From contig NC_087245.1 in the NCBI RefSeq assembly GCF_037042905.1, forward strand, positions 2,296,001 to 2,360,000: DNA of 64,000 nt. Direction: 5' to 3'. Both the position numbers and the translations under genes were made by a program. This stretch comes from Lytechinus pictus (lineage: Eukaryota). Shown in pieces: positions 1 through 64,000 of the stretch. Positions within the stretch are counted from its first letter, which is position 1; each line of letters begins with the position of its first letter. The notes beneath the pieces are model-generated. The model had not been told where the DNA came from, ran no database searches, and saw only the letters and a list, made by a program, of their open reading frames with translations.

Positions 1-64
1 TTTCCCCGGCCCCTATAAGATCGGAGGGTCGTTAGTCGTAAAAGTAGAGGGTCGTATCGTTCGT

Positions 65-646
65 TTAAGGACAAGCCTACCCCAACTAAAAAAAATATTT
101 GAAAAAAGAGAAAAATCTAAAAGCATAACATTGAAAATGACATCAAAATCGGATATAAAATAGTTATGAAATTTCAAAGTTTCGCTTAATTTCACATAAC
201 ACTTGTATGCACATCCTGGTCGGTATGCAAACGACGAGACTGATGACGTCATCCACTCACTATTTCTTTTGTATTTTATTATACGAAATATGAAATATTC
301 TAAATTTCTCCTCATTGTCAAGTGAAACAGTGATCAATTCCTCCCATGTGGAATTTGCATTGTTTATTACAATATGGTTCGGTCAAGTCGGTCAAATCTG
401 TAAAAAAAAAAATAATTATTGTATAATTATTCAAACCATTTAGTGAGTGATGGACATCATGGACTGACCCATTTGCATGTCACCGAGTTGTGCACATCAC
501 CGTTTTGTGAAAAATAAGCGAAATTTTAAAATACCACAACTTTCTTATTTTACATCCAATTTTGATGAAATTTTCAGTGTTAGGCTAGTTTGATTTTTCT
601 CTATTTATTAAAATCAACATTTTGCTGGGGTGGACTTCACCTTCAA
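65..646 (+). mobile_element. Non-autonomous TIR element/MITE, TTAA-AGG family A (Kolobok-like), copy 1
   Basis: Begins TTAAGGACAAGCCTACCCC and ends GGGGTGGACTTCACCTTCAA (degenerate TIRs). The interior matches 13429-13995 directly and 2071-2630 in reverse. Confidence 0.8.
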
Positions 647-654
647 TTATAAGG

Positions 655-990
655 AAAGGAGTGTCGCTAAACAAATAGTAGAGGGTCGCCGGTCATAAGA
701 GTGTCGCTATAAAGTACGAGAAGACTGTTACATAGTCATCATCATGTTAAAGGGGGTCGCTATTCATAATCAAAGAAGAGGATCGCTAGCATACAGTTAT
801 AACATGGAAAAGCTTAGCTAGGTTTAATATTCATAAGGGTCGCCAGTAGTAAAACATAGACACGATAGACTCGTAATATATAGTCATAACAGAAGAGGGT
901 CGCAAGTCATTAAAGCAGAAGGGGATCGCAGGTCATTAATAGTATTAGTAATGCCAGAGGTCACCAGTCACAATATTTATGGGGGTGACT
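655..990. repeat. Degenerate minisatellite (AGAGGGTCGC...AGTCAT motif)
   Basis: The GAGGGTCGC/AGGGTCGC motif recurs every ~30-60 bp. It also occurs at 24-56, on the other side of the MITE. Confidence 0.55.
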
Positions 991-1654
991 TAAACTATAT
1001 TTTCCCCAATAAGACATCTCAAAAGGTCTAAGTTAATTACAAATGCAAGGTCAAAGCGCGAGCTCTTTTTGGATACTTCATTTATTCAGACCTGAAAATT
1101 TGAAACAACGCAATTGGCCGTAAATTCTTATTCATAGACTTAAAGACATTATGAAGAGAATAACTTGGCCATTGATATGAGCATTAAGAATAATTAGGGA
1201 TGCACCATTAGATATCCAGGGGGGCTGGAAGTTAAAAAACAAAACTTGTTAAATGAGCAAAAAAAATCTTGACTCGCCATCAGAGTAAAAAAAAAATTGG
1301 TCCACTGATAAATCATATGAAAGGGGCAAAAACTGCTCGTGCTTCGCGCTCGCATTATTCATTTATTTGAGCCTAGTATTTCGGGGGGGAGGGGGTTACT
1401 CAGTGTGTTCCTTATGTAAAGGCGCTTAAAATCTCAAATTTTCATATCACATAAAAATCGTCTTATAGGCTTCCCATCACTTGCATCAAGATATCAATCC
1501 TTTTCATTACAAAAAGTACATAGAATGTCCTGTTTGGGGGTCTAAACCTTAAAAAATAGCACACACTTTCCGCTCATATTAGATCATGGTTACAAAACTA
1601 AGTGTTTAGAATGTCCGGTCATGAAATCGAGTTTTCAAAGGAGGTAAAAAAAAA

Positions 1655-2000
1655 GGTAAATTGCCGATTCGTCCATTGCCAACACATCTTCTCACGTCCA
1701 TCAACATTACGTCTAACAATCATTATAGGTCAATGACCATAATGTGCTATCAACATTTAGTCTAATCACCAGTTAGTCTATGACCATTTCGTCTAACCAG
1801 TTGGATTAATACTCGTTGATTTCCATTTGTTTTGCCGAATAAACATTTTAGACCAATTGTATAAAGAAATGACTTTTGGACCAACTGGTTATTAGACGAA
1901 ATGGCAATTATACCATGCGTATATTTTGACAACTGATGGTAGACAAACTTCTATTATACGAGTTGGTAATTTGACGAACTAGTATTTGACTTAATGAAAA
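1655..2000. mobile_element. Palindromic MITE (GTCTA/TAGAC-rich family)
   Basis: The left half is rich in GTCTAA/GTCTATGACCATTTCGTCTAACCAGTTGG and the right half in the reverse complements (ACCAACTGGTTATTAGACGAAATGG). Same family as 7430-7640 plus 23170-23315. Confidence 0.6.
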
Positions 2001-2070
2001 TTTTTTTTGACTAAAGCTACTTAGCGCCCCTCTTAGTATAATGAGCAGTGACCCTCTTCATTGATTATTA

Positions 2071-2630
2071 TTAAAGGTCAAGTCCACCCCAGAAAATGTT
2101 GATTTGAATAAATAGAGAAAAATCGAACGAGCACAACGCTGAAATTTCATCAAAATCAGATGTTAAATAAGAAAGTAATGACATATTAAGGTTTCGCTTA
2201 TTTTCACAAAATATAGTGATATGCACAATTAAGTGACATGCAAATGAGACAGACGATGGTGTCCATCACTGTTTTTTTATTGTTTGAATTATACAATATT
2301 TATTTTTTAAACAGATTTGGCAATAAGGACCAACCATATAGTATTAATCAATGCTAACTCCACATGTTCAGAGAGGAATTGATTGCTGTTTCAGTTGACA
2401 ATGAGGAAAATAGTTCATATAATGAAATACAAAATAGTGAGTGGATGACGTCATCAGTCTTCTCATTTGCATATCGACCAGGATATTTTTTTCGTAAAAT
2501 TAAGTGTAACTATAAAATGCCACAACTTTTTTTTTACATCCGATTTCGAGGAAATTTTCAGTGCTATGCTTGTTTGAATTTTCTCTTTTTATTCAAACCA
2601 ACTTTTGTTGTGGTGGACTTCTCCTTTGAA
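2071..2630 (-). mobile_element. TTAA-AGG family A MITE (Kolobok-like), copy 2, inverted
   Basis: TTAAAGGTCAAGTCCACCCC ... GGTGGACTTCTCCTTTGAA. The internal AGTGAGTGGATGACGTCATCAGT is the reverse complement of the motif in copy 1. Confidence 0.8.
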
Positions 2631-3205
2631 TAAAGATCATTATTAATTTCGTCTCCCGAAAAATTCCCTTTAAAAATGTCAAGCTCATCAGAGAGAGAAG
2701 GGAGGGGCAACGTCTTCCGTCCCAAGTGATCGCAGTTTTGCACTCGAATGGGGGCCCGGGAATGGGTGTATATTTTTTTCCTTCAAATTTACGGGGTGTG
2801 CCTCCCCCCCTCCCCCTCCTTTGATCCGTGCCTGCAATGGAATTTGTCATCTAGGGCAAAAAGATGTTGAAATAATAAAAAGTGTTCCTGTCAGCTGATG
2901 ATTCCGAACAGGAAAATGACAAGCCTTCATGTTGTTTCATGTTGTTTCTTACCTTAGAATGTCCAGTGGAATCTGTTCCTTCCCCGTCGTCGAACCAGGG
3001 ACGTCTGTTAGTCCCTGGTCTCATGTCCCCGGTTACATGTAAATTAATGATCCATCGTAGGGCCTGAGTTCAAGCCAAGTAGATAGGATAGAATTGGATA
3101 GTGGACAACATCCGCGAGAAAAAAAAAATCATGAACAAGGCTTATAGCTGTTTATCGTTGTTAGGCGGGTGCACGAATTCAGCCAAAACACAAAGAACGA
3201 GAAAA

Positions 3206-3785
3206 CAGCCCCGGGCTGAAAATATTTAGATCTAGATGAATAGAATAAAATTCAGGGCCAAATGCTGAAAAGTTCATTAGAATCGGATAAGTTATTGAAC
3301 TTCAACGATTTGCATCCCCCGGGTACTCTGGTGAAACAATTCTTGGCATGTCTTCATGAATATTCATTCGGTGGGCTGATTATGTCACATACTTTCCTTT
3401 TTCTTATGTCATTACATGAAATCATAATTGTTTCATTTTTCATTATGTAAATGATGTGTCTCAATTATTATGAAATACGTTGCAGTAAGAAATACATAAT
3501 GCACGTAATCAGTTATCAGTCCAATTGTTTAAGTCCTTGGTAGGAAACTTTTGAATTTATAGTACACCTAATTTTCATATAATAAAATACAAAAGAACAA
3601 GACAGTGGGGATATGGCATCATCAGCCCAAGGCTAATGAATATTCATGAAGACGAGCCTAGAGCTGTTTCACCAGAATAATGCAAATCTTTAATTGTTAT
3701 CTGATTTTGATCAAATTTTCAGCATTTTGCTATTTGAATTTTATTCTTTTTAGTGAAATATGTCCAGCCTGGAGCATCCCTTCAA
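3206..3785 (-). mobile_element. TTAA-AGGG family B MITE (Kolobok-like), degenerate copy
   Basis: GGGCTGAAAATATTT ... CAGCCTGGAGCATCCCTTCAA. It is the reverse-orientation homologue of 16123-16720. Confidence 0.7.
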
Positions 3786-3864
3786 TCACGAAGGCCTAAA
3801 TTGTAAATAGAGGACGTCATTTGCAAAATTGATGGAAGCGTGGCATTTAGTTTATTCTATCTTA

Positions 3865-3958
3865 TACCTCGGTCACATTTGCTCCACGGCGGCCGTCGAG
3901 AACGGCATTTTTATTCATACCACATATGTAGCTATTCCAAAAAAATGTGACCGAGATA
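3865..3958. mobile_element. Small internally deleted MITE
   Basis: Inverted termini TACCTCGGTCACATTT / AAATGTGACCGAGATA. Confidence 0.55.
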
Positions 3959-3998
3959 TTAATCGTAATAATGGCAAAAAAATGTGAGGTACTAGTGA

Positions 3999-5084
3999 TA
4001 GGCCTGGGAGTAAACATCGATTGATCGAATGGTTCGAATGGCTTGCCGCCAATCGCTAATCGATTAGCAAAATTTACACGAATCGAATGTAATCGAATTT
4101 AATCCCACCTGGCCTTCCATGCCCTCGATACACAATGTATGTTGTATGCATAGGTGTATAATAACTCTATGGTTGCATGTCTATGTGCTTAAAACAGAAA
4201 GTACACACACACAAGGAGCTGACTTGAGCCAATATGTGATTGGACATTCAATGGCCAATGAAACTTCTGGGATCGAGGTCGTGACTCCAGAAAAAATTGA
4301 CCCCTCCCCATCTCTGTGTATGGGTGAGCATGGTGTGAGTGAGAGAGAGAAAGGATAGCGGTGGGAATTCTTTCACGTTTCAAAACAATGCAATCTCTTT
4401 TAGCCTCTCCCTCACACAATCAAAATAACATTCCAACACGCGCCATCACCTAATTCTAGATGTCGACTAGTTTCCCAAAACAGACCCAGTTATAGGTTTA
4501 AATGATCAGAAATTGTAATTCTGAGAGGTATTTCAATTGAAAAATATTTTGCAAAATATTTTGAACATCATGGGCAGAGTACCACATGTGAGGGTTGGGG
4601 CGAGGTATGGGCAATGAATGAAATTTTACAATAAGCAAAAAGCACCACATGCGTGTCTGTCTCAAAGAATACTTCATGAATGAGTTGTTTACAGAGATGT
4701 AAATTGGACCCAAGACTATAGGCTGATTCATTCATATGCAGGGGTGTTGCACTTGGAGGGATGCATAATACAAGGATTGATTTGGGATAGATTTTCATTG
4801 GAACAATAAAGTGAAAGTTTTAATCTAATTCCATATAGTTTCTTTTAAAATAGAAATCAAAGAGAAGGGGGAATACTTGGCTTACTTTAATTTATAAGGA
4901 ACAGATGTACTCTACCCTACATCAGATGTTCAATAATTGAAAAAACCTATTCGGGAGGTCTTCACAAGTAGGTCAACTAACTATTGGCTTAGAAGACGTG
5001 ATTTCCGACGAACAATCGAATGGTTCGATTGTTTTTTCAGGAACTATAAATCGAATAGTAAAATTGACATTCGTCCCAGGCCGA
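3999..5084. mobile_element. hAT-like non-autonomous element
   Basis: TAGGCCTGGGA ... TCCCAGGCCGA termini with clustered subterminal ATCGAAT/TTCGAT motifs at both ends. The TSD is not clean. Confidence 0.5.
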
Positions 5085-5964
5085 AACTTGTGGCTCGTCA
5101 GAGTGCCCCCCTGCCCCCTCCCCCCCCCCCCCCCACCCCCGTAGGTACGCTAGTGATTACGATACGTAGACTGCAAAAGAGTAATATTCAAAATTCAAAG
5201 ATAAAATGCCAAATTCCAACGAGGATATACCGGTATTTTAGAGTCGGAAATTAATAGAGGAGCGATTGCATCTTGGCCTGAGCTAACAAAGTCAGGGAAT
5301 GGTAGGCAAGTTTCTTACAATTGCTTTATTATTGGTATTCGAGCCAAGCGATTGTCATCGCCTTTGAATTGGTATGGATTGGGGAGCGGCTACATAACAG
5401 TGCAGTACTACGAACTAGCTAGCGTGGAATCCATCGCTACTGCGGCGCTAGCTAGTGCAGCAGGCCTGGCCTGCCGCTGATACCTGCTCAGTGCATGCAG
5501 TGCGTGCAGATCGGCCGGAACGAAGCGGACAAAATTAGTTCTCCATCGTTCCGCCGATTTTTGGCTCCTCCCACTTTTCGACTCTGCCATGGAGGTGGGG
5601 CTAAAATCGTTCCCCGTTCCGACGCAGGATCCTGCAGGCGGATGGAGGAGAACGCCATCGATAATAAAACTACGGTCCCTTAGAGCACCTATTAACACCA
5701 AAATATAGACATTATAATTTGAAACAAAAATTTTATAGACTTTTTAAATCTGTCCCGTTTTTTTTTATACGCACTGTATATATATATATATATCTTACCA
5801 TAATCAGATATCACTTCAAAAAGGCTTTGCTCTACTCTACTTTGCTCCGCCGCCCTTCTTTTACCTCCCTATCCACATAACACTTGAACATCAACGTTGC
5901 TTCTCCCCCCCTCCACCACGCTTACACTTACGGTTTTCCCGGCTTCGCCACAGATTATTTCATT

Positions 5965-6729
5965 TTTCGGATTGACGAACCTTCGGAATAAAGAACCTTA
6001 TTTTGTTTTCGGATTATCGAACCTTCGGAAAAACTAACCTTATTTCGTTTTCGGATTAACGAACCTTCGGAACAACGAACTTTATTTCGTTTTCAGATTA
6101 TGGAACCTTCGGAACAACGAACCTTATATCGTTCTCGGAATAACGAACCTTATTCCGTTTTCAAACTGACGAACCTTTGGAATAACGCCACAAATGTTCG
6201 CATTAACGAACCCTTTTCTTTTTCGGTTTAACGAACATCGAGGTATAGGCAATTTACGTGTTTCGGAATTACGAACCTTCAGAATAACAAATCTTTGGAA
6301 TTACGGTTACACTTCGTAATTCCGAAGGTTCGTAATTCCGAAACACGTAAATTGCCTATACCTCGATGTTCGTTAATCCGAAAACGTAAAAGGGTTCGTT
6401 AATCCGAACATTTGTGGCGTTATTCCAAAGGTTCGATAATCCGAAAACGAAATAAGGTTCGATGTTCCGAAGGTTCGTTAGTCCGAAAACAAAATAAGGT
6501 TAGATAATCATTTAGTTTTCGGACTAACGAACCTTCGGAATTACGAACCTCATTTCTTTTACGGATTAACGAACCTTCGGAATTACGAACCTCACTTCGT
6601 TTTCGGACTAACCAACATTTGGAATTACGAGCCTCATTTCGTTTTCGGACAACGAACCTTCGGAATTACGAACCTTCGGAATATCCGAACCTTCTGAATA
6701 ACGAAGCTTAGGAATTACGAATGTATGCG
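5965..6729. mobile_element. AACGAACCTTCGGAAT-repeat MITE plus an adjacent inverted partial copy
   Basis: Dense ACGAACCTTCGGA/TCCGAAGGTTCGT motifs. 6160-6300 is the reverse complement of ~6315-6460, giving a palindrome centred near 6308. Confidence 0.7.
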
Positions 6730-7429
6730 CCAATCCCCATAGGCTTACTCGCAGTGGCACCACGTTCTGTTGGATCACATGCACGCAAACCACGCTATAC
6801 CGCAACTGCGCATCCATCAATGAAAGATATTCTCCTGCACAGGTTTCCTAGGCCGTAAGACAATACTTAAAAATGCTAAAATTTCAAGTTTTCAGACCTT
6901 ATAATATCAACAAATTTCGCGCTCTCATTAAATTTATACATAATTTAAATCTGTGTTACAACCTGGGTATCTATTACTGTTTTTCTGACTGCTATAAAAT
7001 ATTCCACCATCATAATTATCATTGTATGTATCTGACCTAAAAAGGCATGTGACACACAGCAGAAATTGGACAATCAATGTAATATAATTCAAGCTGATTT
7101 AAAAAAAAGTCGCCTTTGCAGACATTAATAATTAAAATCCATTTTTTGTGTGCTTATTCTTTCAGAATAATCAAGACAATCTGCTCAGTGTTTTGTATGC
7201 CAATACTTTTGAGATTTGAAAATTGACTTTTTAAAAATTAATCTATCCCACAATACAGTGCATTATTGTGAACAACTCATGCTTTTCTGCAGGCACACCA
7301 AAATTATCTTGTCATAATTATAAGTTTCAACAAATTCTTTCAATCATTTCTTCCTTGCGATTCAAATACCACCTTTTCATGTTATGTGAATCATGATGGA
7401 CAAAAAACACAATCATACGTTTATTTTAA

Positions 7430-7640
7430 ATTGGTCTAATGCTGATTTGTCCAATTACAAACTAATCTACTATCATTTGGTCTACCATCAGTTCATCCAC
7501 TATCCACATGGTCCAATTGCCATTTCATCTAATACAGATTTAGTTCATATAACATTTGGTCTAATTGGACCAAGTGTTATATGAACTAAAAAGGAATGAA
7601 AAGAAAATAGACCAACTGGTTATGAGACGAAATGGTCATA
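7430..7640. mobile_element. Left part of a GTCTA/TAGAC MITE split by the giant element (right part at 23170-23315)
   Basis: Ends ...GACGAAATGGTCATA and resumes at 23170 as TAGACCAACTGG...GGAATTTACC, matching the family at 1655-2000. Confidence 0.65.
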
Positions 7641-9460
7641 CCCTTGTAAAAAAAAACCATGGTTTGATGGTAAGGTAAAACCATGGTTTTGCATTGGATC
7701 CATCGTACAGTAATTTCATAGTTTAACCATAGTAAGATATGGTTTAATTATGGTGAAATCATGGTGCACTAGTGTTTAACCATAGTCAAACTATAGCTTT
7801 AGCATGGGTAAACCATGGTAACCATGGTTAAATGGTGTTAAATTGGAACGCACTTACCATGACATTACTATGGCATAACCATGGTCACAACTGTGTTTTT
7901 ACCATATTTTAACAATGGTTAAGAAAGTATAAAACCATGGTAAAGAGAAGGTGAAACCATGGTTAGAAAAAGGTGAAACCATTGTTTTACAGCTGCCAAA
8001 CCACATAATTACAACCCGAATCACGGTAAAACCATAATCAATTGTATGGTAGACCCACCTTTTGACCATAGTGCAATATTGTATGATGATGGTTAAACCA
8101 TGTCAAAGTACTGTCTAGCCATGGTTTAACCATGGTTTACCACGGTTAAACTATAGGTTTAGCATGGGTAAACCATGGTAACCATGGTTAAAAGGTGTTA
8201 AATTGGAACGCACTTACCATGACATTACTATGGCATAACCATGGTCACAATTATGTTTTTACCATAGTTTAACCATGGTTAAGAAAGTATAAAACCATGG
8301 TAAAGAGAAGGTGAAACCATGGTTAGAAAAAGGTGAAACCATTGTTTTACAGCTGCCAAACCACATAATTACAACCCAAATCACGGTAAAACCATAATCA
8401 ATTGTATGGTAAACCCACCTTTTAACCATAGTGCAATATTGTATGATGATGGTTGAACCATGTCAAAGTACTGTCTAGCCATGGTTTAACTATGGTGTAC
8501 CACGGTTAAACCATAGGTTTAGCATGGGTAAACCATGGTAACCATGGTTAAAAGGTGTTAAATTGGAACGCACTTACCATGACATTACCATGGCATAACC
8601 ATGGTCACAACTGTGTTTTTACCGTACTATAACCACGGTTAAGAAAAGGTGAAACTATGGTTAAGAAAGTATAAAACCATGGTAAAGGGTAGGTAAAACC
8701 ATGGTAAAGCGAAGGTGAAACCATGGTTAGAAAACGGTGAAACCATTGTTTTACAGCTGCCAAACCACATAATTACAACCCAGATCACGGTAAAACCATA
8801 ATCAATTGTATGGTAAACCCACCTTTTAACCATAGTGCAATATTGTATGATGATGGTTGAACCATGTCAAAGTACTGTCTAGCCATGGTTTAACTATGGT
8901 GTACCACGGTTAAACTATAGGTTTAGCATGGGTAAACCATGGTAACCATGGTTAAAAGGTGTTAAATTGGAACGCACTTACCATGACATTACCATGGCAT
9001 AACCATGGTCACAACTGTGTTTTTACCGTACTATAACCACGGTTAAGAAAAGGTGAAACTATGGTTAAGAAAGTATAAAACCATGGTAAAGGGTAGGTAA
9101 AACCATGGTAAAGCGAAGGTGAAACCATGGTTAGAAAACGGTGAAACCATTGTTTTACAGCAGCCAAACCACATAATTACAACCCAAATCACGGTAAAAC
9201 CATGATCAATCATATGGTAAAACCACCTTTTAACCATTAGTACAATATTGTATGATGATGGTTAAACCATGTCAAAGTACTGTCTAACCATGGTTTAACC
9301 ATTGTATACCACGGTTTAACCATAATGTGCCACAGTTAATCGATGGTTTCATTGTAGATAAACCATGGCTACCATGGTTTAACCGTGGTTACAACCTTGT
9401 TTTTATTGTGGTAAATCCATCGTTTCAAAGTGTCTTTACTATGGTTAAGAAAAGGTGAAA
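7641..9460. repeat. Left subterminal tandem array (units of 360, 360, 404 and ~404 bp), CCATGG-rich
   Basis: AGCATGGGTAAACCATGGTAACCATGG starts at 7801, 8161, 8521 and 8925. The duplicate ORFs at 8639 and 9043 are offset by 404 bp. Confidence 0.9.
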
Positions 9461-10077
9461 CAATTATTTAAAAACAGAAACAGCGATAACAAAAAGACCT
9501 TGGACCAGCAAATTTGACTGTTATATTGGGAATCTCTGTATATTGAGTTTCTAGTGTATCAGCGAAAGAAAAGAGTCAATTAAAATACAGTTACAATGTA
9601 CACATTCGGCTACATCATCAAAGAGCCACATTGGTGATGGTATAATAAGAAATTACATTTAAAATTGTAGGTCAGTCAGACAGATAATATGACAGAGGTC
9701 ATATTCCACACTACACATCGCCACTTATTGTATCAATCAGTGAGTGATCACACAATGACCTAAAAAGGGACAAAATGCAAATCAGTGTTAAGAACAACGC
9801 AATGAAAACTTTTAATAAAAATAAAGTCAAACACATCTAATACAGTACTACATGTACAGCTCTGGAAACATTACCCAAGTTAGCTGACAAAAGAGGCAAG
9901 TCTTTATACATGGCAGGTTTGAATACATATCTATAAAAGAACCCACATAAATTTTAATACATTCTTTATAAATTTTGTACTTTTCACACAAACAGTTAGC
10001 ACAGATAAGGCAAGCTAAACTAAGTAAGGAATGTATACATGTACTCCTGAAAACTGTTTTATTACTGCTGATTTCAT

Positions 10078-11810
10078 TAGGAGTGGGCTATAAATGGGTG
10101 ATTTTTGGTTTTACTGTGGCAACAGTTTTTTTGTATTCCTTTTACCTTATCTCAACATGAAATGACAATATTTTTTGTCTTGGGTCCGAGAAAAAAGTGT
10201 GCCGGGCCAAAATCCAAAATGGCCGCCAAAACCCCCTAAAATCACAGTTTTGGCCACAACTTGTTTATTTGGTGGTCTTTTTCTCTGGTTTTGGTGTCTA
10301 TTCATATGTTTTTAGGGGCAGGCAATTTGTTTTTCCTAAAATTAGTACTTGTAAAGCATTATTTGTAGAGTTAAGAGGTGATTTTACTTAAATTTTCAAG
10401 TTTTTAGACCCTGTTTTCAGCCCCAAATTAGGTTCCATTTTCTTGTGGTTCTTGGATATTAAACAATACCAGTTGATCAGTAGTAAGCAGCTAAATAGAG
10501 CTATATTGCTTTTATTCCAAAATTGGGGTTGATGGATATTTGCGAAATACATCTTATCAAATAAAATAAAATGTCATTTATCCATAGGGGCTGTAAGGTA
10601 TACAATGTACTGTACATAATACTGTACACTGCATATATCCATGCATTGACCACCATGACATATATGACAAGTCCTGAGTATAAACTATAGTGTCATAGTT
10701 TAAGTGAGCTCCTGAGGTTTAGAATTAGATTGTGACTTGTGAATTTGATTGCTTGTTAGCTGATGTACATGATGTAACCGGATGATAAACATAAATTGCA
10801 CATAAGCATCATGTACGTGTACATGTATATGTACGTACATCACATTTTTAGCAGGCTTTAGCCATATCTTCTTCGTTTGGAGGCTTGTTTTTACCTGGTG
10901 GTCTAACCCTATGTTTATGGGGTCAGGTAACTACCAAGGTAAAACTGATCAACGGCCAATCAGAATCAAGGATTCCATGCAAGTTACCATTGGACGGCAA
11001 AGTTACCATAATCAGAATAGCCACAGTGTAAGTGCCATAATGTGGGTTGACTACATGTATAATATAATCCATTGTTAATATTTTCCTCTCTCCACCCCCT
11101 GAATGAGCGTAATTGACAAAACATATGTCTTCAATTTCTGAGACAAAACATACAGTATCTTCATTTTTCAATAGCTCATTTCTATGACACTATAGTTTAT
11201 ATACAGACCTTGTCATGGTGGTCAATGCATGGACATACATGTATGCAGTGCAGTATGTACAATACAATGTATACTGTATAGCCCCTACGGATAAATAACA
11301 TTTTTTATTAAATATTATTTATTTCGCAAATATCCGTAAAACCCAAAGTAGAGGAATAAGAGCAATACATGTATAGCTATATGAAACTACTTGCTATTGT
11401 GGAGCTCGTATCGTCCAATATCCAAGAACCACAAGACAGTGAAACCTAATTTTTGGCTGAAAAAGGGGTCTAAAAATGTGTAAATTTAAGGAAAATCACC
11501 TTTTAACTCTACAAATAATGTTTTTTAAATACTAATTTCAGGTAAAACAATTTGCCTGCCCCCAAAAACATATGAATAGACACCAAAACCAGAGAAAAAG
11601 ACCACCAAATAGAGAAGTTGTAGCCAAAACTGTGATTTTGGGGGGTTCTGGCGGCCATTTTGGATTTTGGCCCGGCACACTTTTTTCTCGGACCCGAGAC
11701 AAAAAATATTGTCATTTCATGTTGAGATACATTACAAGGAATAGATAAAAACTGTTGCCATATTAAAATGACAAAAAAATTATTTTTGACCCATGTATAG
11801 CCCACTCCTA
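10078..11810. mobile_element. Foldback-like element with ~620-bp TIRs and a 7-bp TSD (hAT-like TAGG termini)
   Basis: ATTTCAT-TAGGAGTGGGCTATA ... TATAGCCCACTCCTA-ATTTCAT. 10078-10700 is the reverse complement of ~11183-11810. Confidence 0.85.
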
Positions 11811-12085
11811 ATTTCATATAACTGATTTGGCCAAGAAGACATGTTAGAAAGACTTTATACAAAAATTAAAAGAAAATAACTAGATGGATTCTCGACTGCA
11901 CACAGTCGAGATTTATGCCTCCGCCATTGCCACTAGATCAGAAATATGTTGCACAGGTAATTTCCCATAAATCTTCAAATTTGTTCTATTCTTTTTATAT
12001 TAAATAATTTATGCCTTATCCCAACATAAATAAACACTGAATGTTCAGTGCATGTTTGAGCTGCTAAGAAAAAAATTTACAGGCC

Positions 12086-12156
12086 GGCTCGGGTAGGAAT
12101 CGAACCCACGACCTTCTGGTTATCAGACAGGCGTAATACCACTTAACCACCGAGAA
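12086..12156 (-). pseudogene. tRNA-derived sequence (Thr-like body, GAT at the anticodon position)
   Basis: Reverse complement reads TTCTCGG-TGGTTAAGTGG...CCTGTCTGATAACCAGA...GTGGGTTCGATTCCTAC-CCGAGCC. A and B boxes are present with a T7 run downstream. The acceptor and anticodon stems are mismatched. Confidence 0.65.
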
Positions 12157-12254
12157 GCCCGATGGCTGGTAGCTGGTTTGATTCACATAATAGCAGCAGG
12201 TACAGTACTGTGTTGATATATCACATAATAGCAGCCAATAGCCATCGGGCTTAA

Positions 12255-12325
12255 TTCCTGGTGGTCTAGTTGTATGACGCCTGTCTAGTAACCAGGAGGT
12301 CGCGAGTTCGATTCCTACCATAGCT
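12255..12325 (+). pseudogene. tRNA-Thr(AGT)-derived sequence
   Basis: TGGTCTAGTTG...GCCTGTCTAGTAACCAGGAGGTC..GAGTTCGATTC resembles the eukaryotic tRNA-Thr anticodon arm. The acceptor stem is decayed. Confidence 0.65.
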
Positions 12326-13428
12326 GGCCTGAACATTTGGTGTTCACTTATATTTGGATAAGGCAAAAATTATTCAATAAAATTAAATCTACCCAACGGA
12401 AAACCTTGATTGATATTTTCTATTATCATATTGATCACTCTCATATATGCATCCAAGAACCATTAATATTGAATCTACAAGCAATTGTGACAAGAGACAT
12501 GAACTCTTAGACCTTTGAACTTCTCAAGTCAATGTCATTTGCATTGTCCATATTTGAAATTGATCTATCGAAGTCTTTGGTTTATCACAAGAACAATTTC
12601 ATGCATACACTGACCTACAATCAAACTTGATATATGAAAATAATTTTTAGTATTCATAAAACACAAGAAAATTACTAAATGGATAAAAAAGTTGTAAGTA
12701 TATGACCTTTATGACCTTTGAACTTGGCCCTGCAACCCCCCCAAATTACCCCCCCCCCTATATCAAGCATATATGTACCAAGTTTGGAGTTACTTCCTCT
12801 AACATTTTTTTAGTTACACAAGAACAAGATATTTTAAGGCATACTGACCTCCGTGACCTTTGACCATGTGACCCCAAAATCCAATCAGATCATTCTCCCT
12901 CTATTATGTATATAAAGAATGTACCAAGTTTGAAGTTATTAGCTCCAATGGTTAAGTTATCACAAGAACAGGACATTTTAAGGTATATAACGACCTCTGT
13001 GACCTTTCACCCGTGACCATAAAATCAAAACAAAGTATTATCCCCCCAGGATATACCCTCATACCAAGTTTGATGTAAAACCACTCCACGGTTCTTGAGA
13101 TTTCGACAAAACAAAACGGGACGGACGTACGGACGACCCGAAAACGTAATGCCTCCGGCCACTTCGTTGGCGGAGGCATAAAAAATCATAAATATTCTAA
13201 ATAAATTAAGAGTTAGCACAGATATGTCAAGCTTAATTAAGTATGGAATGCAGAATGATGTCATATACTCCTGAAAACTGTTTTTTTTTTGCTGTTGATC
13301 TTATAAGATTTGGTTTGACTGAGAAGACAAGGTAGAAAGACTATATGTATATACAAAAAAAAATCCCTGAATAAACTAAATAAATTAATGTACTTTTCAC
13401 ACACAGAGGTAGCACAGATATGGCAAGA

Positions 13429-13995
13429 TTAAAGGACAAGTCCACCCCCCCAAAAAAAAACAAAAAAACAAACAAACCTTGATTTGAATAAAAAGAGAAA
13501 AATTCAACAAGCATAACACTGAAAATTTCATCAAAATCAGATGTAAAATAAGAAAGTTATGACATTTTAAAGTTTTGCTTCATTTCACAAAACGCTTATA
13601 TGCACACCTCAGTCGGTATGCAAATGAGGGAACTGATGACATCACTCACCCACTATTTCTTTTGTATTTTATTATATGAAGTATGAAATATTTTGATTTT
13701 CTCGTCATTGTCATGTGAAATGAAGTTTCATTCGTCCCTGAACACGTGGAATTCAATTATTTTAACATTTTGTGCTTCAGGCAAGGAGGTCCTAATCATC
13801 AAATTCGTAAAAATTGAAATATTGTATAATTCAAACAATAAAAAACAAAAGAAATAGTGAGTGACATCATTGGCTCACCTAGTTGTGCATATCACTGTTT
13901 TGTTGAAAATAAGCGAAACTTTAAAATTTCATGCTAGTTTGATTTTTCTCTATTTATTCAAATCAGCATTTTCCTGGGGTGGACTAGACCTTTAA
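13429..13995 (+). mobile_element. TTAA-AGG family A MITE (Kolobok-like), copy 3
   Basis: TTAA-AGGACAAGTCCACCCC ... GGGGTGGACTAGACCT-TTAA, with a TTAA TSD on both sides. Confidence 0.88.
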
Positions 13996-14049
13996 TTTGA
14001 AGATTAGAGACATTGAGTCAAATTTTCAAAAACAGTCAATGAAACATAC

Positions 14050-14440
14050 ACTACTCAATGCATCCTCTTCCCAGTGATACATGCTAGCAGGTTTTACATC
14101 CATATTTCATACTGTTAAGGTGACATTGCATTAACAAAGATATTACCTGAATTTCACAAATTTACTTTCGAGCTACATATTCCAAAATATATCCAGATCA
14201 TCTCCTATAGTGGTACATGTTAGCACCAAGTTTCACATTTATATTTCAAATTGTTAAGGTGACAATGTGTTTAAACAAATAAATTTCACAAATTGACCTT
14301 TGACCTACATATTCCAAAATCCATTCAAATCGTCTTCCTAATGATGGTACATGTTAAACACCAAGTTTTTTACATCCATACCTCAAGCTGTTTAGGTGAT
14401 ATTGCTTTGACAAGAAAATAACCTGAATTTTACATACAAG
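14050..14440. repeat. Degenerate tandem units (~145 bp), HINE-like remnant
   Basis: Repeated GGTACATGTTA..ACCAAGTTT..CAT..TGTTAAGGTGAC and ACCTACATATTCCAAAAT motifs. Confidence 0.5.
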
Positions 14441-14662
14441 GACCACATATGAAGTTCACACCTTACGCAGTCTTGAATAAATTAAGTTTATGAGCAAGTT
14501 TGGATAATCCATGTGGAGTTAGAAGTTTCCAATACATTCTGTAAATCACTGTAATAGGGAAACATTGAGTAAGCAACTCTATCAACGTCCGTCAGCATTC
14601 AATCAATCTCGGGATATTCAGTATATTTCAAAATCTGGTGAGAAAACTCTGCATAGATTACC

Positions 14663-14850
14663 TGATCCTCATCAAAGAGCCAAGGATACTTCAGTCGGTC
14701 ATCAGTGATCCTTGGCCGAGGGACAGAATTTATGATCCATGCCCTTCTGTCTGCCAGTGTCTTCTGCATGCAGAACTCAACTCTCTTGAAGTCTGGCTGC
14801 CTTTTTTTCAGTGCTCATCCACTCTATGTGCCTTGCAACAGTGTCAGATT
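14663..14850 (-). pseudogene. Exon remnant of a SAMD3-like accessory protein (second ORF of animal EnSpm/CMC elements)
   Basis: Manual translation: ...VARHIEWMSTEK(frameshift)KRQPDFKRVEFCMQKTLADRRAWIINSVPRPRITDDRLKYPWLFDEDQ, then GTAATC (possible donor). This matches the M..T...RR..I...+P.L motif as I recall it for that family. Confidence 0.65.
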
Positions 14851-15329
14851 TGGAAAGAATAAAAAATTATACTTAAAAAAAGAAAAAACAAAGAATAAAA
14901 AATTATACTTAAAAAAGAAAAAACAAATAGATTTAGAATCCTCATTCATTTAGTTTCTGTCAAATCACTTTTCATCCGAGTCCTTAATAGATCTTATTTA
15001 CAGCAAATTTTACTATAATAGCAAGTTTTATGCAACGACACGCCAGTCTTGTTGCCAAAGACAAGAACAGAAAAGCTCCACTTGGTCACACTTTGCGACT
15101 ATCTGTCACAAACACACTGTACCAGTTAACATTTGGTGAAAGACCATAGCAGAACCATATACATGCGAATTAGACTAAAATATTAACTTTAGGTAAAATC
15201 TAACAGAGAAATGCATTACAAAATGTCACAACAATGTAGCCACTGTAAGATTCCTGCATCAATAGTGATACTCAAACATTAGTAAGTTATAATGCAAGAA
15301 ATATTCTCATATTTTATGCATTTACTCAC

Positions 15330-15440
15330 ATTTACTTAATTCATCAACTCTTAAGGTGCCCCATACACGTTTAAAGCGTTTTTACTGGCCAAGTTCTAAT
15401 CCTCTTTAATAATCCTTCTGGTTGAGTCTCATATATAACT
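15330..15440 (-). pseudogene. Possible decayed SAM-domain exon of the same gene
   Basis: Reverse complement reads MRLNQKDY*RGLELGQ*KRFKRVWGTL (SAM-like L...D...GL.LG..+ pattern) and ends at a GTGAGT donor. Confidence 0.3.
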
Positions 15441-15605
15441 ATGTCATGTGAAAAAGAGAAATGCCTTTAAGTTTGGCCATTATCAAGTAATATATTTATC
15501 TAGAAGGATGAATCAATTGCCAAAGAAATTAAATGGCATGCACTTGGGCAAGACTATGGCACATTGAGAGTTAATTGGGGTTTCTGTTTGGTACCAGATA
15601 CTTAC

Positions 15606-15872
15606 TCTCCACCATTCACCAGTTGCTGTGCACCGAGGACCACAGGTAGTTTGTAATTTTTACTCTCAATGGCCCTGTCACAAGTTCGTCCTCTTCCATG
15701 TCTGCAAAATCGTAGAATTTGTCTTGCCATGTCTGCAGGAAAAATATCTTCTTCTTTCACTCCAAATGTTGTGCACACCACCCTAAGCAGCTCCTGTTTT
15801 GAGGTCTCCTCTGACGTGTTGGTTACCAACACCCTTCTTTGATTTTGGCCATATATCAATAAAAATTTGTAC
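15606..15872 (-). pseudogene. Exon encoding a PB1/ubiquitin-fold-like N-terminal domain of the same gene, 1-bp frameshift
   Basis: Acceptor TTTTCATTCCAG and donor GTAAGT. Translation: YKFLLIYGQNQRRVLV...ELLRVVCTTFGVKEEDIF(fs)LQTWQDKFYDFADMEEDELVTGPLRVKI. Confidence 0.6.
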
Positions 15873-16122
15873 CTGGAATGAAAAGTAATTGATTTTCTTA
15901 CTAAACCTGAATTTTGAATAAATAATGTATGCAAAGAGCTTTCAGGATAAATGTGTGTAATCAAAAGATATTGCATGTACATGGACACAAATATTCAGTT
16001 TTTGCCTCGATGCAAGAGGCAAACAAGACATATTCCAATGTTTGTCTGGGTTTGGTGATACATATTCCATTCATTTATCTTTTTTTCTAGTATTAGTTTC
16101 CTGTCTTCGAATATTAGTAAAC

Positions 16123-16720
16123 TTGAAGGGATGGTCCAGGCTGGAAATATTTATATCTCAATAAATAGAAGAAAATTTACAGAGCAAAATGCTAAAAATT
16201 TAATCAAAATCGGATAACAAATAAAGTTTTTGAATTTCAAATGATATTATTCCGGTGAAACAGTTCTAGGCATGTCTTTATGAATATTCATTAGGTTGGC
16301 TGGTGATGTCATATCCCCACTTGTTCTTTTGTGTTTTATTATGTGAAATTTGGTTTAATAAAAAAATTGCTACCAAGAACTAAAACAATTGGATTGACAA
16401 CTGATTAAGTGGACTAGTTATTTATTGCCTCAACTTATTTCATCATAATGGAGACACATCATTTACACATGTATGAAAAAATGAAACATTTACGATGTCA
16501 TGTAATGACATAAGAAAAAATTGAGATGTGACATCATCAGCCCACCTATTGAATATTCATGATGATGTCCATATTCCAAAAAATATTGATAAACTTTGAA
16601 AATCAATAACTTTGTTATTTGATATCCAAGTTTGATGAAATTTTCAGCATTTTACTGTGAATTTTACTCCATTTATATACTTTTAGATATAAATATTTTC
16701 AGCCTGGACCATCCCTTTAA
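16123..16720 (+). mobile_element. TTAA-AGGG family B MITE (Kolobok-like)
   Basis: TTGAAGGGATGGTCCAGGCTGGAAATATTTATATCT ... AGATATAAATATTTTCAGCCTGGACCATCCCTTTAA, long TIRs. Confidence 0.85.
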
Positions 16721-18919
16721 CTTCCCGCTACCAGGAAAGAAAATTGTATTGTAGTCTATTAAAAATTTTGATTTGAAATTAAAATACAGTACTATTACGA
16801 CACAACGGTCCAGCGATGGTATTTCCATTTTTCATCACATGAAATTTCATTCATTTCATAATAACCAACCATACTTAAAATTCATACAAATTTCAGACAA
16901 TTCCACTATTAGTGACACATATGGAACAACACTTCCTAAATTAATAACTTAACCCATTTGTGACGAAATTCCACATTACGTGGTTTGGCATCGGATTTTT
17001 CATGAATAGTTGTAGGGCCTATATATGAAAATACCAAGGAGACTCGAAAGTAAACACTAGAACTATTGGCATTACTTTTCTTTTGGTAACAATCATCGCC
17101 GCTATGGCTAGGGAAATGCGCATATCTTTCAGTTGTGTACAACTGTGTCCTAGATCTACTATCGTAATGTGCATGCATGCTGTAGAAATCGTCGAAACAA
17201 GGAGCCAGCCACGTTCCCACAACCACACTCTGAACTTACCAAAAAAAAAACAGATTTTCACATGGAAAAACATATACAGACATATGAATTGTACTCCCGC
17301 TTAAAAATAAAGGATTTATTAAAACATACTACTTTGCAGCTAGCTGATCCATTGATCAAGTATTACTAATTAAATGAGGACTAATTAACCCGCAGTAGCA
17401 GAGTCTGTAGCCTAGGCCTAGAGACTAGACCCATCAAAAAAAAAAAGAATACAGATCAGTGGACTGAATGCTGTTGCCGTTCAAAAGTATAACATTAATT
17501 AGGACCACCGACACCGTACTCTAACCGTTAACGTAAACTTTAAAAAGTTAAAGTATAGATCTAGATCTAGACTAGACCCTAGTCGATAGTCTAACGATAA
17601 TTAAGCCAGTAGGAGATCTAGTACAAAATTTTTCTTCATACTCGATGGCAGCCAACAAGTTTTTTTTCAGGTAGGCCAAGCGCTAGCCTAAGTTAGGCCT
17701 AGGCTAGGGCCGGGACTAGGCTACGAGTACGACGTGTTCCACCATATAGATCTAGTCCAAAGGCAAAGTCCAAGGCAAGCTCAAGGCAAGCCTATAATAT
17801 ATAGCCATAAATAACTTTTAGGCCCTACATGTAGCCAGCCCCAATGCCTGGCTTCAACTTCAAGTTGAAGTCAGAATACATTTCTAGACCCATGCAACAC
17901 TCCTAATCAAAATAAATGCAGCAACATTACAGACTAAGCCTAGGCAAACTCTTGAAATAATCCACTGCACTGACAGTGACACTGCCTGCTGCAGAGTGCA
18001 GTACAGTACGGGACTACTAGGGCTTGGTACGGTACGCGCACAATCCGCCGAGTGTTCAATTTCCGAGTCATGCAAGGCCAAGGAGGTGCCAGGAGTGGAC
18101 TAATTCACGAGAATGCCCAACAGATTACTGATTAGATAAGCTTACTTACCGTTAACTATCTCCTGACAGTTCCATAATTTGTCTGTTCTCCTATAGTTTC
18201 AGTTAAAAAATTAGTTGAATGCAGTTAATTGCCTGAATTTCATGAACTTGAAGCTTAGCTAGCCCTTGGCCTTCGAAGCATTAAGCTGATTGTATCTGCA
18301 CGGCGTACGTGTGTGTACGTGTGCATTTGTCTATGGTGTGTATATCATACATGTGCGGGTTGTGCGTTACACATGTGGTACTCGGTGGTACTAGTACATC
18401 GACGCGCATAAAAAAAAGGCGCGAAAATGAGCGGGAGGGGTGGGTGGGGGGGGGGGGCAGGCGGGGAATGCGCGAAATTCGTGTTGAACACAATTATAAA
18501 GTAGACAGGTTCAAAATGACAAATGATATATATGTACGTATAGACAGACAATGTTTAGTGACTGGGCAGACATATTTTGAAATTATACAAAAAGATAATA
18601 TAGTCCTATAATTAAAAAAAAAAACACCAGCGGCCACCCCCGGCCCGACTACCTTCAAGATCAACAACAACGGCCCTGCTTATATAGTTAGTAATTCAGG
18701 TCGCAGGCCTTTATAATTTTAGTCATGCCTTTGGATGGCCGAAAGTTAGTCGTACAACATTATGAGGTGTACGTATGCCTCATTTAGTCAGAAACCACAA
18801 ATGGTGTTAGTCAAGCCTGTCTTTTTACCAAATACGAGTAATGAAAAACCTTCGTTAGTCCACAGCTGAGTTAGTCGTGACAAGCTTTATAGGCCCAGAC
18901 TAACAAAGTTAGTACCTTG

Positions 18920-21900
18920 CGGTAAAACGGGAATTTAATCATGGTTTTGTAACCAATGTTTTTACACTTTCATTAAACCACGGTTAAAACCATGGTTATA
19001 TATAACAATCATTTTCAAACTATCATAAAACCATGGTTAAAATCATGGTGTATAACCGTCGTTTTCAACCTTGGTAAAACGCAAATTTAACCATGGTTTT
19101 GTAACCACTGTTTTTACACTTTCATTAAACCACGGTTAAAACCATGGTTATATAACCATCATTTTCAAACTATCTTAAAACCATGGTTAAAATCATGGTT
19201 TAAAACCGTCGTTTTCAACCTTGCTAAGACGAATGTTTAACCATGGTTTTGCGTAACCACTGTTTTGACACTTTCATTAAACCACGGTTAAAACCATGGT
19301 TATATAACCATAATTTTCAAACTATCATAAAACCATGGTTAAAATCATGGTGTATAACCGTCGTTTTCAACCATGGTAAAACGGAAATTTAACCATGGTA
19401 CCACTGTTTTTACACTTTCATAAAACCACGGTTAAAACCATGGTTATATAACCATAATTTTCAAACTATTATAAAACCATGGTTAAAATCATGGTGTATA
19501 ACCATCGTTTTCAACCATGGTAAAACGGAAATTTAACCATGGTATTAATTGTAACCACTGTTTTTACACTTTCATTGAACCACGGATAAAACCATGGTTA
19601 TATAACAATCATTTTCAAACTATCATAAAACAATGGTTAAAATCATGGTGTATAACCATCGTTTTCAACCATGGTAAAACGGAAATTTAACCATGGTATT
19701 GTAACCACTGTTTTTACACTTTCATTAAACCACGGTTAAAACCATGGCTATATAACAATCATTTTCAAACTATCATAAAACCACGGTTAAAATCATGGTG
19801 TATAACCGTCGTTTTCAACCTTGGTAAAACGGAAATTTAACCATGGTTTTGTAACCACTGTTTTTACACTTTCATTAAACCACGGTTAAAACCATGGTTA
19901 TATAACCATCGTTTTCAAACTATCTTAAAACCATGGTTAAAATCTTGGTTTATAACCGTTGTTTTCAACCTTGCTAAGACGAATGTTTAACCATGGTCTT
20001 GTAACCAATGTTTTTACACTTTCATTAAACCACGGTTAAAACCATGGCTATATAACAATCATTTTCAAACTATCATAAAACCATGGTTAAAATCATGGTG
20101 TATAACCGTCGTTTTCAACCTTGGTAAAACGGAAATTTAACCATGGTTTTGTAACCACTGTTTTTACACTTTCATTAAACCACGGTTAAAACCATGGTTA
20201 TATAACCATAATTTTCAAACTATCATAAAACCATGGTTAAAATCATGGTGTATAACCGTCGTTTTCAACCATGGTAAAACGGAAATTTAACCATGGTATT
20301 GTAACCACTGTTTTTACACTTTCATTAAACCACGGTTAAAACCATGGTTATATAACCATCATTTTCAAACTATCATAAAACCATGGTTAAAATCATGGTG
20401 TATAACCGTCGTTTTCAACCATGGTAAAACATAAATTTAACCATGGTATTGTAACCACTGTTTTTACACTTTCATTAAACCACGGTTAAAACCATGGTTA
20501 TATAACCATCATTTTCAAACTATCTTAAAACCATGGTTAAAATCATGGTGTATAACCGTCGTTTTCAACCTTGGTGAAACGGAAATTTAACCATGGTTTT
20601 GTAACCACTGTTTTTACACTCTCATTAAACCACGGTTAAAACCATGGTTATATAACCATCATTTTTAAACTATCTTAAAACCATGGTTAAAATCATGGTG
20701 TATAACCGTCGTTTTCAACCTTGCTAAGACGAATGTTTAACCATGGTTTTGCGTAACCACTGTTTTGACACTTTCATTAAACCACGGTTAAAACCATGGT
20801 TATATAACCATAATTTTCAAACTATCATAAAACCATGGTTAAAATCATGGTGTATAACCGTCGTTTTCAACCTTGCTAAGACGAATGTTTAACCATGGTT
20901 TTGCGTAACCACTGTTTTGACACTTTCATTAAACCACGGTTAAAACCATGGTTATATAACCATAATTTTCAAACTATCATAAAACCATGGTTAAAATCAT
21001 GGTGTATAACCGTCGTTTTCAACCATGGTAAAACGGAAATTTAACCATGGTACCACTGTTTTTACACTTTCATAAAACCACGGTTAAAACCATGGTTATA
21101 TAACCATAATTTTCAAACTATAATAAAACCATGGTTAAAATCATGGTGTATAACCATCGTTTTCAACCATGGTAAAACGGAAATTTAACCATGGTATTAA
21201 TTGTAACCACTGTTTTTACACTTTCATTGAACCACGGATAAAACCATGGTTATATAACAATCATTTTCAAACTATCATAAAACAATGGTTAAAATCATGG
21301 TGTATAACCATCGTTTTCAACCATGGTAAAACGGAAATTTAACCATGGTATTGTAACCACTGTTTTTACACTTTCATTAAACCACGGTTAAAACCATGGC
21401 TATATAACAATCATTTTCAAACTATCATAAAACCATGGTTAAAATCATGGTGTATAACCGTCGTTTTCAACCTTGGTAAAACGGAAATTTAACCATGGTT
21501 TTGTAACCACTGTTTTTACACTTTCATTAAACCACGGTTAAAACCATGGTTATATAACCATCGTTTTCAAACTATCTTAAAACCATGGTTAAAATCTTGG
21601 TTTATAACCGTTGTTTTCAACCTTGCTAAGATGAATGTTTAACCATGGTCTTGTAACCAATGTTTTTACACTTTCATTAAACCACGGTTAAAACCATGGC
21701 TATATAACAATCATTTTCAAACTATCATAAAACCATGGTTAAAATCATGGTGTATAACCGTCGTTTTCAACCTTGGTAAAACGGAAATTTAACCATGGTT
21801 TTGTAACCACTGTTTTTACACTTTCATTAAACCACGGTTAAAACCATGGTTATATAACCATCGTTTTCAAACTATCTTAAAACCATGGTTAAAATCTTGG

Positions 21901-23167
21901 TTTATAACCGTTGTTTTCAACCTTGCTAAGACGAATGTTTAACCATGGTCTTGTAACCAATGTTTTTACACTTTCATTAAACCACGGTTAAAACCATGGT
22001 TATATAACAATCATTTTCAAACTATCATAAAACCATGGTTAAAATCATGGTGTATAACCGTCGTTTTCAACCTTGGTAAAACGGAAATTTAACCATGGTT
22101 TTGTAACCACTGTTTTGACACTTTCATTAAACCACGGTTAAAACCATGGTTATATAACCATAATTTTCAAACTATCATAAAACCATGGTTAAAATCATGG
22201 TGTATAACCGTCGTTTTCAACCATGGTAAAACGGAAATTTAACCATGGTATTGTAACCACTGTTTTTACACTTTCATTAAACCACGGTTAAAACCATGGT
22301 TATATAACCATCATTTTCAAACTATCATAAAACCATGGTTAAAATCATGGTGTATAACCGTCGTTTTCAACCATGGTAAAACATAAATTTAACCATGGTA
22401 TTGTAACCACTGTTTTTACACTTTCATTAAACCACGGTTAAAACCATGGTTATATAACCATCATTTTCAAACTATCTTAAAACCATGGTTAAAATCATGG
22501 TGTATAACCGTCGTTTTCAACCTTGGTGAAACGGAAATTTAACCATGGTTTTGTAACCACTGTTTTTACACTCTCATTAAACCACGGTTAAAACCATGGT
22601 TATATAACCATCATTTTTAAACTATCTTAAAACCATGGTTAAAATCATGGTGTATAACCGTCGTTTTCAACCTTGGTAAAACGGAATTTTAACCATGGTA
22701 TTATAAATACTGTTTTTATGCCATCATAAAACCATGGTTTAAATCATGGTTTTATAACATTGATTTCCAACCTTAGTAGAACGGGAGTTAAACCAAGGTT
22801 TCCTAACCATTGTTTTTATACTACTGTGAAACCATGGTTACAACCATGGTTAAATTACTATGGTTTTTTCACCAAAGTAGAACGATGATTTTGTCATGGT
22901 TTTATAACTATTGTTTTTTAACTTTCTTAAAACTGTGGTATAATGATGGTTTTTATAACCATGGATTTAAAATCGTCATAAAATGACATTTTTATCATGT
23001 TATTATAACTATGGTATTTTAACAATGGTATTACCACACTTCCGCCACACATTTACCTTGGTTATGAATTTAAAACCATGGACTACCATCGATCCATTGT
23101 AAAACCGCCCCTAACCATGGTTATACCATGATTACGGTTGTAAAACCATGGTTTTTTTTTATAAGGG
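18920..23167. repeat. Right subterminal satellite: ~25 monomers of 150 bp with higher-order duplication, then a degenerate tail
   Basis: TATAACCGTCGTTTTCAACC recurs at 19801, 20101, 20401 and 20701 (2x150 bp). Diagnostic variants recur at an offset of ~1652 bp. Confidence 0.95.
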
Positions 23168-23429
23168 TATAGACCAACTGGCGATTAAACAAAGTGATTA
23201 TGGGACTAAATGGTTGTTTGACGAAATGTTAATGAACAGGATGGTATTAGACTGAATGAAGGTAGACCTTGTGATGAGTGGACGTGTTGGCAGTTGACAA
23301 ATTAGGAATTTACCCAATCATCATCTGGACTGAGATTTGAAGTTCCATTTCCTCTGTGTATGTACGCCTATTGCATATGAGTGGAACAATGACCATCATA
23401 GACAAGACCAATATGGGGAGAATTTGAGT

Positions 23430-26400
23430 TCAAGGAGCATTTTGGGGTAAAAGTTGGGAACCGGTCTATTTCACCTAATTTGAATGTGCTGAATCTGATA
23501 AGACCGGTTCCCAAGCCAATTTTTCATGTTTTGACCACCTAATTTGCATAAACAAAATGGCTGCCAAATTGACAATTTATAATCTTATTTCTACAATATT
23601 CTTTTATAATATTCGCTTTCACCGATATGGATACTGCAAAATCCTGCATACTTAACATGTACCATTTGGGAAAATTTGTTATTTCTGTTTGCGGCTAATT
23701 AATTATGCAAATTTATGCATATTTTGCAATATTATGCTATAATTTGAAAATCACACCTAAAATGTTTATTATTCTGAGTACAAATAGCATTTGTATCATC
23801 ATAATAATTGTTTAGCCCTTAAATATAATATTCAAGTCAATTTTTATATGTATTTTATTGTTCTTTGATATTTCTTTTGTGTTCTTGTATTTTCTGCCAT
23901 TTGCTTTGTATATATGTTTGAGATGAGATCTTTAAAAATGATATCAATGGCAGACAAATATCAAGTATCAATGATTGAATCATTAGATAAACTTCTTTTG
24001 CCACAACTGTTAATTGTACTCAGGAACAAAAACACACACATGCTCCCACACCCAGACCTGTATATAGAAAGTAATATACTTGCAAGGTATAGTAGACATG
24101 CCCAATATAAAAACATTGATGCTGATCATATAATCATGACACTTACCAAATTCAATGAACCCGTAAGAAAAGAAGAGTTTAGAAGTTGAAAAACCTGTAA
24201 TCATGCTGAACTTAAATTTCTTGAAATAGATATATTAAAATGTTTCATAACAGATCAAATAATCAATTAAACATATGATTTACGCAGTGTAGTTTATCAA
24301 TCCGATATAATATCAGTACTTTGTTAAAATCCTTGCAGCAAAATCATATCTTTTATTCAGCTCCATCAGAACTGCAATCATGGCAGTTAACCAAAAAACA
24401 ATTTGTAATAAATACAAAGGGTCTGTATTACTGGATCACTTACTAGTTTTTTGGTCATTACCGATTTATTTATTTATGTGGCAACGATACATTTTCCCCA
24501 AGTCAACCATCAAAGTGAAAACTGAAAACCACAGCTTTTATCCAATCCTTACCTTGAAAGATTCTTTGACGAACGATACTGAATACAGAAGAGGAAATGA
24601 CAAAAACATGGGGCTAAACACAGATTAGCTCCATGGTTAAAACATGGGCAAAACAAGGTTTCCAACCCAGTCACTGCCCAATGCAGAACAAATTTTCACA
24701 TTGTGACCTATGGTTAAAAAGTGCTAGAGATGCCTGTTGAAGGTAAACCAGCATGGAGACAGTTGCAGAAGTCCAGTCTAGAGGTTATCCGGTCATCCCG
24801 GTCATGGATGATATTTTCTGCACCAGCTCATGTAAGACAATGTCTGATCTCAGCAATTCTGTTGAGCTGGTAATATGCAGATTGGCAGACATGTGATGTG
24901 TGCTTCTTCATGCTCATTGTTCTATCAAAGACTACGCCAAGAGATCTAGCCTTGCATACTGCAGATATATAGCTTCCTCACCTATTAAGACTGGAGTTGT
25001 AGTCATAATAATTACGCATATATGGAGATGACAGAACAAGATACCGGTACTTCGCATTTTATTGTTAAGCTCCAGGAAGTTGACCTTCATCCAACATCGA
25101 ATCCTCAATGGCAGCACCAACAACAGCAGCCGCACGAACCTCTGTATATTTACCTTCTGGATCAAAAGTGAGGTATACAGCTGGATGTCACCAGCATAGA
25201 AGTGTATACCAACACCATGTTGCCACATTACAGAGCCAAGAGGAGTGATGTACAGTTTGAAGAACAAGGGACAAGGACAGACTCCCAAGGAACTCCATAT
25301 CAAAGGGTAGTCACAGGAGTCTGCATGCCAGTGATGAATACAGCTTCATACAGCTCTGTTGGCAAGGTAAGAGAAACCTGCCATTGGAGTGCAAAATCAT
25401 CAATTCCAAAACAGACTGTCAGTCTCCCCAGAAGAATGACATGTTGACTGGTATCAAAACCGGTTGACAAGTCAAACATAACTTAGGCAACTGCTTTCCT
25501 CATAGAAAGAGAAATCCTGGCTCTACAATCGAAGACATTCTCGACCTAGACTTTGATGGTGATATCTCAGACTCGCATGGAGGCTATCAGAGCTGGGTAA
25601 GCTATTGGATGCTGTTGGGTTTAATACCGATCAGAATAAGTGGATTAATAATCACCCACAGAAACGCCAAACATTCCAGGAACCCACCATCCTCTGAAAG
25701 ATATCTTGGTTATCAATTTGAAATAGTCTATCTTATGAAGATATGAAGATATGTGAATATTAGAATTTCGATAAATGGCCTAGAAGACATTACACAATTC
25801 AATGCGGTATTGAAAAGGTGCACTCTGAGCATTTTAACACCTGAAACAAGATCTGGTTAGACAGAAGATTCTCTCTCAAGACAAAAGTTTAGGTTTTCTC
25901 TATGGATCTGTGACATGAGAATCGGACATATCTCAAGAACACAAACACGATGACTTCGATACGAACTGCCTCCGCAGAATACTTGTACTAAATTGGTTTG
26001 ATTCCAACAATTAGAGATGACTTTTATAATATGAGGCTGCTCTATCAATAAAGCCATCCAATTGAACACCAAATCATGATAACTGACATTGATCATTCAA
26101 CACCCCGAAGGAAAAGGTGTATATCAAGCTGGGGGAGGCTGGATGGCTCTAGGTTGGATGAAGCGGCAATCCTTGATAGGACAGGTGCAGTACTGCATTG
26201 GAAAAGATATATTATGGAGATGCACATGTAATCCGTTCATGAAGTCCAATGATAAAAAAATGGCTTTTAAAACACGGAAAACGGTCTAATTGATAGGCAA
26301 AATGAGAAATTAGATGGATTATACATGTATGTGGGTTCAGTTCTGATAATTTTTTTCCAATATTGGGACAATTTGACGAGCGTAATGGAGAAAAACACAG

Positions 26401-27402
26401 GACATCTCATTTTCAGCAGACGGTTTTCACTTCATTTTGCTGAAGAAAAACACACTAAATATATATACATGTATGTGTGATCAGATTCTGCTGGTCGGGA
26501 ACATAACTACTCCAAAGGATATTAAATGCAACTGATTGACTATTAAGGAGTTGAGAATTTCAGTACTGTTATGATTCAAATTTAATAATTCATAATCTAA
26601 AATTGTAAATATGAATGAATTGATTGATATCATAATTCAAGATACCATTTTATAATAAAAATATAAGCAATTAATAGTGACATTCGCTTGAATACAGATA
26701 GGTTCATGAAATTCGTTGGATCTCCACCAGTGTGCTTTTAAATGGGAAGGCCCTCCGTGCAGGAGTTTACCTTTGTATGCAGATGTGGGTGTGGGAGTGG
26801 GTGAATCTGTTTATGCCCATGAATATATGCGAATAAAAAAGTGATTACGTAATTAAATAATTGAAGCTTATTATTTTATGCCACTGATAATCAATAATTT
26901 GACAGATCCCATAACAAAACATGTACAAAACAAAAGGTACAAAATACAAAGAAATACATTAGAAATTCAAAAACAATAAAATACATTATTATTCACTGTG
27001 ATATGATATTCTAAGGGCCGTACAATTATTTATAATGATGTAAATGCTATTTGTACCAAAAATATAAACAATTGAGCTGAAATTATCAAATTATAGCATA
27101 ATGATCCAAAATATGCATAAATTTGCATAATTAATTAGCCGCAAACAAAAATAACAAGTTTTCCCGAAAGGTACACGTATGTATGCAGGATTTTGCAGTA
27201 TTCATGTCTGTGAAAGCGAATATAATTAAAGAACATTGTCGAAATAATATTCTGAATTGTCAATTTGGCAGCCATTTTGTTTATGCAAATTAGGTGGTCA
27301 AAACATGAGAAATTAGCTTGGGAACCGGTCTTATCAGATTCAGCATATTTGAATTGAGTGAAACAGTCCGATTTCCAACTTTTACCCAAAAATGCTTCTT
27401 AA
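23430..27402. mobile_element. 4-kb element with ~470-bp TIRs and a T(T/C)AA TSD (Kolobok-like), carrying LINE debris
   Basis: TCAA-GGAGCATTTTGGGGTAAAAGTTGG ... CCAACTTTTACCCAAAAATGCTTC-TTAA. 23434-23900 is the reverse complement of ~26930-27398. Confidence 0.85.
24900..25500 (-). pseudogene. Decayed reverse transcriptase of an L2/CR1-group LINE
   Basis: VMFDLSTGFDTSQHVILLGR (25420-25495) and [32 protein letters not shown]...[10 protein letters not shown] correspond to the DLSAAFD, GPLLF.LY and YADD motifs, with stops and frameshifts. Confidence 0.85.
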
Positions 27403-27443
27403 AGTTTATATAGGCCTGTTTTTCCAGAATGTGTCTAGTCTAT

Positions 27444-27613
27444 CAGGGGACCGCTTTCTGAAAGTTTTCAGCTCTGAAAAAAAATTGACTTTCTCCGACA
27501 GTTACTATAGTAACGGAGGCCAGTGCCTCTCAGCCAATCAAAACCAAGAATTTCACTGAAATTGTCAGCACGGACAGTTTAGCGGTAGTCAGTGCTGACA
27601 ACTTTCACCCCTG
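27444..27613. mobile_element. Small MITE (CAGGGG...CCCCTG)
   Basis: Inverted ends CAGGGG..GAAAGTT.TCAGC.CTGA / TCAGTGCTGACAACTTTC.CCCCTG. Partial copy at 34168-34265. Confidence 0.65.
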
Positions 27614-27992
27614 AATATCTCTATCGCTACAATATGCCAACTCTCGATCTCATAATTCTGACTATACAGATATAAACAATAACCCCCCCCCTCTCAGGCA
27701 AGCTTAAAACACTAACAAATTATCAGGAATTTCTTGCTTTCATCTCCCATCTCCTGTCAGCTTTCATCTGCTTCATGATACACCTTTCACAAATAAAGAC
27801 GCAAGACATAGTTTATAAGGGGCATAATAATAATGATATATTAACAATCAAATATAGCCCCTATAGATATAAGAAATGCAATAATTGCAATATAATATAA
27901 TAAATAGTGAAATAATATGCAATACAATAGGGCAAAATAATATAAATAACATAATATATTGTAAGAACAAGATAAAGATGGCTCTTCGTTAC

Positions 27993-28250
27993 ATTGTTAC
28001 CACTCCTGTCTGATTGCTGGTGTATAGACAAGTCATAGAGTGATTATATCTCCAAGCAAAAGATGACGCAGGAACGCCCGGTCTGAGTCGCAATCAGCCC
28101 CTATCACTTGCCAGTAAACTGACAAATGACAGGGGCTGAAAAGTTTCTCAAACCAGGCGCCTCCCATGTTCCCTGCGTCATCGATTGCTTAGGGATAAAT
28201 CACACCATGACTGCTCTACACACAGGCAATCAGACAGGAGTGGCAACAAT
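27993..28250 (-). other. 258-nt rod-like imperfect hairpin, copy 1 (candidate structured RNA)
   Basis: Arms pair over the whole length (ACCACTCCTGTCTGATTGC/GCAATCAGACAGGAGTGG, GATGACGCAGG/CCTGCGTCATC, TCAGCCCCT/AGGGGCTGA) around a tiny loop. The strand is inferred from G.U bias. Confidence 0.8.
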
Positions 28251-28384
28251 ATCACAAAATCCTCCTTTTGCCCCCTGAAAAAAGATTATAAACTGCAATA
28301 ACAATGCAAAAAAAATATATATATGAAGATAACGGTAATGAAGACAATATATCTCAATCACAATGCCAAACATAACAATACATC

Positions 28385-28830
28385 ATGATATAAATGGCAT
28401 TATAACAACATACATGTAGCAATACAACAAATGGCAATATAACATAGCCATGTAACAAATGGCATTATAACAACATAGCAATACAACAAATGGCAATATA
28501 ACATAGCCATATAACAAATGGCATTATAACAACATAGCAATACAACAAATGGCAATATAACATAGCCATATAACAAATGGCATTATAACAACATAGCAAT
28601 ACAACAAATGGCAATATAACATAGCCATATAACAAATGGCATTATAACATAGCCATATAACAAATGGCAATATAACATAGCAATATAACAAATGGCAATA
28701 TAACATAGCCATATAACAAATGGCAATATAACATAGCAATATGACAAATGGCAATATAACATAGCAATATGACAAATGGCAATATAACAACATAGCCATA
28801 TAACAAATGGCAATATAACAATATAACAAA
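28385..28830. repeat. Minisatellite of 28/31-bp units (AACAAATGGCAATATAACATAGCCATAT)
   Basis: About 15 direct tandem units. It explains the three repetitive Cys/Tyr-rich ORFs. Confidence 0.95.
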
Positions 28831-29090
28831 ATTAAAGCAATATACTACCCATGTGAGCAACTGTTTCTGGAGTGAGCAACCGTTTCTGGAGTAAGAACAC
28901 ACTGCTATAGCGGTAAAAATGTCACAAAATTATCCTTTACTCATCAGAAAAAAGTAATAATAAATACACACAATAATATGTGGATTTACATTGGAATATA
29001 ATTTACTGCTTTTAAGATCAATCAATCTGATAAGCCAGAAAAAATCTAGGACCCAGCAGGAATTGAACCTCTCATCTACTGATTGCCGGA

Positions 29091-29275
29091 TTTATACAGC
29101 GCTTTCAGCAGCACTGCAGTGTTGGAATGAAAAAATCCTGCAATGCAGATACTCATTTACCTAACCTGGGTGGAGTGCAGCACAGTGTGTTTGCTAAAAG
29201 AAAGCATACCATGGCTAGGATTCTAACCCTGGACCCTCTGAAAGACGAGAGTCAGAACCACTAGACCACGATGAT
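29091..29275 (-). mobile_element. Degenerate tRNA-derived SINE
   Basis: Shares GAGTGCAGCACA..CCATGGCT.GGATTC.AACCC..GACCCTCTG with the SINE at 51091-51375. Confidence 0.6.
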
Positions 29276-29758
29276 CCCTTCATGGGAAAATAAATTGATA
29301 ACAATAACAGGATGATCCACTATTCCTGTGTCTATAAATTGCTTGGAGTTGGAGATATATCACACCATGACTGGTCAGCACTTTATAGGCAATAAGATAA
29401 GAGTGGTAGACTGTAGACAATACCACAAAATCATCTACTTATTGCAAAAATAATGCAAATAATATCTGTAAAATAATGCCACATATACAATGCAAAAATG
29501 ACAATGCCACTATATGCCACTATTAACAATCTTTAATGACAATGGGTAATAAACCCGACGCATCAAATATTCCTGAGAATTGCTTGGAGAGATAAATTAC
29601 ATGTACCACCATGACTGGTCTACAGACAGGAGTGGTAACAATGTCACAAAAAATGAAAAAATAATGCCAAACAAAATAATATATCATGATAATGGCCAAT
29701 GACCAAAATCTATGCCAATACAAACAACAATAGACATGGCACTTAAATAATTTGTTTG

Positions 29759-30352
29759 CTGATTATTTCAGTGTTTATTATGATACTGACTTCAATATTG
29801 TTGAACATTGTAATTGATATTGTCATCGTTGATAATTTTGTTAATACTATTGTTATCATTATTACAATATTTTATATTTATGGTGACTGTTTTTATTGTT
29901 ATTATTGTTCTGATTAGAGGATTGAATTGTTACCACTTCTGTCTGATTGCTTGTGCACAGACAAGTCATGGAGTGATTATATCTCCAAGCAAACGATGAA
30001 GCAGGAACGCCCGGTCTGAGTCGCAATCAGCCCCAGTCACTTGCCAGTGAACTGACAAATGACAGGGGCTGAAAAGTTTCCCAAACCGGGCGCCTCCCAC
30101 GTTCCCCGCGTCATCGATTGCTTAGGGATAAATCACACCATGACTGCTCTACACACAGGCAATCAGATAGGAGTGGTAACAATGTCACAAATAATCCTCT
30201 ACTCAAAACAATAACAATAGAAACAATCACCATAAATACAACAAAAATTGTTAATAATGATAAAAATAGTAAATAACAAAAATAATCAAAGATGAGAATA
30301 TCAATAACAATGTTCAAATTTGAAGTCAGTATGATAATAAACATATAATCAG
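29759..30352. other. ~600-bp palindrome whose core (29926-30183) is copy 2 of the rod-like hairpin
   Basis: The core is a near-identical same-orientation copy of 27993-28250. The AT-rich outer arms 29759-29925 and 30185-30352 are also reverse complements. Confidence 0.85.
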
Positions 30353-31752
30353 ATAAAAAAAAATAATAAACCTTTGACAGACAATAGACTACATTTTGGG
30401 AAATGTGACTGAGGTATAAGTGATAAAAGTTTCATCCTACAAGGTTAAAGGTTAAAGGTAATGCACAGTGTCTATCGCCACCAATTTGGTGGCAAATAGA
30501 AGAGGAAATTTACAATATTGTATGTATCTCTCGATAGGTAATAGCATGGCTATACCAATAAATCTGGCAGTGACATGATTACCAGTTACTAAAATAATCA
30601 AGTGCTAAATACCCTCAAACTCTGTGTAATGGGAACATATTTTTCCTCAATAATTGGTCAAGCAAGAGGAGTATATATAATATGATTTGCTATACCAATA
30701 AATCTGATACAGGCAGTATACGATTCTTTACAAGTGTACTGATATCATGTCTTAATCAAGATGAATAAGTATTATATGATTTGGCATAACAAGCCTAAAT
30801 ATACATCTCGATTATGTGAGAGATAAAAGCATACAATATATCCATCATATATAAGGTTTTACTATAGAAACCATAAATAGATTCAAGAATTTCTCTCTTT
30901 ACAAAAAAAAGTTATGCATTATTGCAAGTTTTTGATTGCAGGCTAGCATAATAACCAATAAGCCTGCAAATAGAGTATTCATATCTCCATTGCGTGAGAG
31001 GTGGTTCCCCTACCTATATCAAAATTGTTTGAAAAGCAGTGTATAACCCTGTAGGGTTGAGCCTCAAAGATGTCAAATTTCTCTCTGATCATGGACAAAT
31101 ATGTCCATACTTGATCATCATATGATTACAGTGACACTGTGCATTACCTTATCTCTTCTAAGGTTGGTGAGACAGAAAAATTTTCTCATGGACCCTGCCA
31201 TGGTTCTCGTAGGATCCATCCATGATCTACTAGAGGGTTGCATCTGTTATTTCACTATTAACCTACATTCATATCATTGTGTCTGCACATTGTGGGTAGG
31301 AAATATTTATGGGGAGGGGGTACTCAACTCGTTAGGCGCCTTGTCAAAAATCAAAGCTGCTTCTTTCCCACAGGAAACCAACTCATCACAGACAATTATG
31401 CTGTGAAAGACACCACCACGTTCATAGGAGGAATCCTGCTAAAGACACAGAGCAGACTTTTGAAAACTTGCCTTTTTAAGTGTGCCACTTGAGAAAAAAT
31501 ATTTGTAAATGGGTAAAAATACCCTAATAGCAATTCCTTGAATAACTGACCTTCATGAACTTCAATGGCACAATCTTTTCAGAATAAAATGTGAGTACCC
31601 CCTCCCCCACTACACCATTTGGAAAGTGTTGAATTTGGTGATTAGAGAAATTAATAATATGTGCTATGATTTATAATTTGGGTTTAACCTTCTTCTTTGT
31701 GGGCTCTTTCTGACCTTGGAGATAAATGATCAAGGCCCCTCCCACCCCACTG

Positions 31753-32219
31753 CAGTTAGGAACTTCAATTGTGACCAACCACCCCAAAACCACCAATAAG
31801 TTGCCAGGGAACGTTCTGTTAATAGCCCAAATAGACAATTGATCTTCAAAAAAATTTTAAAAATCAGCTGGTCTAACAGAGCATTTCTGCATCTTTATAC
31901 TGTCAAAATTATATTGTATAGAAAACAAAATACAAGTGTTTCTTTGATGTAAGTTTTAGTGGACTGCTTTCATTAAAATGGGAGTGCACATCTCATGCTT
32001 GAGAGAACACAAACTTCAAGCGTTGTTTTCTACCTATCTCCTGAAGCTCTGGCTTTGTTTTCTCTGCATTCAATCATGTATCTGAGTGAATTATTGTGGA
32101 TTAAGTTTAACAAATCATACATCATTTTAAGCTCAGGATGTGCTTGTTCAAACTCAATAGAAATCTGAAAATTCATTTTGGGCAACTTATTGTGGGGTGG
32201 CTGGTCACAATTGTGACTG
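31753..32219. mobile_element. Tc1/mariner-like MITE
   Basis: CAGT..CAATTGTGACCAACCACCCC..CAATAAGTTGCC / GGCAACTTATTGTGGGGTGGCTGGTCACAATTGTGACTG-TA. Confidence 0.6.
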
Positions 32220-32981
32220 TAAGAAACACCCCCCAGAGGGGGGGAGGGCTAATAAGACCGCCCTTTTTTAGTGTGGGGAGGGGGTCAATTAGAACCCCCC
32301 CTTCAGATCTCGGCTGCCGTTTGCATGATCATCTAAGAAATTTGTATCAATGTAAATAGGTGTAAAATCAATAAATTTAAAAAATTAAAATTAAAAATTA
32401 AAAACTAAAATTAAAAATTAAAATTTGAAATTAAAAAAATATTAAAATAATTTTTGTTTTAATTTTCTTTTGCCTGTTAAACTTTTTTATTACATTGCCT
32501 TTTCAATTAACTTTGAGGAGACTCTTTTACAATCATACACAGCATAATATGAATCCATTTAAACCAATGAAAATATAAATATTTACATATTTTGGGTTTT
32601 CATTTGAAAATCCAATTTGCATTGACAAAATGATGTGTTTTGATCAATTTTGGGGGTTGACATGCATGTCATTGCAATGATGAGGGATGACGCATTAAAA
32701 TAAAGTTTATGTTGCACATCGTTACCTCAAGACCAGTGAGTGCCAAATTTCATGAGCAACGGTCAAAACCTAAGATAAAGGCCAATGTGTGCACCAAATT
32801 TCACAAGCACTCATGAAGTATTTTGGTTGGTTAGATTTTTAACCTATTTTTGCCATATGTGGTTATCATGGACACGTAATGACCAGCATATGTGAAAAAT
32901 GTTGTCTTGCATATCTTTACCTCAAGACCTAATGTATGTGCCAAATTTGCTAAGGACTGACCACCTAACCGCATGCTGATT

Positions 32982-33555
32982 CTGCTGTCTCACACAGGGG
33001 CAGATGCTGTCAGGACTAAGGCTAGAAACATGTCAATCTCAGCATGACCAAGGCTGTAAAGAAAGGGTCTGATAAAAAAGCCAGGATGAGCAAGATAGTG
33101 GGTAATTGTTCATCCATGAGAAAGATAAGAACTCCAGACCACTATCACAAGAGCAGTTGGGTCAGGGGGAGCTTACAGCCAACGGTGGTCGGTAAGAGCA
33201 TGGACCTACTAGTAGGTCCATGGTAAGAGGAAAAAGCGAACAAAAATGTCACTAAAACCATGCTAAAACCAAGATAAGTTTCAGTTATCAGTGTTACTGG
33301 CTCATACTGCTGACAGCATTTAGAGTTAAGGGTTCACCTCAGACATGAGTAAGTAAACCTTCTCTTTCTACTGTGATAACATGAGCTCAAATGACTCAAG
33401 CAGAAATCGAAAGATGGTGGTTAAGTGTATGAGATCCAGTCCTGCTGTCTCACACAGGGACAGATGTTGTCAGGACAATTGCTAGGAAACCAAGGTCATG
33501 AAAAAATCGCTCAGAATAAGCAGGGACAGCAATTCTACTCTCCTAGATCTTGTGC
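32982..33555 (-). mobile_element. Displaced fragment of the decayed Ngaro/DIRS-like RT region
   Basis: Homologous to 38482-38720 and 39438-39962. Confidence 0.6.
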
Positions 33556-33833
33556 AGGGGTATAGCAAGAACTATTGAAAAGAACATGAATTAAAGAGAG
33601 TAAATGGAACCCCAATATGGGTATTGTCCCTCCTGATATTTCTCTTCCCCTCTATCCCACACTGGTTCCTCAGATAACACCTACATGTATTCACACTACA
33701 ACAGCCCACAGTACATGATCTCAAAATGACCTAATTGTAAAGGATACACAAAGTGTTTGAATTAACCCAATTTAAGGACGTTCCAGTTAAAATGAATTTG
33801 GCATTTTTAGACCCCTAAAGATCACTACGTTTA

Positions 33834-34595
33834 CCCGGGGGGGGGGGGGCCAGTCAAATATATTGCTGTACACACGCGTGACCCAAAAACGCGATTAAAG
33901 GGGTGTTTCTTCAGTTCTGGCCGCGGGCCGCGCGTGCACTCGTTAAGGGTATCAAAAACACTGATTTTCAAAAAAAGGGGTATTTTTGAAAGACTGGTAT
34001 TTTTAGGGTATGTTTTTTTCACAGATTGTGATGAGTGGACGTGTTGGCAAAAGACAAATTAGGAATTTACCCAATCATCATCTGGATTGAGATTTAAAGT
34101 TCCATTTCCTCTGTGTATGTACGCTCCTATTGCGTATGAGTGGAACAATGACCTACATAATGAAAATCAGGGGACCGCTTTATGAAAGTGAAAAACTTGA
34201 CTTTCTCTAACAGATACCATAGTAACAGAGGCCAGTGCCTCTCAGCCAATCAAAACCAAGAATTTGGTATAAAAAACGCTGATTTTCAAGAAAAAGGTGG
34301 TTTGAAAGACTGGTCAATGGTCAATCATGGGGTCAAACATATTTAGGGTATTTTTTTCCCAAAAGCTTTTTTTAAGAGTAGTCAAACGTGTTTGGGGTAT
34401 GTTTTTTCCCCAAGCTTTTTCCCCGGGGTCATATTCTGCCGACAACTTGATTAGGGGCCAATATGTGTAAATTAAGCCCACAAAACCTTGTTTAGGGGGT
34501 TATTTTGCATACAAAGAAAAACTTGTTTAGGGGGTGTTTGGAAATAATTTTGCCACGCGTGTGTACAATACATTGACTGCCCCCCCCCCCCCGGG
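33834..34595. mobile_element. CCCGGG-terminus MITE with a 7-bp TSD
   Basis: ACGTTTA-CCCGGGGG..CAGTCAA...GTACACACGCGTG / CACGCGTGTGTAC..TTGACTG.CCCCCGGG-ACGTTTA. Truncated relative at 52568-52650. Confidence 0.88.
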
Positions 34596-34809
34596 ACGTT
34601 TACGATAAATCTGTATTACTAAGTCAATATCCATGTAAACTTTAGTTCCGAATTGTATACTAAAGATGGGAAATTTATTCACAATGCTTACCGTTTGCCC
34701 TTTTACAGCTAACAGCACCTTCATTTCTCTCACTTTGTGTGAAAGATGACAAAAACATAATCTCAAAAAGTTCAAATCTGAGAAATACAATAAATGCTGC
34801 ACTTTAATC

Positions 34810-35070
34810 AAAATCAAAAGACGGACAGTCAACCTGCCCGAAACGTCGAGTCTCTCTACTACTCATCATCTCTACTCGCCGACTCAAGCCAGCATCTCCT
34901 CACTAGCTCTACTACTCAAGCTGTTCTCAACTCATCAATCTTTCCTGGTTTACAGTCCTTTTCAGGACTACTTTCAAGAAAGAATACTCTACTCTCAAAT
35001 CTCCACTTTCTCGCCTATCCATTTCTTCTCTTCTCCTATCCACTGTTTCTACAACACTTCACATGGTGTA
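34810..35070 (+). mobile_element. Penelope-like terminal fragment with a partial hammerhead motif
   Basis: AAGA-CGGACAG-tcaac-CTGCCCG-AAAC-GTCGAG (stem II plus GAAAC) followed by a pyrimidine-rich CTACT tail. The CTGANGA core is absent. Confidence 0.45.
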
Positions 35071-36099
35071 CCGTAAACCACATCAGCGAAAATCAATGTC
35101 ATTATCAAAAAAATTTACAAGCTTGTAGCGGTGCAAGCATTAAAAAAATAGGGGCTCATGTACTTGTTTTCAAACTATCAGCAGTTTTGTTGGAGCAAGT
35201 GTGATATTTAAAACACCAAAACGTCACCAAAGGCTTTGTATCTATGTGAGGAAAATTTCTAAACCACTCTATCATATATTCGATCTCGAGGTCATATTCG
35301 TCATACTTTGCAGCACTTCAAAAGCAAAGTATTCGGAAATTGTAGTGGTGTTTAAAAGTATTGGTTCATGGATTAATTCAAGCTCCAGTAAGAATGTAGA
35401 TCGTTTGAAAAACGACTGATACCTATAGCTAATCAATCACCTGTTTATCCATTGTGACGTCAATGCGCATGGCAAAATATATGCGCAGATCATGATGCAC
35501 ACAAACATAACTGTGGAACGTCCTTAAACTGGGCTAGTTCAGACATTTCAACTGGGAGCGAGAGGTGGGGTCAAATTCTGGTCGTGAGATCATGCATGTA
35601 ATACATGCTGGGTGTGAACCAATATCAGGTTACTCAGACCATTTCTTCCTCCTCAAACTTCTGCTCCATAAGGACGGCCTCTGACATTCCATGATCCAAT
35701 GACACAAAAAGTAGTCTGCACTTGAAGCAAACAAAAGCTCTCCTGTATCTTGCTTATGACCTAAATCTGAAAACACTCAAACAAAAGGTTAGACACTGCA
35801 TGGATGATGCAAATTTCAAGGAAATAAGGTCGTAAAAGAGTCATGAAAACGCATTTGCCCCCTTTAGTCCCAAATTTTAGTCCAATAAAATTAGTCCCCA
35901 CACACAAAAAAAAATTAACAAAAATCTACAAAGTATACTCACCCATTTCCAGATCCTCCTTGGTCCACCTCATCCCTCATCCTATTATATTATATATTCC
36001 TTCAGTATCTCTCTAAATCCAGTGTACCCAATTCTAAACAGTCCCTTACCCTATACTCCGTACCTTGAAGGCATGTGGGTCTTTTTATTGGATTTCATC

Positions 36100-36480
36100 A
36101 CAAAGAAAGAGTTCATACTGTTTTGGTTGTTGGCAATCAATCCCTAGTATCCAGTGTAAAGGATATCATCATAAGGAAAGAATCCATACTGATATGTCCG
36201 CAATCCATTCCTAATATCTACAGTGACTGGTAAAGTGTAACACATAACGAAAAAGTCCACTTGATCTGTTAGGGTTGTAAGCAATGCAACCTTAGCATCC
36301 AGAGTATAGGATATCATCATATTACGGAAAGAGTCTATGCTGTCTATCTCTAGTATCCACAGAGATTGGTAAAGAGTCCATACTGTAAAGGTTGTCAGAA
36401 TCCATCCCTAGGTGAGGGGCTCAAACGGGAAGAGCCTAAAGTATCTGGGCCATCAGCAATCCATTTCTATTTTCCACAAT
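36100..36480. repeat. Degenerate tandem repeat (~65-80-bp units)
   Basis: Recurring AAGAGTCCATACTG...GCAATCCATCCCTAGTATCCAC and GGATATCATCATA. Confidence 0.55.
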
Positions 36481-36599
36481 GACTAGTGTATCAGTGTTCT
36501 CTATTAAAATTCATATAAATCATGAAACTGTTGAAGTTATGTCATTACCTTGTTTCTTAGTCCTTCAGCATGATTTCTATAAAGGGAAGCCATCACAAT

Positions 36600-39500
36600 G
36601 AAAGAATCTATAGTGGCTTGAGAATTTGTCTCATCCTGTCAGATCTGGCTAGAATGACATTCAATAAAATTGGCCTCTTGTAACCACCTCATGTGGCTGG
36701 AAGAATATCAGAAAAAAATACATGATTTTATTATATGTACCTGTTAGACTGGTTTGCCATGACCTAGCATAGTACATGTTCTTACGCAAGGAGAGGGGAT
36801 GGTAGGAGAGACACTGGGAGATACATTAAATTGTCTTGTAAGTAACCAAATCAGGTATGATTATTCTTACATACATCAATAACTCTATGTATAGATCTGC
36901 CCATTATGCTAGACCAGCAAGCTACATGTACAGTCTCAGGTGGCATGTCCTATAAAGTAAGGAGCCCATGAGAGCTGGCAGTGTAGGCCAATGACTTGTG
37001 GGAAGAAAAAAGTAATTTTCTTCACCAGAAGGGCCTAAAGCAAAAACACCTATTATAGATATAAAATGTAGTAATCAAGAGGAAGTATTCACATGGAGAG
37101 GTGAAAGCTGATAGTCCCAGTGGGATTCTTACACCTTTACCAAAAACCACATAAGCACCAAAACAGACAACCAACCTAGGCTAGCTTTTCTAACATGGAA
37201 TAAGGAATTGCAAAGGGACTTTGACGCAAACTCATTTGCCCAACAGTGATCGCCTGATTCTTGGTTTATTAAAAAGGTCACATATATTCCCATGAAAATT
37301 GCAAGGAAAAAAGTCCTGATGCCGTGGTGACCAAAAAAATGGTTAAGCGTTAAGAAACACAGAGGCATGAAGGGCCATTTTCCTAGCTCTCAGGGGCCTA
37401 AAAGGGGCTTCAGGAGAAAGCTAGCTAAGGAAAGGCGGGTTGTTTAAAGTAAATCAATCCCCGCAGGCAAGAAGATGATAGAAGTAAGGTTGCCCCTGAA
37501 CTATATGGATAGCCTTACGATATATCATAAAAGAGCCTAGTGTGAGCTACAAAACCTGATAACAAAGACAGATAAAGACATCACATTCACTATTAAAAAC
37601 TGTAATGACTTCATGTCCTTGTCTGGAAAGGAGATCTGATATACTCCTTACTTTCCAAGGCTAAGAACTGAGAAGTACACTCCAAGAAACAAAGGCTTGC
37701 AATTATCCTAAAGTGGTCAAACGGTCAAGAGAAGCACCGCTGCCCAAGGATGAAGGATTCCTCCAAGAGGCTGGAATACAGAGTCCAGTCATAGAATGAG
37801 AGGTTGAGGATCTCAAAAGTAAAGAGGGCTATTTAATACATAGGCCAATACAGAGAACATTAGCCTAGGAACTGAGAAGTACACTCCAAGAAACAAAAGC
37901 TTGCAACTATCCTAAAGCTGTCAAACGGTCAAGAGAAGCACCGCTGCCCAAGGATGAAGGATTCCTACAAGAGGCTGGAATACAGAGTCCAGTCATAGAA
38001 TGAGAGGTTGAGGATCCCTTTCTAATAAAAAAAACAAGAATAGAGAAACCAGTCTTGCTTACCTAAGCTACACGACCTGACATAGGAGCAAGGCTCTGGT
38101 CTCAAAAGAAAAGAGGGCTAAGAACAAGATAACATAGGCCAATACAGAGAACATTAGCCTGGCAGAGATGGAGTGGTGTCGTCACGTGGGTGTATTGGAT
38201 TAGAAGCCAAGGGTGTTTGGGAACAGAGGGGAACGAACAGGGAGAAAGACAGTGTCCCATTAATAGCAAGCTACCTAGGAGACACCAAATTGTATGCATC
38301 ATTAAATGCTGAGAAAAGGGAAGGAGCCCAAAATAGAGCCCTTCATCCTCACTCCCCGTTTTGCTGAAAAACTGTGATAAATAGCTGCAAACCACTCCTG
38401 ATTTGCCTAGGGCAGAAGTACTGGAGGAACGAGCCAAAGTTCTCCTCCAAAAAGCATTGAGACCTGAGAAACACAAAGAAACATGTCAATCTCTGCGTGA
38501 CCAAGGCTGTAAAGAAAGGGTCTGATAAAAAAGGCGGAACAAGCAAGATAGTGGGTAATTGTTCATCCATGAGAAAGATATGAACTCTATTAAGACAACA
38601 ATCACAGTATGGCAGTATGGTCGGGGGGGGGGGGGGGGAGCCAAAAGCCAACGATGGTAGGTAAGAGGGAATAGCGGGCAAAACGTCCCTAAAAACCAAG
38701 ATAAGAGTCACTTATCAGTGTAGGAGAGACACTGAGAGATACATTAAATTGTCTTGTAAGTAACCAAATCAGGTATGATTATTCTTACATACATCAATAA
38801 CTCTATGTATCTGCCAGCAAGCACATGTATAGTCTCAGGTGGCATGTTCTATAAAGGAAGGGGCTCATGGGAGCTGGCAGTGAAGGCCAATGACTCGTGG
38901 GAAGAAAAAAGTAATTTTTCTTCATCAGAAGGGCCTAAAGCAAAAACACCTATTATAGATATAAAATGTAGTAATCAAGAGGAAGTATTCACATGGAGAG
39001 GTGAAAGCTGATAGTCCCAGTGGGATTCTTACACCTTTGCCAAAAACAACATAAGCACCAAAAACAGACAACCAACCTAGGCTGGCTTTTCTAACATGGA
39101 ATAAGGAATTGCAAAGGGACTGTGACGCAAACTCATTCCCCCAACAGTAATTGCCTGATTCTTGGTTATTAAAAAGGTCACATAAATTCCCATTAAAATG
39201 GCCTGGGAAGAGGCAAATTGCAAGGAGAAAAGTCCTGATGCAGTGGTGACCAATAAATGGTTAGAAACACAGAGGCATGAAGGGCCGTTTCCCTAGCTCT
39301 CAGGAGGCCTAAAAGGGGCTTCAGGAGAAAGCTAGCTAAGGAAAGGCGGGTTGTTTAAAGTAAATCAATCCCCGCAGGCAAGAAGACAGAAGTGGGATGC
39401 CCCTGAACTATCTGGATAGCCTAACGATATAGCCTTACGTCAATCTCGGCATGACCAAGGCTGTAAAGAAAGGGTCTGATCAAAAGGGAGGGGAAGCAAG

Positions 39501-40750
39501 ATAGTGGGTAATTGTTCATCCATGAGAAAGATAGGAACTCTATCTAGAAATGCAACAATCACAAGAGCAGTTGGGTGGGGGGGGGGGGCCAAAAGCCAAC
39601 GATGGTAAGTAAGAGGGAATAGCGGGCAAAACGTCCCTAAAAACCAAGATAAGAGTCACTTATCAGTGTAACTGGCTTTTTCTGCTGATTGCTCTGAATA
39701 GGAGTAAAGGGTTCACCTTAGAGGCATGAGTAAGTAAACATTATCTTTCTATTGTGATAACATGAGCTCAAACTACTCATGCAGAAATCAAACGATGGTA
39801 GTGAAGTGTATGAGATCCAGTCAGTGATGTGACCTCTCACAGCTAGAAACTGCTGTCTCACACAGGGACAGATGCTGTCAGGACTAAGGCTAGGAAACCA
39901 GGGTCATGAAATTTCACTCAGAATAAGCAGTGATAGTGATTTTACTCTCCTAGATCTTGTGCAAAGCAGTTTCGAGCTGGCTAGCAGAAGACAGTCGTTA
40001 GGATAGACAAAGATATCATTCACCTGTTTGCATCCAGTTATTTCATCACAGAGAAGAGATAGTGCTCAAACCCTGAGTGTAAGACTCTCTGAGAGAACTC
40101 CATGTAATGAGTCAGTATAAAATCACTAGAAACCAATTATCGGAGTCGAATACAAGAGGTTCATCTGACCTCAGCACAAGACCTTGCGAAGGTGGTAAAT
40201 GAGAGCATACCTGCATGGCAAAGACCTTGCCTGAGTAGTGTTCCCTCTCCCTGGCTCCAGCTCTGTCAAAAGGGGAGAGATGTATAATGGATGAAAAGGC
40301 ATCTATGTCCTCCTTACACAAACATGGCCAGCATGAGAATGAGATGTGAACCCAAGCAGGCAGCAGTCCACGAGAGACAAAGGATCTTGACCTGATGAGT
40401 TACTTAGTTGTGGGTTCAGAATGGGGTTGAAGCTACCGAAGATCAGAGCTTGAACAGATTATATGGAAACTGACTAGTGCTGTAATGATGCAGGTTTAAG
40501 AGCCAAGGTGAGCTGATATGTATTTGTCTGTGGAGAAAATGGGGTCACTGCAGAAAGGGGGAGGTAGCTCATATCCTCTTCTTTTTTGTAGCGAGAGGAG
40601 GTAATGAAAGGTATGGTAGGTAAAAATATCTTTGGCTTATAGTGAGGCAAGCACGACCCTGGCAGGTTAGGAGCTTGAAAAGAATCGGCATCCAACATAA
40701 ATGGAATGTGGGGAACCTCTCTTGGCTAGAAATTTCCATTATATAATGGG
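36600..40750 (-). mobile_element. Highly decayed, internally duplicated Ngaro/DIRS-type tyrosine-recombinase retrotransposon
   Basis: Frameshifted minus-strand motifs: FRAI..PV...DSYLGF, YLPSLAFGS (LPFG-like) and ITHYL (YLDD-like) for RT; GV.NP..D.QLS (RNase H C-terminus); YKTI.MYLS (YR N-terminal helix). Direct duplications 36802-37523/38720-39431 and 37663-37812/37865-38016. Confidence 0.55.
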
Positions 40751-40755
40751 AGGGG

Positions 40756-41306
40756 CCCGGGGGGGCCACTTCCATTCACGAGTGGATACCATGCGCGACC
40801 ATGGGGTCTCGAAAAGCACCCTAAACACGTAATTTCCATATTCTGAAAATGCACCCCTTAACAAGTATTGGCGTGTGAAACCCTACCCTTAACAAGCATT
40901 GGAAACAAAACGATACTCTTGGCAAATATTCCTTGAAATGAACCCCTAAACAAGTACAGGAATGGTTTATTGTTACGGGTCCTTCGGTCGTCGGCTTTAC
41001 CTTATTTGGTTTAGTACGACCCCACCTTCTACACCTCGCGCAAATCGGACTCTAAACACGAAGTGTTGGGGCAAAATGGACATCCTTTATAAAACATTTT
41101 AATTTTGTTTTATCATTCCCGCAAATTCGACCCTAAACACGTAATTTTCCTAGCGAAATAGACACCCTTTTTTCATTATTTTTGTGTTTTTGACACCCTT
41201 ATCACGTTACGTACGTAACGTGCCCTATCGTGAAAAGGACATCCTTTTTACGTGTTTTTTTGGTCGCGCATGGTATCCACTCGTCAATGTAAGTGGCCCC
41301 CCCGGG
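40756..41306 (+). mobile_element. Young 551-bp CCCGGG-terminus MITE with an 8-bp TSD, copy 1
   Basis: GGGAGGGG-CCCGGGGGGGCCACTT...AAGTGGCCCCCCCGGG-GGGAGGGG with ~43-bp TIRs. Near-identical inverted copy at 57373-57922. Confidence 0.95.
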
Positions 41307-42821
41307 GGGAGGGGACTGCTTGCTATGAATGACTTGAGCTAAGGACGAACCTTCCTACGTCACGTCTCCTGCAACTTTTAAGACTAAAGTGACACCAGAA
41401 CTGGCAGAGTGGACAATTACATCCAGAGCATGCCGACAATGGTCAGCATAGCTTCATTAATACTGAATAGGCTATTTCAATGCCTAAAAAGACAGGGGGT
41501 TGAGACTTGGCCATTGATCATCGATCGCAACGACAATTGGCACGCGCGTTACCCATGGCCTAAATTATATTCACTTTGTTTTGTTTTAAATAATCAATTA
41601 ACACCGAAATAATCAACTACTCAATTAGGAAGACAAGGATTAAATATCTAACTTGTCATTAATTAACCATGTACAAGAGAAGTAAGAAGAATTATATTAA
41701 CTAAATAATCCATCAAGCCAGAATAAAAAATAAAGAATAAAAGAGAGGATTGAAACCAATTTTAAACCTATAAAAGGGAGCTAAATAAAAAGAAATCAAG
41801 ACCGGCTGAAAACTTATACGGAAAGCTGGAGAAATAATTCAGGTTTCAAACCTAAACAGAGCAAAAGTGACGCACGAAACTTCCGCTGTGAAGCTAGGGT
41901 GGAAATATTCAGTGAATCATTCACGTAACAAAAGACGGGGATAAATCATGTCAGGGCATCCAACAAAAGTGCATCATGCAAGAGAGAGCGTGGAAAGGCA
42001 ACGGGATGACAAAGATCTCACATAGGCACCATGTACAAAAGGTACACGGCTGAATGGAGAAGCAATTTAGAAAATCGCTTAATATGTCTCACTCAGAGAA
42101 TTTTTTAAGAACCAAAACACCAATACCAAAGTAATAAGGGTTGGCAATGAATCTGGTGCAAAGTAAACAAACAAAATGCCATATAAACTGTATTTTGGAA
42201 GTGTACTTAGCTCTTTCACAAAGAGATTTCTTCACTGCAAAAGAAAAGCAAAGATGAAGATAGAGAGTTAAACCTTCGGAAGTGCATGGTTATAGTTCGA
42301 CAGGAGATGGCGCTGTTGCAATTTTTAATTGTTTACTATATTCGAGGGCAGTTCATTAAATATAAACTAGCAAAACTACATGGATACATCACGATTATTG
42401 AAGTAAATCATTTTATCCTCTATATATGGTCCATTCCTATACAAATATTACAAGATAAATTGTTAGGAACTACCCAGAAAAAATATATCTACATAGCTTC
42501 ATATTTATAGGTCATAAAAGCATGTCAAATGATTCTATAATCCCTATATACATTACTGTGTAGTTAAATATTTGTATTTTCCTGCGGTACATCATAGAGC
42601 AGGATTTTTTTTTTTTGTATATGCACATTCATGAATGATTACGTAACGGGTTCTGTGGAAGCGGGAAGGTTTGAATACTTTTATGCAGGTGGAAGTTTAT
42701 TGTGCTTGAGGAGAAAGGAATGTCGGGGAAGGTATAATTGGGAAGGAGAAAGGCGTGGGAGCCATTCTAGCTTTGTCAGATCTTCTTACAACACGCAGAC
42801 TGAGTCGGGGGCAGAGACAGC

Positions 42822-43560
42822 ATGGAGTCGACAGACATCGCTAATTTAGTCCGAGAAGAGGTTTTGGAGACGCAAAACACTCTACTTATTAAGCTAGAAA
42901 CGCTCGTTTCAGAAAAGCTAAATAATTTCCAGAAGGAAATAAGCAATTCACAACCAGTTTTGAGCAAAGTACAGATCACTAAAATCCAGGAGTTAAAAAG
43001 CACAGCCTTCAAGTTAAAAAAGAAGGTCAACAAAGAGCAGTATAAGATAAACACTAAGATCTATCAGAAATTCGCGGAAGCTGAAGCTATTCTCAAACAA
43101 GATCCTGAAATAAACGCCGCTACTTCGTCTGACTTAGAAAAAATCTCAGAAGGTAAAGACATTTTAAAGCACAGGCAGAAGATAATTAAACTAGCCGACC
43201 AGTCTCTGTTTGGTTGGCTCACAGAATACGAAATGAACTCTTATCGCTCAAGGTTCGGACGACAAGAAGAAAATTTGGAAGGCAGAGGCCAGGGCAAAGC
43301 GAAAGATGAATCAAGCGCCACGAAAGAAATTTGTTCCTCTTTCTTGCCCATATGGTCTCGAGAAGCAGCCAACCCCTATTTCGTCTTGGCCCAGCGTCAA
43401 ACCTCATGGACAGCATTGGGACTTCAAGAGGAGAACTGGGGCTTGCTTCGCTTGTGGGAAGTTCGGGCACTGGCGTTTCGAATGCAGAGATGTGACATCC
43501 AACAAGGAAGCAAGTAAAGAAAAGATAATTCAAATTTTCACGTTCAGTTCGATAATGTGA
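42822..43560 (+). pseudogene. DIRS/PAT-like ORF1 (gag-like) with a CCHC zinc knuckle, frameshifted
   Basis: KHRQKIIKLADQSLFGW..EY motif in ORF 42822-43517. CFACGKFGHWRFEC lies in the shifted frame 43306-43560. Confidence 0.8.
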
Positions 43561-43859
43561 ATTTTCAGAATAATGAAAGTACATTTGCAAACGGCAAAAA
43601 AGTTACAGAGGTTGAGATAAATTCTGAATCGGGTTTTAATCTGAAAACTCCTGTTGGAAGGCTAAAAATCGCAAAAGAAAAATGGAAAGAAATTGGAACT
43701 TGTCATTGTATTTTGGATGTGAAGAGAAATATGCAACAGTTTGAATACAAGAGCCAGTTGGCAAGCACCAATTAAGGTTGGAAGCGAGACAAAAGAAGAT
43801 ATCAATTTTCGGTTACATAATGTTGACTGCTTGAATGAAATAAGCAAAATACCGAATTG

Positions 43860-44578
43860 TACTATGTTTACAGATGCAGCAGAAACCGGTTTCGGTGGTT
43901 TTGTAGCCAATTGGAGGAACTGGTGGTTACTGGAAGTTGGTCAAAGAGTGAAAAGGAAATGACTGGGCAGAGTGTTCAGTTGAACACTGATAACATAAAT
44001 GTTGCAACCATGTTGAAATGGGGAGCAAGAAGAATGATTTACATTCACAAGTTATCAGTATATATGATAAATGTAAATCAGGTAATATAAGTATTCAGCC
44101 AGTATGGATAAGAAGGGAGATTAACCACATAGCAGATGGCTTGAGCAGAAAGGGAGATAGTGATGATTGGTGTATTGATGAGAATGTATACCAGAATTTA
44201 GATATTTTATGGGGTCCATATGATATCGACAGGTTTGCTAATAAATACAATAACAAATGTGTCAGATTCCATTCCAGATGGTGGTGTCATGGTACAAGTG
44301 GCATAGACGCTTTTAGTCAATCGTGGAAAGATTGCATTAATTGGTGGGTTCCTCCCCCAAGATTAGTTAACAAATCGATCAATAAAATAGTAAAAGAAAG
44401 TGTAAACGGTACATTGATCATACCTCTTTGGAAATACGCTCCATTTTGGCCAAAAATAAATCAAGATGGTGAATTTGTATCATTTGTAAAAGAAAAAAAA
44501 ATGTTTGATTCCAGTATAACAAGTATAACAATGGTATATTCGGTAATAGCAAATACCGGTTCGGGATGGTTGCAATGA
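43860..44578 (+). pseudogene. DIRS-type RNase H followed by a DNA N6-adenine methyltransferase-like domain
   Basis: FTDAAETGFGG(fs)GSWS..TDNINV..WGSKK..PVWIRREINHIADGLSR, then DDW...WGPYDIDRFA..N.KC.RF...IDAFSQSW....NWWVPPP...GTLIIPLW..APFWP. Confidence 0.9.
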
Positions 44579-45009
44579 GGATTGTATTTTGATTTTTTTT
44601 TTCTCCTTTCAGTACTAGGAATCGAAACAGGTCTTCCTGGCAGGCCACTCCCTGATTATTGATCTAAATTGTTGTTGTGTATGTTTCTTTGGGATTGATG
44701 AGCGAGAAGGAGATATGGTAACAATTTCAGGAAGTGATTATATGTGATAAATTTTAGACTTATAAATAATAGTTTTGTTAAAACAAAAGCATACTCACGT
44801 CAAGCCATGATGTCCACAAAGCCCGTATATCCTGTTCTGAGTCTGTAGAATACCATTTGGATAATTTTCTAAGGTAAAGCCTTGCCAAATATTGCCATGA
44901 TAAACCTTTCATGACATAAAAAGGTGTATTTTACATTTTTGGCCAACCCTTAACAAAGAAAGAACAACTGGCAAATGCTTTAAAACATGACTTTCTTACC
45001 ACCCTAAAC

Positions 45010-45270
45010 CAATGAAATTTGCTTCTCATCTATCCAGTGTCGAAACCTGATGCCTGGGTCCTCACAGTCTAGGTGACAAGCAGGGTCCAGGAGAGGAATT
45101 GATGACCTCAAAATCAGAATACCTTCTGCATCATCTTCATATGAAATGCCAGAGATTGCCCTGAAGGAGTAGAAGGAAAAGAGAAAGGTGTTTAGCCTGG
45201 TAACCCACAGGTGCATGAGGGAAGTGTGAATCCATACGGACCAGAGGTCTAATACCAAGAGAGCCAAAGG
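45010..45270 (-). pseudogene. Possible decayed RTE-like LINE C-terminal fragment
   Basis: RLNTF...FRAISGISYEDD...LRSSIP resembles the post-RT LR.I..ISW.D motif. Confidence 0.35.
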
Positions 45271-47052
45271 ATAGTAAGGGGTGGGGGAGAAAATCAAAGA
45301 GGATTTGGAAAATCATGGGTTATATGGGGGAAAACAAATTATTGAAAATATTAATGTTAATCATACGATTATTACTAGGATTCAGAAAAGAAATATTTTA
45401 TAAATATTTGAGATTGTTTTTTAAAAAGGTTAAAACATTCCTAAAGATTATAAATAACAAAAATTCCAGTACCAAAACAGATTTCTTATATCTGTTATTG
45501 TTTTATGATTTCTTATGTAATTCTTTTTCTTTCTCTTAATTAATTTTTTGACAAACTTGGTTGGTGACATTATTTCAGTCATAAATAGTATCAAATTAAT
45601 ACATATTGTCAATAAAATTTAAATGACACCTTAACAAATTTGAGCTGAAATCATATTTTGCATTGACTTTGTAGATAATATCACTTACTTTTGCCAAAAA
45701 ATATGACTTTGCTGTAAATGACCCCAAGGAGTAATGGGGTCAAGGGTCCTAAAATATGGAAATACCTGGTGAAATAAAATCAAGTGCATCATTTGATACA
45801 TTAAAGGATTTCTACAAAAAAATGTTTATATATAATTTGTATCATTCTTGAGATTTTTCATCTTATGTGTAGGGTCTATCTTGGTATATTAAGCATTATT
45901 TCTATTATACCCCTTAATATATTATGTTAAATAATTCAACCCAAATGCCATGCATGTCAACCTTGTCACAGGGAAAATTGTCTCCTTCTTGTAAGATGAC
46001 ATAATTTGTACATTTCCATTATAATTGTCATCACTATTCATTGTTAATTCTATGCTGAAAATAAATACTGTACTTACACTGTATGAAATCAATAAACGCT
46101 AATGACAATAACTAGTCATTCTTGGAAATATATTTTCTTTTCCTTCTTCATTATTGGGTCCTTTGGATTAAAAAAAAAATCATTTTGTTTTTAAAAAAAT
46201 CGGACTCCGAAGTTGATTGTATAAAATCTGACAAATTATTCTTTTTTTAGTGAAATGGGTGTTCCCTAAGTAAAGATTAATCGAAACTTATTTAAAATAA
46301 ATGTTGCTAACCAAATTTATTTAGCATTTTAGTCAAAGGAGAAAAGCTCTCAATTATGTTCTATGTTGTCCTATGTATATAGCTGTTGTACAAAAGACTC
46401 ATGTACTAGTCTTTGAAAAATTGTGGAGTAAATTGTGATTTATATCAGGAAAATTATTCCCTGGACTCTGAGAAGCACCTTTGAATTCAATAATGAATGT
46501 CGAGCTTCCATTAATCACTATTTAAAATGATATCAACACGTATTAGACAATGTCCAATTGCTGAAAGAGTTGAATAAGAACCCACATTTATGAGGTGTTT
46601 TTATCTAAGTCTATATTGAAATTCCCTTCGAAATTTTTTGTCCCCTATACCCTGGCACCTCAAGAACATAGAATACTTTTAAATTAAGCATATGTATTTC
46701 AGAATAGTTTTCACCATTGTGCTGACATGAATCCATTTGATTTTTTTTTTCATAGGACAGTTGATATGAATGCAGTACAGATTTTCTTTCTTTAAGCAAG
46801 CAACCCTCACAAACATTCTATTTTTCTGACTCAAAGAATGATTATCCATACACGTATAAAGGAATTCAATCTTAAAAGAGATTTAGGGGATAGAGATAGC
46901 TACTGGATACCAAAGTATGAAAATATTTCTCAAGTACAATTTAGAAACAGAGGCAAAGAATGGACTAAGAACAGTACACTGGCCTACAAACACAATAAAA
47001 GAGAGATTTAAACCCCTTGATAAGCCTAAGTGGCACATATTGCCCATGTGCA

Positions 47053-47251
47053 TAGGCGCAGATCCAGGAGGGTGGCAAGCGTGGGCACCCTACAGAATAC
47101 GTTAATTGCGAAATGCAAACCCTGTGAAAATGAACAGTGACCTTTTTTTTTCTGCTCAAGCTATTGGGGAGACAAAAAGGCCTTCATTTTGAAGTCATGG
47201 CCTTTAAAAAAAATTGCATCCCATAAAAGTCCGACTCTGGATCTGCGCCTG
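47053..47251. mobile_element. Small MITE (AGGCGCAGATCCAG TIR)
   Basis: TAGGCGCAGATCCAG ... CTGGATCTGCGCCTG. Related right ends at ~2834 and ~52908. Confidence 0.7.
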
Positions 47252-47573
47252 GTGTCGACATAGACATTTTAGAATCTCTCCAATGTTGATTTCAGGCCGA
47301 GGTAGTTCTCAGCCTCACTAATAAGTAATTCTTTTATAAGTCGGGATAGGCTCAATCGACCGCTGTGTGCGTAGCGTGCAAGGAGACAGTGACAGCTAGC
47401 TGCAAACCATGATTTCTATAGACAGTAAGAACTCAACTTGACAACTCAGCAAGTTTGCTTCAAATTGAAAATAAGTAAAAATATGTAGTGGTATGTGTGT
47501 AAATGTCCAATATTTATCACCTTTGCATGGTTCAGATGTGAGGATGATTATGAACCCCCTTCGCACTATGAAC

Positions 47574-48000
47574 CCAAGGGGGGGGGGGGCACTCACATAT
47601 ATTGGTGGTACGGGGGCATGCCGCTTTGATGACCCTCTTTTTGAGACCTAATTTTCAGTTCTCTAGATACTCCGAATGACAAAAGTTCCATTCAGAATCC
47701 TTACAAAACATGCCTAGCCATGCCAAAATTGTCCAGCTTGAGCACCCATGTGAGAGCTGCACGCTCGGCTTCACATGACTCTCTCCCCCAACAGCTCCAT
47801 GCACTGCTAGCGCCCACATACACATGCACAGCACTAGCATGCACTGTTCCGTAGAATTTTTCACACCGCCCAGTATATATTTAGTTCCCAAAACCCTATA
47901 GTTTACCTTTGTGGTCAGATTCTGAGACCCCAATTTTCGAGTTTTGTGAGGCACATCCCCATCAAAATATTTTTTTTTTTCGAGTGCCCCCCCCCCCAGG
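47574..48000. mobile_element. Poly-G/C-terminus MITE with a 7-bp TSD
   Basis: TATGAAC-CCAAGGGGGG..GCACTC ... GAGTGCCCCCCCCCCCAGG-TATGAAC. Confidence 0.8.
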
Positions 48001-48499
48001 TATGAACTCCAATAAATTTTCATGTAGGTCTAGCTCATAGAAGATCCTTAAAAATTTCCACTTTTTCTTTGAATCACCCACATCATTTGATAGGTTACAG
48101 TTAAGAATTCTTCAATTAAAAATGATAAAATATTAAAAATAATTTAAAGGATAAAAATCTATTAAAAAATTAAAATCATATGAGAGATAAAAATGCTAAA
48201 AAGAATTCAAAAAATAATCTTTAAGTAGAGATGCAAATTTCAAACATTTCAAAATATGGTTGAGGCATTCTCCATTGTTTTTTTTTTCACTTCATTTTTA
48301 TTTAAATCCTTCAGTATGATGATAAACTAAGTTATTCAACTAAATAACCTGACTTATAAAGTGACTTCATCTGTTAATATATTGACCTTAACCCTTACCC
48401 CTCTTTGAAATCTCGGCCGCCGATGGCCCAAACACAGGGAAAATTGGCATGATAACTGTGTGGGATGTACTCTACAAGCCTGTATGGTTAATTTATTTC

Positions 48500-48830
48500 T
48501 AAATTTAACAACCTTTGACCTTGACAATGGGACCTACATCTCATACAAGATGATCAGCAATATTAGATTACCCTTATGTCCAAGTTTCATGAAATAGGCG
48601 GATATAATTTCAAAGTTATTATATATCCGGAAACTAATCTTGGTTAAGATTCGAAATTTTGATATCCCAACATGGTCAAAGTTAATTGACCCCAAATTAC
48701 CTTTGACCTTGACCAGGTGACCTGCAACTTGAGCAGGATCATCAGTGATGTCAAAGTTTTATTAAAGAGGTCCCGATAAGTTATGGTGATATTTCAAAAC
48801 TTAAATTTGGTTGAGATTTCAACATTCACA
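48500..48830. repeat. HINE-type GACCTTTGACC remnant (similar remnants at 50700-51470)
   Basis: ACCTTTGACCTTGAC and CCAAGTTTCATGAA motifs in ~190-bp units. Confidence 0.5.
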
Positions 48831-49464
48831 ATCTCTTACAAGACAAAATAGTATTGAAAACTGATATTTATATCTATCATGGGTTGCCCCACAAGTCACA
48901 ATAGAAACTACCATATTATTTTCATATTTCATATGATCAACATTATTTTAAAACTCAATATACACTATATAGCCAAAGTCATAGATCATAATTCACATTT
49001 TTGACCATTTTCATTAAATTTCAACTAACAGAAAGTTAAACTTTTATTTTCTAAGATTACATCTAATAAATATAAAATGTTATGCTGCAATGGCAATTGA
49101 GTGGTATCTTCATATTCAACTGGTTCAATTGTAAACAACTCTTTAAAAACTAATGATCTACATGTATGCTACCTGAAAATCTTTACTACAGTAGAGGAAA
49201 TCATTAAATTGCTGTAAAATTGTACTTTCAGCATGAGCAGATGTGTTTATTGACAATAACCATGGCAAAATGCTAACTCTGGGGGCGCCATATTGATGAC
49301 GTCATTTGAGAATGTTCCCAATGATATTTTCTGAGTAATTCACATATGGAATATTGCCAGGGCATATACTTTTATGAAAAGTAAAAACTGCTTGTTATAC
49401 GAAAGTTGCCAGTTAAGCCATTTTTAAGCCACTTCTTTTAGCTTTCTGCCGTCTTGTAGCTACA

Positions 49465-50180
49465 CAGTCCGACCTCTCTTATTCGGCCTCCCCTTATCCG
49501 GACGCACACTTGTGGAGATTTTTTTTTTCCTTTTAATCTATTACATGGGAAAATGAGATTTCAATCTATAAACTCAAAATTCCTACGCAAACTTACGTTG
49601 ATTACATACATGTACATTTTCCAATATAGTCTACCTACAACCACATCAATTTTTATGAAAATGTCTTAGTACCAAATCACCGAAAAAACTTAGGATAATT
49701 TTCCAGTAAATGGGGGTGCAGCACAATTATTTCATCACATTCTCCTTTTCTCCGGGAAAATCAACACATGTCTCACTAGCTAGAGCTAGGCCTTGATACG
49801 GACAGCGCCATCTTTCATGTTTAAGCCTATAGTTATAACAATGGCTGACTTTGCGAAGCTACGATAATCGCCGCAATGATAAAATTTAAAACTTAGTTTC
49901 ATCGAGTCATTTTCTTTCTTTTGGGGTATGCTCAATGTATACCACAATCATTTCAGTAGGTAAAATATCCACGCATTTTGATAACCAATCGATATAATTT
50001 CTGTTAAAAAAAACGTCTATAACCTGTACTGTCTGTACGCCCACTACGATAGATTACGTGTAGCTGCCATAGGGGAGGCAGCTGCGTGTACATGTATTCA
50101 ATATTGGGTCTCTCAGATCCGGATAAATCCCTTATTCGGATTGGTGCTGGTTATGTGTCCAGATAAGAGAGGTTGGACTG
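49465..50180. mobile_element. pogo/Tigger-like MITE
   Basis: CAGTCCGACCTCTCTTAT ... ATAAGAGAGGTTGGACTG-TA, with subterminal CCCTTATCCGGA repeats. Confidence 0.75.
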
Positions 50181-51090
50181 TATCTGCTATCTCCTATAGG
50201 GCATGGACCCTCAAGGAGCCATATTCATTTCCCTATAATAAATGTGACAAACATTCACAAACATTACCTGTAGTTAATAGTCACAAGCAGTTTCCCCAAA
50301 GCCTCCTTGTAACTTTCAAACAAAAGGTTAAACATGGCATGGATGGTACAAATTTTGATGAATCAAACTGTTAAGAAAGCCATGTGCAGAAAACAATTCC
50401 ATTTTTGTCCTAAATCTACAGCTGTCACAAAATTTCCCTAAAAGAGAAATGAGTTATTACTCACCTTAAATTGTCCTTTGTCACTCAAAAGCCTGGAACC
50501 CCCAACACAGAAAAAGAAATATTACTTTGTTTAAACCCCTTTCCCTTCTGTCCCTTCTCCTTCATTTACAACCCAACCATCAAGAAATGTTAATATCTTT
50601 CCCTTTCCCTTGTTTTAGGACCAAACAAAACTTTGATAAATGAAATATTTCAAATTTTGTAATTAAACAAGGGTGGTTCATGAACCACAAGTTTCAGCTG
50701 ATTTCGCGCAATCACTAAAATATGCAATATGATCTTTTGACCTTTAGATGATCTTTCACCCTATGATCCTAAAGAACACAATTGTGGTTATACCCAATGA
50801 TTACAATATTATGCCAAGTTGATTCAGATGTAAATAAATTAGAGCAATTTGAAAAAAGAACTTGAGAAAGAATGGATATAACCTCATAATATTTGACTTT
50901 TGTGACTGGATGACCTTTGACCCTCATCATAAAGAACATTTGTACCAAGTGTAAACAATATTTATGCAGAAATAAAGAAATGAGAGCAGTTTAAAAAACA
51001 ATTGTGACCTTTTTGACACCTACATGTAGATGACTGGTGACCCCATTATACTCAACAACATATATGTGGTATTACCAATGGATCAATTGT

Positions 51091-51375
51091 AATAATAATA
51101 ATGATAATAATAATAATGGGCATTTATATAGCGCCATCTATCTAGAAATATTCTATTCCGAGGTGCGTTGTTATTATTATTACCCCGGCTTTAGCTTGAG
51201 CTTTCTTTCAGCGCTCATGCATTCAAGGAATTAATCCTGCCGGGTACCCATGCACGAGTGCAGCACAATGTGGATAAATTTCTTGCTGAAGGAAATTACG
51301 CCATGGCTGGGATTCGAACCCATGACCCTCTGTTTCAAAGTCAGAAGACTAATCCACTGGGCCACAACGCTCCAC
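51091..51375 (-). mobile_element. tRNA-derived SINE with an (ATT)n tail
   Basis: Reverse-complement head GTGGAGCGTTGTGGCCCAGTGG (A box) ... GGTTCGAATCC (B box). The 3' end is GCGCTATATAAATG + (ATT)n. Confidence 0.85.
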
Positions 51376-51479
51376 ATTGTACCAAGTATGAACCAATTGT
51401 ACTAATTATGAACATAATTGATGCAGAAATAAATGACCTTTTGACCCTTAAATGACCTTTGATCCCATCATCCTTCAGG

Positions 51480-52908
51480 GGCGGGGGGCCGACTAAAATT
51501 TAAACCACATTTTCCCTGATCTGCCGCTCAAAGATTATTTTTGTTTGTTTCTTCGAAGGGGTAGTCCTAAAAGTCTCTTCTTAGCTTTATTCTTATAAAA
51601 CAACATAGATATGTACATGTAATAATCGTATAAGCCCTATTAATATATTGGGAGCACGAAGCACAAGCAATTTTTTTTTGAAATTTTATGTATTTTGTCC
51701 TGAAAATTAAACATTCTATGCAATGTTTGTGATCCTAACAAGATGCATAATAAGATGATTACCGCGAGCGTGAAGCACGAGCAGAACTTTTTAATATACG
51801 TTCTGGCCTGATCAAAAAGGGGGCCTGTTAAGGACTCTCTGCAGTAAGCCATAAAGACTATACATACTTCAACAATTAAATAACGCGAGCTAGTAATTTT
51901 TGACATTCTGACCTACAAAATTGACATTCTAAGTACTTTTTGTAATTTGGAATGGGATATACAATCATTTGATGCGAGTGTGAAGCAAGAGCGGAAAAAT
52001 TGAGATTCGAACCTAAAAATGGGATACCGTATCACGTTTTGTAAATCATACAATGGATGGGTAATTGGTCCTCTCACATTAATAATGCAAGCATGAAGCG
52101 TAAGCAGAAAAATTGTGATATTCTGATCTGAAACTGGATAACTTAACCACGTTTAAAATAATAAACCAGCTTTCAACAAACATGCATGCATGTGTTTTAG
52201 ATTTAGACCTAAAATTTGGGCATTCTGAATACCGGTACATTATTATCATGAAAATCAATAATGTGAGTGCGAAGCGTGAGCTGAAAATATTTGATATTCC
52301 AATCGTTTAAAATATTCCACTTTTAAAATAATAAACCAGCTCTCAACAAACATGCATGCATGCATGTGTTTTAGATTTAGACCTAGAATTTTGGCATTCT
52401 GAATACCGGTACATTATTATCATGAAAATCAATAATGTGAGTGCGAAGCGCGAGCTGAAAATATTTGATATTCCAATCTGAAAAGGATCAAATTAAGCAC
52501 TATGTGGAAAAAACTGTTAAGTGGATGTGGATAGCACTGAAAAAATGAAACGAGCACGAAGCACGAGCCCCGGGGGGAGGGAGTCAAATGTATTGCTGTA
52601 CACTCGCATGGCCAAATTATTTCCAATATTAAACACCCCCTAAACAAATATTTTTAATTTTTACCTGGGACCTGGAAATTAAAATGACATGAAAGTTTTA
52701 TAATCTTATTTATTAATCTGATAAGCTTTTATGAGAATTTTTTTTTTGATATTAATGCCTGAAAACTGGACATTTTAAGCACTTTTGTACATATGAATAT
52801 GATGAATGGGTTTATATATTTTCAACAATCAATGCAAGGACACCTTTTTTTGGTTGCCAAAAAAAGGAGGGGGCGGGGCTGGCATGGCCCCCCTTGGATC
52901 CGCGCCTG
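51480..52908. mobile_element. Non-autonomous element with internal GCGAAGCGCGAGC tandem units
   Basis: GAGCGCGAAGCGCGAGC variants recur every ~110-180 bp, 52150-52305 is duplicated at 52322-52478, and the element ends GGATCCGCGCCTG. A related fragment lies at 1195-1640. Confidence 0.6.
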
Positions 52909-53989
52909 TCCTCAACACACATGTGGTATTACCCTAGGATCACATTAACCAAGTCGAACATAACTGATCAATAGAAAGATAAGAGCGAGTTGAACAAAAA
53001 CTGTTAACATTTTTGTAACAGACCAATGGGCTTACAGATGGTGGAGTGAGCGATTTTCTTAAACATAGGTCCTCACTGGCCAAATAATCAGATATCACAA
53101 AAACAAATGCCATCGTGCAGAGGTCATCCATACATCCAAAATTATTTTGGGTCGGGAGGCAGCAATCAACTTCAAGACATCAACAGAACATCTGATGATA
53201 ATTCCCGACAATCACACAGTGCTCGTGCGATAGCCGAACATCGCATGATTATAGGTGGAGTATGATCGTTATGACATTATATGATGCCTAGGCGATTGTC
53301 GGCCGATTTAATTTCCCGAGTGGCATCTGCTTGTGTTGTGTAGTGTACAAAAACACTGAAATTGCACATGCGAAATGACACGGTTTATAAAGAGCCTCCA
53401 GCGCATCTCTAATCACTGACCATTGTCCGGCCAAGGTTAATCACATTGGTTAAACATCGATCATACATCAAGGAATACTGGTTGGACATCCATCGGTTAG
53501 TGAATAATGTCCAAACAGACATCGATCGATAATCCTGACCAATATCTACTCTCAAGGACTTGACTTCCAATGCTAGGGACACCGGTCGATTCAAGGCTGG
53601 ACATCAGACGATACCTAAACGATGTATCAAGGATGGATGGGCGATTAGAAAAATCAGTGGAGAAATCAGAAAATTGTATCACCCAGCCACAGCCTTTGTA
53701 CGATGACCATGGGTTTCAAGTCGGCAACCAAGCCAAAATGGCAACAAAAAAACACATCACAAACCTGTTTGGACTGGAAAATGACAGAGCTATAACAGAC
53801 CAATGGACTAAGTGACCAACAGGAAAACTGGTTACTGGTCTCTGTGAACTTTGTTCAGGCGAGACAAAAAAAGGGGGGCTGAAATGAAAGCCAAAATTTG
53901 AAAGTTTTAAAATTGTGGGTCGAGCACGATTTCCATATGAACCCCCCCCCCCCCGCATCTTTCCCAACAAACTAACCGACTTGGCAATA

Positions 53990-56900
53990 CTTCATTTCAC
54001 CTACAGTTTGGAAGATTTTGCCTGGTAAGCGTATATATGTACATGCAATTCACAGGCCACCATCTCCCAGCCAGAATGTTGTTTAACTATGAAAAAAAAT
54101 ATATATGACCGGGCCTGGCTGTTAACCTTCAGTTTTAAACAGCAAGGCCCTGTAGGCACATATTTCGCAGGTCACCATTTCCCAATCAGAATCTACTCAA
54201 ACTATCCTCCCTCCCCCAAATCCTAAAAGAAAATTCTGACTGGGTGTAGTCATTCACCTACAGTTCAAGGAACTTTGCCCAGTAGGCACATTATTCAAAG
54301 ACCACCATCTCCCAGCCAAAATGTATGGAAAGTATTATTGATACTATAAAAAAAAAAAATCCCTCCCTTCCCTTCCCCTATCCTACAAAAACATCTGACT
54401 GGGCGTGGCCGTTGACCTAAGTCAAGAGATGTTGCCTAGTGCGCACATAATTCACAGGCCACCATCTCCCCAGCAAAATGTATGTAAACTAAAACTGCAC
54501 TTAAACCATAAAAAAAAAACTTCCTACTCCCTCCCTTCCCCACTATCCAAAAACCTATCATCTGACTGGGCGTGGCCGTTCACCTACAGTTCAAGGGACA
54601 TTGCCCGGTAGGCACATAATTCACAGGCCACCATCTCCTAGCCAAATGTATGTAAACTAAAACTGCACTAAATCCATTATAAAACTACTCCCTCCCTCCT
54701 CCCCCGAAACCTTGCAACAATATGTACAAATCATCTAACTGGGCGTGGCCGTTCACCTATAGTTCAAGGGACGTTGCCTGGTAGGCACATAATTCACAGG
54801 CCATCTCCCAGCCAAAATGTATGCAAAGTATTATTGAAACTATAAAAAAAAATTCCCTTCCCTCCCTCCCCTGAATCCTAAAAATATAATCTGACTGGGC
54901 GTGGCCGTTCACCTACAATTCAAGGGACGTTGCCCGGTAGGCACATAATTCACAGACCACCATCTCCCAGCTCAAATGTATGTAAAGTATTATTAAAACT
55001 ATTGAAAAATATCCCTCCCCTCCCCTCCCTGCCTCTCCCCAATCCTAAAAAAAACATCTGACTTGGTGTGGCCGTTCACCTAGTTCAAGGGAAGTTGCCC
55101 GGTACGCACATAGTTCACAGGCCACCATCTCCCAGCCAAATGTATGTAAACTAAAACCATTATAAAACTACTCCCTCCCTCCTCCCCCCAAACCTGGCAA
55201 CAATATGTACAAATCATCTAACTGGGCGTGGCTGTTCGCCTATAGTTCAAGGGACGTTGCCTGGTAGGCACATAATTCACAGACCACAATCTCCCAGCCT
55301 AAATGTATGCAAAGTATTATTGAAACTATTGAAAAAAAATCCCTCCCCTCCCTCCCCTGAAACCTAAAAATATCATCTGACTGGGCGTGGCCGTTCACCT
55401 ACAGTTCAAGGGGCTTTGCCCGGTAGGCACATAATTCACAGACCACCATCTCCCAGCTCAAATGTATGTAAAATATTATTAAAACTATTGAAAAATTTCC
55501 CCCCCCCCCCCTTCCCCCAATCCTAAAAAAACCAAATAGTTCAACGGACGTTGCCCAGTGGGCACATAAATCACAACCCACCATTTCCCAACAAAAATGT
55601 TGCAACTATGTAGTAAAGTCGATTAAAAACATCCCTCCCCCTTGCCCCTGGCAATATTCCGAAAAATTTATCTGACTGGTTCGTGTGGCCGTTAACCTGT
55701 AGTTCAACGGACGTTGCCCAGTCGGCACATAACTCACAACCCATCGTTTCTTTACAAAAATATGGCAACTATGTAGTAAAGCCGATTAAAAACATCCCTC
55801 TCCCTACCCCATGGCAACATTCCGAAAAATTTATCTGACTGTTACGTGTGGCCGTTAACCTAGAGTTCAAGGGAAGTTGCCCGGTACGCACATAATTCAC
55901 AGGCCACAAGCTTCCAGCCAAAGTTAATGTAAACTAAAACTGTTAAAACTTAAAAACGTCCTTCACCCTACCTCTTCCCCCCTCCCCACCCTGGCAACAA
56001 TCTCAACAAATCCTCCGATTGCATGGACATGGTCGTTCAACGGACGTTGCCCAATGGGCACATAATACACAACATACCATCTCCCAACCAAAATTTATGT
56101 AAACTACTTATTAACACTATGAAAAAACTCCCTCCCCTCCCTTCCCCACTATCCAAAAACATATCATCTGACTGGGCGTGGCCGTTCACCTACAGTTCAA
56201 GGGACATTGCCCGGTAGGCACATAATTCACAGGCCACCATCTCCTAGCCAAATGTATGTAAACTAAAACTGCACTAAATCCATTATAAAACTACTCCCTC
56301 CCTCCTCCCCCGAAACCTTGCAACAATATGTACAAATCATCTAACTGGGCGTGGCTGTTCACCTATAGTTCAAGGGACGTTGCCTGGTAGGCACATAATT
56401 CACAGACCACCATCTCCCGGCCAAAATGTATACAAAGTATTATTGAAACTATAAAAAAAATTCCCTCCCCTCCCTCCCCTGAACCCTAAAAATATAATCT
56501 GACTGGGCGTGGCCGTTCACCTACAGTTCAAGGGACATTGCCCGGTAGGCACATAATTCACAGGCCACCATCTCCTAGCCAAATGTATGTAAACTAAAAC
56601 TGCACTAAATCCATTATAAAACTACTCCCTCCCTCCTCCCCCGAAACCTTGCAGCAATATGTACAAATCATCTGACTGGGCGTGGCCATTCACCTATAGT
56701 TCAAGGGACGTTGCCTGGTAGGCACATAATTCACAGGCCATCTCCCAGCCAAAATGTATGCAAAGTATTATTGAAACTATAAAAAAAAATTCCCTTCCCT
56801 CCCTCCCCTGAACCCTAAAAATATAATCTGACTGGGCGTGGCCGTTCACCTACAATTCAAGGGACGTTGCCCGGTAGGCACATAATTCACAGACCACCAT

Positions 56901-59900
56901 CTCCCAGCTCAAATGTATGTAAAGTATTATTAAAACTATTGAAAAATATCCCTCCCCTCCCCTCCCTGCCTCTCCCCAATCCTAAAAAAAACATCTGACT
57001 TGGTGTGGCCGTTCACCTAGTTAAGGGGAAGTTGCCCGGTACGCACATAGTTCACAGGCCACCATCTTCCAGCCAAAGTTAATGTAAACTAAAACTGTTA
57101 AAACTTAAAAACGTCCTTCACCCTACCTCTTCCCCCCTCCCCACCCTGGCAACAATCTCAACAAATCCTCCCATTGCAAGGACATGGCCGTTCAACGGAC
57201 GTTGCCCAATGGGCACATAATACACAACATACCATCTCCCAACCAAAATTTATGTAAACTATGTATTAAAACTATGAAAAAAATCCCTCCCCTCCCTTCC
57301 TCACTATTAAAAAAACTATCATCTGACTGGGCGTGGCCGTTCACCTACAGTTCAAGGGACATTGCCTGGTAGCCCGGGGGGGCCACTTACATTGACGAGT
57401 GGATACCATGCGCGACCAAAAAAACATGTAAAAAGGATGTCCTTTTCACGATAGGGCACGTTACGTACGTAACGTGATAAGGGTGTCAAAAACACAAAAA
57501 TAATGAAAAAGGGTGTCTATTTCGCTAGGGAAATTACGTGTTTAGGGTCGAATTTGCGGGAATGATAAAACAAAATTAAAATGTTTTATAAAGGATGTCC
57601 ATTTTGCCCCAACACTTCGAGTTTAGAGTCCGATTTGCGCGAGGTGTAGAAGGTGGGGTCGTACTAAACCAAATAAGGTAAAGCCGACGACCGAAGGACC
57701 CGTAACAATAAAATATTCCTGTACTTGTTTAGGGGTTCATTTCAGGGAATATTTGCCAAGAGTATCGTTTTGTTTCCAATACTTGTTGAGGGTAGGGTTT
57801 CACACGCCAATACTTGTTAAAGGGTGCATTTTCAGAATATGGAAATTACGTGTTTAGGGTGCTTTTCGAGACCCCATGGTCGCGCATGGTATCCACTCAT
57901 GAATGGAAGTGGCCCCCCCGGGCCTGGTAGGCACATAATTCACAGGCCACCATCTCCCAGCCAAATGTATGTAAACTAAAACCATTATAAAACTACTCCC
58001 TCCCTCCTCCCCCCAAACCTGGCAACAATATGTACAAATCATCTAACTGGGCGTGGCTGTTCGCCTATAGTTCAAGGGACGTTGCCTGGTAGGCACATAA
58101 TTCACAGACCACCATCTCCCAGCCTAAATGTATGCAAAGTATTATTGAAACTATTGAAAAAAAATCCCTCCCCTCCCTCCCCTGAAACCTAAAAATATCA
58201 TCTGACTGGGCGTGGCCGTTCACCTACAGTTCAAGGGGCTTTGCCCGGTAGGCACATAATTCACAGACCACCATCTCCCAGCTCAAATGTATGTAAGGTA
58301 TTATTAAAACTATTGAAAAATTTCCCCCCCCCCTTCCCCCAATCCTAAAAAAACCAAATAGTTCAACGGACGTTGCCCAGTGGGCACATAAATCACAACC
58401 CACCATTTCCCAACAAAAATGTTGCAACTATGTAGTAAAGTCGATTAAAAACATCCCTCCCCCTTGCCCCTGGCAATATTCCGAAAAATTTATCTCACTG
58501 GTTCGTGTGGCCGTTAACCTAGAGTTCAAGGGAAGTTGCCCGGTACGCACATAGTTCACAGGCCACCATCTTCCAGCCAAAGTTAATGTAAACTAAAACT
58601 GTTAAAACTCAAAAATGTCCTTCACCCTACCTCTTCCCCCCTCCCCACCCTGGCAACAATCTCAACAAATCCTCCGATTGCATGGACATGGCCGTTTAAC
58701 GAACGTTGTCAAATGGGCACATTATACACAATACACCATCTCCCAACCAAAATTTAAGAAAACTACGTATTAAAACTATGAAAAAACTCCCTCCCCCACT
58801 ATCCAAAAAACTATCATCTGACTGGGCGTGGCTGTTCACCTACAGTTCAAGGGACATTGCCCAGTGGGCACATAAATCACAACCCACCATTTCCCAACAA
58901 AAATGTTGCAACTATGTAGTAAAGTCGATTAAAAACATCCCTCCCCCTTGCCCCTGGCAACATTCCGAAAAATTTATCTGACTGGTTCGTGTGGCCGTTA
59001 ACCTAGAGTTCAAGGGAAGTTGCCCGGTACGCACATAGTTCACAGGCCACCATCTTCCAGCCAAAGTTAATGTAAACTAAAACTTTTAAAACTTAAAAAT
59101 GTCCTTCACCCTACCTCTTCCCCCCTCCCCACCCTGGCAACAATCTCAACAAATCCTCTGATTGCATGGACATGGCCGTTCAACGGACGTTGCCAAATGG
59201 GCACATTATACACAATGCACCATCTCCCAACCAATATTTAAGTAAACTACGTATTAAAACTATGAAAAAACTCCCTCCCCCACTATCCAAAAAACTATCA
59301 TCTGACTGGGCGTGGCCGTTCACCTACAGTTCAAGGGACATTGCCCGGTAGGCATATAATTCACAGGCCACCATCTCCCAGCCAAACAAATATATGTAAA
59401 CTAAAACTGCACCAAACCATTATAAAACTACTCCCTCCCTCCTCCCCCTAAACCTGGCAACAATCTGTACAAATCATCTGACTGGGCGTGGCCGTTCATC
59501 TATAGTTCAAGGGACGTTGCCCGGTAGGCACATAATTCACAGGCCATTTCCCAGCCAAAATGTATGTAAAGTGTTATTGAAACTATAAAAAAAAAAACTC
59601 CCTCCCCTCCCTCCCCCGAACCCTAAAAATATCATCTGACTGGGTGTGGCCGTTCACCTACAGTTCAAGGGGCTTTGCCCGGTAGGCACATAATTCACAG
59701 ACCACCATTTCCCAGCCGAAATGTATGTAAAATGATATTAAAACTATCTAAAAATAACCCTCCCCTCCCTTCCCCCCAATCCTAAAAAAAAACCCATCTG
59801 ACTGGGTGTGGCCGTTCACCTAAGTCAAGGGATGTTGCCCAGTGCGCACATAATTCACAGGCCACCATCTCCCCAGCAAAATGTATGTAAAGTATTATTG

Positions 59901-61450
59901 AAACTATAAAAAAAATCCCTCCCCTCCCTCCCCTGAACCCTAAAATATCATCTGACTGGGCGTGGCCGTTCACCTACAGTTCAAGGGACATTGCCCGGTA
60001 GGCACATAATTCACAGGCCACCATCTCCCAGCCAAACAAATATATGTAAACTAAAACTGCACCAAACCATTATAAAACTACTCCCTCCCTCCTCCCCCTA
60101 AACCTGGCAACAATCTGTACAAATCATCTGACTGGGCGTGGCCATTCATCTATAGTTCAAGGGACGTTGCCCGGTAGGCACATAATTCACAGGCCATTTC
60201 CCAGCCAAAATGTATGTAAAGTATTATTGAAACTATAAAAAAAAATCCCTCCCCTCCCTCCCCTGAACCCTAAAATATCATCTGACTGGGTGTGGCCCTA
60301 ATTCACAGGCCACCATCTCCCCAGCAAAATGTATGTAAACTAAAACTGCACTTAAACCATTAAAAAACATCCTACTTCCTCCCTCTTACCCCAAACCTGG
60401 CAACAATTTGTACAAATCATCTTACTGCATGTGGCCGTTCACCTATAGTTCAACGGACGTTGCCCAGTCGGCACATAACTCACAACCCAACCAAAAATGT
60501 TGCAACTACTGTATGTATTCCGAACAAATGCATCTGACTGGTACGTGTGGCCGTTCACCTAGAGTTCAAGGGAAGTTGCCCGGTACGCACATAGTTCACA
60601 GGCCACCATCTTCCAGCCAAAGTTAATGTAAACTAAAACTTTTAAAACTTAAAAATGTCCTTCACCCTACCTCTTCCCCCCTCCCCACCCTGGCAACAAT
60701 CTCAACAAATCCTCCGATTGCACGGACATGGCCGTTCAACGGACGTTGCCAAATGGGCACATTATACACAATGCACCATCTCCCAACCAAAATTTATGTT
60801 AACTACTTATTAACACTATGAAAAAACATCTCTCCCCTCCCTCCCTCACTATTAAAAAAACTATCATCTGACTGGGCGTGGCCGTTCACCTACAGTTCAA
60901 GGGACATTGGCCGGTAGGCACATAATTCACAGGCCACCATCTCCCAGCCAAAATTTATGCAAACTACTTATTAACACTATGAAAAAACATCCCTCCCCCA
61001 CTATAAAAAACCCATCTGACTGGGTGTGGCCGTTCACCTACAGTTCAAGGGGCATTGCCCGGTAGGAACATAATTCACAGGCCACCATTTCCCAGGCAAA
61101 ATGTATGTTAACTAGTTATCAAAACTTTAAGAAACATCCCTTCCCCTCCCCTCACCCCTGGCAACAATCAAATTTTCTGAATGTGCGTGGGCGTTCACCT
61201 ACAATTAAAGGGATGTTGTACAGTAGACACATAATTCTTCTAGCAGAAATGTTAACAAACTATGCACTAAAACTAAATATATCTGATTGAACATGTCTTT
61301 AACATACAGTTTGTAGGCAAGATCCCAATAAGGGACACATAATTCACAGATCACCATCTCTAAGCAAGGTATTAACTAAAGCTACATATATCTTTTAATC
61401 TGAATGGCCGAGGCTGTTTACCTAAATTAATAAGGGGAATGCAGGACCTT
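53990..61450. repeat. Satellite array, ~155-175-bp monomers with higher-order blocks
   Basis: The core CTGACTGGGCGTGGCCGTTCACCTACAGTTCAAGGGACATTGCCCGGTAGGCACATAATTCACAGGCCACCATCTCCCAGCC is repeated about 40 times, with degenerate units out to ~62270. Confidence 0.95.
57373..57922 (-). mobile_element. Young 550-bp CCCGGG-terminus MITE with an 8-bp TSD, copy 2
   Basis: CCTGGTAG-CCCGGG...CCCGGG-CCTGGTAG inside a satellite monomer. It is the reverse complement of 40756-41306. Confidence 0.95.
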
Positions 61451-61848
61451 ACAAACATCATTAGACTATGATCTAGGCACAGACAACAGCTTTTGTCTTA
61501 GACTATAACAGTCTCATGCTATTTTGCGAAAAGTCAGCAATACGTCTGATGCAGATGAATACAAACCGTGGCTGGAAAAGCGCCACCACCTATATATTCC
61601 GGTCTTGCATTATTGTTTTAGAACTCAAATAAACCAACTCCCAATTCCCCTAACTTCCTTACCTTTCACTGCCCCCCCCCCCCAGAACAATCTAAACTAA
61701 TCAACTGACAGGGCATGACCGTTCCCCTACAACTTCAGGGCCAAGACCCTGTATGCAGATAATTCACTAGCTACCATTTTCTAGCAAGAATCAATGTAAA
61801 CCATGCAAACTATCTATAAAAATATGACTGGGTGTGGCTGTTCACAGA

Positions 61849-62148
61849 GGTCCGTATTCTAAAGTCAGGTTTAACTTAAACTCAGGTTTAAAGTTTTGGT
61901 TAAGTATGGGAAGTATCAGAATTTGTATCAGAAATTGTATCAGAAGTTGTATGTTTCCTATGTTTACTGTGCTCTTTTCTGATTCATCGATGGTGAAGAC
62001 AATCATCTTTTTATACTTCCTACACAATTATGAATGATTTGAGAGCCGAATGAGCTAAAGTATGATATCTCTACTGTTAGTGATTTATGTAACAATTGGC
62101 TGTCCATACTTAAACCACAACTTTAAACCCGACTTCAGAATGCGGGCC
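61849..62148. mobile_element. PIF/Harbinger-like MITE
   Basis: GGTCCGTATTCTAAAGTCAGGTTTAA ... TTAAACCCGACTTCAGAATGCGGGCC. It splits a degenerate satellite unit (GTTCAC|TACAGTT). Confidence 0.7.
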
Positions 62149-63015
62149 ATACAGTTTAACAATGGCCACCATCTCCCAGCAACTAATCTACGCTACATAT
62201 CTGACAGGGAGTGGCCACCAAGGGACAAGTTCCCGTAGGCACATACTGCACAAACCCCATTATCAAAGCAAGGTCATCCCCATTACTACTACAGTTTAAT
62301 GCACAAAGCAAAAAAAAACAAAAAAACGACTGACACAGTGGGTATACCTTTCACTTAGACTAGACATATCTAGGCATATGGGGGGGGGGTATCGGGGCCC
62401 GCCCCCCCCCCCCCTGGTACCCGGAAATGGGGGTGCCAAAAAGAAGAAAAGGGAGGAAAAGAAAAGGGGGGAAAAAGGGAAGGAAAGAAGAGAAAGAGAA
62501 AAAAAAGAGGGAAAGGGGCATGCCGAATTGATGTTCAAACTAGGGGGGAGGGCGCTGAATTGAAGTTCGTCATAGGGGTGCCGATTTGATCTTCAACCTA
62601 GGGGGCGCCAAATTATGTTCTACCTAGGGGGGCCGAATCAGAGTTTGAAATAGGGGTCAAGCCAATTTATGTTCGACAAAGGGGGCGCCTAATTGATGTT
62701 CAAACTTGGGAGGGGGGCACTGAATTGAAGTTCGACATAGGGGTGCCGAATGGAAGTTCGACATATGGGCGCCGAATTGATGTTCAACATAGGGGGGCGC
62801 TGAATTGAAATTTGATATATGGGCACCGGATTGATCTTCAACCTAAGGTGGTGAACTGATGTTCAATCAAGGGGCGCTGAATTGATGTTTCGACATAGGG
62901 GGGCCGAATTGAAGTTCGTCACAGGGGCTCCGAATTCATCTTCAACCTGGGGGCGCCGAATCAATTTTCTACCTAGGGGCGCAGAATTGAAGTTCGACAT
63001 AGGGGGAGCCTAATT

Positions 63016-63745
63016 CTCGCTACCCCAAATAGCGATTTCGCCGAGATCCGGGAAAATCCCTGTAACGCGCATTGCATTATGGGATAGCTTTTCGGTATTA
63101 CAACTTCCTGTTCGGATGTCCAATGCACTGTTTTGCCATTCAGATCAACAGTGCCGTCATGCACAACAACACAACGTCACTTTCGCTCGGAAAAATCGTA
63201 ATCACAACCCTCTCTTTCACGATACAGTTTAACGGTCTTTTCTGCTAAAGTCACTAATTCTGCCCGACGCTTTCCATCGCACGGTATTCCTCTGTCAGTT
63301 AAGATTTTTTTAAGTTCCGAAACTGATTTTTTTATCCATTTTGTGGTCGACGAAAAATTGAACGGAGTGAATGCTGTATATATTTAGCGTCTAGTCTAGT
63401 CCGATCGTGATGTCAGGCCGGTCGCTAAATGCAAAATTTTAAGATATTCATTTTTTGTTTACTTTTTTTATAACCAAGTAAAAACATGAATAAAAATTAT
63501 TTTCACGTGAAATATATTTTTTATTTTTATTTATAATTCAAATGGAATCAAAACTGACCAAATTTAATAAAAAGTATTATAATCTGTACATATTACGCTG
63601 ATTGGCATCGATTTCAGCGTGGTGAAAACTCAGTATCGCGAACCTTGCGCGAGCATGAACCGGAAGTGGTGATGACGACCCGACGAAGTGAAAATTATCT
63701 CGTCTCGCGCATTATGAGATTTTTGTTCCTATTTGGGGTAGCGAG
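63016..63745 (-). mobile_element. 730-bp TIR element with an AATT TSD
   Basis: AATT-CTCGCTACCCCAAATAG ... CTATTTGGGGTAGCGAG-AATT (perfect 17-bp TIR). Confidence 0.9.
63090..63345 (-). pseudogene. SAP-domain protein N-terminal remnant
   Basis: KWIKKSVSELKKILTDRGIPCDGKRRAELVTLAEK fits the SAP pattern V.ELK..L..RG+...G.+AELV. It continues after a frameshift and a stop into HDGTVDLNGKTVHWT. Confidence 0.7.
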
Positions 63746-64000
63746 AATTGAAGTTTGACAAAGGGGCGCCAAATTGATCTTCAACCTCGTGGGAGCAGAA
63801 TTTATGTTCTACCTCAGGGAGCTGAATAGGAGTTTGAAATAGGGGTCGTGCCAAATTAATGTTTGACCAAGGGGGTGCCGTATTGATGTTCGGCCTAGGG
63901 GCGCCAAATCGATGTTCTTCCTAGGGGGAGCCAAAATGATGTTCAACGGATGTTCGACCTAGGGGCGCCAAATTGATGTCCGACATACATGTGGGGGCGC

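Follow-up and report, generated by a model that had tools for sequence, protein, structure and literature searches.

A 15.5-kb insertion bearing satellite arrays at both ends in Lytechinus pictus: a probable non-autonomous derivative of a two-gene CACTA/EnSpm transposon

The window analysed is a stretch of 64,000 bp of the genome of Lytechinus pictus (contig NC_087245.1, positions 2,296,001 to 2,360,000), and all positions given here count from its first letter. Between 7641 and 23167 it contains two tandem satellite arrays, the remnants of a broken gene and several nested repeats, enclosed by a pair of short terminal inverted repeats (TIRs) and flanked on either side by one half of a small host repeat. 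The features are summarized in Table 1.

Table 1. Features of the 15.5-kb insertion and its flanks
Feature	Position	Strand	Remarks
Host repeat, left half	7419..7640	.	MITE-like, ~370 bp when whole
Whole element	7641..23167	-	15,527 bp; based on TIR pair and orientation of accessory gene
Left TIR	7641..7665	+	starts with CCC, includes AACCATGGTT
Left subterminal zone	7666..9460	.	motif-rich head and tail in single copy around a 360/404-bp tandem array (7788-9324)
Nested foldback element	10079..11809	.	arms ~640 bp at 82%; removal restores a block repeated at 13185-13432
Nested element	11879..13184	+	~146-bp internal repeats, 3' GC hairpin
Hairpin element	11995..12382	.	inverted tRNA-like arms; inside the element at 11879-13184
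Nested TTAA-flanked MITE	13433..13991	.	related copies at 67-652 and 2062-2639 (68-71%)
Broken accessory-gene exon	14662..14850	-	55% to XP_071811273.1 over 51 aa; frameshift near 14805; 5' part missing
Broken accessory-gene exon, N-terminal domain	15606..15872	-	frameshift near 15745, probably a second near 15655; AG/GT signals by eye
Nested MITE flanked by TTGA/TTAA	16127..16716	.	TIR 27/28; related copy at 3211-3785 (74%)
CpG-rich non-coding stretch upstream of accessory exons	16720..18920	-	no transposase remnant
Right array	18921..22758	.	150-bp monomer of three ~50-bp subunits
Degenerate subterminal repeats	22759..23142	.	~50-bp period, continuous with right array
Right TIR	23143..23167	-	24/25 against left TIR
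Four extra bases (TATA), then host repeat, right half	23168..23315	.	

The sequence at 7641-7665 is identical to the reverse complement of 23143-23167 except for one mismatch, and TA adjoins the element on both sides, which confirms the matching 25-bp TIRs with flanking TA reported in the initial annotation. The TIR pattern matched twice in the 64-kb window and not once in each of 100 shuffles. All 25-mers of the left zone were compared in inverted orientation with all those of the right zone; the TIR pair was the single register above 21/25, and hence it is not a by-product of the motif shared by the two zones. Short TIRs beginning with CCC are also those of animal CACTA/EnSpm (TRC) elements. 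No long inverted alignment was found between the two arrays, the inverted match being limited to 25 bp; a foldback element as a whole was rejected, since the arms are not inverted copies beyond this length. The TIR pattern was also found once in viral contigs and twice in metagenome contigs; none of these matches was kept, and all three were rejected as chance, since they lie in gene-dense DNA of phage- or bacteria-like character that lacks subterminal repeats. A search of viral contigs for related loci gave 29 pattern matches, none of which was confirmed.

On the minus strand, at about 1655-2001, lies an intact copy with which the left half of the host repeat joined to the right flank is collinear. 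The alignment score of the joined flanks was 213.5, versus 149 for the left half alone and a maximum of 166.5 over 500 random right halves. Contigs of the public runs X1, X7, X15 and X16 (four of 20 runs) were aligned to 6900-8140, an alignment that covers the left end only (1,241 of ~16,000 bases), with the unique flank at 6900-7400 uncovered; among these contigs there was no empty allele of the locus. At position 7640 the reference is left by 16 contigs of X15 and by 15 contigs of X16, whose consensus, compared by eye, agreed with 23172-23201 at 26/30 (X15) and 25/30 (X16) bases; these departing contigs are other copies of the host repeat. The proposal that one MITE had been split (7430-7640 and 23170-23315) thus agrees with the intact copy and with the contigs, except for its start: other contigs set the left end of the host repeat at 7419, not 7430. 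The end of the host repeat with ~85 bp of flank (23269-23400) is duplicated at 34026-34159 (92.5%), apparently inside another repeat.

The uninterrupted host motif contains one TA, and the filled site contains TA before the element and TATA after it, i.e. four extra bases at one site with both flanks, where a simple TA duplication would give two; the TA target duplication is therefore ambiguous. The four extra bases fit a TA duplication in a host copy already carrying an additional TA, a 4-bp duplication (CATA/TATA) in which one base has since changed, ends of the form ACCC...GGGT with an AT duplication, or ends of the form TACCC...GGGTA with zero duplication. In X15 record 12, the match begins exactly at 7641 after 1,647 letters of a different flank, and CCC is therefore favoured as the end of the element; a contig of X7 (record 24), which aligns from 7637, four bases outside the CCC, is weaker and points in the opposite direction.

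The two arrays, initially described as ~9.5 kb apart, are separated by 9.6 kb. The left array comprises units of 360, 360 and 404 bp with 10-14 mismatches between units, and the right array comprises 25.6 copies of a 150-bp monomer. Both are built on AACCATGGTT, a palindromic 10-mer that is part of the TIR, in agreement with the earlier proposal that the terminal motif gave rise to both satellites. When up to two mismatches are allowed, the left array has 49 sites of AACCATGGTT, most often spaced 22 and 11 bp apart, and the right array has 212 (spacings 12-14, 25 and 22 bp); the density of motif sites is 32-55 per kb in the terminal zones, against 0.5 per kb in the interior and 0.8 per kb outside. 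CCATGG is distributed similarly: both terminal zones hold 14-22 per kb, the 9.5-kb interior holds none, and the DNA outside holds 0.1-0.3 per kb. Both ends hence carry a short motif that is repeated subterminally, a trait of animal CACTA/EnSpm elements. The arrays had been said to end in the TIRs; the TIRs do enclose both, but the left array stops ~150 bp and the right array ~400 bp before reaching them, and the gaps are filled with degenerate, motif-rich DNA.

The head and tail of the left zone, both in single copy, overlap with the left unit, and the right monomer fades into degenerate repeats of equal period as far as the TIR. The subunits of the right monomer share 34-40 identities in 51-55 columns, and 24 monomers of the right array carry 8.7 changes on average. 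Within the right array, a block of 558 bp (offset 1,952) and another of 313 bp (offset 1,652) recur without any difference, which records recent multi-unit duplications. A comparison of the left and right monomers scored 93 in direct and 69.5 in inverted orientation, and neither score was reached in 300 shuffles; the null kept only exact motifs, and the test therefore says nothing about a common origin of the two monomers. Other tandem repeats in the window are a ~160-bp satellite of 7 kb (54200-61200), broken by a 553-bp element (57373-57924) of which a copy with 98% identity lies at 40754-41306, and inverted arrays of 16- and 42-bp units at 5955-6721, which form a small foldback-like element. 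A series of decayed open reading frames on the plus strand at 42804-44578, the last with a match to a Dam-like methyltransferase (Pfam, E 3e-6), has a layout that resembles a DIRS/Ngaro retrotransposon.

Six-frame reading of the sequence revealed two coding remnants on the minus strand that were missed in the initial annotation. The 71-aa translation of one exon, used as a phmmer query among 1.84 billion proteins, gave 17 matches (best E 4e-14), two of which, P0011 and P0015, are apparently repeat proteins of no relation; the same exon matched nothing in a word-indexed search. The homolog XP_071811273.1, annotated as 'sterile alpha motif domain-containing protein 3-like' of Apostichopus japonicus, was searched against the window by tblastn and matched at 14808-14656 (55%, E 1e-12) and, in two frames, at 15904-15655 (E 6e-7). 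The two remnants are collinear with their order in XP_071811273.1 and together cover ~150 of its 590 residues; residues 85-342 and 407-590 left no trace in the interior by tblastn or profile search. Both ends of the exon at 15606-15872 lie in one open frame and its middle matches the homologs in another, as if by two compensating frameshifts.

No Pfam family was found for the two exon translations or for nine of the 11 phmmer matches scanned, the 'SAMD3-like' protein included; the other two are unrelated repeat proteins. Pfam detected no SAM domain in XP_071811273.1, and a sequence search of the PDB and searches of the Atlas yielded no named family at a usable score. The predicted fold of a full-length homolog had a mean pLDDT of 55, and a consistent class, ubiquitin-like, emerged for its N-terminal domain alone (best Z 8.7; rmsd 4.0 across 81 residues), with no Foldseek match at E<=0.001; this low-confidence homolog model suggests a ubiquitin/PB1-like fold for the accessory N-terminus. 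The middle domain, folded from a single sequence (pLDDT 51), was too poor for use.

The accessory gene reads on the minus strand, and 23167 is therefore the element's likely 5' end. The CpG-rich stretch at 16720-18920 is likely to hold the promoter and the first intron of this gene. The observed/expected ratio of CpG is 0.8-1.2 in 12 of 13 bins across 16641-23140 (0.5 in the other bin) and 0.25-0.52 in the left zone, a profile in keeping with a 5' end on the right that bears a promoter. On the plus strand at 17640-17675, within the CpG-rich stretch, an ATG with a splice-donor-like site after it faces the right array.

The link between the accessory gene and a transposase was drawn from gene models of two sea cucumbers, at the level of proteins and accessions rather than of their DNA or element ends. 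XP_071839080.1 (829 aa, isoform X1) and XP_071839081.1 (the accessory protein, isoform X2) have consecutive accessions, as does a twin isoform pair on another long contig; KAJ8032742.1 and KAJ8032740.1 of Holothuria leucospilota are near neighbours by accession, on a contig of equal length, and in the gene models PIK50491.1 and KAJ8017622.1 the transposase ORF is fused with the homolog of the first of the two exons described here. Transposase_21 was matched by six of 12 ORFs of ~800 aa that were scanned (best E 9e-6), all below the Pfam curated cut-off; XP_071839080.1 gave no Transposase_21 match at E<=0.05. These protein similarities indicate, indirectly, that the interior would derive from an element with a Transposase_21-type ORF. 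Neither the element nor the rest of the window contains a trace of this transposase ORF by tblastn with 119 proteins or by profile search (best E 1.5), and the sole tblastn match inside the element was to the accessory part of a fused gene model. An autonomous CACTA/EnSpm element was rejected, as the transposase ORF is absent from 7641-23167, and the earlier designation as non-autonomous stands. Since the accessory remnant is present and the transposase gone, the element appears to be a deletion derivative of a two-gene element.

The interior consists mostly of old repeats and AT-rich DNA, among which five nested elements were recognised. The element at 11879-13184 is putatively Helentron-like; one arm of the hairpin element inside it was identified as tRNA-Ile by ARAGORN and scored 40.8 bits in Rfam, which returned nothing beyond this tRNA-like arm. 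Three units of ~137 bp at 14073-14434 were rejected as a sixth nested element, sharing 37 of 48 bases with the Helentron-like core. A degenerate tandem block of ~200-bp units (9967-10078 with 11812-11878, and 13185-13432) is broken by nested insertions. Without the nested elements, and with one unit per array, ~6.5 kb of the element remains. The foldback arms are 82% alike and the MITEs 68-74% alike to their other copies in the window, versus one difference in 187 bases for a copy of the left end, and the nested elements are therefore taken to be older than the landing of the element at this site, on the presumption that foldback arms were identical at the start. The count of at least five nested elements given initially is upheld, but they were likely already in the body when the element landed and not gained at this site.

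The copy of the left end just cited is X15 record 12, which matched 7641-7827 with one difference (1/187 bases) next to its different flank. Many contigs of run X7 contain the left end. The tandem joint of the left unit was seen in all four runs (X1, X7, X15 and X16), among which there are three organism labels, and one contig of X7 joins 7861 to sequence like 9388-9417 (28/30 by eye), i.e. an array-less form. It follows from the joint in four runs and the array-less form that the left array is a trait of the family; it probably varies between copies.

Taken together, 7641-23167 is best explained as one insertion, a non-autonomous deletion derivative of a two-gene animal CACTA/EnSpm transposon (probability about 0.85). 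The paired ends, the split host repeat and the gene remnant support the proposal of a single element that encloses both satellites, and the accessory-gene remnant adds strength to its assignment to the CACTA/EnSpm type. There is a small chance that the insertion is a single element with other limits or of another superfamily, i.e. ACCC...GGGT with an AT duplication, TACCC...GGGTA without duplication, or CCC...GGG with a 4-bp duplication in a piggyBac-like element (CATA/TATA, 3/4). The first two limits agree with the uninterrupted host motif at every base and the third agrees if a single substitution came afterwards, and the start of X7 record 24 at 7637 also favours limits outside the CCC. The exact start of X15 record 12 at 7641 speaks against them, and the link of the gene remnant to Transposase_21-like ORFs against another superfamily; for piggyBac, the flanks are CATA and TATA and the target is not TTAA. 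A clean 2-bp repeat, moreover, was kept in just seven of the 14 SmTRC1 copies described in the available text of PMC1636069.

It is very unlikely that two independent short elements of one family came together by adjacent insertion or rearrangement, with host DNA between them. Such an origin would accord with the mainly old repeats and AT-rich DNA of the interior, and the data, which cover the left end only in four of 20 runs, hold no second full copy. Each orientation of the TIR, however, occurs once in the window, and no partner lies further in; the two outer flanks, put back together, restore one host repeat to within four bases; and the interior contains a transposon-linked gene remnant. 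Least probable, and barely so at all, is that the element is a real CACTA derivative whose arrays are captured host satellites or neutral passengers. The two monomers do differ in length and structure, and CACTA elements with captured satellites are known (available text of PMC8978399), but the 10-mer on which the arrays are built belongs to the TIR itself, the right array passes gradually into the degenerate ~50-bp repeats that reach the TIR, and the left unit overlaps its single-copy head and tail.

For the single CACTA/EnSpm derivative, the following history may be proposed. The parent element would have contained, from its right end, a promoter, the transposase gene and then the spliced accessory gene, and an internal deletion would have removed the transposase and most of the accessory exons; the derivative would then have been moved in trans by transposase supplied from elsewhere. 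At the right end, a ~50-bp subterminal unit may have been fixed as a 150-bp trimer and amplified to ~25 copies, and at the opposite end a 360-bp block may have been amplified to ~4 copies, in both cases presumably by tandem duplication through slippage or unequal exchange. The nested elements would have entered the body before the copy at 7641-23167 landed. By analogy with TnpA of maize, the accessory protein would bind the AACCATGGTT motif.

CCC termini and duplications of 2 bp characterise the CACTA elements of animals (PMC1636069, PMC4298943). SmTRC1 of Schistosoma mansoni and Spongebob_HMa/EnSpm-4N1_HM of Hydra resemble the present element in their TIRs starting with CCC and their truncated copies, and putatively in a short target duplication. 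SmTRC1 has a tandem-repeat region at its 3' end in the available text of PMC1636069, whereas the arrays described here are at both ends, and animal TRC elements measure ~4.7-5.8 kb (PMC1636069, PMC4298943), in contrast to 15.5 kb for the present element, which is without a transposase and has a duplication of ambiguous length. As in maize En/Spm, where TnpA and TnpD are two products of one unit, two products come from one unit in the homologous sea-cucumber loci; short subterminal motifs at both ends and deletion derivatives moved in trans are further points of likeness (PMC2613891, PMC1636069), and in En/Spm the accessory protein binds the subterminal motif (PMC2613891). Unlike in En/Spm, the N-terminus of the accessory homolog is predicted to be ubiquitin/PB1-like and its DNA binding is putative, the motif is palindromic, and the subterminal zones extend over kilobases rather than hundreds of bases.

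Large CACTA elements with internal tandem arrays are already known (PMC8978399, PMC4290129). The Jozin CACTA element of Chenopodium quinoa is similar in size (16.5 kb) and has a 5.5-kb array (32.5 x 171 bp) near one end; its array is treated as captured and its transposase is present in the available text of PMC8978399, whereas both arrays of the present element are built from the terminal motif. CACTA elements of wheat reach up to 30 kb and contain tandem motifs (PMC4290129), and a CACTA-derived satellite is on record (PMC7320549). For Tetris TIR-220 and Xmix/Xstir, the satellite monomer likewise comes from repeat-rich ends of DNA transposons (PMC9659126); these are foldback or MITE elements, in contrast to the present element, the arms of which are not inverted copies. 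A literature search, thin on subscription journals, found no paper that ties the SAMD3-like gene to CACTA elements.

The copy at 7641-23167 is decayed, and it illustrates clearly how both ends of a single transposon can take the appearance of two unrelated satellites; when such satellites are annotated separately, the 15.5-kb element is missed. A further proposal, again by analogy with maize, is rather unlikely: that the 'SAMD3-like' protein is the animal counterpart of TnpA and reads AACCATGGTT, that defective copies with more than 250 sites (mostly 11-14, 22 and 25 bp apart) out-compete or titrate the autonomous element, such that the satellites would be selected platforms rather than products of neutral slippage, and that the CpG-rich 5' array keeps the promoter open. 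The analysis puts forward a candidate DNA site for a widespread accessory protein of animal CACTA elements, labelled 'SAMD3-like' in databases, and, if the binding is true, the route from transposon binding site to satellite would be directly testable.

Follow-up and report, generated by a model that had tools for sequence, protein, structure and literature searches.

The stretch of the Lytechinus pictus genome analysed here, referred to as the window, comprises 64,000 nucleotides (contig NC_087245.1, positions 2,296,001 to 2,360,000) and contains two copies of a 258-nt sequence, which lie in the same orientation at 27993-28250 and 29926-30183 and are 93% identical. Both had been located correctly in an original prediction, made from the letters of the window, which described each copy as folding back over its whole length around a loop of 2-4 nt. 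The description holds: each copy forms a full rod closed by a 4-nt loop, and the internal loops and asymmetric bulge that the copies were said to share are present in both, with a 2x2 loop at positions 37-38 of the arm and a one-sided bulge of 10 nt near positions 82-91. The pair is real and each member folds as foreseen, but the prediction missed a longer fold-back around copy 2, and also that the genome holds 10 such clusters, of which the pair forms one. The features of the locus are:

27442..34000, no strand: duplicated unit, approximate extent; leftward, homology resumes at 23169-23400 and at 6901-7640, interrupted by insertions
27600..27850, minus: downstream block common to both subfamilies of the unit; candidate last exon or 3' end
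27857..27880, minus: second acceptor-like site, with its AG at 27862-27861, following the hairpin array; consensus match only
27993..28250, minus: hairpin copy 1, a 258-nt imperfect rod with 99 Watson-Crick and 10 G.U pairs and a 4-nt loop; the 3'-most copy on the minus strand
28205..28234, minus: least variable 30-nt stretch (5'-arm positions 17-46, partner ~219-241); candidate main small-RNA duplex
28251..29925, minus: U/G-rich spacer with decayed 5'-arm-only pieces at ~29354-29435 and 29623-29651
28417-28829: 28-bp minisatellite within this spacer
29207-29275: tRNA-like SINE head within this spacer (the SINE label is our own reading)
29751..30360: AT-rich extension of the copy 2 fold-back, ~170 bp per side, found also in two other subfamily-A loci
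29926..30183, minus: hairpin copy 2, with 97 Watson-Crick and 10 G.U pairs and with variants common to subfamily-B copies
30430..30455, minus: acceptor-like site, AG at 30438-30437; consensus match only
30456..30472, minus: 3' member of a 17-bp inverted repeat, just before a branch-point-like motif
31133..31149, minus: 5' member of the 17-bp inverted repeat, covering a donor-like site whose first intron base is 31147

A search of the 811.7-Mb genome, which has a strong match to the sea-urchin protein Bindin, returned 35 near-full copies of the hairpin (84-100% identical), grouped into 10 clusters that are spread over 6 contigs, with one to eight copies per cluster and a single orientation within each. 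When a 25-mer from the least variable stretch was scanned against the genome with 3 mismatches allowed, all 37 matches fell inside the 10 clusters (27 of them exact) and the control gave 0, showing that the family is small. The comparisons between copies described below used 33 of the 35, leaving out one truncated copy and one 84% copy with mis-set ends. Every copy lies within a homologous multi-kb duplicated unit which has ragged ends and nested insertions and occurs as two subfamilies, A and B. MITEs and other fold-back transposons are short, nearly palindromic and multi-copy, and the original prediction had named the centre of an ordinary MITE as the outcome that would undo it. We rejected this identity: the ~35 copies always sit in the same homologous unit, in 10 homologous clusters; none of the 35 has a target-site duplication (junction repeat of at least 2 nt); and the consensus is an imperfect palindrome with fixed arm mismatches, 7 G.U positions having persisted in 28 or more of the 33 copies. 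Clear partial copies occur within spacers and at L040 (C16:12.09 Mb), a locus in decay, and are all 5'-arm pieces, which suggests that a tandem repeat came first and that one of its units was then duplicated in inverted orientation to give the hairpin. We considered L040 as the parent of the family and rejected it, as it is a decayed paralog. We propose that the hairpins multiplied through segmental duplication and through tandem gains at individual loci, and that conversion took place among the copies. In the open-access literature searched, we found no description of tandem long-hairpin loci in echinoderms; this low-copy family of tandem long hairpins is real and, within that scope, had not been noted before.

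Folded as RNA, the minus strand has an energy of -178.2 kcal/mol in copy 1 and -160.2 in copy 2, the plus strand one of -142.0 and -144.3, respectively; the minus strand was also the more stable with DNA parameters (-89.7 vs -77.9 and -81.6 vs -79.4). The latter result would suit a hairpin that works as single-stranded DNA and is read by the enzyme of a mobile element (a Crypton/attC-like or Helentron-like end signal), the unit then being a non-autonomous element, and a truncated piece of the unit is indeed present on another contig. We consider this improbable: the asymmetry is greater under RNA parameters, the hairpins are internal and repeated, whereas those at Crypton and Helentron ends are single and terminal, homology runs for kilobases on both sides, and it shows ragged ends and shared nested insertions between loci, with low copy number and no target-site duplication.

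To avoid bias from the energy model, we set opposed positions by aligning the two arms without energies. Copy 1, for which about 9 A.C against 2 G.T mismatches on the plus strand had been counted by hand, has 10 against 3 (on the minus strand, 10 G.U and 3 A.C), and copy 2 has 10 G.U against 5 A.C on the minus strand; 6 of the G.U positions are shared between the copies, in line with the claim of at least four. The minus strand folds more stably in all 34 copies folded, though these are related by descent. For the consensus, the difference between strands is -24 kcal/mol; when the neutral decay of 300 palindromes was simulated, 2.7% of them (3.3% two-sided) differed at least that much. The G.U:A.C ratio of the consensus, 9:3, is by itself not significant (p=0.15). 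Of the inverted repeats in the window and the fetched loci, 26 others carry 10 or more transition mismatches (several rows overlap), and one of these was equally lopsided (at least 75%); two other palindromes of the window fold alike on both strands. The asymmetry of the hairpin is real and of modest strength.

The distinct variants found at Watson-Crick pairs across the 33 copies comprise 36 that give G.U, 19 that give A.C, 31 transversions and 5 double changes. The excess of G.U over A.C differs from 50:50 (p=0.03) but is not significant against the substitution spectrum of the spacers themselves (p=0.22, expected G.U fraction 0.57), a stricter control which replaced a first one based on flanks (~0.53). 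With the same spacer control, p was 0.035 when G.U was taken as a share of all single changes, and 0.05 for a core picked post hoc. Forced local alignments produced a G.U excess merely from composition and were kept out of the evidence. On the minus strand the spacers have U/A ratios of 1.5-2.2 and G/C ratios of 1.2-1.6 in 10 of 10 clusters, with values of ~1.0 outside, which is suggestive of a strand-specific process on this strand. The case for a minus strand shaped to fold is therefore weak, the spacers being U/G-skewed too and the G.U:A.C excess being one that their spectrum can accommodate.

Upstream of the array, the 17-bp inverted repeat is kept in 9 loci with its members 694-958 nt apart, while the enclosed sequence has diverged between subfamilies to an identity of 55-58%. 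The stem of one locus, read on the minus strand, shows a compensatory change from A-U to G-C beside a U.G pair; that of another locus has an A.C mismatch. A common transposon end was rejected as the identity of this repeat, since 18 of its 22 genome matches lie in family loci; the four others are single matches and show no homology to the family. The donor-like site at 31147 is the sole match to the pattern between 27600 and 31200, the acceptor-like AG at 30438-30437 is kept in both subfamilies with a 3-nt shift, and the second acceptor-like site is present in 7 of the 8 loci aligned, where it could alternatively belong to a small stem, as one of its arms. All these donor-like and acceptor-like sites are on the minus strand and, if they are real, the array would be exonic or intronic depending on the acceptor used. 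A truncated upstream part of subfamily B, carrying both 17-bp repeats and no hairpins, lies on contig C13 at ~20.00 Mb (L043:7030-9413), where it adjoins an exon that reads by eye like a SNF2-family helicase and which we take to be SMARCAL1-like. At the left end of the unit in the window, homology is split by a ~4-kb insertion (23429-27403) between ~550-bp inverted repeats that are 83% identical. A 240-nt piece of this left end is found again at 34026-34265, inside a common repeat (33840-34585), and the same arrangement occurs at two other subfamily-A loci; an LTR-like reading of this 240-nt direct repeat at both subfamily-A ends was dropped, given that the right copy is inside the common repeat.

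Between subfamilies A and B the hairpins average 92.3% identity, compared with 53-59% for neighbouring segments in forced alignments, or mostly 81-87% over the 0.5-1 kb that align locally. In closely related loci the hairpins are no more alike than their flanks (e.g. 0.964 vs 0.969), and hairpin identity levels off near 92-95% at any flank distance. This lack of a gap between hairpin and flank in close loci, together with the subfamily-B variants in copy 2, makes gene conversion among copies likely, and conversion can give such a pattern of conservation without selection. Changes on both sides of a pair were seen at 6 of 110 pairs, against 3.0 in shuffles, 5 of 500 of which reached 6; this is a lenient control, and relatedness of the copies inflates the test. 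At five of the six doubly changed pairs, other copies have G.U. These data suggest selection on pairing without establishing it. Within the rod, the tree places 7 changes in the least variable stretch, at 28205-28234 (permutation p=0.048).

These observations bear on an explanation without structural function, namely an old inverted duplication of one tandem-repeat unit which was multiplied by segmental duplication and homogenised by conversion, its asymmetry being one ancestral draw plus strand-biased mutation, perhaps due to read-through transcription. The plateau in hairpin identity, the p values of 0.22 against the spacer spectrum and 0.15 for the 9:3 consensus, and the fact that clear partial copies are all from the 5' arm, as if from an older repeat unit, are what such a history would leave. 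Also, apparent compensation can result when one arm of a DNA palindrome is repaired from the other. We nevertheless judge it unlikely, if the most serious of the alternatives: the arms have not been homogenised, as the 7 persistent G.U positions attest; pairing of the 17-bp repeat is intact across subfamilies whose enclosed sequence has diverged, and includes a compensatory change; and the G.U share of single changes is above expectation (p=0.035).

We looked for a complementary target or a parent gene with three probe scans and with DNA and protein searches, which diverged or spliced targets would escape, and found none. The first probe, the 25-mer at 3 mismatches, had no match outside the arrays; the second had 34 outside matches (33 at 3 mismatches and 1 at 2; control 14), and the third a single one (control 2), and none of the outside matches coincide. 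One arm contains, on its plus strand, an open frame of 51 aa (28123-28275), which matches only the arrays and has no match in Pfam, PDB or the protein database; a WD40-like reading of it was dropped. Searching Rfam with the window and 7 loci gave no family, only sub-threshold scores (e.g. 28.6 bits vs a cut-off of 63), and no self-cleaving ribozyme; a loose ribozyme core-like pattern matched once in the 10 clusters. Retrozymes and viroid-like circular RNAs consist of rod-like units of ~250 nt in tandem arrays, and the hairpins resemble them in this. They differ in that no ribozyme was found, which leaves the viroid-like rod of the original prediction unsupported, and the variable spacers make no exact multimer. 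Scans of viral and metagenome sequences with one 25-mer gave 0 matches.

With respect to machinery, the genome search found one Dicer-domain exon and four Argonaute/Piwi-family loci, both numbers being lower bounds; no dedicated siRNA branch is visible among them. An RdRP search gave no match, and its control matched nowhere either. Two Piwi-domain genes on contig C1, at 30.56 Mb and 30.78 Mb, have near-identical scores and lie on opposite strands ~0.2 Mb apart; the pair probably arose by recent duplication or is a duplicate in the assembly.

A structured RNA that is transcribed but escapes dicing would account for the same structural and splice-like evidence as a diced one. Its rods would bind double-stranded-RNA proteins (ADAR or Staufen-type) for editing, localisation, storage or as a decoy, which covers the earlier idea that A.C pairs on the plus strand are ADAR sites. 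The failure to find either a target or a second Dicer fits this RNA better than dicing. We think it quite unlikely, however, given that the rod varies in conservation along its length, with a maximum in a single stretch the size of a duplex (p=0.048), and given the derived transitions, which on the minus strand are C>T 26, G>A 13, A>G 11 and T>C 8: A-to-G is dominant on neither strand, which speaks against fossilised editing. The plus-strand ADAR version also fits the splice-like and skew signals less well.

The explanation that we favour, with a probability of about 45%, is a non-coding transcript of the minus strand whose tandem hairpins are cut into small RNAs, similarly to hp-CG4068 of Drosophila. 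It builds on the structure, copy number, layout, strand asymmetry and relative conservation of the hairpins, all of which are observed; transcription, splicing, dicing and action on any target are steps that we infer from the DNA. The clusters would constitute a multi-locus non-coding gene family, each of whose minus-strand transcripts would contain one to eight imperfect 258-nt hairpins joined by U/G-rich linkers. Starting at the base, the rods would be cut by an RNase III enzyme, which we presume to be the single Dicer detected and which Drosha may precede, and the resulting 21-23-nt duplexes, mainly from positions ~17-46 / 219-241, would be loaded onto Argonaute. The loci would then work like the Drosophila tandem hpRNA locus or like a cluster of giant pri-miRNAs.

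As far as the consulted part of PMC11840564 goes, hp-CG4068 has 20 palindromic repeats of ~260 nt. The urchin loci share with this locus (also called esi-2) the tandem array of imperfect hairpins of about that length, in the same orientation and in variable copy number; this is a likeness of architecture which implies no sequence homology. The urchin loci differ from hp-CG4068 in belonging to a deuterostome with one Dicer match, in being distributed over 10 clusters on 6 contigs, and in having long, variable linkers (57 to 1,675 nt). According to the portion of PMC10317233 consulted, Drosophila hpRNAs undergo copy-number flux and form families with dispersed copies and often spliced precursors, and tandem hpRNA loci depend on Dicer-2 and silence young selfish genes. 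A long imperfect fold-back in tandem same-strand copies, dispersed copies and copy-number flux (1-8 per cluster, 10 clusters) are all found in the urchin; we do not on that account claim membership in the hpRNA class, which is defined by 21-22-nt siRNAs that are lost in Dicer-2 mutants and in which most loci, though not all, have a target gene of high complementarity. Single-Dicer molluscs are described as having no endo-siRNAs in the part of PMC12479628 seen, which calls for caution with a siRNA version of our explanation.

Giant miRNA hairpins of invertebrates, such as mir-989, offer a second likeness, being long, well-paired rods with their most conserved duplex near the base (PMC12553114, as excerpted). 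Drosha and Dicer-1 alone could handle such rods, and a giant-miRNA model would fit a single-Dicer animal better than the siRNA version. The urchin hairpin differs in matching no known miRNA family in Rfam, in a conserved stretch that starts ~17 bp from the base and not at ~10-13, and in a large bulge ~35 nt beyond this stretch. [quoted passage not shown] The same excerpt reports uniformly short loops for deuterostome miRNAs, with one chordate miRNA only having a loop of >50 nt among 13,788 deuterostome homologs.

On the evidence of the genome, the hairpin family, with its gene-like anatomy, makes a good candidate for an hpRNA-like or giant-miRNA system in a deuterostome. If our explanation is true, hpRNA-type genes can arise without a dedicated siRNA branch, in an urchin with one apparent Dicer, or else the loci are a deuterostome case of giant miRNA precursors, which are nearly absent from that group judging by the excerpt of PMC12553114. 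A bolder version seems to us rather unlikely: that small-RNA genes with tandem long hairpins, built like hpRNAs and spread over several chromosomes, evolved independently in the sea urchin and are processed by its single Dicer, and that in them a conserved RNA stem, from the first donor to the acceptor region, sets whether the array is exonic (first acceptor) or intronic (second). A deuterostome invertebrate would in that case have a dedicated, structured endo-siRNA or giant-miRNA system, whose role might be to keep a selfish element in check. The loci show sea-urchin biologists where to seek endogenous processing of long double-stranded RNA.

The window contains several other repeats. An array of ~150-175-nt units with a conserved core of ~50 nt occupies 54200-61200 and has a strong C skew on the plus strand; a 500-nt piece of it folds at -132.5 on the minus strand vs -79.3 on the plus, a difference that the C skew alone may explain. 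The palindrome at 12073-12338 consists of two tRNA-like heads (tRNA match at 12082-12157) and folds equally on both strands. Two open frames at 42804-44578, the second with a match to Dam methyltransferase below the cut-off, are presumably the remnant of a DIRS-type retrotransposon. A 150-bp satellite (~26 copies) and a related-looking tandem repeat of 360-404 bp, at 18921-22851 and 7788-9324, have a short palindromic motif in common. Finally, a 553-bp repeat is found in opposite orientation at 40754-41306 and 57373-57924, 16 kb apart and 98% identical, and is a recent insertion pair.
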